From positions 1,170,001 through 1,202,000 of the forward strand of contig NC_000918.1 in NCBI RefSeq assembly GCF_000008625.1: a DNA stretch of 32,000 bases. The letters run 5' to 3'. Under the pieces are notes generated by a model, which had not been told where the DNA came from, searched no databases, and saw nothing but the letters and a program-made list of their open reading frames with translations. How positions within the stretch are numbered: the first letter of the stretch is position 1; every line of letters begins with the position of its first letter. Source of the DNA: Aquifex aeolicus VF5. Lineage in GTDB: Bacteria; Aquificota; Aquificia; Aquificales; Aquificaceae. The position numbers and the translations under genes were made by a program. This document shows, piece after piece, positions 1 through 32,000 of this stretch.

Positions 1-1148
1 TGCGTAAAGCCCCTAACTCTGAGTAGTCCGTGGAGAACTCCAGAGAGCTCGTACCTGTAAACCGTTCCAAGTTCAAAGAGTTTTAGAGGTAGTTCCTTGT
101 AGCTCCTTGTCCTGCTCTTGTATATTGCTATGTGGAAGGGGCAATTCATGGGCTTTACGTAGTACTCCTCTTCGTCTATCTTCATGGAAGGAAACATGTT
201 CTGTTTGTAGCACTCAAGGTGTCCGCTCGTTTCCCAGAGCTTGGATTTTCCTACGTGGGGAGTGTAAACGAGCTGGTATCCTCTCTTTAGGTGTTCTTCC
301 CTTAAATAGTCTTCCAGAACCTTTCTGTATATTGCTCCCCTCGGAAGCCACAGAATTAATCCAGCTCCCACGTTGTCGTCTATCGTGAAGAACTCCAGTT
401 CCTTTCCGAGTCTCCTGTGATCCCTCTTCTTTACTTCCTCGTAGAACTTTAGCCTTTCCTTTACTTCTTTGTCGCTCCAGTAAGCTATACCGTAAATCCT
501 TGTGAGCTGAGGCTGATCACTCCTTCCCTTCCAGTAAGCCCCTGAAATTGAAGTGAGTTTAAAGGCTCCTGCCTTCCCCGTTGAAGGGAGGTGAGGTCCT
601 TTGCAGAGGTCTATAAAGTCCCCCTGTTCGTAAACGGAAATGACTTCCTCTTCTGGTATCTCCTTTATTATGTCTATCTTGTACTTTTCCTTTAATTTGT
701 CAAAGAGTTTTATCGCCTCCTCCCTTGAGAGCTCCCTCCTCAGAATGGGATAATCCCTCTCTATTATCTCCTTCATCTTTTGTTCTATTTTGGGAAGATC
801 CTCTTCAGTTATCTTGTGTCCTTCTACTTCAACGTCGTAGTAAAAGCCCTCCTCGGTGGTTGGCCCAACTCCTAGGTGAACCTTTTTAGCCCCGTAGAGT
901 TCCTTTAAGGCTTGTGCCATTATGTGTGCGAGGGAGTGCCTCATTATCTCAAGGCTTTCCTTTGATCCCCTATATACGGGCTTTATCTCACCCGATTCCC
1001 TTACGGGTGTTTGCAGATCTATGATCTTTCCGTTTATTACTCCGCCGAGGGCGTCTTTTATACCTGCAAGCTCAAATATCTTTCCGAGAGGCGTTCCCTT
1101 CTCTACCTCGTACTCCTTTCCCTTAATCTTTACCTTAATCTTTTCCAT
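1..1148 (-). CDS. thrS: Threonyl-tRNA synthetase, N-terminal about 382 aa; the C-terminus lies beyond the left window edge
   Basis: Hand translation of the minus strand from the ATG at 1148..1146 gives MEKIKVKIKGKEYEVEKGTPLGKIFE... (TGS-like N-terminus). It continues through the editing-domain motif HSLAHIMAQA, then GPHLPSTG, KRDHRRLGKELEFF, the class II core HLECYKQNMFPSM and YRYELSGVLHGLLRVRGFT. The frame stays open to position 1. It is absent from the ORF track because it has no stop in the window. Confidence 0.95.
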   Translation of the reverse strand, partial: MEKIKVKIKGKEYEVEKGTPLGKIFELAGIKDALGGVINGKIIDLQTPVRESGEIKPVYRGSKESLEIMRHSLAHIMAQALKELYGAKKVHLGVGPTTEEGFYYDVEVEGHKITEEDLPKIEQKMKEIIERDYPILRRELSREEAIKLFDKLKEKYKIDIIKEIPEEEVISVYEQGDFIDLCKGPHLPSTGKAGAFKLTSISGAYWKGRSDQPQLTRIYGIAYWSDKEVKERLKFYEEVKKRDHRRLGKELEFFTIDDNVGAGLILWLPRGAIYRKVLEDYLREEHLKRGYQLVYTPHVGKSKLWETSGHLECYKQNMFPSMKIDEEEYYVKPMNCPFHIAIYKSRTRSYKELPLKLFELGTVYRYELSGVLHGLLRVRGFT

Positions 1149-1184
1149 AGAGATTTATTTTAGGCTTAGCTTATCTTTTTCAAT

Positions 1185-2066
1185 ATGAAGAAATCTCCCA
1201 AAATCAGTTTAATACTTGAAGCTTTCCAGAACCTTGAAAAGGCTTACGTTGACCTCAAAAAGAACCTTGAAATTCCAAAGGAGGAATTTGTTAAGAATAA
1301 ACTTGTTCAGGACAGGGTGAGGATAGACTTTAACCTCGCCTTTGAGAGTACAATGAGGGTGTGCAGGCACCTCTCCGCTGTTTACGGCGTAAAAACCTCT
1401 TCAAGGGACTGCCTTCCTAAAATTGCCGAGCATATAGGTCTTCCCTTTGCGGACAGGTTAAAGAAATTTTCCGAATTTTACTTCCGCTACAGGGACTTAA
1501 AAGACACCGTTTCTCCAGAAGAACTCTATGACTTTTTAAAGGAAAACCTCGTCCTTTTTAAAGAGTTTGCGAGGGGTGTTGTAGAGTACATAAAGAAGAC
1601 CACGGGCAATTACCTGTTGATAGACTTTGACCTTCTGAACGAAAAAGCGAAGTTCATAAAGGATTCCGTGAAGAAGATAGACTTCGTCCTGTCTCAGGGA
1701 GAAGAAGAGTTCAAGAAAACGCCTATGTACTACGACAGGGTGAAGTACTTCTATCAGGTGGCTTACGACTCGCTGTTTGACATATGCAAGCACCTCGCTC
1801 CAAAGTTCGGCATAAAGAAGTTCGGGGATGATTGCCTAACGAAAATGGTGGAAAAGGGGGTAATCCCTCCTGAATATTACGAAACTGTTCTGAAAATGAC
1901 GCTCCTTAAGAACAAGCTCATAAGCACGTGGGAGGTGAGTCCGGAAGAGCTTTACAGAAGTCTTAAAGAGCTAAATGACAAGTTCATCCCCGTTCTCAGG
2001 GAAATATCAAAGAGTTTAAAATTATTACTTGAGAAAAAAGCAAAGGAAGTGGGGAAAGAAGCATGA
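1185..2066 (+). CDS. Tandem-duplicated DUF86/HEPN-like (YutE/HepT-like) protein with a degenerate catalytic motif
   Basis: The 293-aa ORF has two internally homologous halves: DRVRIDFNLAFESTMRVCRHLSAVYGVKTSSRDCLPKIAEHIGLP versus DRVKYFYQVAYDSLFDICKHLAPKFGIKKFGDDCLTKMVEKGVIP. Each half ends in VSPEELY. The position of the HEPN RNxxxH motif reads FRYRDLKD in one half and LKNKLIST in the other. Confidence 0.55.
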   Translation: MKKSPKISLILEAFQNLEKAYVDLKKNLEIPKEEFVKNKLVQDRVRIDFNLAFESTMRVCRHLSAVYGVKTSSRDCLPKIAEHIGLPFADRLKKFSEFYFRYRDLKDTVSPEELYDFLKENLVLFKEFARGVVEYIKKTTGNYLLIDFDLLNEKAKFIKDSVKKIDFVLSQGEEEFKKTPMYYDRVKYFYQVAYDSLFDICKHLAPKFGIKKFGDDCLTKMVEKGVIPPEYYETVLKMTLLKNKLISTWEVSPEELYRSLKELNDKFIPVLREISKSLKLLLEKKAKEVGKEA

Positions 2067-2557
2067 GGGTTTTAAAGATACTGCTTTTTATAATCTTCTT
2101 CTCTTTCGGTGTTGAGGCTGTTCCCTTTGAGAAAATCTCATTCCTGAACTTAAAAGAGGATCTGGAGGAGGCTAAAAAGGAAGGGAAGTACTTATTCATA
2201 ATGTTTGAACAGGAAGAATGCCCTTTCTGCGATAAGATGAAGAGGGTTACCTTTCAGGATCCCCGCGTTAGAGAGTACTTCACGAAACACTTCTACATGG
2301 TGAGGATAGATATAAAAGGTTCTAATCCCGTTGTGTACTTTGACGGGACGGAAATGACTGAAAAGGAACTCGCCCACAAGTTCAGGGTTAGGGCAACGCC
2401 TCACTTTGTTTTCTTTGACCACGAAGGTAAAAAGATACTCTCTATCCCCGGATACATACCGCCCGAGGAATTTCTACTAATCGGTAAGTACGTAGCCGAA
2501 GGTTACTACAAAAAGATGAGTTACTTTAAGTTTAAGAGAATGATAAAAAAGGATTAA
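2063..2557 (+). CDS. Secreted thioredoxin-fold protein (SoxW/thioredoxin-related, CxxC)
   Basis: There is an N-terminal signal-like segment (MRVLKILLFIIFFSFGVEA). A CPFC redox motif sits in FEQEECPFCDKMK, followed by RATPHFVFFD, which resembles the cis-Pro loop region of thioredoxin-like proteins. An ATGA overlap joins it to the upstream gene. Confidence 0.7.
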   Translation: MRVLKILLFIIFFSFGVEAVPFEKISFLNLKEDLEEAKKEGKYLFIMFEQEECPFCDKMKRVTFQDPRVREYFTKHFYMVRIDIKGSNPVVYFDGTEMTEKELAHKFRVRATPHFVFFDHEGKKILSIPGYIPPEEFLLIGKYVAEGYYKKMSYFKFKRMIKKD

Positions 2558-3765
2558 TGTGGTTTTTAATCCTCCTCGTAGGTTTCAGTTTTTCCCTCCA
2601 GATATCCCTCAAGGATGCCTTAGAACTCGCCCTTAAGAACAACAGAACCTTGAAAAAACTTGAAAGAGAACTCAGTTCTGCGGTCTACAGGGAAAAGTTG
2701 AGCCTGTGGGAGAGGTTTTCCCCCGAAACGGACGTAAGGGTTTCAAGGGACAGGCTAGAGCTTGTGGCGAGGGTTTTGCTCCTTGAGTTCGGAAGGAGAA
2801 CGAAAAACATAAAAGCGGAGGAACACAGGAAGAAGATAGCGGAGTTAACCCTTCTGGAGTTCAAAAATAGGCTCAAAATTGAAGTCACGGATCTTTACAT
2901 AAAACTCCTACTTTACGACGTTATGGCACAGGAGAAAAGGGAGTTTATGGCGGTTGCCTTCGTGAGGTTTGACAGGGAAAGGGAGAAAATGAAACTCGGA
3001 CTTTCGGATAGGGTAAAGGTCTCGGAACTTGAAAAAGTTTACAGAAAGTACAGAAAAGAACTCTTTGAAGTTCAGAGGAAGTACAACGAAACCCTTTACA
3101 GGTTAAAACGCTACCTCGGTCTGAAAATGGAAGAAGATCTGGAAATAAAGCCTCTTAAATTCAGGATACCCTTCGAAAAAAACTTTAAGGAGAAAGTTTT
3201 ACTGGATAAAGTGAAAAATAATTACAAATTAAAGATAAAAAATCAGGAAATCGCTTACTACAGGGAACTGGAGAAGGGTGAAAGAACGCTTTTCAAACCC
3301 GAGGTGGTGCTGGAGGGAAGGTTCGGAAGGGATTTTGATGAAAAGGATTACTATACTAAGTTCAACACGTACATTAACATTCCCATTCTGGATCCGAGAC
3401 CTGAACTGAGGAGAAAAACTTTAAAAGAAAAGAGGCTGGCTTTGATGAGGGAGTACAGAGAACTGGAAGAGGAAGTAAAAGAGAGGGTTTACACCTTTCC
3501 CTATATATGGGACGAAATAAGGGAAAACTACAAGTACGCGAAAACTTACTTCAACTGGGCTGAGAATAACCTCGAGAAGAAGCGTTCGGAGTACGAACTT
3601 CAACTCGCCTTTGATCTCGGGTACGCAATGGCACACTACACGGAAGCGGAAAGAAAACTCTTAGAAGTGAACAGAAGGGCACTCCTCTTTCTGATGGAGG
3701 TTTACCATACCGTGGGAGAAGATCCGGTGAAGGCTCTGGGAAATAAACATCCGTTCCTCGAGTAA
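2557..3765 (+). CDS. TolC-family outer membrane efflux protein (OEP)
   Basis: The N-terminus has a signal segment followed by ISLKDALELALKNNRTLKKLERELSSA, a typical OEP start. The rest is long and helix-rich. A TAATG overlap joins it to the upstream thioredoxin-like gene. Confidence 0.75.
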   Translation: MWFLILLVGFSFSLQISLKDALELALKNNRTLKKLERELSSAVYREKLSLWERFSPETDVRVSRDRLELVARVLLLEFGRRTKNIKAEEHRKKIAELTLLEFKNRLKIEVTDLYIKLLLYDVMAQEKREFMAVAFVRFDREREKMKLGLSDRVKVSELEKVYRKYRKELFEVQRKYNETLYRLKRYLGLKMEEDLEIKPLKFRIPFEKNFKEKVLLDKVKNNYKLKIKNQEIAYYRELEKGERTLFKPEVVLEGRFGRDFDEKDYYTKFNTYINIPILDPRPELRRKTLKEKRLALMREYRELEEEVKERVYTFPYIWDEIRENYKYAKTYFNWAENNLEKKRSEYELQLAFDLGYAMAHYTEAERKLLEVNRRALLFLMEVYHTVGEDPVKALGNKHPFLE

Positions 3766-3774
3766 AATGAACTT

Positions 3775-4305
3775 ATGGAAGTGAAAGCTACAACTATACT
3801 CGCGGTGAGGAGAGACGGAAAGACGGCTGTAGGCGGAGACGGTCAGGTAACTCTGGGAAGTTCTGTGATAAAACACACCGCGAGGAAGATAAGGAAACTT
3901 TACAAAGGGCAGGTGATAGTAGGCTTTGCGGGAAGTGCAGCGGACGGACTGGCCCTGATGGAAAGGCTGGAAGCAAAACTCGAAGAGTACAGGGGAAACT
4001 TGCTAAAGGCTTCCGTTCAGCTTGCAAAGGATTGGAGGATGGACAAGTACCTCAGAAGGCTGGAAGCACTACTCTTGGCGGTGGACAGGGAACACATGCT
4101 CCTTATATCTGGAAACGGGGACATAATAGAGCCGGATGAGCCCGTTCTCGCCATAGGTTCTGGGGGAGATTACGCAAGGGCTGCAGCTCTTGCCCTTTAC
4201 AGGAATACGGATCTTTCCGCCAGAGAGATAGTGGAGAAGTCTTTAAAGATAGCCTCGGAGATATGTATATACACGAACGATAAATTCGTAATTGAAGAGA
4301 TTTAA
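3775..4305 (+). CDS. hslV: ATP-dependent protease HslVU, peptidase subunit HslV
   Basis: Motifs: [40 protein letters not shown] and [10 protein letters not shown]. The length of 176 aa fits. Confidence 0.95.
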
Positions 4306-4310
4306 TTTTA

Positions 4311-4383
4311 TCGGGGCGACCGGACTCGAACCGGCGACCTCTGGCTCCCGAAGCCAGCGCGCTACCACCTGCGCTACGCCCCG
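4311..4383 (-). tRNA. tRNA-Pro (anticodon CGG), CCA not encoded
   Basis: The reverse complement is CGGGGCGTAGCGCAGGTGGTAGCGCGCTGGCTTCGGGAGCCAGAGGTCGCCGGTTCGAGTCCGGTCGCCCCGA. It folds as a cloverleaf. The anticodon stem is CTGGC/GCCAG and the loop TTCGGGA gives anticodon CGG. Confidence 0.9.
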
Positions 4384-4422
4384 TTGAGTATAAAAAATTA
4401 TAAAAAAGAAAAAGGAGAAGGT

Positions 4423-7400
4423 TTAGGATTCCTTCTTCTCTTCGGAGGATGCGGAAACCTCAGCTTTCTGTTTTTCGTACTCTTCCTTAGGAATAAAGAC
4501 GAACTCCCCGTCTTTGTAGTCCACAACTACCGTCATTCCGTCCTTGATTTCTCCTCTTATTATCTTGTCCGCGAGGGGTGTTTCCACGTACTTCTGAATT
4601 GTTCTCTTTAGAGGTCTCGCTCCGAATGCCGGGTCGTATCCTCTCCTTACGAGTTCTTTCTTTGCCTCTTCCGTGAGTTCTATCTTTATGTTCCTTTCAG
4701 CGAGTCTCTTGTTCACGTTTGCGATAAGGAGGTCTATTATCTTGGAGAGTTCTCTCATGGTGAGCGGTTTGAACACGATTATCTCGTCTATTCTGTTGAT
4801 GAATTCAGGTCTCATGTAGAGCTTGAGCTCTTCAAGAACCTTTTCCTTAGCCTTTTCGAATTCCCTATTGAGAGTTTCCTCATCCGCATCCACGGGAATG
4901 TTCAGGAGATACTGAGAACCTATGTTTGAGGTCATTATTATCACGGTGTTTCTAAAGTCTACCGTCCTTCCGTGGGAGTCCGTGAGTCTTCCATCGTCAA
5001 GCACTTGCAAGAAGAGGTCAAGAACTCTGGGGTGTGCCTTTTCTATTTCGTCAAGGAGTATTACTGAGTATGGTTTTCTCCTTACCGCTTCGGTGAGTTT
5101 TCCGCCCTCCTCGTATCCTACGTATCCCGGAGGTGCACCGATTAGCTTTGCCACGGAGTGCTCTTCCTTGAACTCGGACATATCAAGCCTGATTAGAGCG
5201 TCTTCATCTCCGAAGAGGAGTTCCGCAAGTGCCTTTGAGAGTTCCGTTTTACCTACACCCGTTGGTCCGAGGAACAGAAAGCTCGCTATGGGTCTCTTGG
5301 GATCCTTTAGTCCTGCTCTTGCCCTTCTGATTGCTTCCGCTACAGCTTTTACAGCGTGTTCTTGGTCAACGACTCTCTTGTGAAGTTCGTCTTCAAGTTT
5401 GAGAAGTTTTTGCATTTCCTCTTCTTTTAGTCTGGATACGGGTATTCCGGTCCACTCCGAAACTACTTCCGCAACGTCGTCCCACGTGACCACGAGTTCC
5501 TTGGACTTTTCCTGTTCTAACTTCTTGAGTTCCTTTTCTAGCTTAGCCTTTTCTATCTTGAGCTCAGCTTCCTTCTCATAATCGCCCTTTTCCGCGGCTT
5601 CCTTTATCTTCTCGTCAAGTTCCTCAATCTTCTTCTTGAGCTCGGCGATCTTAGCTTCTACTCCTCCTACCTTGCCGAGGAGTTCCTGCTTTTCCTTCTC
5701 AAGTTTAGCTTTCTCTATCTTGAGCTGTGCTTCTTTTTCGTAGTCGCCTTTTAGGTTAGCCTCTATTATCTGCTCTTCCAGAGCTTTTATCTTCCTCTCT
5801 ATTTCCTGTATTTCGGGGGGAGTTCCTATAACTTTTAGCTTTTTCCTTGCGGCAGCCTGGTCGAGGGCGTCTATCGCCTTGTCGGGAAGTCTCCTGAAGG
5901 TTACGTACCTCTTCGTGAGCTTTACAGCCGCTTCTATTGCTTCGTCGGAAATCTTTACCTTGTGGAACTGCTCAAGTCTTGGTCTCAGACCTTTTAGGAT
6001 TTCTATCGTCTGCTCTTCGGTTGGCTCGTCCACGAATACGGGCTGGAACCTTCTTTCAAGTGCCGGGTCCTTTTCTATGTACTTTCTGTACTCGTCAACG
6101 GTTGTAGCTCCGATTACCCTGATTTCTCCTCTAGCGAGTGCGGGCTTCATTATGTTTGCCGCGTCAACTGCACCTTCCGCAGCTCCCGCTCCCACTACGG
6201 TGTGTATTTCGTCTATGAAGAGTATTACGTTTCCTTTTTCCTTTACCTCGTCAAGGAGAGCTTTTAGTCTCTCTTCAAACTCACCCCTGTACTTAGAACC
6301 TGCGAGGAGTGATGCCATATCTATGGACCATATTTCCTTGTCCTGTAATTCTGGGGGGACTTCCTTGTTCACTATCCTTTGGGCGAGTCCTTCCACTATT
6401 GCGGTCTTACCGACTCCGGGGTCTCCCACGAGTACGGGGTTGTTTTTAGTTCTCCTTAGGAGTATTTCTATAACTTGGTTTATTTCCCTTTCCCTTCCTA
6501 TTACAGGGTCCAGTTTACCCTGCCTTGCGAGTTCGTTTAAGTTAACGCCGAAGCGCTCAAGGGGAGACTTTTCTTCTTCTTTGAGTTCTTGAGTGACGTC
6601 CTTCTTCATCTCTTTTTCACCTCCTAAAACTTGATTTATTAACTTACCACCTATGGTATCTTTTGCCTCAATTAAAGCCGCGGAAATGTGAGAAGGTTGA
6701 ACCTGAGCCTCTCCCTCGGATACAGCCTTGTCCTGAGCCTTTTCAAGAACCTGAGTCAGGTACTGACTGTAATCAAAGGTGGGTTTCTTTCCGAAAACCT
6801 TTTCCGCTACCTTGTCTATTATCCTGTCCGGAGAAATTCCAAGTTCCTTTACTTGTTCAATTAAGGGAGACTTTTCAAGGGCTTTTCTTATTAGACCATC
6901 TATGGAGAGTTTATTTTCAAGGAATGCCTTTACATCCTCGGGTGCAAATACGGTGGATAAGCTCTTTTCCACCTGCTCCAGTTGTCTCCTTATACTTTGT
7001 TCCGTTGCTTCGAGTTGTCTGAGTTCAAGTTCCAGAGTTTCAGCGGTCCACCAATCTCCGTATCTCCTTGCGTACTCAAGTTCCCTGAGTATCCTCTCCT
7101 TTGCCTTCCTTATTTTGGAGAGTTCCGTCTGGACGTTTCCTATGTTGGATTTTACTTCCATTATCTGGGTTCTCAGGTTTATTAGGTTCTGGGCTTCCGC
7201 TTCTATAGCCTTTTCAAGTTGCTTGTTGAGGTTTTCAAGGTATTCGCTCACCCTCTTTAAAAACTCCTTCCTGTCTATTCCCCTTTTCTCTATATATTTA
7301 GAAAGAGGAGATTTTTCGTCGAGGAGCAGGGCTATTAGAAGGTGATCCGTGTCCACCTTAGTGTCCTTGTTTTCCCTTGCTATTTCTTTCGCCTTTTCCA

Positions 7401-7443
7401 GATACTCAAGGGATTTGGCGGAAAACAGGTTTTCGCTTATCAT
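4423..7443 (-). CDS. clpB: Chaperone disaggregase ClpB (enlarged, 1006 aa)
   Basis: There are two AAA+ modules. Walker A motifs are GDPGVGKT and GPTGVGKT. Walker B motifs are ILFIDEIH and ILLDEIEKAH. Other features are RYVTFRRLPDKAIDALDQA, a coiled-coil M-domain and GARPLKRTIQ. Confidence 0.97.
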   Translation of the reverse strand: MISENLFSAKSLEYLEKAKEIARENKDTKVDTDHLLIALLLDEKSPLSKYIEKRGIDRKEFLKRVSEYLENLNKQLEKAIEAEAQNLINLRTQIMEVKSNIGNVQTELSKIRKAKERILRELEYARRYGDWWTAETLELELRQLEATEQSIRRQLEQVEKSLSTVFAPEDVKAFLENKLSIDGLIRKALEKSPLIEQVKELGISPDRIIDKVAEKVFGKKPTFDYSQYLTQVLEKAQDKAVSEGEAQVQPSHISAALIEAKDTIGGKLINQVLGGEKEMKKDVTQELKEEEKSPLERFGVNLNELARQGKLDPVIGREREINQVIEILLRRTKNNPVLVGDPGVGKTAIVEGLAQRIVNKEVPPELQDKEIWSIDMASLLAGSKYRGEFEERLKALLDEVKEKGNVILFIDEIHTVVGAGAAEGAVDAANIMKPALARGEIRVIGATTVDEYRKYIEKDPALERRFQPVFVDEPTEEQTIEILKGLRPRLEQFHKVKISDEAIEAAVKLTKRYVTFRRLPDKAIDALDQAAARKKLKVIGTPPEIQEIERKIKALEEQIIEANLKGDYEKEAQLKIEKAKLEKEKQELLGKVGGVEAKIAELKKKIEELDEKIKEAAEKGDYEKEAELKIEKAKLEKELKKLEQEKSKELVVTWDDVAEVVSEWTGIPVSRLKEEEMQKLLKLEDELHKRVVDQEHAVKAVAEAIRRARAGLKDPKRPIASFLFLGPTGVGKTELSKALAELLFGDEDALIRLDMSEFKEEHSVAKLIGAPPGYVGYEEGGKLTEAVRRKPYSVILLDEIEKAHPRVLDLFLQVLDDGRLTDSHGRTVDFRNTVIIMTSNIGSQYLLNIPVDADEETLNREFEKAKEKVLEELKLYMRPEFINRIDEIIVFKPLTMRELSKIIDLLIANVNKRLAERNIKIELTEEAKKELVRRGYDPAFGARPLKRTIQKYVETPLADKIIRGEIKDGMTVVVDYKDGEFVFIPKEEYEKQKAEVSASSEEKKES

Positions 7444-7472
7444 ACTTTTACCTCCCGTTTAATTTTCCTTTA

Positions 7473-7501
7473 ATAATATTTCTTGAGTATAATTGTGTCA
7501 A
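7473..7501 (-). promoter_or_regulatory. Candidate sigma70-type promoter for clpB
   Basis: The minus strand reads TTGACA (7501..7496), a 17-nt spacer, then TATTAT (7478..7473). This lies about 30 nt upstream of the clpB ATG, with a GGGAGGT Shine-Dalgarno sequence in between. Confidence 0.35.
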
Positions 7502-7547
7502 CCTTTTATACCTTTCGTGCACACTCCCTCCACTATAATTAATTTCT

Positions 7548-9359
7548 ATGCTCACAGAGTACGGAGACTTCAAAAGAACCAAGTACTGCGGAGAGGTAAG
7601 CGAAGAAGACATCGGAAAGGAAGTCAAGCTCGCGGGTTGGGTTCACAGAAAGAGACACCACGGCGGAGTAATATTCATAGACCTGAGGGACAGGGAGGGA
7701 ATAGTTCAGGTAGTAGTAGAAGAAAAGACAAATCCCGAGGCTTATGAGGTTGCGGACAAATTGAAGTCAGAGTACGTTATCGGAGTCGTAGGAAAGGTGA
7801 GAAAAAGACCGGAAGGAACGGAAAATCCCAAGCTAAAAACAGGATACGTTGAAGTGGTTGCGGATAGAATTCTCGTCTTCAACACGAGCGAAGCCCTACC
7901 CTTCCCAGTAGAAGAAGAAACACATGTATCAGAAGAGACGAAGTTAAAGTACAGGTACATAGACCTTAGAAGGGAGAGTATGAAGAACAACCTCATATTC
8001 AGACACAGGGTTTACCAGATAACTAGAAACTTCTTCACAAAAGAGGGTTTTATAGAAATAGAAACTCCCTTCCTTACAAAGTCAACTCCCGAAGGAGCGA
8101 GGGACTTTTTAGTTCCTTCAAGGCTACACCCGGGCAAGTTTTACGCCCTTCCTCAATCTCCTCAGCTATTTAAACAAATACTAATGATTGCAGGGTTTGA
8201 CAGGTACTTCCAGATAGTAAAGTGTTTCAGGGACGAGGACCTGAGGGCGGACAGACAGCCCGAATTTACCCAGATAGATTACGAGATGTCCTTCGTGAGC
8301 GAAGAAGAGGTAATGGATGTTGCGGAAAGACTTATCGCCACCCTCTTTAAAGAACTCCTCGGAGTAGAACTAAAAACACCCTTTGAGAGGATTTCTTACA
8401 GGGAAGCTATGGAGAAGTACGGGACGGATAAGCCAGACAGGAGGTTCGGACTAGAACTTATAGAACTCACGGACATATTCAAAAACACAGCCTTTAAGGT
8501 GTTTAAAAGCGTCGTTGAAGCGGGAGGGATAATAAAGGCTATAAACTTCAAAGGCTCAAATCTCTCAAGGAAGGAGATAGACGAACTCACAAAGTTCGTG
8601 CAAAGTCTCGGTGCAAAGGGACTTGCGTGGATAAAGGTAGAAAAGGACAAACTCACATCACCGATAGTGAAGTTCTTCACCGAAGAAGAAACTCAGAAAC
8701 TCCTTGAAAGGACGAAAGCAGAACCCGGAGATGTGATACTCTTTTCCGCGGACAAAAAGGAAATGGTTTACAAAATCCTCGGAAACCTGAGACTCCACCT
8801 CGGAAAGAAGTACAAGCTTATAGACGAGAGCAAGTGGGACGTTTTCTGGATAGTTGATTTCCCTCTTATGGAGTGGGACGAAGAGGAAGAGAGGTTCGTA
8901 TCACTTCACCACCCCTTCACCATGCCAAGGGAAGAGAACATTCCAAAACTAAAGGAAGCCTTGGAAGAGGAAGATTTAGAAAAGAAAAAGGAAATTGTTC
9001 ACTCGGTAAGGGCGAGGGCTTACGACATGGTCCTGAACGGAGAGGAAATAGGCGGAGGTTCTATACGTATCCACAGAAGGGATATTCAGGAAGTTGTTTT
9101 CAAACTCCTCGGTATAGGTGAGGTGGAAGCTCAGGAGAAGTTCGGCTTCCTTCTGGAAGCCCTCAAATACGGAGCACCTCCCCACGGTGGACTTGCCTTC
9201 GGGCTTGATAGGGTAGTGGCTTTGATGCTCGGACTTGATTCTATAAGGGACACGATAGCCTTCCCGAAGACTCAAAGAGGTATATGTCCTCTTACGGGAG
9301 CGCCCGATTACGTGGACCCCAAACAACTCAAGGAACTTCACATAAAAGTTTTAGAATAA
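7548..9359 (+). CDS. aspS: Aspartyl-tRNA synthetase (bacterial type)
   Basis: The OB-fold region is GWVHRKRHHGGVIFIDLRD. Class II motif 2 is FRDEDLRADRQPEFTQID. Also present are GGGSIRIH and motif 3, GLDRVVALM. Confidence 0.97.
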   Translation: MLTEYGDFKRTKYCGEVSEEDIGKEVKLAGWVHRKRHHGGVIFIDLRDREGIVQVVVEEKTNPEAYEVADKLKSEYVIGVVGKVRKRPEGTENPKLKTGYVEVVADRILVFNTSEALPFPVEEETHVSEETKLKYRYIDLRRESMKNNLIFRHRVYQITRNFFTKEGFIEIETPFLTKSTPEGARDFLVPSRLHPGKFYALPQSPQLFKQILMIAGFDRYFQIVKCFRDEDLRADRQPEFTQIDYEMSFVSEEEVMDVAERLIATLFKELLGVELKTPFERISYREAMEKYGTDKPDRRFGLELIELTDIFKNTAFKVFKSVVEAGGIIKAINFKGSNLSRKEIDELTKFVQSLGAKGLAWIKVEKDKLTSPIVKFFTEEETQKLLERTKAEPGDVILFSADKKEMVYKILGNLRLHLGKKYKLIDESKWDVFWIVDFPLMEWDEEEERFVSLHHPFTMPREENIPKLKEALEEEDLEKKKEIVHSVRARAYDMVLNGEEIGGGSIRIHRRDIQEVVFKLLGIGEVEAQEKFGFLLEALKYGAPPHGGLAFGLDRVVALMLGLDSIRDTIAFPKTQRGICPLTGAPDYVDPKQLKELHIKVLE

Positions 9360-9363
9360 AAGT

Positions 9364-9921
9364 ATGGAGAAGAGAATTACGACACCTCTTACGGACGAAG
9401 TTGTGAAGTCCTTAAGGGCGGGAGACAAGGTTCTCATAACGGGCTACATTTATACCGCAAGGGACGCAGCCCACAAGAGAATGGTTGAAGCTATACAGAG
9501 GGGAGAAAAACCGCCGATAGACTTAAAAGGTCAAATAATCTACTACGTAGGCCCAACTCCACCAAAGCCCGGACAGGTTATAGGCTCTGCCGGACCTACC
9601 ACAGCGATAAGAATGGACAAGTACGTGGAACCCCTCCTAAAGCTCGGACTGAAGGGAATGATAGGAAAAGGTTACAGAAGCCCGCAAGTTAAAGAACTGC
9701 TGAAAAAGTACAAGGCTGTTTACTTTGCGGCGGTTGGAGGAGTAGCGACCCTTCTCCAGAAGCACATAAAGAGTTCCGAGCTTATAGCTTATGAGGACTT
9801 AGGAACGGAAGCCATAAGAAGACTTTACGTTGAGGATTTTCCCGTTATCGTTGCAAACGACGCCTTCGGAGGCGACGTATTCGAAGAGGGCAGGAAGAAG
9901 TACGCGAAAATAGATGTTTAA
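9364..9921 (+). CDS. fumB: Class I (Fe-S type) fumarate hydratase / tartrate dehydratase, beta (C-terminal domain) subunit
   Basis: Motifs GYIYTARDAAHKRM, GPTTAIRMD and GKGYRS are typical of the Fe-S hydro-lyase beta-type catalytic domain. The length is 185 aa. Confidence 0.85.
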   Translation: MEKRITTPLTDEVVKSLRAGDKVLITGYIYTARDAAHKRMVEAIQRGEKPPIDLKGQIIYYVGPTPPKPGQVIGSAGPTTAIRMDKYVEPLLKLGLKGMIGKGYRSPQVKELLKKYKAVYFAAVGGVATLLQKHIKSSELIAYEDLGTEAIRRLYVEDFPVIVANDAFGGDVFEEGRKKYAKIDV

Positions 9922-10711
9922 AAGGATAAGGGAAATAAAGGAAAAGGAACAGGAAGAATTAGTAAGGAAAATATCGGAACTACTAGCGCTCGAAAGAGAA
10001 CTCGAAAGGAAACTTGAAGAACTCCTAAGAGAATACGACAGAAAAAGCCAGAGTGTAAATACCTTGAACGAAATCTTCAAGTTAAAGGCCATAACTAGAA
10101 AAATAGAGGAAACCGTAGACTACTTGGAGGAATTGAACGTCAAAAAAGAGGAGCTAAAAGAAAAGTATCTGGAGTTAAAAGGTGAGATAAAGTCAATAGA
10201 GATACTGGAGGAGAGGAAAAAGAGGGAAAAAATCAAAAAGGAAATAGCGGTAAGCCTTCAAGAACTTGGATTTATGCATCTCGTAAAGAAGATAATTCCC
10301 GTTTTTTTTATGTTTTTCTCCTTCCTCTTTTCTGAAAGTGCCACACAAAAAGCATTAAAAGATAGCATTAACTTAAAAGAGGATTACAAGGTTCTCCTGA
10401 AGTTGATAGAGGAAAAGCTAAAAAAACTGGAAGAGGAGAGGAAAAAGCTCGAAGCCCTGCAAAAAACACCCTTGACGGAGGAGGAAAAGAAGAAACTGGA
10501 AAAGCTGATTAAATCCGTGGAGAAAGCCCCGGCGGACGAGATAGCTCCCGCTATAGAAAACCTTCCGCCCAAGTTAGCGGCGGAGATACTTCTGAGGATT
10601 AAGGAGAGGAAAGCAGGTCAGATACTCGCAAATATGAACCCTCAGAAGGCTTCAGAAATTATGAAGTACATACTTGAAAGAAATCCCAGCTTCAACGCTC
10701 AGGTAGATTGA
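9914..10711 (+). CDS. Coiled-coil (FliJ-like?) N-terminal part, one TM segment, and a C-terminal MgtE_N-type domain (YlxF/FlbB-like flagellar accessory protein)
   Basis: The C-terminus IAPAIENLPPKLAAEILLRIKERKAGQILANMNPQKASEIMKYIL matches the MgtE intracellular N-domain repeat. A hydrophobic segment KKIIPVFFMFFSFLFS lies mid-protein. The N-terminal 120 aa are charged coiled coil. Confidence 0.5.
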   Translation: MFKRIREIKEKEQEELVRKISELLALERELERKLEELLREYDRKSQSVNTLNEIFKLKAITRKIEETVDYLEELNVKKEELKEKYLELKGEIKSIEILEERKKREKIKKEIAVSLQELGFMHLVKKIIPVFFMFFSFLFSESATQKALKDSINLKEDYKVLLKLIEEKLKKLEEERKKLEALQKTPLTEEEKKKLEKLIKSVEKAPADEIAPAIENLPPKLAAEILLRIKERKAGQILANMNPQKASEIMKYILERNPSFNAQVD

Positions 10712-11771
10712 AGTACTTTAAGATAGCCCTGTAAATCGCGTAAGCGAACTTTTTCTGGAAGTGTCTGCTCCTTAACTTTCTAGCTTCGTAAGGGTTCGTT
10801 ATAAATCCGGCTTCTATTAAGACTGAGGGTATTCCAGGCGTCTTGAGGACTGCAAAGTTTGCCCTCTTTATCCCCTTAAAGCGGACGCTCCTTCTCATAG
10901 TTCTCTTTATCTCCCTTGCTAGTATCTTTGCAAAGTCAACGCTGTCCTCCAAAGTTACCCTGAAAGCGAGGTCTGAGATGATCAGCCTCAATTGTCTGTT
11001 CCTCGGATCTCCTCCCCTTATTATCTGCCCGGCGTAACTCAGGTCACTCAGGAGCTTGCTCTTCTTCTGTTTTGCACCTCTGTAAGAAAGGGCGAATATC
11101 TGAGTGCCCCTCGCGTAGGGTCTTCTCTTAGGTGCCGCGTCCGCGTGAATGCTTACAAAGAGGTGTGCCCTGTTCCTTATAGCTATCTGTGCCCTTTTCT
11201 CTAAAGGAACGAAGTAATCCCCCTTCCTCGTCATAATTACTCTAAACCTTCCGTCCCTTTTGAGGTAGTAAGCGAGATACTTCGCTATTTGAAAGTTTAC
11301 CCACTTCTCTTTTATTCCCCTCCAGCCTATGGCTCCGGGATCCTTCCCGCCGTGTCCCGCATCCACGACAACCGTAAACTTTCTCGGCTTTACTCTTATC
11401 CTTTTTTCCTTTATAAGATCAACAACGAGTCTGTCTGGATTCTTCAAGGTAAAGGCCCTTACTGAGTACTGTTTTTCCGGTTTTAAAACCACCCTCCTTC
11501 CCCACGGGTGCTTACCGAGTTTGTAAGAAATGCCCTTCGGCAGGCGAACTCTCTTTATCCTCACGTCCTTACCGAGAAGGTCTATTACTATCCTGTATGG
11601 TCTCTTTAAGACGAATATCCTGTACTTCGTCTCCTTTGATAGGTCAAAAACTACCCTTACCTTGTCTTTATGAATTCCGTGCCTTATTTTGACGAGATTC
11701 AGAGGGAAGGTAAAGCTTACAAAAAGTAAAAACAGTAAGACCTTAAAACTGGTCGAACTCCTTAGGAGCAC
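10692..11771 (-). CDS. N-acetylmuramoyl-L-alanine amidase (AMIN domain(s) + Amidase_3)
   Basis: A signal segment comes first. AMIN-like stretches are KDKVRVVFDL...YRIVIDLLG and PDRLVVDL. The catalytic motifs VVVDAGHGGKDPGAIG and FVSIHADA follow. A GTG start overlaps the upstream gene by 29 nt. Confidence 0.9.
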   Translation of the reverse strand: MLLRSSTSFKVLLFLLFVSFTFPLNLVKIRHGIHKDKVRVVFDLSKETKYRIFVLKRPYRIVIDLLGKDVRIKRVRLPKGISYKLGKHPWGRRVVLKPEKQYSVRAFTLKNPDRLVVDLIKEKRIRVKPRKFTVVVDAGHGGKDPGAIGWRGIKEKWVNFQIAKYLAYYLKRDGRFRVIMTRKGDYFVPLEKRAQIAIRNRAHLFVSIHADAAPKRRPYARGTQIFALSYRGAKQKKSKLLSDLSYAGQIIRGGDPRNRQLRLIISDLAFRVTLEDSVDFAKILAREIKRTMRRSVRFKGIKRANFAVLKTPGIPSVLIEAGFITNPYEARKLRSRHFQKKFAYAIYRAILKYFNLPER

Positions 11772-13401
11772 TGACTTCCTCCTCCACCTCTTCCTTCTTA
11801 GTAGCCCACGGAGCCAAAGGAAACTTTATCATCACGGGGTTGGGAATGTCTGGCTGGTAGAGTATCATCGTCCCCTTCTTTAGCATTATAGCCCTCTGTC
11901 TAAAGTTTCCGGTCAGGAACTCGTACTCTTTGCTGAGGACTTCACTGCTGTCAAGCCTTCCCGTTACCTTTACCGCTGCGTTAGCTACTATCCTCTTCTC
12001 AATTTCACTTGCAGTTTGCTGTGCTCCTATTAGTATAACTCCTAAACTCCTTCCTCTTTCCGCGATGTCGAGCAAGATTTCTTTTATGGGACTCCACTTG
12101 TCCTTAGGTGCGTATTTATTTAATTCGTCCAGAACGACGAAAATTTTAGGGTAGGGATTTCCCGTCTCTTCTTTTTCTCTGAATATCTTCTTGAGTATTG
12201 AACCAACAACGAACATTTTGGCTATACCGTGGAGATCCGATATGTCTATTACGTTGAGCTGGTGGGAGCGCCAATCTATGTGCCTGGATTTATTTCCGTG
12301 AACGAGGTGCTTGCAGTGGGAAGCGGCGTGGTGAAACCTCCTCAAAAAGGCGTATGCGGTTGCGGTTGCAGCCGTTCCGAACCACTCCCTGTAGCGGTCG
12401 GGATCTCTCTTCGTTTCCCTGTCTTCTATAACCTCGTGCAGGAGCTTTAAAAGATCCCCGAGAGAGTTTATCTCCTGACCGTTTTCGTCAAGTAGCACGT
12501 CTCCCGGGCTTTCCTTTGCAAGTTGCTGGAGTTTTTCTGAAACCCTGTCTATTACGTAGTGGAGTGAAGTCGCCCCTTCGTCTCCTTCCGCAAAGAGAAA
12601 CCTCAGTAATCCTTCCTGTGCAAAGTCCTTCATGGACCACTTGTAGGGAAATACCCCTTCCAGTCTCTCCCCCGAGGATGGGATCTCGCTCCACTCCTGT
12701 TCGGGAGGTGCCCAGAATGCAACGTTCTTGAAAGGTTCTGGCGGAAGACCCAGTTTTTCAAAAGCCTCTCTGTGTTCCTTAGTAAACCTCTTGTTCTTCT
12801 TGTCTATCCACAAAAGATCTTTTCCTTTTACGTTGAATATTATCCCGTGAATCTTTGTCCTGTCGTCCGCCTTCTGGAATATAGAGTATAGAAGGAATAG
12901 GGCGTAAGAAGTTTTTGTAGCAACTCCGGACATACCAGAAATTGATATGTGAGCCCCTTCCCTTCCGTTTATAAAGTCGTAATTGAGGTAAACAACCTCT
13001 CCGTTTCTCGTAAGCCCTGCGGGAATCTTCCTTTTCATATTGTCGTAGTAGAGGGCTTTTTCAAAGTCTATTCCCTCGGCTTTAAAGACGTAATCACCGG
13101 GTGTAGGAGGTATGAACACTTCTGGTTCTATACGGGTGACGGAAACCCTAGCCATGTAAGCCAAGTTTGCAGGAACGACCCCGCTATTTACAAGCTGGGC
13201 GTCATATACAAGTTCAACACCTTCCAGGTACTTTATAACTTCCTGAACGATCCCGTAGAACTTTATCTCCTCATTAGTTCCGTCTATTTTTGAATTAACT
13301 ACTACGACGTCGTCAAGTTGAAGGAATTTTCCCTTTTCTACCCCTACCCAGAACTCAAGGGGGTTTGAAGGCTTTGTTCCTAAAACTATTCCCACTTTCA
13401 T
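11743..13401 (-). CDS. HerA/FtsK-superfamily ATPase (DUF87-like) with an N-terminal barrel and a deviant Walker A
   Basis: The N-terminus is HAS-barrel-like (VGIVLG...FLQLDDVVVV...FYGIVQEV). The P-loop region is HISISGMSGVATKTS. Walker B is IFVVLDELNKYAP. The distal RGRSLGVILIGAQQ is also present. Confidence 0.7.
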   Translation of the reverse strand: MKVGIVLGTKPSNPLEFWVGVEKGKFLQLDDVVVVNSKIDGTNEEIKFYGIVQEVIKYLEGVELVYDAQLVNSGVVPANLAYMARVSVTRIEPEVFIPPTPGDYVFKAEGIDFEKALYYDNMKRKIPAGLTRNGEVVYLNYDFINGREGAHISISGMSGVATKTSYALFLLYSIFQKADDRTKIHGIIFNVKGKDLLWIDKKNKRFTKEHREAFEKLGLPPEPFKNVAFWAPPEQEWSEIPSSGERLEGVFPYKWSMKDFAQEGLLRFLFAEGDEGATSLHYVIDRVSEKLQQLAKESPGDVLLDENGQEINSLGDLLKLLHEVIEDRETKRDPDRYREWFGTAATATAYAFLRRFHHAASHCKHLVHGNKSRHIDWRSHQLNVIDISDLHGIAKMFVVGSILKKIFREKEETGNPYPKIFVVLDELNKYAPKDKWSPIKEILLDIAERGRSLGVILIGAQQTASEIEKRIVANAAVKVTGRLDSSEVLSKEYEFLTGNFRQRAIMLKKGTMILYQPDIPNPVMIKFPLAPWATKKEEVEEEVSAPKEFDQF

Positions 13402-13450
13402 GTTTTGCCCCTCTTTCAGATAAACTTACTCCTAAAGAGGATTTTAACAC

Positions 13451-16099
13451 CTAATTCAGTATTATTTTTGTGTTTAAAACTTTATTTTCCTCCCCGTCGG
13501 GTGGTGCCCAATGCGCATCCGGAGGCGTTTTTTCCACGGGAGACCACGGGTGTCCTTTCGGGATTATTATTTCCGAATCTTTTACAGTGTTAAACCTTGA
13601 ATAACCGCCGTGGAAGTTTACATCAACGAAAAAAGTGCAGTTTTTCACCACATTTCTCGAAGAAGCCCACTGAATTACAAAGTGCCTCACACCTTTTACG
13701 TAACACTTTACAAACACTATTCTGTGGGACTTGTAAATCCTGACGTATCCGTTTCCCCCTTTCCCTTTATTCCAGCTCCCGAAAGCTTTAAAGTTTTTAA
13801 CTTTAACACCGTAGCTGTTTTCAAGGCTAAGAGGATGACTACCTGCCATAAGCACCTTTACGTTTATAAGGGAACTCTCCGATACCCACCTGAGCCTAAT
13901 TCCATCAACTTTATACCCGGGAAACAAATTCTCGTAAACGTACTCAACTTCGCGCGGGTCGTGGTCAGGGACTTCCTGATAAAGTGTCAGGTTTTCTATC
14001 CTGACGTTCTTTACAAACTCAGGAGCGTAAACCACGCTGTTAGGAGGGTAATCTATCTCCACGGGTTCTGACAGAATAATCCTATTTCTGCGAACTTCCT
14101 CAACTCTGTAAATTCCCTGTCTCAAAAAAGGCTTTTCCTTTTTCCAGACCCTTGAGCCTATACTCTTCAAAAACTCCTCCGTATTAGGAGCACCTATCCA
14201 GACGTAATTGAGTTTTCCTTTTACTTCTCTGTCCAGAAGTAATTCACTTTCACCTTTTCTCACACCCTTTAACGTATAACCTAGCTTTTTTCCTTTACTC
14301 CCGGAAACCTCTATAACGCTTTTGTCTTCGCCCTTTATCTTTGAAATTATCAGAACCTTTCCTTTTCCTTTCAGCGTGATATTTGAAGTATTTATCTTTA
14401 CGGGTCTGTAAACGCAGTAAGTTCCCTGTTCTATGTAAATTTCATTTACTCCGCGTTTTAGTGCCATTTCAATTTTACTTTCCAGTCCTTCCTTGCAATC
14501 TTTTATTTCTGCAGAAAAGGCAAGTCCGGGCAAGGGCAGCGGACCGAACCTCGGGAGCTTGAAAACACCCACGTACAGCCCTACGAAGTATACGTAAAGA
14601 GTTATGTAAAGAACTATTAATCCGTACCTCAGCATAGTCCTGAGAGTTTTGAAACTGTGAATTTTTGCCTGTATTTCCTGTTTTGCGTGTTTAGCCCAAC
14701 TCTGTTTTGCTAAGTTTGATGAAGCGTAAATCTTCACTACTGAACCTACCCACTTGTCGTAAACTTGGAGAAGTAGGTGTAGTATGTGAGGTGTGAGGCG
14801 TGAAATAAAAAACAACCACGTCAATTGAAGCGTTCTTATCCATATTACCCATACCGCGTAAAAGACCCAGTAAAAGGGAGATATAAAGAGGGAGAGAAGG
14901 GTTGCACCTGTGGGCCCAACTAAACTCGTCCACATGGAAATCCTTTGATCCACTATAGCCCACCATATGAACCAGCTTCCTATTTTCTTCGGACCTAGCT
15001 TAATAGCCCTCCAGTTATTCCTGAGCATATTCCCGTACCACCTGAACATGAGGGATATAGAAATCTTAAAGAAGTTTCCGCTCCTTTCCTCCACAGACCA
15101 TGTGAGTGCGTCCGGAGCATAAAGCATATCCCAGCCGTTTTTCAGAAGGTAAAACCACGTACTTTTGTCGTCTCCCATCAAGAACCTGAACTTACCGAAC
15201 AGGTAATGCTCAAGTTTATCTGCTTCAACAAACCTTATGAATTCTTCATTCAATACTACATGAGCCCTGAATACGGAAAACCTCCCTGTTAAAGTCAGAA
15301 CTTTCCTGTAAAGGCTGTGGGACATCATCATCATGTGTCTTCTTGCGAACTTTAACCTGTACCAGAGCAGTAAGAGGAAGTTCTTTCCGATGTAGTGAAC
15401 CTCTTCATCGGTCGTTACCGCCGCTATTTTCGGAGAAAGTTTAAAGAGCGGAAGCGTTTTTTTGAGGACGTCCTTTCCCAAAACAGTATCCCCGTCCATG
15501 AACACTATAAGGTCATCCTTGTAATCCCTGTGGAAGTAAAGAGGGTGCGTAAAGTGTCTGGAAATGGCACGGAGGGTGTGTCCCATAGCTACCCTTTTAC
15601 CGAGCTCCTGATACAGAAATATGAGCTTTATCTTTTCCTTGTAGTCGTAAGCTCTAACTACCTGCTCAATGAAGTCCGCTTCCTTTTTAGACCCAACTGC
15701 TACGAATACGTAAACCTCAGATGGAATTTTGTAGCATTCCTGAACAAGGGACATGAAAACGATTTCCGAAACCCTTGGACTCTCTTTATAGGAGGGAATC
15801 ATGAAGTATAGCCTTCTGGGATAGGGATTTTTAACCTTCTTTAATATTCTCCTGTACTTGGGATACACGTAGAAGTTGTATATAAGGGCGTTTAGAGCGT
15901 TAATTGCAAACCACGTGTACCTCCATACACCTATCGCTGCTATGGCTAAAAAACCGTGAAACTTCAGGTCCCACGCTCTTCCCGGAAGTAAGGCGAGTAT
16001 TATGAAGGAAATCCCAAGCCAGAAGAACAGAAATAAAAGAAATTGGGGCCAAGATTTTGGAAAATCTTCTCTGGAGGAATAAGCGAGATTTGGTTTCAT
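13451..16099 (-). CDS. Alg8-like membrane family-2 glycosyltransferase (polysaccharide synthase) fused to a C-terminal periplasmic right-handed beta-helix domain
   Basis: N-terminal TM helices come first. GT2 motifs are LIVFMDGDTVLG, LTLTGRFSVFRA, FRFLMGDDKSTWF and LMFRWYGNMLRNN (the xxRW motif), plus VDQRISMWTS. More TM helices follow, then 356 aa of repeats such as NITLKGKG, VRIENLTLY, NVKVLMAG, VKVKNFKAFG, IVFVKCYVKG and VVKNCTFFVD. Confidence 0.75.
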   Translation of the reverse strand: MKPNLAYSSREDFPKSWPQFLLFLFFWLGISFIILALLPGRAWDLKFHGFLAIAAIGVWRYTWFAINALNALIYNFYVYPKYRRILKKVKNPYPRRLYFMIPSYKESPRVSEIVFMSLVQECYKIPSEVYVFVAVGSKKEADFIEQVVRAYDYKEKIKLIFLYQELGKRVAMGHTLRAISRHFTHPLYFHRDYKDDLIVFMDGDTVLGKDVLKKTLPLFKLSPKIAAVTTDEEVHYIGKNFLLLLWYRLKFARRHMMMMSHSLYRKVLTLTGRFSVFRAHVVLNEEFIRFVEADKLEHYLFGKFRFLMGDDKSTWFYLLKNGWDMLYAPDALTWSVEERSGNFFKISISLMFRWYGNMLRNNWRAIKLGPKKIGSWFIWWAIVDQRISMWTSLVGPTGATLLSLFISPFYWVFYAVWVIWIRTLQLTWLFFISRLTPHILHLLLQVYDKWVGSVVKIYASSNLAKQSWAKHAKQEIQAKIHSFKTLRTMLRYGLIVLYITLYVYFVGLYVGVFKLPRFGPLPLPGLAFSAEIKDCKEGLESKIEMALKRGVNEIYIEQGTYCVYRPVKINTSNITLKGKGKVLIISKIKGEDKSVIEVSGSKGKKLGYTLKGVRKGESELLLDREVKGKLNYVWIGAPNTEEFLKSIGSRVWKKEKPFLRQGIYRVEEVRRNRIILSEPVEIDYPPNSVVYAPEFVKNVRIENLTLYQEVPDHDPREVEYVYENLFPGYKVDGIRLRWVSESSLINVKVLMAGSHPLSLENSYGVKVKNFKAFGSWNKGKGGNGYVRIYKSHRIVFVKCYVKGVRHFVIQWASSRNVVKNCTFFVDVNFHGGYSRFNTVKDSEIIIPKGHPWSPVEKTPPDAHWAPPDGEENKVLNTKIILN

Positions 16100-17541
16100 C
16101 AGAAGAACCTCTTTATATATCTGATAATATAGGGCTCGTAATGCTTCGGTGTTATCTCCACCTCCGCTTTTATCCCGTGGTGTAGCTCCTGAGGATACTC
16201 GAAAAGTTCTATCTTCACGGGAACGTCCGGAAGGGCGTACTCTTCACTTTCCGATATCATACTCTCGTCTCCCAGAGCCTTCTTACCTATGGCAATTACT
16301 TTGCCTTCCACGGTCTTTTCTATACTCGGGAAGTAGACACGAGCTTTATCCCCTACGTTTATGTAAAGTACATCCCTCTTTTTAAACCTCGCAATTACGT
16401 AGCCCTTTTTCTCTAAACTCTCTATCACCATAACGGGCATACCCGGTGTGAGAATCTGTCCTTCCAAGTAGTAAACCGAAAGCACTATCCCGTCAAAGGG
16501 AGCCCTGTAAATCTCAAAGTTGTCCTCTTCATCCCCTCCTCCGCCACCCGCGTAAAAGCTGCCCAGCTCCTTAAGGAGTGTGTATAAGAAAGCCAGATAC
16601 CTCTCGTCGGCACTCTTTTCTTTTTCCAACTCCCTTAAGGACAGGAGAAGCTCTTTATACTCATTTTCTTTATCTTCGTACACACTCCTGCTTATGTACC
16701 CGAGCTCAAAGGCGCTTTTTGCTTTTTCAAGTTCTACTTTTAAACTTCTTAGGCGGAATCTAGTGGCTTTTATCCTTTCATCAAGCAGGGCTATCTTATT
16801 CTTAGTCTTCTCAATTTCCCTTAGTATGGCAGCCCTGTCTCTCAGTATCCTAACACCAACACCCCCGTATCCGTCCTTTTCATCCTCTATCCTTGAGGTC
16901 TTAAAAAGTACTTGATTTTTCCTTACTTCGTCCCCTTCCTTCACGTAAACCTTTTCGAGGATTGCCTCCCAAGGCGTGATTAGAGAAACTACGTTTCCCG
17001 AATAAAACGCATCAACACTGTAAGCTTTCGGCGTAGCCCAGAATACGAGGTAAAGCCCGAAAGCAAGGGCTAAGGCTATTAAAAGGTATACAAGTATCGC
17101 TATAAATAACTTCCTGTTTAGCCTTCTTTCCTCTTCTTCCGTTAAAGGTTCCTCTATAGGCGGTGGGACCATAAGGCGTTCAGCGGTACTCAGGAATTCA
17201 CCGAATTCTTCCAACCTCCCCTCTATGTAAGCCTGTACATACTTCTTTAAAATCTCTTTGGCTTCATCGGGCAGTTCCTTAAACTCAAAACCAGCCTGAT
17301 CTTCACTGCTCCACTTGTTTATAGCTTCAGCATTTATGGCAACGTTGAAACTTGCAAAGGGAAGTATGAACTTTACTTTGTAAACTTTGTCTTTTTCAAA
17401 TACATCCTCCTTACTTTTCTCTATCCTGAAACCTTCGTAGGACCAGTCGAGGACTTTGTACTCCTTTCCGTCAATTGAGACTTTTGCAGGTATTTTTAAT
17501 CTGTAAGTTTTTCGGAGGTGGGCGTCCTCAAATTCAGCCAT
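16099..17541 (-). CDS. Alg44-like protein: N-terminal PilZ domain, one TM helix, periplasmic HlyD-type membrane-fusion domain
   Basis: PilZ motifs are RKTYR (RxxxR) and DWSYEG (DxSxxG). The TM helix is LFIAILVYLLIALALAFGLYLVFW. A coiled-coil hairpin and HlyD-type barrel-sandwich motifs are present (YRAPFDGIVLSV, VGDKARVYF...VEGKVIAIG). The ATGA overlap at 16099 joins it to the synthase gene. Confidence 0.75.
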   Translation of the reverse strand: MAEFEDAHLRKTYRLKIPAKVSIDGKEYKVLDWSYEGFRIEKSKEDVFEKDKVYKVKFILPFASFNVAINAEAINKWSSEDQAGFEFKELPDEAKEILKKYVQAYIEGRLEEFGEFLSTAERLMVPPPIEEPLTEEEERRLNRKLFIAILVYLLIALALAFGLYLVFWATPKAYSVDAFYSGNVVSLITPWEAILEKVYVKEGDEVRKNQVLFKTSRIEDEKDGYGGVGVRILRDRAAILREIEKTKNKIALLDERIKATRFRLRSLKVELEKAKSAFELGYISRSVYEDKENEYKELLLSLRELEKEKSADERYLAFLYTLLKELGSFYAGGGGGDEEDNFEIYRAPFDGIVLSVYYLEGQILTPGMPVMVIESLEKKGYVIARFKKRDVLYINVGDKARVYFPSIEKTVEGKVIAIGKKALGDESMISESEEYALPDVPVKIELFEYPQELHHGIKAEVEITPKHYEPYIIRYIKRFF

Positions 17542-19078
17542 CCAAAATCCTCCTTATTATTTCTTCTTCTTTTATGTCCATAAAGTAGATTAACTTCTGT
17601 ATATAGACGTAGTTTATGTACTTGAGGTAAATTAATTGTTCAAGCCTGTGGTATGTATCGAGTAAGTTCCTGAGTATAAGCGTGTAATTTGCCTCTCTCA
17701 AGCCGTTTTTCCAGAAGTAAATTTCCCTTTCTATCTCTAAAAAATTCACGTTTATCTGCTCAAGATGGTTAACTATATTTGAATAATTCCTGTTTATTCT
17801 TGAAATATAATCGAAAAGGAAGGAATAAGTCGTGGCATACGAAAGACGAGCACGCTCTTTAAAGGAAAGAATTTCTAGTTTATCAACCTTACCCAGGTCC
17901 GTAATTATATAAGGAATAGGCAGTTCAAACCTGAGTCCTAATGCCCAGAAATCTCTGGTGTTTCCGTCCTTTCCAGCGAAGTAGTACCTTGCAAATACAT
18001 CAAGGTCCGTGTGTCTGAGGTAAAACCACTTATCCGTGGTCTTTATTTCAAACTTTTTCAGATACTCCTCCACATCCTTTTTCCTTTTTTCGTAGTACTT
18101 CATAAATTCCTCTACGTTTATCTTCATTGGCTTTAAAAAGAAGCCGTTACTTACACTCTCTATTCCCTCTAATTCCTCCTTTTTTATCAGTTCTCTGTAA
18201 GGAAATCCCAAACTTTTATCGTAGCTTTCCGTAAATTTCACCCAGTCCTTTAATAAACTTAAGGTTTTATTCTTTTCACTTTCTACAACTCCCAGTTCGT
18301 ACTTCAGTCCTTTTAAAAATACCTCTTCCTGACTCTGAAAAGCCAGTAAGTAGGTGTACTCCTTTTGTATGTCAAATTCGGAAAATAGTTTTGCAAACTT
18401 TGCTCTTTCCTTTTCGTACTTAAAGTCTGCAAATCCCCTCCTGAAGAAGGAAAGTTTAAGTCCCAAATAACTGTACCACTTGTCCCCCAGGAGATTTTCC
18501 CCCGTTAAAGCCTTTCCCCTGTACCTGAACTCTCCGTTTATATACAGAGGAAAGGCTCTCTTGTAACTCTTTTCTTTCTGTTTGTACATCTCTACAACGG
18601 TGCTCTCTAACTTTTCAAAGGGCTTAACTTTTGTGGTGTTCCCTCTTGCAATAATTTCAGTTAATTTCTTCAGCTCCTCTATATTCTTTTCAAGAAGCAT
18701 TAAGAAGTTTTCCTTTGTAGTTTTACTTTCTTCAATTTCCTGTTGCTCGAGGGTTATCACCTTTTCAGGCTTGGGAAATACAACCCTACTTAGGTCATAT
18801 TCGCACACTCTTACAAAAGCATCTCTATATTTCTCCTTTATTTCGGGCAAAATTTTTAAAACGTCACTCTTATTTAAGTAAAACCCTATTCTGAGGGTGT
18901 AAAATCCACCTATTTTTTCAATTCTTACGTTGTCCATGTTTTTAAATTTTTCAAACAAAGGTATTAGATCTTCTAATTTTTCGGAAGAAGCTACTTGAAC
19001 GCAGTAGTAATTTTCTGATCTTGCAACGGATATGGTTATTAACAAAAGTAATAGAGAAAGAAGCACCCTTTTTCTCAT
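17534..19078 (-). CDS. Secreted SPOR-like domain + TolC-like outer-membrane channel protein
   Basis: The signal peptide is RKRVLLSLLLLLITISVARS. The SPOR-like block is YYCVQVASSEKLEDLIPLF...GGFYTLRIGFYLNKSDVLKILPEIKEKY. Two strand pairs (LYINGEFRYRGK/WYSYLGLKLSFF and LDVFARYYFAGK/FWALGLRFELPIP) are separated by long helical stretches, as in TolC repeats. The ATG at 19078 sits behind GGTGGGGG and is preferred over the GTG at 19087. It overlaps the downstream gene by 8 nt. Confidence 0.55.
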   Translation of the reverse strand: MRKRVLLSLLLLLITISVARSENYYCVQVASSEKLEDLIPLFEKFKNMDNVRIEKIGGFYTLRIGFYLNKSDVLKILPEIKEKYRDAFVRVCEYDLSRVVFPKPEKVITLEQQEIEESKTTKENFLMLLEKNIEELKKLTEIIARGNTTKVKPFEKLESTVVEMYKQKEKSYKRAFPLYINGEFRYRGKALTGENLLGDKWYSYLGLKLSFFRRGFADFKYEKERAKFAKLFSEFDIQKEYTYLLAFQSQEEVFLKGLKYELGVVESEKNKTLSLLKDWVKFTESYDKSLGFPYRELIKKEELEGIESVSNGFFLKPMKINVEEFMKYYEKRKKDVEEYLKKFEIKTTDKWFYLRHTDLDVFARYYFAGKDGNTRDFWALGLRFELPIPYIITDLGKVDKLEILSFKERARLSYATTYSFLFDYISRINRNYSNIVNHLEQINVNFLEIEREIYFWKNGLREANYTLILRNLLDTYHRLEQLIYLKYINYVYIQKLIYFMDIKEEEIIRRILDG

Positions 19079-19110
19079 AACCCCCACCTGATTGTATTAA
19101 TCTTAATACT

Positions 19111-19527
19111 ATGCTCAAGGTAAAAAAAGAAGTCCTTGAGAAAATGATAAAGCAGGCGGAAAGGGATTACCCTTACGAGACGTGCGGGTTGCTGATAGGA
19201 AAGTCAGAAGGAGGTATAAGGATAGCTTACGAGGCTTTTGAAACCCCTAATGCGAACCCCGATAGAAAACACGACAGGTACGAAATAGCTCCAAAGGACT
19301 ACATGAGGGCGGAAGATTACGCAATTTCAAAAGGTATGGAAATAGTAGGTGTTTATCACTCTCATCCGGACCACCCCGACAGACCTTCTCAGTTTGATCT
19401 GCAAAGGGCATTTCCCGACCTGTCCTACATAATTTTCTCAGTCCAGAAGGGAAAAGTAGCCTCTTACAGGAGCTGGGAACTGAAAGGTGATAAGTTCGAG
19501 GAAGAAGAGGTAGAGGTTTTCGAGTAA
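19111..19527 (+). CDS. JAMM/MPN+ metalloprotease (Mov34/Mec+ family)
   Basis: The glutamate region is YPYETCGLLIG. The JAMM motif is complete: HSHPDHPDRPSQFD (HxHx7SxxD). Confidence 0.85.
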   Translation: MLKVKKEVLEKMIKQAERDYPYETCGLLIGKSEGGIRIAYEAFETPNANPDRKHDRYEIAPKDYMRAEDYAISKGMEIVGVYHSHPDHPDRPSQFDLQRAFPDLSYIIFSVQKGKVASYRSWELKGDKFEEEEVEVFE

Positions 19528-20183
19528 TGGGACTGAAGGAAACGATAAAAGCCCTGGAAAGCATAGGGATAACGGAAATATACTTAAACAGGAAAATGGA
19601 AGAAAAGAAAGAGGATAAGTTTATCCTTCTAAAAAACCTCTACGAAGAGTGGAAAGACTGCACGAGGTGTGACCTTCACAAGAGCAGAACAAGAGTAGTT
19701 CCCGGAGACGGGAATCCTTACAGTCTTCTAGTCTTTGTGGGAGAGGCACCTGGTGAGGAAGAAGACAGACAGGGAAAACCTTTTGTAGGGAGAGCCGGGC
19801 AACTTTTGAATAGACTCATAGAGGAAGTTCTTGGAATGAAAAGGGAAGATGTTTACATAACGAATGTGTGCAAGTGCAGACCTCCCCAAAACAGAAAGCC
19901 AACGCCTATAGAAATGAGGGCATGTTTCCCTTACTTAAAAAAGGAAATTGAAATAATACAGCCTAAAGTTATTTGCTGTCTCGGAGCTACAGCAGGTGAA
20001 GGAATTCTAGGAAAGAGCTTAAGAATTACTAAAGTGAGAGGGCAGGTATTCCCTTATCCATACAATCCGAGGATAAAAGTCTTCTTAACTTACCACCCTG
20101 CCTACGTCCTTAGAAATCCGAAGGAAGAAACCACGATAATAAAGGACTTTGAAAAACTCAAAGAACTCCTCACTCAAGAATAG
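19527..20183 (+). CDS. udg: Uracil-DNA glycosylase, family 4 (Fe-S type)
   Basis: Motifs: CTRCDLH, GEAPGEEEDRQGKPFVGRAGQLL, NVCKCRPPQNRKP and HPAYVLRN. A TAATG overlap joins it to the JAMM gene. Confidence 0.9.
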   Translation: MGLKETIKALESIGITEIYLNRKMEEKKEDKFILLKNLYEEWKDCTRCDLHKSRTRVVPGDGNPYSLLVFVGEAPGEEEDRQGKPFVGRAGQLLNRLIEEVLGMKREDVYITNVCKCRPPQNRKPTPIEMRACFPYLKKEIEIIQPKVICCLGATAGEGILGKSLRITKVRGQVFPYPYNPRIKVFLTYHPAYVLRNPKEETTIIKDFEKLKELLTQE

Positions 20184-20883
20184 TTATTACCGAGTTCTTC
20201 TTCAGTTCCTTTAATAACTTTTCATACTCCTCCTGGAATTTTTTGGCGAGGATTTTCCTCTTGAGTTCCTCCTCGTTTACTCCTGAAACTTCCGTTAAAA
20301 TTTTTCCCACTTTAACCACGTATATCTGATCTTTATCCTCAGCAAATATTACATCACCTTCCTTCGATTTCCAGACCTGTTCATCAAGCTCCTTAATAAG
20401 GTCTCCCTTTTCCACTTCCAGAGATTGGTACTCACCACCGAGCTTTTCAGCGAGTTCCTTTAAGTTAAGATTTCCGCTTTCTATCTCTCTTAACAGCTCC
20501 TTTCCCTTGTCCTTCAGGATTGTTACAAGTTCTATCCTCTTCTTAGTCTTTACTTTTCCCTCCTTGAGCTTTGCAAGTTCGAGTTCTATTTCCGAAAGCT
20601 CCACTTTTCTCCTCAAGTACTCCCTCAGCCCCTCTGTTGCTATGAGTTCTTTCTTTACGAATTCCCTGAAGTCCTGCAGGGTCAAACCATACTTCGAAAG
20701 TTCCCGGGCTAGTTCCTGAGGCGTCATACCGTTTGCCTTCGCTATCTGCTGTACTATTTCGTCAACCTTTTCGTCTGGAATGTCTATTCCCTTCTGTACC
20801 AAGAACTGATAAATCAGGTTTATTTCTATTAGTCGGTTCAGGAGTTCTTTTCTATCCTTAACCCCGTAATAAAGCTCTGCCAT
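20170..20883 (-). CDS. SurA/PpiD-like periplasmic chaperone paralog. Coordinates run from the first ATG, but the true N-terminus probably lies upstream (up to 20997).
   Basis: The body has a SurA-N-like helical region and a degenerate parvulin-like segment. The in-frame upstream extension encodes GLLGKLVILLFLAFSFGKLIDKVVASVNREPILESDLK, which is signal-like and carries a SurA N-terminal motif. Confidence 0.6.
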   Translation of the reverse strand: MAELYYGVKDRKELLNRLIEINLIYQFLVQKGIDIPDEKVDEIVQQIAKANGMTPQELARELSKYGLTLQDFREFVKKELIATEGLREYLRRKVELSEIELELAKLKEGKVKTKKRIELVTILKDKGKELLREIESGNLNLKELAEKLGGEYQSLEVEKGDLIKELDEQVWKSKEGDVIFAEDKDQIYVVKVGKILTEVSGVNEEELKRKILAKKFQEEYEKLLKELKKNSVITILE

Positions 20884-20914
20884 CTTGAGATCACTTTCAA
20901 GAATAGGTTCCCTG

Positions 20915-21805
20915 TTAACCGAAGCTACAACCTTGTCTATTAACTTTCCGAAAGAAAAAGCGAGAAATAAAAGTATTACAAGTTTTCCCAGTAGACCTTA
21001 CTTGGTACTTTTTCAGAACCTCTGAAAGCCATTTCTTAAAAACCTCCTTACGTTTTTCCTTTAAGTACATCTTTTTCACCAAACTTTTTGCCCTTTCAAA
21101 GGGAATAAACCCCGCAGGCTTCTTGTCCAGTATTTTAAAAACCAAGTAACCGTCGTTTATCTTTATAGGTTTTGAGACCTCTCCTACACTTAAGGTTCTG
21201 AAGTTCCTCCTTATATACTTTGGAAGTGTAGGTATAGAATACCACAGCGGTTTAGAAACCTTAACATCCTCCGTAGAGGGAACCTCACCCTGTTTTAAAA
21301 TTTGGGAAATTCTTTCAGCTTCTTTTTTACTTTTCACATAAATTCCGAGCAGTTTTACACTTGATGGTCTGTAAAACTCCCTTTTGTAAAACTCATAGTA
21401 TGCCCTCAGAATATCTTCACTGGGATTTAGTTCCTGCTCTTTCATAAGTTTATCCACCAGCTTTTCCACTAAAATTTCGGCTTTCACCGCATTTATAACA
21501 CTTTTTTCCTTTATTTTTCTACCCACATACTTTCTAATAAAATCGTTAATTTCCTTTTCAGACACTTCAATTCCCATTTTTTTTGCCTCTTTTAGTATCA
21601 AGAGATCTGCAACGTAATCTATGAGGAAAATTCTCTTGTCTTCCTGTGTAGGTTTTGCAGAGGACAGATGAGTTATCCTTTTCCAGAAAACATGGAAGAG
21701 TGTATCCAGCTCTTCTTTAGTAACTTTATAACCGTCTACTTCCGCGACTATTTGGGAAAAGATAAATCCGATAAAAAACAAAATAACAAGAATAGGCTTT
21801 TTCAT
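20915..21805 (-). CDS. SurA/PrsA-like periplasmic chaperone with a degenerate parvulin PPIase domain
   Basis: The signal segment is MKKPILVILFFIGFIFS. The motif VAEVDGYKVTKEEL is typical of SurA-N. The parvulin-like block VKLLGIYVKSKKEAERISQILKQGE...VGEVSKPIKINDGYLVFKI lacks the usual His. Confidence 0.65.
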   Translation of the reverse strand: MKKPILVILFFIGFIFSQIVAEVDGYKVTKEELDTLFHVFWKRITHLSSAKPTQEDKRIFLIDYVADLLILKEAKKMGIEVSEKEINDFIRKYVGRKIKEKSVINAVKAEILVEKLVDKLMKEQELNPSEDILRAYYEFYKREFYRPSSVKLLGIYVKSKKEAERISQILKQGEVPSTEDVKVSKPLWYSIPTLPKYIRRNFRTLSVGEVSKPIKINDGYLVFKILDKKPAGFIPFERAKSLVKKMYLKEKRKEVFKKWLSEVLKKYQVRSTGKTCNTFISRFFFRKVNRQGCSFG

Positions 21806-21822
21806 AAGGAAAATTTTACCTC

Positions 21823-21851
21823 TTGACTAGGGGTAGGAGTGGATATAGAAT
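21823..21851 (+). promoter_or_regulatory. rRNA operon promoter P1 (sigma70-type)
   Basis: TTGACT (21823..21828), a 17-nt spacer, then TAGAAT (21846..21851). Confidence 0.6.
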
Positions 21852-21899
21852 AAGGAGATGTCACAGGTGATTAACCTGAAGAAAGGCAGCTAAAAAGTC

Positions 21900-21927
21900 T
21901 TGACATTTTGTGAAAGATGTTTATAAT
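21900..21927 (+). promoter_or_regulatory. rRNA operon promoter P2 (consensus sigma70)
   Basis: TTGACA (21900..21905), a 16-nt spacer, then TATAAT (21922..21927). It lies about 140 nt upstream of the 16S 5' end. Confidence 0.7.
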
Positions 21928-21972
21928 TAAAATTTCGTGTCCGGGGCAATAACGCCCCACCTAGGCTCCTTG

Positions 21973-22005
21973 GCAACTGAATAGAGGGTGAGCCTCTCCT
22001 CCTTT
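21973..22005 (+). repeat. 5' arm of the 16S rRNA processing helix
   Basis: GCAACTGAATAGAGGGTGAGCCTCTCCTCCTTT is complementary to 23712..23744, with 33 positions and one A/C mismatch. Confidence 0.85.
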
Positions 22006-22070
22006 AATCAGTGGGGTCCAGCATCAGGTGATCCCAATTTCTGGTTCCCCATAAATCGCTTGCGCCTATT

Positions 22071-23654
<1,584 letters not shown>

Positions 23655-23711
23655 ATAACGGAGACAAAAGCTCCCCACAAAAGGGGAGCTCATCCCTGTC
23701 TAGTGCATATA

Positions 23712-23744
23712 AAAGGAGGAGAGGCTCACCCTCTACTCAGTTGC
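23712..23744 (+). repeat. 3' arm of the 16S rRNA processing helix
   Basis: AAAGGAGGAGAGGCTCACCCTCTACTCAGTTGC is the reverse complement of 21973..22005. Confidence 0.85.
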
Positions 23745-23759
23745 TCCCCTTGCAAAGCA

Positions 23760-23833
23760 GGGCCTCTAGCTCAGCTGGTTAGAGCGTGCCCCTGATAAGG
23801 GCAAGGTCCCAGGTTCGAGTCCTGGGAGGCCCA
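23760..23833 (+). tRNA. tRNA-Ile (anticodon GAT), CCA not encoded
   Basis: The sequence is GGGCCTCTAGCTCAGCTGGTTAGAGCGTGCCCCTGATAAGGGCAAGGTCCCAGGTTCGAGTCCTGGGAGGCCCA. The anticodon loop is CTGATAA. Confidence 0.95.
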
Positions 23834-23849
23834 TATTAGGGGCACCTTC

Positions 23850-23922
23850 GGGGGTGTAGCTCAGCTGGGAGAGCGCCTGCTTTGCAAGCAGGAGGTCGTG
23901 GGTTCGAGTCCCACCACCTCCA
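23850..23922 (+). tRNA. tRNA-Ala (anticodon TGC), CCA not encoded
   Basis: The sequence is GGGGGTGTAGCTCAGCTGGGAGAGCGCCTGCTTTGCAAGCAGGAGGTCGTGGGTTCGAGTCCCACCACCTCCA. The G3:U70 identity pair is present and the anticodon loop is TTTGCAA. Confidence 0.95.
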
Positions 23923-23933
23923 CTTGGCTCCTT

Positions 23934-23966
23934 GTCAACAGAATAAAGCCTGTACCTCCTCCCGCC

Positions 23967-23977
<11 letters not shown>
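23934..23977 (+). repeat. 5' arm of the 23S rRNA processing helix
   Basis: GTCAACAGAATAAAGCCTGTACCTCCTCCCGCCGGTGTGCAAGT pairs with 26915..26958 over 44 positions. The only deviations are two G-U wobbles. Confidence 0.85.
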
Positions 23978-26914
<2,937 letters not shown>

Positions 26915-26925
<11 letters not shown>

Positions 26926-26958
26926 GGTGGGAGGAGGTACAGGCTTTATTCTGTTGAC
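26915..26958 (+). repeat. 3' arm of the 23S rRNA processing helix
   Basis: ACTTGCACGCCGGTGGGAGGAGGTACAGGCTTTATTCTGTTGAC is the reverse complement of 23934..23977. Confidence 0.85.
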
Positions 26959-26963
26959 GGATT

Positions 26964-27085
26964 GCCCCTGGTGGCCATAGCGGGGGGGAAACACCCGGTC
27001 CCATTCCGAACCCGGCAGTTAAGCCCCCCAGCGCCGATGATACTGTGCCGGCAGCGGCACGGGAAAGTAGGTCGCTGCCAGGGGC
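26964..27085 (+). rRNA. rrf: 5S ribosomal RNA
   Basis: The sequence runs GCCCCTGGTGGCCATAGCGGGGGGGAAACACCCGGTCCCATTCCGAACCCGGCAGTTAAGCC...GGGAAAGTAGGTCGCTGCCAGGGGC. The terminal helix GCCCCTGG/CCAGGGGC closes it. Confidence 0.93.
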
Positions 27086-27108
27086 TTTTAATTTAATTTA
27101 TTTAGAAA

Positions 27109-27185
27109 GGGCCCGTAGCTCAGTTGGATAGAGCAGGGGATTTCTAATCCCCAGGTCGGGGGTTCGAGTCCCTCCGGGCCCACCA
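27109..27185 (+). tRNA. tRNA-Arg (anticodon TCT), 3' CCA encoded
   Basis: The sequence is GGGCCCGTAGCTCAGTTGGATAGAGCAGGGGATTTCTAATCCCCAGGTCGGGGGTTCGAGTCCCTCCGGGCCCACCA. The anticodon loop is TTTCTAA. Confidence 0.93.
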
Positions 27186-27189
27186 CTGG

Positions 27190-28440
27190 TTATTCAACTT
27201 TTATTAAAACTTCCTTTCCCTCAAATTCCAATCCTTCAATCAGTAATTTGTAATTCTTAAAATCCCTTAAATATTTTTTCTTGGTGATTACGTAATCACC
27301 TTTCTTAAATTTATTTTCTTTTGTTATACACCTGTAAAGGTAAGCTACTATTGCCGAGTTTTCATGTTTGTAAAAGTACAGTTTTTGAGGTTCGCTGTTT
27401 TTCAAGAAGTCTACCGCCTTAGGTGTAAACCTTTTCTGTTCGTAAATATAAACTCCAAACATCAGTATTAATAATAAGAAACTTCCAACTATGTAAGCAT
27501 ATTTTATGTACCTTTTTGTTAAGTAAAAACCAATAATAACGGATAGTGCCGGGTATGAAAATAAGATATAATGGTGAAGTTTATTTTTAGAAAGTGAGTA
27601 AAACACTAAAACCAAGAGAAACCATCCTGCGAAAGGAAGAAGTCTTTTATCAAAATCTTTAAGAATTTTTAGAAAAACAGGTAAAAATAAAATAGATGAA
27701 ACTAAAATCACTAAAGGATAAAAGTAAATGGGCATGTTGTGGATTTGATAGGTTCCTGTAAATCTGTAAATGTTTTCAAATATGAAAAACTTAAAGAAGA
27801 AATTGAAACCAAACTTGTAAATCATTAAAAAGTACCAAGAAAATCCTATCAAAATAAAAAGCAGTACTCCCTTAAAATTCAAGAACTTTAAATCTCTCCT
27901 CCAGAGGAGATAAATTCCTATTGGTAGGATAACGCCTACAGGCCCTTTTGTTAAAAACGCTAAGGCCAAGGCTGTCCATCCGAGAGTGAACCTATCTATT
28001 GAAAATAAGTAAACTCCTAAAGTGGAGAAAAATACGAGGGTAAATTCTGGGACGTAAGCCCTTGACTCTATCCACGTGTGAATAAATAGAGGAAATGTAA
28101 GAGCGGAAAGTAAAGCTTTTTCCCTTGAAACGTGTTTTAAAGTTATGAAATAAATAAGAAGCGTTGTGCCAAAAGCAGAAAGTCCGGAAATTAATCTGGC
28201 GGAGAATTCAGAAATGCCGAAAATTAAAAAGCTTAAACTTCCCAGCCAGTAAAGCATAGGAGGCTTTTCAAATCTGTAGTTACAGTTATAGTATGGAACT
28301 ATGAAATCACCGGTCCTTAACATGTGAAGTGTGGCGTAAAAGTTTCTCCCTTCGTCAAGGGAAGTCAAGGATAAAATCCAGTTTCCGAAAATGAAGAATA
28401 CAAAAGAAACGAGCGAAATAAGGAAAAGATCCTTTTTCAT
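27190..28440 (-). CDS. Polytopic membrane glycosyltransferase of the ArnT/PMT (GT39/GT83-like) type
   Basis: There are about 10 or more hydrophobic segments. The N-terminal loop motif [39 protein letters not shown] is typical of ArnT/PMT_2 enzymes that use lipid-linked sugar donors. The gene is very AT-rich. Confidence 0.75.
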
Positions 28441-29330
28441 TTAGCCTTTTCTTTTTTTGGTTCTTCTTTAATCAATCCTCTAATAAACTCGATAAGTTCA
28501 CCGTTTATATCTTCCCTTCTTAAAGCAAAGGATATAACCGTTTTCAGATAATCTTTAGGATTTCCCGTGTCGTATACCGTGTTATTAACCTTGCAGGCGT
28601 ATATCGCCTCCTCCTCAAGTAAGAGTCTCATGGCGTCGGTTAACTGTATCTCTCCTCCTTTACCTGGCTTTGTAACCTTTAGTTTTTCAAAAATGGTAGG
28701 TGTGAATATGTACCTTCCAACTATCGCAAGGTTGGAAGGAGCCTCTTCGGGAGAGGGTTTTTCGACCAGATCTACAATTATATAAGTTTCTTCGTCCAAT
28801 TTTTTTACTTTTGCTATACCGTACTTTGAGACTTCTTCCTTTGGAACTTCCATCAATGCTACGATTGAGTTTCCGAACTTCCTGAACAAATGTATCATCT
28901 TTTTAAGTTCTTCCTCTTCGTTCTCCACGATTATGTCTCCTAAGGCAACAAAGAAGGGTTCCTGTGATACGGCTGGTTCAGCCATGAGAACGGCATGTCC
29001 GAGTCCTAATTGCTCTTTTTGCCTTACGTAAATCGGGTTAATAAGGCTCGAAATTTTTACAACTTCTCTCAGTAATTTCTCTTTTCCAGCTTTTTTTAAG
29101 TGCTCTTCCAGCTCGTGGTTGTGGTCAAAGTGATCCTCTATCGCTTTCTTGTGTCTACCTGTGACGAAAATGATGTTTTCAATACCTATGTTGATAAAGG
29201 ATTCGACTATGAACTGGATTATTGGTTTGTCAATTATGGGGAGCATTTCCTTAGGCATTGCCTTTGTAGCAGGCAAAAACCTCGTTCCCCACCCCGCAAC
29301 GGGAAGAACAACCTTTCTAATTTCTCTCAT
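28437..29330 (-). CDS. galU: UTP-glucose-1-phosphate uridylyltransferase
   Basis: The signature LPVAGWGTRFLPATKAMPKEMLPIIDKP is present, together with LGLGHAV and VEKP. The ATG at 29330 sits behind GGAGGTG and is preferred over the GTG at 29336. Confidence 0.93.
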   Translation of the reverse strand: MREIRKVVLPVAGWGTRFLPATKAMPKEMLPIIDKPIIQFIVESFINIGIENIIFVTGRHKKAIEDHFDHNHELEEHLKKAGKEKLLREVVKISSLINPIYVRQKEQLGLGHAVLMAEPAVSQEPFFVALGDIIVENEEEELKKMIHLFRKFGNSIVALMEVPKEEVSKYGIAKVKKLDEETYIIVDLVEKPSPEEAPSNLAIVGRYIFTPTIFEKLKVTKPGKGGEIQLTDAMRLLLEEEAIYACKVNNTVYDTGNPKDYLKTVISFALRREDINGELIEFIRGLIKEEPKKEKAK

Positions 29331-29841
29331 ACACACCTCCCTTGGAATATTTTAAAGAAATAATACCGCAAATAATTCCAATCAGAGCTCCTACAAAAAC
29401 GTCCAGAGGAAAGTGAACACCCGCGTAAATCCTCTCATACCCTATTAGGAAAGCGTATAAGAAGAGTATTGCCTTTATATGGAGTTTTTCACCATGTGAC
29501 AGTACAGTTGCTATCGTAAAAGCCATAGCGGTGTCTCCTGAGGGAAAGGAACGCCAGTGTAAAGGAAAAAGTAAGTTTACATCCTCGAGTAAAATTGCAG
29601 GTCTCGGCTGGTTGAAAAATGTTTTTAGAGAGATCACTAAAACTGTTTCCAAAATTATCGCTAAAATCAAAGGCTTTACTTTTTCCTTTCTGAAAATAAA
29701 AAGAAAGATTAATAAAGGAAACAGTACATAGCCCGAACCGAGGTAAGCAAAGTGAGTAAAGAAAACGTCCAGAAGTGGATGCCTCGCATTGTTTATCAAA
29801 CGAAAAAGTTCAAGGTTTAGAGCAAAGTCTTCTATTACCAT
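29317..29841 (-). CDS. PAP2-family membrane phosphatase (LpxE/LpxF/undecaprenyl-diphosphatase-like)
   Basis: Three motifs are present: KTFFNQPRP (Kx6RP), PSGD (the PSGH position) and [12 protein letters not shown] (SRx5Hx3D-like). The protein is small and polytopic. Confidence 0.85.
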
Positions 29842-30458
29842 TTTAGGAATTCTTTAAAAATGTCTTCCTTTTTCTTTAATTTGTTCAGGTAATTTATTAC
29901 GTACTTTCCGAGAATGTCCGTTTCTACATTCAGAAGATCCCCAACCTTTTTGAACTGCAGGTTTGTGCTTTTGTAGGTGTGGGGAATGATATTTATGAAC
30001 ACTTTGTTTTCTTTTACGTAGTTTACGGTGAGGCTTATACCGTCTAAGGCAATTGAACCCTTTTCAACTACGTAGATGCTCCACTCCTCCGGTATCTCAA
30101 TTACGAGTTCGTAGTGTTCTCCTAAAAAGTTGAAGGATTTTACAGGAGCTGTGAAGTCAACGTGTCCCTGGACTATATGGCCGCCGAGTCGCTCTCCTAC
30201 CCTCAAAGCCCTCTCAAGGTTTACGTAATCCCCCGTTTTTAATTTTCCTAGGTTTGTCCTTTTCAGCGTTTCGGGAGAAACGTCAAAGGTTAAGGTAGAG
30301 CTTTTAATGTCCACGACGGTGAGGCAAGCTCCGTTTACTGAAACGCTGTCCCCTAACTTTACGTCCTCTAATTTAGTCTCAACGCTCAGTTTAGCCCCTT
30401 TAGAACTCAAGGTTAAGTTCTTTACCTTCCCTAAGTCCTCTACTAATCCCGTGAACAT
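29835..30458 (-). CDS. ribE: Riboflavin synthase (alpha chain)
   Basis: The N-terminus is [12 protein letters not shown]. The two-barrel repeat shows [13 protein letters not shown] and [12 protein letters not shown], and [10 protein letters not shown] is present. Confidence 0.93.
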
Positions 30459-30459
30459 C

Positions 30460-31425
30460 TTATATAGCCAGTCTCGTGTTTAGTTTGTAAGCTTCCCTGT
30501 CTATTGGTTTGTATTCCTGAGCTTTTTCGAAGTCCTCTATGTAAAACTTGCCCTTTTCGTAGGCAACAAATCCTGAGCGTTCTCCTGCGATGAGACTCTC
30601 ATAAGCCACAACTCCGAACTTTGTTCCCATTATCCTGTCAAAGTGGGTTGGTATTCCTCCTCTCTGGATATGTCCCAGAACGGTTGAGCGTATCTCCCCG
30701 TACTTATCACCGATCTTTTCCAGAAGGAAGTCTTCCAGTTCCTTTGCACGGCAATATCCTTCTGCGAGGACTATTATGAAGTGGAGTTTCCCCAGTTTCT
30801 TAGCCTTTTCTATCTCCTCGGGGATTTGTTCCCTCGGGAATCTCTCTTCGGGAATGAGTATGAGTTCAGCACCCGTGGCGAGTCCAGCCTCAACTGCTAT
30901 AAACCCTCTGTTTCTTCCCATAACCTCTACTATGAAAATCCTCTCGTGAGAGCTTGCGGTGTCCCTTATCTTGTCTATCGCGTCAACGGCGTTCCTGAGG
31001 GCTGTGTCGTAGCCTATGCAGTACTCAGTTCCACCAACGTCGTTGTCTATGGTACAGGGAACGCCTATTACTGGAATTCCCGTTTCTTCCGCGGTGAGTT
31101 TTGCACCCGCAAGTGTTCCCTCACCCCCGAGAATTATTAAAGCCTCTATACCCTGTTCATTTAGGTTTTTATAAGCCTTCTCCCTGTACTCGAGTTTTTT
31201 GTATCTGGGGTCCCTTGAGGACAGGAGTATTGTTCCTCCCCTGTCCAGAATTCCCCCCACGTCTCTGGAGGTGAGTTTAATAAAATCTCCTTCTATTAAT
31301 CCTTTATAGCCTCTCTTTATGCCGATTACTTCGTGTCCTTCCCTTTCGGCGCTCCTCACAACAGCCCTGATTACGGCATTCATACCGGGGGCGTCACCCC
31401 CGGCGGTAAGAATTCCTATCCTCAT
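30460..31425 (-). CDS. pfkA: ATP-dependent 6-phosphofructokinase
   Basis: Motifs: [46 protein letters not shown] and LGHIQRGG. Confidence 0.95.
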
Positions 31426-32000
31426 ACTTTTACACCTACCTCTTCCCTGAGTTCCTTTGCCATGTCAACCATGTTCCTGAGTGCGGGTATCACTTCTTCC
31501 CACCTTCTCGTTTTGAGCCCGCAGTCCGGATTAACCCACAGGAGTTCTTTAGGAAGTACCTTCATAGCTCTTAGCATTATAGCCTTCATCTCTTCCTTCG
31601 TAGGAATAGCGGGTGAGTGAATGTCGTAAACACCTATACCTATCTGTCTGTCCCATCCCTTGAACTTTTCAAAGACTTCTATTATTTCACCCTTGCTCCT
31701 TGACGCCTCTATGGATATGACGTCAAAGTCCATTTGGTATATGTACTCAATTATCTCGTTAAACTCCGAGTAGCACATGTGGGTGTGTATCTGGGTCTCG
31801 GGTTTTGCCCTGGATGCGAGTCTGAAGGCTTTCACTGCCCAATCAAAGTACTCGGGCCAATCTCTCTTCTTTAAGGGTGCTCCTTCCCTGAAGGCAGGTT
31901 CGTCTATCTGTATGACTTTAATTCCTGCATTTTCAAGGTCCTTGACTTCATCCAGAAGCGCAAGGGCTATCTGGTAGGCTATTTCTCTCTTTGGAACGTC
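31422..32000 (-). CDS. metE: Cobalamin-independent methionine synthase, C-terminal part; the N-terminus lies beyond the right window edge
   Basis: The minus-strand frame is open to position 32000 (...[19 protein letters not shown]...). It continues through THMCYSEF and NPDCGLKTR, which hold the Zn-ligand His/Cys residues. The track ORF at 31422..31835 is only its GTG-delimited tail. Confidence 0.93.

Follow-up and report, generated by a model that had tools for sequence, protein, structure and literature searches.

A candidate c-di-GMP-gated exopolysaccharide secretion system in Aquifex aeolicus, combining an Alg8/Alg44-type synthase with a predicted TolC-fold channel

To our knowledge, every known synthase-dependent polysaccharide system includes a lyase, hydrolase or epimerase (AlgL/AlgG, BcsZ, PelA, PgaB). 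Export by a glycosyltransferase partnered with HlyD- and TolC-like proteins has been proposed before: in Thermosynechococcus, an HlyD/TolC-like pair was suggested from genetics to act in place of BcsB/BcsC in cellulose export (Maeda 2018, as cited in PMC8892547), and in Sinorhizobium meliloti, TolC is required, again by genetics, for production of the BgsA/BgsB mixed-linkage glucan (PMC13438883). Alginate operons of an atypical kind, without algKE and algGXLIJF, were noted in 2020 (PMC7112194). The literature we searched contained no description of a family that joins an Alg8/Alg44-type pair to a TolC-like channel gene. The preliminary description of the Aquifex locus considered this combination uncharacterized; that holds for the Alg8/Alg44-type family, but not for the principle of GT2, HlyD and TolC proteins acting together (PMC8892547, PMC13438883). 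With this design already proposed, the atypical operons noted and an alginate-related name in UniProt, the novelty had been overstated.

The locus lies in a window of 32,000 nucleotides of Aquifex aeolicus VF5, the whole stretch of DNA that was analysed. Three minus-strand open reading frames at 17534-19087, 16099-17541 and 13451-16099, each overlapping the next head to tail, are exact database matches of O67596, O67595 and O67594, confirming that three coupled genes are present:

17534..19087, minus strand: gene 1, SPOR-domain outer-membrane factor, predicted TolC-fold channel (ORF list, database match O67596, AF2 and Foldseek)
16099..17541, minus strand: gene 2, PilZ, transmembrane and membrane-fusion (periplasmic adaptor) protein, 480 aa, O67595
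13451..16099, minus strand: gene 3, Alg8-type processive GT2 synthase with a presumed periplasmic beta-helix, 882 aa, aq_1684, O67594
17534..17541, minus strand: 8-nt overlap of gene 1 stop and gene 2 start, ATGGCTGA (sequence)
16097..16101, minus strand: gene 2 stop and gene 3 start, TGATG, with one base (16099) common to both (sequence)
19091..19118, minus strand: candidate promoter TTGAGC-16-TACAAT, just upstream of the operon (consensus scan)

The first junction is the 8-nt overlap previously claimed, with the letters ATGGCTGA. At the second, tight coupling at 16099 stands, but the overlap is the single nucleotide within TGATG and not a 4-nt ATGA. Gene 1 encodes 517 aa from GTG 19087 and 514 aa from ATG 19078; the ATG, which follows a ribosome-binding site, GGTGGGGG, and gives the length in the NCBI record, is likely the true start. 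The promoter-like site falls within the 5′ end of a divergent JAB-domain gene. It is only a candidate, since a consensus scan found such sites in the region to be no more numerous than in shuffled sequence. As had been reported, genes resembling those for AlgK, AlgE, AlgX, AlgL or AlgD were absent from the scanned ORFs of the window (150 aa or longer), and no precursor gene (algD/algA-like) adjoins the operon. With no transporter gene of the ABC, RND or MFS kind in the operon or its flanks, the synthase is left as the sole candidate inner-membrane partner.

The synthase consists of a core shared with Alg8, a last transmembrane helix and a fused C-terminal domain:

14687..16027, minus strand: Alg8-homologous core, residues 25-471 (BLASTP to Pseudomonas Alg8)
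14555..14632, minus strand: last transmembrane helix, residues ~490-515 (hydropathy)
13454..14539, minus strand: right-handed parallel beta-helix, residues 521-882 (AF2, Foldseek)

In the profile search suggested earlier, Pfam Glyco_tranf_2_3 was matched at E 1e-59. BLASTP aligned the protein with residues 15-454 of Pseudomonas Alg8, nearly the full length of that enzyme, at 36% identity (E 6e-81); the match to PgaC was far weaker (E 8e-6) and that to BcsA was not significant, which places the GT2 domain with Alg8-type synthases as had been anticipated. The core motifs DGD (202-204), GDDKS (309-313) and LMFRW (351-355) are at least 90% conserved among 114 relatives. The DXD, GDDKS and LxxRW motifs align with Pseudomonas Alg8, as does the entire motif series that had been listed. 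The last transmembrane helix would bring the chain to the periplasmic side, an orientation based on the layout of Alg8/BcsA-type enzymes. UniProt names the gene 'alginate synthesis-related protein', and at least 1671 relatives (E <= 0.001, one search) share the ~890-aa architecture; as far as the databases go, it is not unexpected.

The additional C-terminal domain that had been predicted is modelled confidently as a beta-helix from residue ~521 to 882 (pLDDT 94.8, pTM 0.92). Foldseek matched it to tailspike depolymerases, a K1 capsule lyase, the AlgE4 epimerase, GH110 and PL6. Fourteen of 20 relatives match PF12708. The domain has 30 invariant positions, including N639, R660, Y722, N777-K778, R805-H806, Q810-W811, H830 and H850 in full-length numbering. 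Hydropathy and analogy suggest that the domain is periplasmic.

The adaptor begins in the cytoplasm and crosses the membrane once:

17233..17514, minus strand: cytoplasmic PilZ domain, residues 10-103 (Pfam PilZ, 1e-6)
17026..17124, minus strand: single transmembrane helix, residues ~140-172 (hydropathy peak 2.92)
16516..16896, minus strand: probable alpha-helical hairpin between lipoyl halves, residues ~216-342 (position, length, EmrA/HlyD profiles)
16153..16515, minus strand: second lipoyl half and beta-barrel (HlyD_D23 / HlyD_3), residues ~343-463 (Pfam, NCBIfam)

Pfam matches to PilZ (1e-6), HlyD_D23 (6e-9) and HlyD_3 (2e-8) were accompanied by matches to the EmrA, HlyD, MdtN and DevB family models, and the second lipoyl half with the beta-barrel weakly matched HlyD chain 8dck_C. 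The PilZ domain is 26% identical to that of Alg44 (E 8e-8) and contains R10KTYR14 (RxxxR) and D32WSYEG37 (DxSxxG), motifs whose role in Alg44 has been described (PMC8892547). Of 55 adaptors, 54 retain RxxxR and 53 retain DxSxxG. The assignment of PilZ and HlyD parts to the 480-aa protein is thus upheld by significant profile matches, with the c-di-GMP-binding motifs intact. Its likening to Alg44 holds for the order of PilZ, one transmembrane helix and an HlyD-type domain; the protein is not, however, a plain Alg44, which lacks the ~128-residue insert. This insert measures 108-164 aa in all 55 relatives, whereas Pseudomonas Alg44 has 33 aa at the site. Canonical adaptors have an alpha-helical hairpin here, and position, length and the EmrA/HlyD profile matches suggest that the insert probably folds in the same way. 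At its presumed tip, K273, A277 and S284 correspond to the three residues of the RLS motif for docking to TolC (PMC3391258), which is degenerate in Aquifex with K/A/S in place of R/L/S; across the family, the corresponding columns hold L in 49/55 and S/T in 49/55.

Gene 1 encodes the presumptive channel:

19016..19078, minus strand: signal peptide MRKRVLLSLLLLLITISVARS (hydrophobic N-terminal segment; presumed cleavage site)
18809..19015, minus strand: SPOR (peptidoglycan-binding) domain, residues 25-93 (Pfam SPOR)
17537..18769, minus strand: TolC-like part, residues ~107-517 (AF2 secondary structure, Foldseek)

The signal peptide, which has no lipobox cysteine, and the Pfam SPOR match (E 1.3e-7; 32.2 bits, cut-off 21) agree with the proposal of a secreted protein with a SPOR-like module, and Foldseek matched this part to the SPOR structures of CwlC and DamX. 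In an AF2 monomer model of moderate confidence (pLDDT 75), the remainder forms two repeats, with beta-hairpins at 181-213 and 361-388 followed by long helices at 219-287 and 392-503. The best 38 Foldseek matches in the PDB, with E from 2e-10 to 2e-6, were without exception channels of the TolC/CusC/OprM type, aligned to TolC-family chains over ~440 columns with TM 0.4-0.5 and RMSD ~8-13 Å; model and matches together bear out the TolC repeat layout previously read from the 517-aa protein. Pfam OEP did not match Aquifex gene 1, and profile comparisons with E. coli TolC and solved TolC-family chains were not significant. Among 60 relatives of gene 1 at other loci, OEP was matched by 13 (best 7e-8) and SPOR by 7. 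From the model, the gene 1 product is predicted to be a TolC-fold protein.

Comparison of 87 related loci reveals that the gene trio is kept in many genomes. The adaptor gene lies immediately upstream of the synthase gene at all 55 loci with enough sequence, and a divergent TolC-like gene adjoins the pair at 64 of 69 informative loci; at the other five, where the flanks are long enough to tell, no channel gene lies next to it. The channel gene and the pair occur in three different gene orders, and linkage that persists through such rearrangement points to functional selection rather than to synteny retained by descent. In one Aquificota relative, a GGDEF diguanylate-cyclase gene lies immediately downstream of the synthase gene. 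The trio belongs to a widespread family of putative slime-export machines of vent and sediment bacteria.

We think it fairly probable that the trio is a self-contained, synthase-dependent, envelope-spanning exopolysaccharide secretion system; the Alg8 match, PilZ motifs, predicted TolC fold and conserved trio support the trans-envelope, c-di-GMP-gated reading first offered for the locus. By homology to Alg8, the GT2 enzyme would build the polymer from a nucleotide-sugar precursor on the cytoplasmic side and thread the growing chain through its own membrane channel. The cytoplasmic PilZ domain of the adaptor, whose motifs are present, would sense c-di-GMP and activate the synthase as Alg44 does Alg8. 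Through its long periplasmic insert, the adaptor may oligomerize around the emerging chain and form a tip-to-tip junction with the predicted TolC-fold protein, which would take the place of the AlgK/AlgE scaffold and porin. The N-terminal SPOR domain may tether the channel to peptidoglycan near the level at which adaptor and channel meet, which fits the position of peptidoglycan at the AcrA-TolC junction of the AcrAB-TolC pump (PMC8892547). Beside the exit, the fused beta-helix would cleave or modify the chain in the periplasm, standing in for the lyase, hydrolase or epimerase of other synthase-dependent systems. Our best guess for the polymer is a uronic-acid-containing (alginate-like) chain.

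A true alginate system, making polymannuronate from GDP-mannuronate, with the beta-helix serving as its C5-epimerase or lyase and no departure from Pseudomonas other than in export, seems rather unlikely. Every catalytic motif of Alg8 is present and similarity extends over nearly the whole length, but identity to Alg8 is only 33-37%, a range in which the donor specificity of GT2 enzymes often shifts. Relatives are labelled 'mannuronan synthase' or 'Alg8' in IMG. No GDP-mannose dehydrogenase gene is among the window ORFs scanned, and the one dehydrogenase gene noted close by, in a relative, encodes an enzyme of the UDP-glucose 6-dehydrogenase kind, with a score below that model's cut-off. The beta-helix fold resembles the AlgE4/AlgE6 mannuronan epimerases and PL6 alginate lyase; its AlgE-type matches, however, are weak and confined to the N-terminal cap, and the protein has no significant similarity to AlgG.

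Two further readings would remove the polymer from the channel. One, very unlikely in our judgement, takes the gene 1 product as a SPOR-anchored coiled-coil envelope protein that resembles TolC in the monomer model only, the polymer being periplasmic or leaving by another route. The missing OEP match, the non-significant profile comparisons, the pLDDT of 75 and the RMSD of ~8-13 Å speak for such a protein; against it, the best 38 Foldseek matches (E <= 0.001) are all outer-membrane factors, both beta-hairpins stand at the expected places in the model, relatives do reach Pfam OEP, and most adaptors retain L and S/T at the docking tip. The other makes the adaptor and TolC-like protein an ordinary efflux or type I pump, with its transporter elsewhere, merely co-transcribed with an unrelated glycosyltransferase. 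ABC, RND or MFS pumps are the usual partners of TolC-fold proteins and the adaptor matches EmrA, HlyD, MdtN and DevB models, yet this is extremely unlikely given the Alg44-like PilZ domain, the invariant position of the adaptor gene before an Alg8-type synthase gene, a channel gene that stays with the pair through three gene orders and the lack of a nearby transporter gene; moreover, such pumps could draw on another OEP gene of the same window, a canonical one at 2557-3765.

Viewed as an envelope-spanning secretion system, the trio shares several features with Alg8-Alg44 of Pseudomonas: its synthase is homologous to almost all of Alg8, catalytic motifs included, its partner likewise runs from PilZ through one transmembrane helix to an HlyD-like domain and has both RxxxR and DxSxxG, and the adaptor and synthase genes adjoin. 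It differs in that the window lacks genes for AlgK, AlgE, AlgG, AlgX, AlgL, AlgI/J/F and AlgD, the adaptor insert is ~128 aa rather than 33 aa, the outer-membrane part is a predicted TolC-fold protein rather than the porin AlgE and its scaffold AlgK, and a beta-helix is fused to the synthase; the gene order differs too, with the adaptor gene first here and alg8 first in Pseudomonas. Maeda et al. are said to have found in 2018 that the three Xcs genes do not lie within one operon. The XcsA/XcsB/XcsC cellulose system of Thermosynechococcus vulcanus, as presented in PMC8892547, likewise combines a GT2 enzyme, an HlyD-like adaptor and a TolC-like exporter with no TPR/porin, is c-di-GMP-controlled and comes from a thermophile, but its synthase is of the BcsA type with its own PilZ domain, and that account describes neither a beta-helix fusion nor a channel SPOR domain. 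In the BgsA/BgsB and TolC system, an adaptor gene is co-transcribed with that of a c-di-GMP-activated GT2 synthase and a TolC channel is required, an arrangement that the trio probably shares; in that system, however, c-di-GMP binds the BgsA C-terminal domain and not the adaptor, the channel is the housekeeping TolC encoded elsewhere rather than by a dedicated gene, and BgsA is not of the Alg8 type and has no fused processing domain described (PMC13438883). Like AcrAB-TolC, MacAB-TolC and HlyBD-TolC, the Aquifex system has an adaptor built of a lipoyl domain and a beta-barrel, with an insert where the hairpin would lie, at whose presumed tip the family keeps L and S/T of the RLS motif, and a partner of predicted TolC fold; unlike them, its inner-membrane partner would be a glycosyltransferase/translocase and not an ABC, RND or MFS protein, its adaptor carries a cytoplasmic PilZ domain and its channel an N-terminal SPOR domain.

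The three minus-strand open reading frames reported in the preliminary description are present in the window as follows:

17534-19087, minus strand, gene 1, the channel gene, 517 aa when read from a GTG at 19087
16099-17541, minus strand, gene 2, the adaptor gene, 480 aa
13451-16099, minus strand, gene 3, the synthase gene, 882 aa

Their products are identical to the Aquifex aeolicus VF5 database entries O67596, O67595 and O67594 (aq_1684), the last of which is labelled ‘alginate synthesis-related protein' in UniProt. The junction sequences reveal that all three components are encoded in translationally coupled genes. The 8-nt overlap described between genes 1 and 2 is seen at 17534-17541, where ATGGCTGA comprises the end of gene 1 and the start of gene 2; the junction between genes 2 and 3, previously read as an ATGA overlap, is instead a TGATG at 16097-16101 with one base in common. 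The start of gene 1 is most likely the ATG at 19078 behind GGTGGGGG; the product then has 514 aa, in agreement with the NCBI record. A candidate promoter occupies 19091-19118, and scans of the region for promoters and terminators returned site counts not above those of shuffled sequence.

The genes bordering the operon in Aquifex are housekeeping genes, and the trio has no gene for an inner-membrane transporter alongside it. A HerA-like HAS-barrel ATPase gene (11743-13401, -) begins 49 nt downstream of the synthase gene and overlaps the gene of an AmiC-type N-acetylmuramoyl-L-alanine amidase with an AMIN domain (10692-11771, -); amidases of this type generate denuded glycan strands, the ligand of SPOR domains. 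Further away in the window, a 293-aa ORF (1185-2066, +) carries at its C terminus a domain like the HepT ribonuclease toxin (E 1.6e-20), and a complete 16S-23S-5S rRNA operon occupies 22071-27083, extending with its tRNAs to 22071-27182 (+; 16S, two tRNAs, 23S, 5S and one further tRNA), which accounts for a block of 62-65% GC in a genome of ~43% GC. Past the rRNA genes, ~8 kb from the operon, lies a small envelope-glycan cluster (27190-29841, -) composed of a PMT_2-type glycosyltransferase, a sugar-phosphate nucleotidyltransferase and a PAP2 phosphatase.

The synthase matches the Pfam family Glyco_tranf_2_3 (1e-59). For comparison with Alg8, an Alg8 query served only as a probe to retrieve real Pseudomonas loci, and all comparisons were made on the retrieved DNA; in the reference locus, from P. 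monachiensis (L023), algD, alg8, alg44, algK, algE, algG, algX and algL were confirmed by Pfam. Residues 25-471 of the Aquifex synthase align with residues 15-454 of Alg8 at 36% identity (E 6e-81), and the motif series that had been likened to Alg8 does align with the Pseudomonas protein throughout (IGVWRY, DGDTVL, LKFARRH, LTLTGRFSVFRA, FRFLMGDDKSTWF, LMFRWYGN, DQRISMWTS and KIY...QSW). For the catalytic motifs DXD, GDDKS and LxxRW, the Aquifex residues DGD, GDDKS and LMFRW match the same sites in Pseudomonas Alg8 and are at least 90% conserved across 114 relatives. Our comparison of GT2 sequences took in Alg8, BcsA and PgaC: the match to E. coli PgaC reached only E 8e-6, that to BcsA was not significant, and scores against the NodC and PgaC family models fell far under their cut-offs. 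Given this difference between the Alg8, PgaC and BcsA matches, the synthase is, by sequence, Alg8-type, and the grouping with Alg8 put forward for testing in the preliminary description holds. A PDB sequence search with the synthase gave no match. The absence of an alg operon was also borne out, since only an alg44-like gene is linked to the synthase and the window genes are unrelated to the alg operon of the reference locus. The Alg8 product, poly-beta-1,4-mannuronate, is made from GDP-mannuronate; among the window ORFs scanned (at least 150 aa) no precursor genes occur, and none are linked to the operon in Aquifex.

In the adaptor, Pfam recognizes PilZ (1e-6), HlyD_D23, HlyD_3 and lipoyl-half domains, and the family models EmrA, HlyD, MdtN and DevB match as well. 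Hydropathy places one hydrophobic segment, a single TM helix, at residues 140-172, followed by the HlyD_D23/HlyD_3 part, so that the proposed Alg44 layout of PilZ, one TM helix and a HlyD-type domain is upheld. A PDB sequence search returned a weak HlyD match only. The PilZ domain is 26% identical to that of Alg44 (E 8e-8). The c-di-GMP-binding motifs of Alg44 are R17xxxR and D44xSxxG (PMC8892547), with which the adaptor aligns R10KTYR14 and D32WSYEG37; RxxxR is kept in 54 of 55 adaptor relatives and DxSxxG in 53. The segment between the lipoyl halves, where the adaptor departs most from Alg44, measures 128 residues in Aquifex and 108-164 in 55/55 relatives, against 33 in Alg44. In canonical adaptors this is the site of the TolC-docking alpha-helical hairpin, and we infer from the sequence that the insert would fold as such a hairpin. 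An RLS/RLT motif is the TolC-binding motif of adaptors (PMC3391258); at the presumed hairpin tip the L and S/T positions are each kept in 49/55 relatives and the R in 18/55, and in the Aquifex adaptor the three residues are K, A and S.

The C terminus of the synthase carries an additional domain of 362 residues, preceded by a hydrophobic helix at residues ~490-515. It was modelled as a right-handed parallel beta-helix (pLDDT 94.8, pTM 0.92), and this model together with Foldseek bears out the beta-helix fold that had been read from the sequence. The best Foldseek matches were phage tailspike depolymerases, a Klebsiella K1 capsule lyase, GH110 enzymes, the mannuronan epimerases AlgE4/AlgE6 and an alginate lyase of family PL6. 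The Aquifex domain does not reach the Pfam gathering threshold for PF12708 / PF13229 (14.4 bits versus 27); among 20 relatives, 14 match PF12708 with E <= 0.1, the best at 3.6e-9. The domain was considered as a homologue of AlgG and this was rejected, the similarity not being significant. Because 30 positions are invariant among 20 diverse sequences, conservation suggests that the beta-helix is an active enzyme. Every known synthase-dependent system possesses a periplasmic hydrolase or lyase (PMC8892547). The simplest reading is that in Aquifex this role has been fused onto the synthase, with lyase, hydrolase or epimerase as candidate activities.

The product of gene 1 begins with a signal peptide, followed by a SPOR domain; the latter scores 32.2 bits (cut-off 21), as expected from the SPOR-like module noted earlier, and has structural matches to the SPOR domains of CwlC and DamX. 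Pfam identifies nothing else in the protein, the OEP model included, and a PDB sequence search gave no match. Word-indexed homologue searches found only three relatives each for the channel and the adaptor. An exhaustive HMMER search extended the channel set to ~7 full-length relatives, the remaining matches being confined to the SPOR domain. With these ~7 sequences as alignment, AlphaFold2 produced a monomer model of moderate confidence (pLDDT 75) in which a long linker helix joins SPOR to a twofold repeat, each unit made up of a beta-hairpin and long helices. Foldseek with this model gave 38 matches at E <= 0.001 (down to 2e-10; ~440 aligned columns), among them TolC, CusC, SilC, CmeC, OprM, OprN, VceC and MtrE, with SPOR structures ranking after the TolC-family channels. 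Since all 38 matches are TolC-family channels, the proposed TolC layout is supported at the level of fold; at the level of sequence it found no support for the Aquifex protein. Profile searches with channel alignments did not reach TolC significantly, and neither did hhalign against E. coli TolC. The window also includes a canonical outer-membrane efflux protein gene (2557-3765, +; 402 aa, Pfam OEP 4e-20), preceded by a thioredoxin-like gene (2063-2557, +). A. aeolicus therefore has an ordinary, Pfam-recognized TolC homologue, unlike the divergent SPOR-bearing channel.

The ~890-aa synthase architecture has at least 1671 relatives (E <= 0.001, one search), with named sources including Aquificota, Desulfovibrio and relatives, Desulfogranum, Desulfobulbaceae, Sulfurimonas and Sulfurospirillum; several are named ‘Alg8' or ‘mannuronan synthase' in IMG. 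We assembled 87 related loci (7 contexts by exact look-up and 80 metagenome loci via the beta-helix alignment), called ORFs on them and searched these with HMMs built for the adaptor and for two channel-like families. In all 55 loci whose upstream sequence extends to 1.5 kb or more, the adaptor gene directly precedes the synthase gene. Of 69 informative loci, 64 have a channel-like gene next to the pair. In 35 of these it lies downstream and is convergent; where the strand is shared, it is upstream in 16 loci, as in Aquifex, and downstream in 13. This linkage persists through three different gene orders, which argues for adaptor, synthase and channel being a functional trio. The five loci that have the adaptor-synthase pair and enough flank but no adjacent channel-like gene (L002, L097, L109, L114 and L143, one of them from Maridesulfovibrio) may encode their channel elsewhere, by analogy with the Bgs system.

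Comparison of the two channel subfamilies by hhalign was not significant. We join them because some ORFs match both channel HMMs and because of Pfam OEP matches, which are found in 13 of 60 family members (best 7.4e-8); SPOR is matched by 7/60. A 459-aa neighbour in Sulfurimonas was considered as a channel gene and rejected. Seven loci with a convergent channel gene (L001, L094, L098, L104, L105, L115 and L122) contain an extra ORF of ~230-260 aa, ~1.7-2.1 kb downstream of the synthase gene on the same strand, that matches the Aquifex channel HMM (E 1e-5 to 1e-9), probably via a SPOR-like domain. If so, a separate protein may supply peptidoglycan binding where the channel lacks SPOR. In an Aquificota relative (L003), a MASE8-GGDEF diguanylate-cyclase gene (10679-11899, +) follows 18 nt after the synthase gene. 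We rejected GGDEF genes as regular neighbours, since a GGDEF-motif ORF occurs inside the fetched flanks of only 5/87 loci and is directly adjacent in one.

Drawn from the observed homologies, motifs, folds and gene linkage, the best-supported picture of the trio is a synthase-dependent secretion system whose components would be physically coupled. The Alg8-type enzyme would polymerize and translocate the chain; the PilZ adaptor would serve as c-di-GMP receptor, with c-di-GMP the presumed activator, and as periplasmic sleeve; the dedicated TolC-fold protein would form the exit duct, tethered to peptidoglycan by its SPOR domain; and the fused beta-helix, in its predicted topology, would process the chain. 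In AcrAB-TolC, peptidoglycan is located at the adaptor-channel junction (PMC8892547). As for the putative polymer, uronic acid is a reasonable guess because of the likeness to Alg8 and the lyase-like and epimerase-like neighbours. A Sulfurimonas locus (L001) has a divergent nucleotide-sugar dehydrogenase gene adjoining the adaptor gene (5313-6482, -), by a TPR protein and a second GT2; its best model is UDP-glucose 6-dehydrogenase (687.6 bits, under the 757-bit cut-off). This gene hints at a glucuronate-containing polymer, and it may be part of a neighbouring cluster. Taken together, the observation of the preliminary description is confirmed and its interpretation supported. It is possible, at somewhat below even chances, that synthase-dependent exopolysaccharide systems include a sixth, widespread class represented by the trio, in which an Alg8-type synthase with a built-in processing enzyme connects directly to a dedicated, efflux-pump-like adaptor-channel duct, SPOR-anchored to peptidoglycan and gated by c-di-GMP on the adaptor instead of the synthase, and which makes a new biofilm matrix polymer in Aquificota, Campylobacterota and Desulfobacterota of hydrothermal vents and sediments.

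To our knowledge, nearly all mechanistic work on exopolysaccharide systems has been carried out in Proteobacteria. In the Aquifex locus, the predicted functions of polymerization, c-di-GMP sensing, periplasm crossing, outer-membrane exit and polymer processing are all present, and so complete a set in a compact three-gene locus would offer a tractable system of thermostable proteins for structural work. Two structural questions stand out: how the growing glycan is handed over from the synthase to a TolC-type tunnel, and how c-di-GMP bound on the adaptor would gate this hand-over. The locus is also a candidate matrix polymer system for the chemolithoautotrophs dominant in biofilms of vents and sediments.

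Our literature search found no paper joining Alg8 with Aquifex or Desulfovibrio, none on Alg8-like/Alg44-like systems of the Aquifex kind and none linking SPOR and TolC. Environmental bacteria with ‘atypical' alginate operons, from which algKE and algGXLIJF have been lost, are mentioned in a survey of EPS operons (PMC7112194), and a survey of cyanobacteria found the Alg44 architecture in no protein there (PMC4594306). The combination of synthase, adaptor and TolC duct, earlier taken to be uncharacterized, has in principle already been proposed for Thermosynechococcus and Sinorhizobium (PMC8892547, PMC13438883): in the former, according to the account of Maeda 2018 given in PMC8892547, HlyD-like and TolC-like proteins stand in place of BcsB and BcsC, and in the latter, glucan production by BgsA/BgsB needs TolC and a tripartite complex was proposed (PMC13438883). 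Compared with the Pseudomonas alg operon (algD-8-44-K-E-G-X-L-I-J-F-A), the Aquifex synthase has only its alg44-like partner, and that partner has 128 aa where Pseudomonas Alg44 has 33. The periplasmic domain of Alg44 has long been likened to MexA and HlyD, and the locus ties Alg44 to adaptors with a full-length insert at the hairpin site. The Alg8/Alg44-type trio family is widespread and unstudied, and of moderate novelty; what is new relative to the Thermosynechococcus and Sinorhizobium cases is a core of Alg8/Alg44 lineage, the putative c-di-GMP receptor on an adaptor bearing a full-length insert, the dedicated and highly divergent channel gene, often with SPOR, and the candidate processing domain fused to the synthase.

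Follow-up and report, generated by a model that had tools for sequence, protein, structure and literature searches.

Processing enzymes of synthase-dependent polysaccharide systems can be proteins in their own right. In the alginate system, AlgG, a β-helix C5-epimerase, and AlgL, a PL5 lyase, are trans-acting periplasmic enzymes. The gene aq_1684 of Aquifex aeolicus VF5 raises the question of whether a synthase can carry such an enzyme as part of its own polypeptide and, if so, what that enzyme does to the polymer. This gene lies in a stretch of 32,000 nucleotides of the A. aeolicus chromosome that was analyzed here and that we call the window. A preliminary description of this DNA proposed that a periplasmic right-handed β-helix domain is fused in cis to the synthase, that such a fusion is unusual, and that AlgG and the AlgE epimerases are among the proteins with which it should be compared. 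All coordinates below are those of the window and all of the features located by coordinates lie on its minus strand.

aq_1684 encodes a processive synthase with a long C-terminal tail

The aq_1684 gene is a single open reading frame (ORF) at 13451-16099 whose translation is 882 amino acids long. This translation contains all of the peptides quoted in the preliminary description (...YGLIVLYITLYVYFVGLYVGVF, NITLKGKG, VRIENLTLY, INVKVLMAG, VKVKNFKAFG, IVFVKCYVKG, VVKNCTFFVD, and VNFHGG). At its N-terminus the protein has a processive GT2 synthase; then come a final transmembrane (TM) helix at amino acids 484-510 and a tail of 356 amino acids. The stop codon occupies 13451-13453 and the nucleotides at 13454-14521 code exactly for amino acids 527-882.

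The synthase is predicted to begin with an N-terminal TM hairpin (amino acids 17-36 and 48-72; 15884-16051), seen both as helices in the AlphaFold2 (AF2) model and in the hydropathy of the sequence, followed by a cytoplasmic GT2 catalytic domain (amino acids 94-357; 15029-15820) that matches PF13641 with E=1e-59. The AF2 model then contains two TM helices (amino acids 376-405 and 409-433) and an amphipathic, IF3-like helix (amino acids 441-461), which together span 14717-14974. The last TM helix (amino acids 484-510; 14570-14650), an AF2 helix with a mean hydropathy of +1.27, is predicted to cross the membrane from the inner to the outer side and to anchor the tail. Between this helix and the β-helix, the AF2 model has a linker rich in Pro and Gly (amino acids 511-538, KLPRFGPLPLPGL; 14486-14569). 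In the full-length model the pLDDT of this linker is below 50 at amino acids 518-531, and its mean net charge over 62 homologues is -2.1.

The GT2 motifs D202-G-D204, G309-D-D-K312, and R353-W354 are invariant columns of the alignment, and aq_1684 has the hallmarks of a synthase, being a membrane-embedded processive GT2 with a DxD motif, a GDDK region, and an xxRW motif. Using Foldseek, we found that the best solved folds for amino acids 1-510 are hyaluronan synthases (HAS), Chs1, and BcsA, and that the arrangement of TM and interface helices matches that of HAS/BcsA-type synthases. Searches of Pfam and NCBIfam with the whole protein and with the tail returned GT2 matches only, the tail being below threshold. 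A phmmer search of PDB sequences with the full-length protein gave no meaningful match, and promoter and terminator sites predicted in 11500-19600 were no more numerous than those in shuffled sequence.

The tail is predicted to form a right-handed β-helix

The C-terminal tail (amino acids 527-882; 13454-14521) is predicted by AF2 and Foldseek to contain a flexible linker and then a right-handed β-helix domain. Its AF2 model has a mean pLDDT of 92.9 and a pTM of 0.91, and the secondary structure is nearly all β. Foldseek comparison with the PDB placed the tail among right-handed β-helix enzymes with E-values down to 7e-10; there were 39 matches at E<=1e-3, all of them β-helix proteins, with TMq values of at most 0.63. 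The best folds were 7W1C, which is a Klebsiella K1 capsule lyase (E=7e-10), 4RU4, which is LKA1 gp49, and 4Y9V; all of the top matches, AP22 gp54 among them, are β-helix depolymerases. For gp49, TMq was 0.58-0.63 with an rmsd of 4.5-5.6, or an rmsd of 3.8-5.1 when the full-length model was used. In BFVD, the Foldseek matches were tailspikes and depolymerases, the highest TMq being 0.71. The AF2 model and both Foldseek comparisons thus bear out the proposed fold, and the single ORF and its PF13641 match bear out the fusion of this fold in cis to a processive, Alg8/Alg44-type GT2 synthase.

The tail matched the Pfam families Beta_helix (PF13229) and PF12708 with E=0.031 each (approximately 14.5 bits). 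Because these scores are under the cut-offs of 26-27 bits, the domain is missed by Pfam alone. A precomputed match to PF12708 is present in some homologues of the tail. From secondary structure and conservation, the β-helix is predicted to be broken up by an inserted β-rich subdomain at about amino acids 60-170 of the tail (14012-14344; boundaries approximate), in which N113, W126, P131, and R134 are invariant. The profile alignment to LKA1 gp49 spans this subdomain, and gp49 likewise has a β-barrel insertion (PMC5701251).

Conserved motifs suggest kinship with phage tailspike lyases

Invariant motifs mark a putative catalytic groove at amino acids 251-311 of the tail (13589-13771). In tail numbering these are N251-K-G-x-G-G-N-G-Y259, R279-H280, Q284-W285, N290, D300-x-N302-F-H304-G-G, and N311. 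The residues of these motifs do not vary among 62 fused homologues and are conserved in 92-98 of 98 remote members with other architectures; for K252, Y259, R279, H280, N290, D300, N302, H304, and N311 the count among remote members is 96-98. The tail is a genuine, conserved domain rather than a pattern that arose by chance.

When all PDB sequences were searched with a profile (A1), the best match was 4RU4 (E=4e-4), and a combined family HMM matched gp49 with 34.4 bits over gp49 residues 219-462 (approximately 245 residues). N251, Y259, R279, and H280 of the tail align with N430, Y438, R459, and H460 of gp49, and the motifs NxGxGGxxY and RH are common to the tail family and gp49. The D497-F-H499-G of gp49 (497-500) resembles N302-F-H304-G of the tail (302-305) by eye only, because the hmmalign and profile alignments end at gp49 residue 462. 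In the alignment by eye, gp49 Asp497 corresponds to the invariant N302, and gp49 His494 and Arg329 have no secure counterparts in the tail. It has been shown experimentally that gp49 is a lyase that acts on an O-antigen containing a mannuronic acid derivative, cleaving beside mannuronic-acid-type residues by β-elimination; its putative active site consists of Arg459, His494, Asp497, His499, and Arg329, of which the authors call Asp497 critical (PMC5701251). Sequence and modeled fold together indicate that the nearest relatives of the tail are phage tailspike polysaccharide lyases and that it is distantly homologous to those of the LKA1 gp49 class.

The tail is predicted to be periplasmic

The helix order in the full-length AF2 model is IF2-TM-TM-IF3-TM followed by the tail, with one TM helix after the IF3-like helix. 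HAS and BcsA have one more TM helix after IF3, so that in aq_1684 the C-terminus and the fused domain would face outward. CvHAS, XlHAS1, and BcsA share with aq_1684 the order of GT2 domain, interface helices, and TM channel, whereas the C-termini of HAS and BcsA are cytoplasmic after an extra TM helix and BcsA has its own PilZ domain. In some Aquificota the protein is split, the tail being encoded by a gene of its own and furnished with a signal peptide. The split GT proteins, 515-532 amino acids long, keep the last TM helix at the C-terminus, and the split GT and tail genes are adjacent and overlapping in one operon. Only a modest bias of charge is seen around the last TM helix when the family as a whole is considered. 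The helix order of the model, the net-negative linker, and the signal peptides of the split homologues strongly suggest that the tail is periplasmic, in agreement with the preliminary description.

The fusion is widespread

A profile of the tail found 1374 cluster representatives at E<=1e-3, of which 220 reached E<=1e-30. Of the 80 best genomic loci, 56 have GT2 and tail in one open frame, and almost all of the best 120 protein clusters are 876-1015 amino acids long at 93-100% coverage. The fusion is found in Aquificota, Campylobacterota, Desulfobacterota, Ramlibacter, and Rhodothermales, and within a large clade it is the architecture that prevails in sequence databases. It is unusual only against characterized systems; the claim of rarity holds for these and fails for the databases. 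The preliminary description had allowed that the fusion might prove to be common and already characterized. Common it is, and literature on Alg8/Alg44, synthase-dependent C-terminal lyases, Sulfurimonas, Desulfovibrio, and aq_1684/O67594 yielded no account of it.

Remote members of the tail family are joined to CBM2, Big_2, RTX, or phage-tail modules, an architecture typical of degradative enzymes. A link to the AlgE epimerases through one remote member that bears RTX repeats (P0118) was considered and rejected, its AlgE matches being in the RTX repeats only and not in the β-helix.

Neighboring genes are predicted to encode an adaptor and an envelope protein

Upstream of aq_1684 is aq_1685 (16099-17541), which is predicted to encode an Alg44-like co-polymerase. 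In the predicted product, a PilZ domain at the N-terminus is followed by a single TM helix and a periplasmic adaptor of the HlyD type (Pfam PilZ, HlyD_D23, and HlyD_3; NCBIfam adaptor families). The translation of aq_1685 contains the PilZ motifs R10KTYR14 (RxxxR) and D32WSYEG37 (DxSxxG). The stop codon of aq_1685 overlaps the start codon of aq_1684 by 1 nt. In most related loci a PilZ-HlyD gene immediately precedes that of the synthase, and the fusion follows such a gene in nearly all loci. A third gene (17534-19087), which overlaps aq_1685 by 8 nt, has an ORF of 517 amino acids (514 amino acids in NCBI) predicted to encode an envelope protein with a signal peptide and a SPOR domain (E=1.3e-7). 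The C-terminal part of the protein shows homology to fam 1, the third conserved envelope gene of the related loci, which 37 of the 80 loci contain. The kinship required hhalign (probability 91.8%, E=7e-7) because hmmsearch with the fam-1 HMM missed the SPOR protein. Weak matches to the TolC-like Pfam family OEP (PF02321) were found in 7 of 20 fam-1 members (best E=1.1e-5). The SPOR protein of the window matched SPOR only in Pfam, with no OEP match, hhalign of fam 1 with the true OEP gene of the window gave a probability of 0.2%, and a profile search of the PDB with fam 1 returned no match.

In Sulfurimonas loci, PL7 Alginate_lyase2 genes are directly downstream of the fusion. These genes are the one indirect hint that the product may be poly-β-1,4-mannuronate. 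A Pfam census of 128 ORFs from the flanks of related loci revealed no precursor or modification gene (AlgD, acetyltransferases) recurring in more than four members, and no GDP-mannose dehydrogenase or other sugar-nucleotide gene conserved near these loci. None of algK, algE, algG, algX, algL, algI, algJ, algF, algA, or algD occurs among the scanned ORFs of the window or recurs among the 128 flanking ORFs. The scanned ORFs of the window include no phage genes.

The tail may be a synthase-tethered lyase

Based on sequence and modeled structure, we tentatively favor the reading that the tail of aq_1684 is a polyuronate lyase tethered to the synthase of a compact exopolysaccharide system. This would be a variant, not described before, of the alginate-type synthase-dependent system, consisting of the SPOR/fam-1 envelope protein, the PilZ-HlyD adaptor, and the synthase, with aq_1684 as the catalytic subunit and with probable control by c-di-GMP. 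The cytoplasmic GT2 domain would polymerize and translocate an acidic, probably mannuronate-type polymer, and the chain would exit on the periplasmic face beside the last TM helix, to which a linker of approximately 25 residues would tie the β-helix enzyme domain. The ladder of N-K-G-x-G-G-N-G-Y, R-H, D-x-N-F-H-G-G, and N probably binds the uronate chain in the groove, and the same conserved residues probably catalyze C5 proton abstraction and then β-elimination. The tail would shorten the growing chain or set it free, or would remove polymer that has stalled, which is the role that AlgL, BcsZ, PelA, and PgaB play in trans. Because the fusion is widespread, the polymer probably meets the processing enzyme on leaving the synthase, and the occurrence of the domain as a fusion in many species and as a split gene in close relatives is strong genomic evidence for processing at the synthase exit. 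Given the separate PL7 lyases of the Sulfurimonas loci, a second lyase would be partly redundant there. Our confidence that the substrate is a polyuronate is moderate; that the chemistry is that of a lyase rather than an epimerase is weak to moderate.

Lyases and C5-epimerases have their first chemical steps in common, so neither the fold nor the motifs separate the two. It is conceivable, if somewhat unlikely, that the tail is a polymer-level C5-epimerase analogous to AlgG that converts mannuronate to guluronate in the nascent chain at the synthase exit and possibly also shields the chain from lyases. Epimerases and lyases belong to one fold class, the A-modules of AlgE4 and AlgE6 (2PYH, 2PYG, and 5LW3) are significant matches of the tail in Foldseek (E 3e-4 to 1e-3), the synthase and adaptor are Alg8/Alg44-like, and the separate PL7 lyases in Sulfurimonas mirror the division of labor between AlgL and AlgG. 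Also, polymerization and epimerization are linked physically and functionally in P. aeruginosa (PMC4436075). However, the AlgE modules rank 33-40, behind more than 30 lyase and hydrolase chains, and their likeness to the model is general β-helix similarity only; AlgG structures are absent from the top 50 fold matches, and a profile search of all PDB sequences found no AlgG or AlgE chain at E<=10. The catalytic motif of AlgG, DPHD/DPHE at residues 324-327 (PMC4436075), was found with the regular expression DPH[DE] in 0 of 62 fused tails, and the CBM2, Big_2, or phage-tail nature of remote members is typical of depolymerases. The analogy with AlgG and AlgE is thus weaker than the preliminary description implied.

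A glycoside hydrolase that trims a neutral or amino-sugar, non-alginate polymer in the manner of BcsZ or PgaB, with a GT2 that is Alg8-like in sequence only, would account for the many Foldseek matches to GH110, GH28, GH55, and the Sf6 endorhamnosidase. It would also suit the invariance of D300, the acidic residue at position 308 in 96 of 98 remote members, the lack of uronate-precursor genes linked to the loci, and the NCBIfam matches of the GT, which are only weak ones to NodC and PgaC. We consider this decidedly unlikely, since the window protein has Ser at position 308, the invariant set consists mostly of basic and amide residues (K, R, H, H, N, N, N, Y) and not of a carboxylate pair, a lyase is the sole solved structure to which the sequence is significantly similar, and PL7 alginate lyases adjoin the fusion in Sulfurimonas. 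There is only a slim chance that the tail is a non-catalytic, periplasmic polysaccharide-binding guide or scaffold that passes the chain to the adaptor and an outer-membrane component. Catalytically inactive AlgG(D324A) still supports alginate export as a scaffold (PMC4436075), β-helices such as PfbA serve as adhesins, and the window protein departs from the consensus of the fused subfamily with S228 in place of R and GEEN in place of GPGN. Yet it retains every residue that is invariant in the fused homologues, and strict conservation of polar residues in more than 150 diverse sequences, including CBM-bearing secreted enzymes, argues for catalysis. That the fusion arose as an error of annotation or assembly, or that the tail is cytoplasmic, is scarcely credible: 56 independent genomes have the single open frame, which is also present in the finished A. 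aeolicus VF5 chromosome, and the split homologues carry signal peptides.

Comparison with known systems

Among the closest known counterparts of aq_1684-aq_1685 is the Alg8-Alg44 pair of Pseudomonas and Azotobacter. Here too a processive GT2 is found beside a PilZ-TM-HlyD co-polymerase, with RxxxR and DxSxxG intact, and a periplasmic β-helix enzyme is associated with the machine (AlgG in trans). Homologues of aq_1684 are labelled "glycosyltransferase Alg8," "mannuronan synthase," or "Alginate synthesis-related protein," which are source annotations only. Unlike in the alginate system, the β-helix of aq_1684 is fused to the C-terminus of the synthase and has neither DPHD nor detectable sequence similarity to AlgG/AlgE, and the third partner is a SPOR/fam-1 protein. 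The sections of Bundalovic-Torma et al. 2020 (PMC7112194) that mention "atypical" alginate operons without algKE and algGXLIJF describe no fusion. In our searches of the PDB, no Alg8 or Alg44 structure was among the matches, and a thermostable A. aeolicus complex could fill this gap.

It is possible, although we hold this loosely, that a three-protein trans-envelope machine, made up of a PilZ-gated adaptor, a synthase with its own processing enzyme, and a SPOR-anchored outer component, is widespread and perhaps ancient. Were this so, chain release and length would be set in cis at the channel exit, and the machine would be a sixth type of synthase-dependent EPS system, unrecognized before, with the first polymerase covalently coupled to a lyase-like domain. 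Its hyperthermophilic Aquifex version would then be an ideal structural model for the unsolved Alg8-Alg44 complex. The aq_1684 system offers a simple three-gene setting for testing processing at the synthase exit. Aquificota, Campylobacterota, and Desulfobacterota are common inhabitants of vents and sediments, and the polymer could form part of their biofilm matrix.

In addition, the tail defines a family of predicted β-helix enzymes that is large, unannotated, and marked by a clear motif signature, and that bridges cellular enzymes and tailspike lyases. LKA1 gp49 and phi297 gp61 (4RU4, 4RU5) and the K1 lyase 7W1C are its best structural matches, and gp49 shares with it the inserted β subdomain and probably, as aligned by eye, (D/N)FHG. 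Phage tailspikes are trimeric, have particle-binding N-termini and C-terminal lectin-like domains, and degrade the polymer of another cell, whereas the tail is a single module after the TM helix of a cellular biosynthetic enzyme and has no virion-attachment domain. By contrast, BcsZ, PelA, the C-terminal domain of PgaB, and AlgL have the same proposed role, that of a periplasmic cleaving enzyme of the export machinery, but are separate polypeptides with unrelated folds (GH8, GH166, GH153, and PL5), none of them fused to a synthase. In a study of AlgL, the lyase reportedly keeps the periplasm or the conduit clear.

A single frame encodes the synthase and a C-terminal beta-helix

The aq_1684 gene occupies window positions 13451..16099 on the reverse strand as a single frame of 882 aa, and its translation is identical to AAC07558.1, WP_010881097.1 and UniProt O67594. 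It is named "glycosyltransferase family 2 protein" by NCBI and "Alginate synthesis-related protein" by UniRef. All the peptides quoted in the preliminary description are found in this translation, and the fusion in cis of a tail to the synthase is real. The GT2 domain (PF13641, aa 94-357, Pfam E=1e-59) carries the motifs D202-G-D204, G309-D-D-K312 and R353-W354, which are invariant in 62 homologues. The tail (13454-14521, reverse strand) corresponds exactly to residues 527-882 and is numbered below from its own first residue. Searches of the tail with Pfam and NCBIfam gave no significant match; Beta_helix and PF12708, each with E=0.031, fell under threshold.

We modeled the tail with AlphaFold2 on a 10-sequence alignment and obtained a structure (mean pLDDT 92.9, pTM 0.91) that is made up nearly entirely of short strands. 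Foldseek returned 39 matches in the PDB at E<=1e-3, every one a right-handed beta-helix. These included the Klebsiella K1 capsule-specific lyase (7W1C, E=7e-10), the tailspike gp49 of Pseudomonas phage LKA1 (4RU4, TMq 0.58-0.63), the AP22 gp54 tailspike, other phage depolymerases and GH110 enzymes. The A-modules of the epimerases AlgE4 and AlgE6 appeared only at ranks 33-40 (E 3e-4 to 1e-3). Tailspikes and depolymerases were again matched in the BFVD viral structure library (TMq <=0.71), and the tail within a model of the full-length protein superposed on 4RU4 and 4RU5 with an rmsd of 3.8-5.1 A over 338-378 columns. Together these results confirm the earlier prediction that the tail is a right-handed beta-helix.

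The tail is predicted to be periplasmic

The model of full-length aq_1684 (62-sequence alignment, pLDDT 91.8) begins with two transmembrane helices (TM1, aa 17-36; TM2, aa 48-72), followed by the GT domain, a long interface helix containing RW (aa 343-373), two further transmembrane helices (aa 376-405 and 409-433), an amphipathic helix (aa 441-461), a Lys-rich loop and a last transmembrane helix (aa 484-510), from which a low-confidence Pro/Gly linker leads to the beta-helix. Among solved structures, hyaluronan synthases, Chs1 and BcsA best match the fold of the N-terminal half. In those enzymes IF3 is followed by two transmembrane helices and the chain is back in the cytoplasm, whereas aq_1684 has a single transmembrane helix after its IF3-like helix, so its C-terminus is predicted to lie outside. 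Family-wide, the linker has a net charge of -2.1 and the preceding loop +0.6, a modest bias that agrees with an outward C-terminus.

The strongest evidence for a periplasmic tail comes from natural fission of the gene. In several Aquificota the synthase is only 515-532 aa long and ends right past the last transmembrane helix, and the tail is a separate protein of 364-371 aa with a typical signal peptide at its start (e.g. MKKLFVLFVLLSGFSF...). The split tail gene lies directly 3' of the synthase gene with a 4-nt overlap, leaving the operon order unchanged. Given these signal peptides, the helix order and the charge bias, the predicted periplasmic location is well supported, and the preliminary description was probably right to place the domain there.

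Distribution of the fusion

We scanned a single genome from each species and recovered 504 loci with a tail relative, of which the best 80 were classified. GT2 and tail share one open frame in 56 of these 80, four are split or frameshifted, and in 20 no GT match precedes the tail; the last group includes 12 actinobacterial loci (L069-L080), which encode the domain within different architectures, and several more that are cut at a contig end. The rarity suggested for this fusion was therefore overstated. Fused loci occur in Aquificota, Campylobacterota (Sulfurimonas, Sulfurospirillum, Sulfuricurvum), Desulfobacterota, Ramlibacter/Caenimonas, Rhodothermales, Thermoleophilia, Thermoanaerobaculia, Pseudoalteromonas and others. 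Of the 120 protein clusters that best match the full-length query, nearly all are 876-1015 aa long with 93-100% coverage, and they are named only "glycosyltransferase", "glycosyltransferase Alg8" or "mannuronan synthase".

Two Aquificota MAG contigs with the split arrangement (L082:598-3293 and L083:3355-9596) encode, in order, a 518-aa protein, the PilZ adaptor, a 527-aa GT2 protein ending past its last transmembrane helix, and a separate beta-helix protein of 371 or 531 aa that has its own signal or lipoprotein-like N-terminus and overlaps or adjoins the GT gene. In L069-L080, which are from Streptomyces, Actinophytocola, Kribbella and Nonomuraea, beta-helix relatives lie in frames of 650-2500 codons with no adjacent GT2, and metagenomic relatives of the domain carry CBM2, RTX or Big_2 modules. 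Together, these actinobacterial and metagenomic relatives are part of a large family that lacks annotation and whose members are probable secreted depolymerases.

Operon partners and neighboring genes

Upstream of aq_1684, and overlapping its start by 1 nt, is a gene (16099..17541, reverse strand) for an Alg44-like adaptor with PilZ, HlyD_D23 and HlyD_3 matches, in which R10xxxR14 and D32xSxxG37 are intact. In most fused loci, a match to this PilZ-HlyD gene is immediately upstream of the fusion. The adaptor gene overlaps by 8 nt a gene (17534..19087, reverse strand) encoding a protein with a signal peptide and a SPOR (peptidoglycan-binding) domain. The helical/beta-hairpin region of this protein is homologous (hhalign 91.8%, E=7e-7) to a third conserved envelope family, fam 1, which flanks 37 of the best 80 loci. 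Some members of fam 1 carry a SPOR-like N-terminus of their own, and at other loci a small SPOR protein is encoded separately. It is unusual for an EPS export system to have a SPOR anchor. The window also encodes a bona fide outer-membrane efflux protein (2557-3765, forward strand; OEP E=4e-20), to which fam 1, a possible TolC-like outer-membrane factor, has no significant profile similarity.

In Sulfurimonas, one or two genes for PL7 lipoproteins (Alginate_lyase2, PF08787) are directly downstream of the synthase-beta-helix gene (L056:11032-12736; also L057, L058, L061, L062, L063, L066 and L068). These are the only independent hint at an alginate-like polymer; when 128 flanking ORFs were surveyed with Pfam, no sugar-nucleotide, acetylation or other alginate gene emerged as conserved. 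In four Campylobacterota loci (L007:13951-20034, L031, L044 and L053) the Alg8-like cluster adjoins an apparent cellulose synthase cluster, its genes judged from translations and lengths to resemble bcsA with a PilZ-like C-terminus, a bcsB-like gene and a GH8 bcsZ-like gene. If true, two synthase-dependent systems would be adjacent in these bacteria. In the window, 10692-13401 (reverse strand) carries a gene for a HAS-barrel (HerA-like) ATPase, which begins 50 nt past the synthase stop and overlaps by 29 nt a gene for an AMIN-domain N-acetylmuramoyl-L-alanine amidase of the AmiC type. Neither gene is conserved beside the synthase in other genomes.

Conserved residues and similarity to a phage lyase

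Eleven polar residues are invariant in the 62 fused tails (R134, Y196, K252, Y259, R279, H280, Q284, N290, H304, N311, H324), all of them retained in aq_1684, and D206, H229, D300 and N302 are near-invariant. The conserved core (N-K-G-x-G-G-N-G-Y, R-H, N290, D-x-N-x-H-G-G, N311) is kept in 92-98 of 98 representatives of remote members, relatives with other architectures that match the family at E 1e-52 to 1e-36. The modules attached to these proteins (CBM2, Big_2, RTX or phage minor-tail) are typical of secreted depolymerases. Since conserved sites recur about once per helix turn (~229, 252-259, 279-280, 300-304 and 324), we infer that they line one predicted groove. Residue 228 is Ser in aq_1684 and in 94 of the 98 remote members and Arg in the fused subfamily; aq_1684 thus reads AGSHP against the subfamily consensus AGRHP (window 13835-13840, tail residues 227-229). 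It also reads PDGEEN against PDGPGN (13466-13477, tail residues 343-346).

Among all PDB sequences the tail profile best matched 4RU4 (E=4e-4), and no AlgG or AlgE chain was matched even at E<=10. An HMM of the broader family (62 fused and 98 remote members), searched against gp49 from the LKA1 genome, scored 34.4 bits over gp49 residues 219-462, with an E-value that is that of a one-sequence search; the alignment takes in a subdomain inserted in the helix. The profile alignments pair the invariant tail residues N251, Y259, R279 and H280 with N430, Y438, R459 and H460 of gp49, and by eye only, tail N302-F-H304-G looks like D497-F-H499-G. NMR evidence identifies gp49 as a lyase acting on O5 O-antigen, two components of which are derivatives of mannuronic acid, with a putative active site of His494, Asp497 and His499 plus Arg459 and Arg329 (PMC5701251). 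A link to AlgE through P0118, an RTX-bearing remote member, was rejected: its AlgE matches come solely from the RTX repeats.

Proposed role of the tail

On the best-supported reading, the adaptor would respond to c-di-GMP and switch on the synthase, which would push out an acidic polymer, and the tethered beta-helix would meet the chain as it leaves the channel and carry out uronate C5 chemistry. We favor beta-elimination, by which the tail may act as a lyase to trim, release or clear chains, because just one solved structure shows significant sequence similarity to the tail and it is that of a lyase, because the wider family looks degradative and because every synthase-dependent system characterized to our knowledge needs a cleaving enzyme. 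The main rival is an AlgG-like epimerase, the analogy drawn in the preliminary description. Epimerization has its chemistry in common with the lyase reaction and would suit the separate PL7 lyases of Sulfurimonas. The DPHD/E signature of AlgG and AlgE (PMC4436075) is found in 0 of the 62 fused tails, and with the profile search this makes the likeness to AlgG weaker than that to phage lyases. It is also possible that the tail hydrolyzes a non-uronate polymer, or that it is a guide with no catalytic function.

Bundalovic-Torma et al. (PMC7112194) describe "atypical" alginate operons without algKE and algGXLIJF in environmental bacteria. We found no published description of the fused domain or of the three-gene architecture in a search that reached few subscription journals. 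The aq_1684 system is a particularly attractive thermostable model of the Alg8-Alg44 machinery, which is structurally unsolved.

Other features of the window

A complete rRNA operon (22071-27185, forward strand) contains 16S, tRNA-Ile(GAT), tRNA-Ala(TGC), 23S and 5S, then tRNA-Arg(TCT). Its G+C content is ~63% compared with ~43% in surrounding genes, as expected for a hyperthermophile. A 293-aa ORF (1185-2066, forward strand) has a HepT-like ribonuclease domain, the toxin of HEPN/MNT-type toxin-antitoxin systems, limited to its C-terminal 120 residues.

Follow-up and report, generated by a model that had tools for sequence, protein, structure and literature searches.

Aquifex aeolicus VF5 encodes, on the minus strand of the 32,000-nucleotide stretch of DNA analysed here (the window), a 480-residue membrane-fusion protein whose N-terminus carries two short motifs associated with binding of cyclic di-GMP, and whose gene is translationally coupled to one for a glycosyltransferase family 2 (GT2) synthase. 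This raises the question of whether the adaptor is a c-di-GMP receptor and, if so, whether it controls the synthesis or export of a polysaccharide, as a first-pass annotation proposed. The PilZ domain of the adaptor is already noted in public annotation, in its UniRef name, and we regard the protein as an uncharacterised and often mis-annotated example of a known PilZ switch, the mechanism itself not being new.

Results

The adaptor gene and the organization of its product

The adaptor is encoded by the open reading frame at 16099..17541 (minus strand), the product of which begins MAEFEDAHLRKTYRLKIPAKVSIDGKEYKVLDWSYEGFRIE... The start codon is credible, because an AAGGAGG Shine-Dalgarno sequence lies 7 nt upstream and the N-terminal residues E3, F4 and E5 are conserved among homologues. 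NCBIfam has no name for the adaptor or for the neighboring synthase, and it finds the adaptor weakly similar to the EmrA, HlyD and MdtN adaptors, with scores far under the cut-offs. In the adaptor a PilZ domain is followed by one transmembrane helix and by HlyD-type adaptor domains recognized by Pfam (HlyD_D23, 5.7e-9; HlyD_3, 2.1e-8; and Biotin_lipoyl_2), and the periplasmic part weakly matches the HlyD and EmrA adaptors in the PDB. By the positive-inside rule the N-terminus is predicted to lie in the cytoplasm (Table 1).

Table 1. Features of the adaptor module, in coordinates of the window
Feature	Position	Strand	Basis
Upstream coupled gene, 514 aa: signal peptide, SPOR (peptidoglycan-binding), ~415 aa without a recognized fold	17534..19078	-	Pfam SPOR 1.3e-7
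RxxxR motif, R10-K-T-Y-R14, first PilZ c-di-GMP-binding motif	17500..17514	-	Direct translation; aligns to Alg44 R17-R21
DxSxxG motif, D32-W-S-Y-E-G37	17431..17448	-	Direct translation; aligns to Alg44 D44-G49
PilZ domain, residues 10-107, cytoplasmic (predicted), six beta-strands and C-terminal helix 92-107	17221..17514	-	Pfam, AlphaFold2, Foldseek
Cytoplasmic (predicted) linker, residues 108-144, ending in basic RRLNRK before the membrane helix	17110..17220	-	Sequence
Single transmembrane helix, residues 145-168	17038..17109	-	Sole hydrophobic segment, mean Kyte-Doolittle 2.9
Periplasmic membrane-fusion (HlyD-type adaptor) part, residues 169-480	16102..17037	-	Pfam and weak PDB matches
Helical hairpin region, ~130 aa, residues 215-345	16507-16899	-	Within the periplasmic adaptor part
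Barrel-sandwich/beta-barrel region, residues 345-427	within 16102..17037	-	Periplasmic adaptor part
Partner GT2 synthase, 882 aa	13451..16099	-	Pfam Glyco_tranf_2_3 1.1e-59

The N-terminal segment is a PilZ barrel

Pfam PF07238 (PilZ) matches residues 10-103 with an E value of 1e-6 and a score of 29.4 bits, above the gathering threshold of 22.5, over model positions 7-101 of 102. Single-sequence phmmer searches of the PDB with either the full protein or residues 1-131 returned no PilZ structure, whereas a family profile did so, its best match being the PilZ domain of Alg44 (E 2.5e-10) with both motifs aligned; the PDB searches matched neither Alg8 nor full-length Alg44. An AlphaFold2 model of the PilZ segment (pLDDT 83.7, with the core above 90 and low values past residue 110) forms a barrel of six strands (20-23, 26-33, 37-41, 53-61, 66-78 and 82-87) followed by a C-terminal helix. 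The nine best Foldseek matches to this model are all c-di-GMP-bound Alg44 PilZ domains, at a TM of 0.80 and an rmsd of about 2 A, and the top 35 are PilZ domains throughout. The first-pass annotation had held that a segment predicted to lack the PilZ fold would count against its reading; the predicted fold is a PilZ barrel, and the structure nearest to it is ligand-bound. We conclude that the N-terminal segment is a genuine PilZ barrel in which both c-di-GMP-binding motifs are intact, and that these are conserved over a large family.

That family was defined by an exhaustive search, used in place of a word-based search that gave three relatives. At E<=1e-10 it returned 428 cluster representatives; of the best 150, nearly all are full-length proteins with both PilZ and adaptor parts. 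Public annotation gives family members such names as 'RND adaptor', 'multidrug efflux' and 'HlyD family secretion protein'. Both motifs are found by direct translation where they had been reported, and both are invariant among close homologues, as is RxxxR in alignment A2. Among 152 relatives from the exhaustive search, 137 retain R10 and 139 retain R14, and in the second motif position 32 is D or N in 139 (D in 122, N in 17), with W33 in 140, S34 in 144 and G37 in 141. All five canonical residues (R, R, D/N, S, G) are present in 126/152 family representatives; the remaining 26 are mostly N-terminally truncated fragments, with about six truly degenerate. The refined form of the second motif is [D/N]hSxxG, where h is hydrophobic (Galperin & Chou, bioRxiv 10.1101/814665), and the Aquifex sequence fits it with W33 at the hydrophobic position.

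How often such a pattern arises by chance was estimated from 200,000 composition-preserving shuffles of the adaptor protein. Of these, 0.6% contained RxxxR-x12-35-[DN]xSxxG at any position, and 0.03% had it inside the first 60 residues. Elsewhere in the window the same regular expression matches one non-coding frame and, on the minus strand, an amidase gene (11028-11123); used bare it is unspecific, and the domain-level match is therefore the decisive evidence.

The spacing of the motifs was the one element of the motif description that had to be revised. It had been given as that of canonical PilZ receptors, but the gap from R14 to D32, at 18 residues and constant across the adaptor family, falls 4-5 residues short of that in Alg44 and PA4608, both of which need insertions to align, and so lies at the short end of the canonical PilZ range and is not typical. 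The beta1-beta2 hairpin between the motifs is correspondingly 5 residues shorter than in Alg44.

The adaptor gene always lies beside a GT2 synthase gene

The ATG of the synthase gene overlaps the TGA of the adaptor gene (TGATG), so that the two are translationally coupled, and a processive-type GT2 synthase gene adjoins the adaptor gene in all 13 genomic contexts, the Aquifex window included. None of them has an ABC, MFS or RND transporter gene next to the adaptor gene. A pattern search from a 3-sequence alignment used unspecific patterns and drew Flavobacterium adaptors (L001-L004), which were left out of the analysis. Within Aquificota the module is present in both Aquifex and Hydrogenothermus, and other metagenomic lineages have it too. 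A few family members without the motifs still pair with a GT2, and c-di-GMP control is thus not obligatory for the machine.

The Aquifex synthase consists of a membrane GT2 (residues ~20-518), with DGD (202-204), GDDKS (309-313) and FRW (352-354), and a periplasmic right-handed beta-helix-like domain (~555-880); Pfam finds no PilZ domain in it. A literature search for published essential residues of Alg8 found none. Residues 21-513 of the Aquifex synthase share 37-38% identity with the GT2 of the alginate-type loci L012 and L013, which together with L017 are those in which distant family members have alginate-type neighbors: genes for an AlgG-like epimerase, an Alginate_exp porin, an Alginate_lyase and an NDP-sugar dehydrogenase. 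The beta-helix assignment is supported by sub-threshold Pfam matches, by a profile match to pectin lyase 7CHU (E 8e-6), and by the presence of this domain as a separate open reading frame in L015. An AlgG-like identity for it was considered and rejected, as hhalign against the beta-helix proteins encoded in L013 and L012, AlgG-like ones included, returned probabilities <2%.

The coupled SPOR protein and candidate export partners

On its other side the adaptor gene is preceded by a gene for a SPOR protein, the stop of which overlaps the adaptor start by 8 nt; NCBI places the start of this protein at M4. Homologues lie upstream of the adaptor gene at full length in L005 and L014 and in part in L007 and L015, and the N-terminal 180 aa are homologous to the N-terminus of a protein in L013 in which SPOR is joined to an Alginate_exp porin. 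The C-terminal 415 aa were matched to no known domain or protein by Pfam (E<=10), PDB profile searches or hhalign (against the outer-membrane efflux protein, OEP, of the window and the third genes of L006 and L011), and the same three approaches gave no OEP match for the protein. An AlphaFold2 model, built from a 2-sequence alignment, has a pLDDT of 39. Two 'GLxLxFxxP' segments may resemble TolC beta-hairpins, an impression that we do not put forward as a claim.

A TolC-like OEP gene is present at 2557-3765, unlinked and 13 kb away, and no TolC-type partner was identified for the Aquifex module. Scanning of open reading frames on both sides of the module gave no match to Alginate_exp, Sel1/TPR, NosD, Alginate_lyase, MBOAT or UDPG_MGDP_dh. 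The window holds no GGDEF or EAL gene, and Rfam finds no c-di-GMP riboswitch upstream; among c-di-GMP-turnover proteins of A. aeolicus, a literature search for GGDEF, EAL and HD-GYP proteins documented the HD-GYP protein Aq_2027 alone.

Discussion

We consider it probable that the Aquifex adaptor is an Alg44-type c-di-GMP-gated co-polymerase and adaptor. According to this proposal, c-di-GMP made by the diguanylate cyclases of the cell would bind the R10xxxR14 arm and the D32-W-S34-x-x-G37 turn, and the PilZ domain, once liganded and probably dimerized by its C-terminal helix in the manner of Alg44, would act on the cytoplasmic face of the GT2, allowing the chain to be polymerized and translocated. 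It would be expected to dock close to the loop before the FRW motif (E337/E338). In the periplasm, the adaptor with its long hairpin may then conduct the chain toward an outer-membrane exit, and the beta-helix domain fused to the synthase may modify or trim it en route. Our best guess for the polymer is an alginate-type polyuronate, because of the epimerase, porin, lyase and dehydrogenase genes held by the distant family loci.

Alg44 of Pseudomonas aeruginosa, the alginate co-polymerase (PilZ structures 4RT0, 4RT1 and 4XRN), is the closest known protein. The parts follow the same order in both proteins, with PilZ at the cytoplasmic N-terminus, then a single transmembrane helix and, in the periplasm, the membrane-fusion domain, and both are encoded beside a GT2 synthase. 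The residues of RxxxR and DxSxxG match one for one, and the C-terminal PilZ helix of Alg44 is retained; in Alg44, both the binding of c-di-GMP and the synthesis of alginate depend on R17, R21 and D44 (PMC8461298; PMC4436075).

There are nevertheless several differences. The Aquifex adaptor is longer (480 aa versus 389 aa), the excess being the helical hairpin region of ~130 aa. With P0079, P0117 and P0118 as Alg44-sized relatives standing proxy for full Alg44, 130 residues lie between aligned positions 215 and 345 in Aquifex and 12-21 in these three, and long members of the family have 122-155 aa in this region. Alg44 R95, which enables the binding of intercalated dimeric c-di-GMP (PMC8461298), is Q82 in the Aquifex adaptor, and the position is unconserved in the family, with R in only 14/152 relatives; the stoichiometry and activation geometry may therefore differ. 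The gene order, adaptor and then synthase, also differs, the Aquifex locus is without the AlgK/E/G/X/L/I/J/F/D genes of the alginate operon, and the fusion of the synthase to its own periplasmic beta-helix domain and the coupled SPOR protein are unlike the Alg44 system.

The first-pass annotation had likened the system to both Alg44 and BcsA. For Alg44 the likeness is borne out by profile, fold and architecture; for BcsA it is looser. In both BcsA and the Aquifex module a canonical PilZ domain is paired with a processive GT2, but matches to the BcsA PilZ domain are weaker, if significant (profile E 0.015; Foldseek 8e-4), and BcsA carries the domain as a C-terminal fusion that works by way of a salt bridge at the gating loop, whereas the Aquifex synthase lacks a PilZ domain. 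Experiments on Alg8-Alg44 argue against autoinhibition by a BcsA-type salt bridge (PMC4436075). Two other machines likewise combine a GT2 with a hairpin-bearing HlyD-like adaptor, XcsA-XcsB-TolC of cyanobacterial cellulose and BgsB-BgsA-TolC of rhizobial mixed-linkage glucan, and both are controlled by c-di-GMP (PMC12430437; PMC13438883). In those the receptor is on the synthase (the PilZ domain of XcsA; BgsA itself), whereas in Aquifex it is predicted to be on the adaptor.

Other explanations need to be weighed. One is that the PilZ domain binds c-di-GMP to control a different step, such as outer-membrane or SPOR assembly, the activity of the beta-helix enzyme, or protein stability. Activation of Alg8 by Alg44 in P. 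aeruginosa is unlike that of BcsA and its mechanism is unsettled, and Alg44 also influences polymer modification and interacts with AlgK and AlgX (PMC4436075); the periplasmic hairpin of the Aquifex adaptor and the coupling of its gene to that of a SPOR protein would suit such a role. However, the PilZ domain is predicted to be cytoplasmic, where the GT2 domain is its sole conserved partner across the 13 contexts, and the protein interactions and stability of Alg44 are independent of c-di-GMP binding (PMC4436075). We therefore think control of a different step unlikely.

It is improbable that the fold is retained as a structural adaptor that does not bind c-di-GMP. Non-binders typically lose RxxxR or DxSxxG, whereas both are intact here and under strong purifying selection family-wide, and PilZ domains within fusion proteins keep their motifs and binding (Galperin & Chou, bioRxiv 10.1101/814665). 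Non-binding PilZ proteins are nonetheless known (same source), and the unusually short inter-motif hairpin, the missing R95 equivalent and the handful of degenerate family members are all in keeping with such a role.

The public names, which include 'multidrug resistance efflux pump' as well as 'HlyD family secretion protein', suggest instead an efflux or type I secretion adaptor with PilZ regulating drug or protein export rather than polysaccharide, and the NCBIfam similarities and the distant TolC-like OEP gene point the same way. We find this very hard to sustain when every NCBIfam score is far below its cut-off and the neighbor in all 13 contexts is a GT2 synthase and in none an ABC, MFS or RND transporter. 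Finally, a chance match of the regular expression with no domain behind it, for which the hits in the amidase gene and the non-coding frame might be cited, is refuted by the Pfam significance, the family conservation, the Alg44 profile match, the predicted fold and the rarity of N-terminal matches in the shuffles.

An Alg44-type receptor as favored here would mean that c-di-GMP switches exopolysaccharide synthesis in a hyperthermophilic, deep-branching bacterium, with the established concept of PilZ gating a synthase unchanged. Recognition of the pairing of PilZ with GT2 corrects the 'multidrug efflux' and 'RND adaptor' labels of several hundred protein clusters. According to reviews, the activation mechanism awaits a structure of the Alg8-Alg44 complex (PMC8461298), and an adaptor-synthase pair that is both thermostable and translationally coupled makes an attractive choice for solving a complex of this type. 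More tentatively, the module of Aquifex may represent a separate, minimal type of synthase-dependent exopolysaccharide machine, gated by c-di-GMP and neither alginate- nor cellulose-type, and its parts would, with the same reserve, be a PilZ adaptor with a pump-like hairpin, a GT2-beta-helix synthase and a coupled SPOR-anchored protein of novel fold. If this is true, the machine could make a polymer not yet described, and could take the place, in a hyperthermostable form, of the Alg8-Alg44 activation complex, the structure of which is still to be solved.

A canonical PilZ domain at the N-terminus of the adaptor

The adaptor, which combines PilZ and HlyD-type parts, carries a canonical, conserved PilZ domain, and its gene is tied to that of a GT2 synthase. 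Translation of its ORF confirmed the RxxxR and DxSxxG motifs at the residues and nucleotides at which the first-pass annotation had proposed c-di-GMP binding. The start codon is credible because an AAGGAGG ribosome-binding site lies 7 nt 5' of it and the N-terminal residues are kept in homologues. The protein, encoded on the Aquifex aeolicus VF5 chromosome, is 100% identical to an NCBI entry, named 'HlyD family secretion protein' there and 'PilZ domain-containing protein' in UniRef. The second motif also satisfies the refined [D/N]hSxxG definition (bioRxiv 10.1101/814665), with W33 as the hydrophobic residue.

When the adaptor protein was shuffled 200,000 times, the motif pair (RxxxR, 12-35 residues, [DN]xSxxG) occurred anywhere in 0.6% of shuffles and inside the first 60 residues in 0.03%. 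The same expression matches an amidase gene whose product has no PilZ domain, as well as a non-coding frame of the window. By itself the pair is thus weak evidence and not diagnostic, and the observation was therefore tested at the domain level.

Features of the region, in window coordinates
Feature	Position	Strand	Description
HepT-like ORF	1185-2066	+	293 aa; HepT-like RNase domain limited to residues 158-274
OEP gene	2557-3765	+	402-aa TolC-family (OEP) outer-membrane protein; beside thioredoxin-like gene
ClpB ORF	4423-7443	-	1006 aa; first AAA module from about residue 337
Chance motif match	11028-11123	-	RPYAR...DLSYAG; in amidase gene 10692-11771 (Amidase_3/AMIN)
HAS-barrel gene	11743-13401	-	552 aa; sole Pfam match N-terminal HAS-barrel (HerA-like)
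GT2 synthase (GT882)	13451-16099	-	882 aa; downstream of adaptor gene, TGATG overlap
GT882 C-terminal domain	13460-14437	-	residues 555-880; periplasmic, ~330 aa
Adaptor ORF	16099..17541	-	480 aa; translation begins MAEFEDAHLRKTYRLKIPAKVSIDGKEYKVLDWSYEGFRIE
DxSxxG motif	17431-17448	-	D32WSYEG37; direct translation
RxxxR motif	17500-17514	-	R10KTYR14; direct translation
SPOR gene	17534-19078	-	514 aa; upstream; signal peptide and SPOR domain; stop overlaps adaptor start by 8 nt
rRNA operon	22071-27182	+	complete: 16S, two spacer tRNAs, 23S, 5S; then another tRNA

Pfam PilZ (PF07238) matches adaptor residues 10-103 with 29.4 bits (gathering score 22.5) and almost full coverage of the model, and HlyD_D23 and HlyD_3 match residues 345-427. 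Only one membrane helix (residues 145-168) was found in a hydrophobicity scan, and because it is immediately preceded by RRLNRK, the PilZ domain is predicted to be cytoplasmic and residues 169-480 periplasmic.

Single-sequence searches of the PDB with the adaptor retrieved no PilZ structure. Using a profile of 42 N-terminal domains from the family, the best PDB match was the Alg44 PilZ domain (4XRN, 4RT0, 4RT1; E 2.5e-10), followed by PA4608/MapZ (E 6e-3) and BcsA (E 0.015). An AlphaFold2 model of residues 1-125, built from the same alignment, contains six strands followed by a C-terminal helix (92-107), with a mean pLDDT of 83.7 and a pTM of 0.75, disorder being limited to residues 1-8 and the linker. 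The first nine Foldseek matches in the PDB are Alg44 PilZ-c-di-GMP chains (E ~1e-6, target TM 0.80, rmsd ~2 A), with MapZ, MotI, BcsA, PA0012, YcgR, MrkH and PlzD at lower ranks, and all confident matches are PilZ domains. The lack of a PilZ beta-barrel had been named beforehand as grounds for abandoning the c-di-GMP prediction; given the model and these matches, the segment is therefore predicted to adopt the PilZ fold and the prediction stands on structural grounds.

Conservation of the motifs across the adaptor family

A word-indexed homologue search retrieved no more than three proteins (81% and 44% identical), in which the motifs are invariant. When 1.84 billion cluster representatives were searched with a profile built from these three, 3681 proteins passed E<=1e-3, of which 428 reached E<=1e-10 and 60 reached E<=1e-30; the best 150 of the 3681 are almost all full-length PilZ-adaptor proteins of 450-550 aa. 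In a MAFFT alignment of 152 family sequences the key residues are strongly conserved (R10 in 137, R14 in 139, P18 in 134, D32 in 122 with N in a further 17, W33 in 140, S34 in 144 and G37 in 141), and the 18-residue distance from R14 to D32 is constant within the family. The canonical pattern is present in 126/152, the exceptions being mostly N-terminally truncated fragments, with about six truly degenerate. A few members lack intact motifs yet are still paired with a synthase, which shows that some lineages can do without the predicted c-di-GMP control and that motif retention in ~90% of members reflects selection.

One 884-aa member (L017:792-3446) joins the adaptor to an Alginate_lyase (PF05426) domain. 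Its degenerate PilZ motifs read D-N-K-N-G at the five key positions, and a 517-aa GT2 nevertheless follows. Clusters of other members (P0012, P0020, P0045, P0079, P0118) bear the public names 'multidrug resistance efflux pump', 'efflux RND transporter periplasmic adaptor subunit' and 'biotin carboxyl carrier protein', and public naming systematically misses the association of PilZ with a synthase.

Gene context and the partner synthase

The adaptor gene has a translationally coupled gene on either side. Contexts were looked up for eleven family members; adding the window and its close relative brought the number of distinct contexts to 13, and in all 13 a GT2 gene (Pfam Glyco_tranf_2_3) immediately adjoins the adaptor gene. 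Seven of these encode a long synthase (882-916 aa) that is 37-81% identical to GT882 over its full length, C-terminal periplasmic domain included; other family members have shorter synthases of 516-535 aa. GT882 contains the DGD, GDDKS and FRW motifs expected for a processive GT2. It has acidic residues 15-16 positions N-terminal to RW; in Alg8, E322 stands 17 positions before R339-W340 (PMC4436075).

The GT882 C-terminal domain gives sub-threshold Pfam matches only, to Beta_helix and pectate-lyase-like models; a profile search matched it to 7CHU, a putative pectin lyase (E 8e-6). The domain contains strongly conserved WNKGKGGNGY, NFHGG and WAPPDG motifs, and in one context (L015) its counterpart is encoded downstream by an ORF of its own (E 1e-82). 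This beta-helix-like domain probably modifies or cleaves the polymer.

Homologues of the SPOR protein lie 5' of the adaptor gene in four contexts, full-length in L005 and L014 and partial in L007 and L015. Over its first 180 residues the protein is similar to the N-terminus of a SPOR-AlgE-like (SPOR+Alginate_exp) porin in L013, and its C-terminal ~415 aa had no match in Pfam, PDB profile or hhalign searches. AlphaFold2 of the SPOR protein from two sequences gave a pLDDT of 39.

The synthase gene is followed, after 50 nt, by the HAS-barrel gene, which shares 29 nt with the amidase gene. Its synteny is kept in the closest relative (L005) alone, and its product is therefore unlikely to belong to the polysaccharide module. 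The 402-aa OEP, unlinked and 13 kb away, is a possible outer-membrane partner of the module. Elsewhere in the window, the N-terminal half of the HepT-like ORF might be a fused antitoxin-type nucleotidyltransferase, and the numerous short 'ORFs' in the rRNA stretch are artefacts. Typical ClpB proteins presumably have ~140 fewer residues between Clp_N and AAA-1 than the ClpB encoded here.

Relation to alginate-type systems

Residues 21-513 of GT882 share 37-38% identity with the L012 and L013 synthases. The latter locus (L013:4054-16831), on a Thermovibrio-related MAG contig, is a full alginate-type gene cluster from a genome related to Aquificota; the cluster from which L013 was taken includes a Thermovibrio protein. 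It encodes an NDP-sugar dehydrogenase, which scores higher against UDP-glucose than GDP-mannose dehydrogenase models, a beta-helix protein, a GT2, a 377-aa Alg44-sized PilZ adaptor, an AlgG-like protein, the AlgE-like porin, a TPR protein and a mannose-1-phosphate guanylyltransferase/isomerase (ManC). The AlgG-like protein (817 aa) matches NCBIfam 'mannuronan 5-epimerase AlgG' at E 7e-46, below the equivalog cut-off. L012, whose cluster includes Desulfovibrio oxyclinae, has genes for a sugar dehydrogenase and a GGDEF-EAL protein nearby. The gene content of L012, L013 and L017 therefore places the wider adaptor family among alginate-like, synthase-dependent polysaccharide systems. The possibility that the GT882 C-terminal domain is AlgG-like was also considered; it shows no detectable relation to the AlgG-like proteins of either L013 or L012.

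The accessory genes set the Aquifex locus apart from the Alg44 system: among the ORFs scanned within the window, none is an accessory alginate gene. Alg44 R17-R21 and D44-G49 align with the RxxxR and DxSxxG motifs of the adaptor; Alg44 has a 5-residue insertion between them, and the Aquifex inter-motif hairpin is shorter. Where Alg44-sized relatives have 12-21 residues, the Aquifex adaptor has a ~130-residue helical region (215-345) resembling the hairpin seen in pump adaptors and in XcsB/BgsB, the adaptors that partner TolC. Alg44 R95, needed with R17 to bind dimeric c-di-GMP (PMC8461298), aligns with Q82, at a position unconserved in the family.

By analogy with Alg44, c-di-GMP would bind R10, R14, D32 and S34 and switch on the neighbouring synthase, and the periplasmic adaptor may escort the chain outward. 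Release of a salt bridge, as in BcsA, is not a safe assumption here, because that mechanism was tested for Alg8-Alg44 and not supported (PMC4436075). The window contains neither a c-di-GMP riboswitch nor a GGDEF/EAL gene. We take the A. aeolicus genome to encode about ten GGDEF proteins. The organism encodes c-di-GMP-turnover proteins, Aq_2027 being the founding HD-GYP sequence.

The PilZ assignment is correct and useful and is not surprising, since the PilZ-HlyD fusion has been on record since the first description of the PilZ domain (bioRxiv 10.1101/814665), ~200 Alg44-like PilZ proteins were noted before (bioRxiv 10.1101/2020.02.11.943704), and the PilZ annotation of the Aquifex adaptor is already public. 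Less ordinary are the fusion of the synthase to a beta-helix, the coupled SPOR protein without a recognised C-terminal fold, the long-hairpin adaptor, and the wide mis-annotation of adaptor-family members as efflux adaptors.
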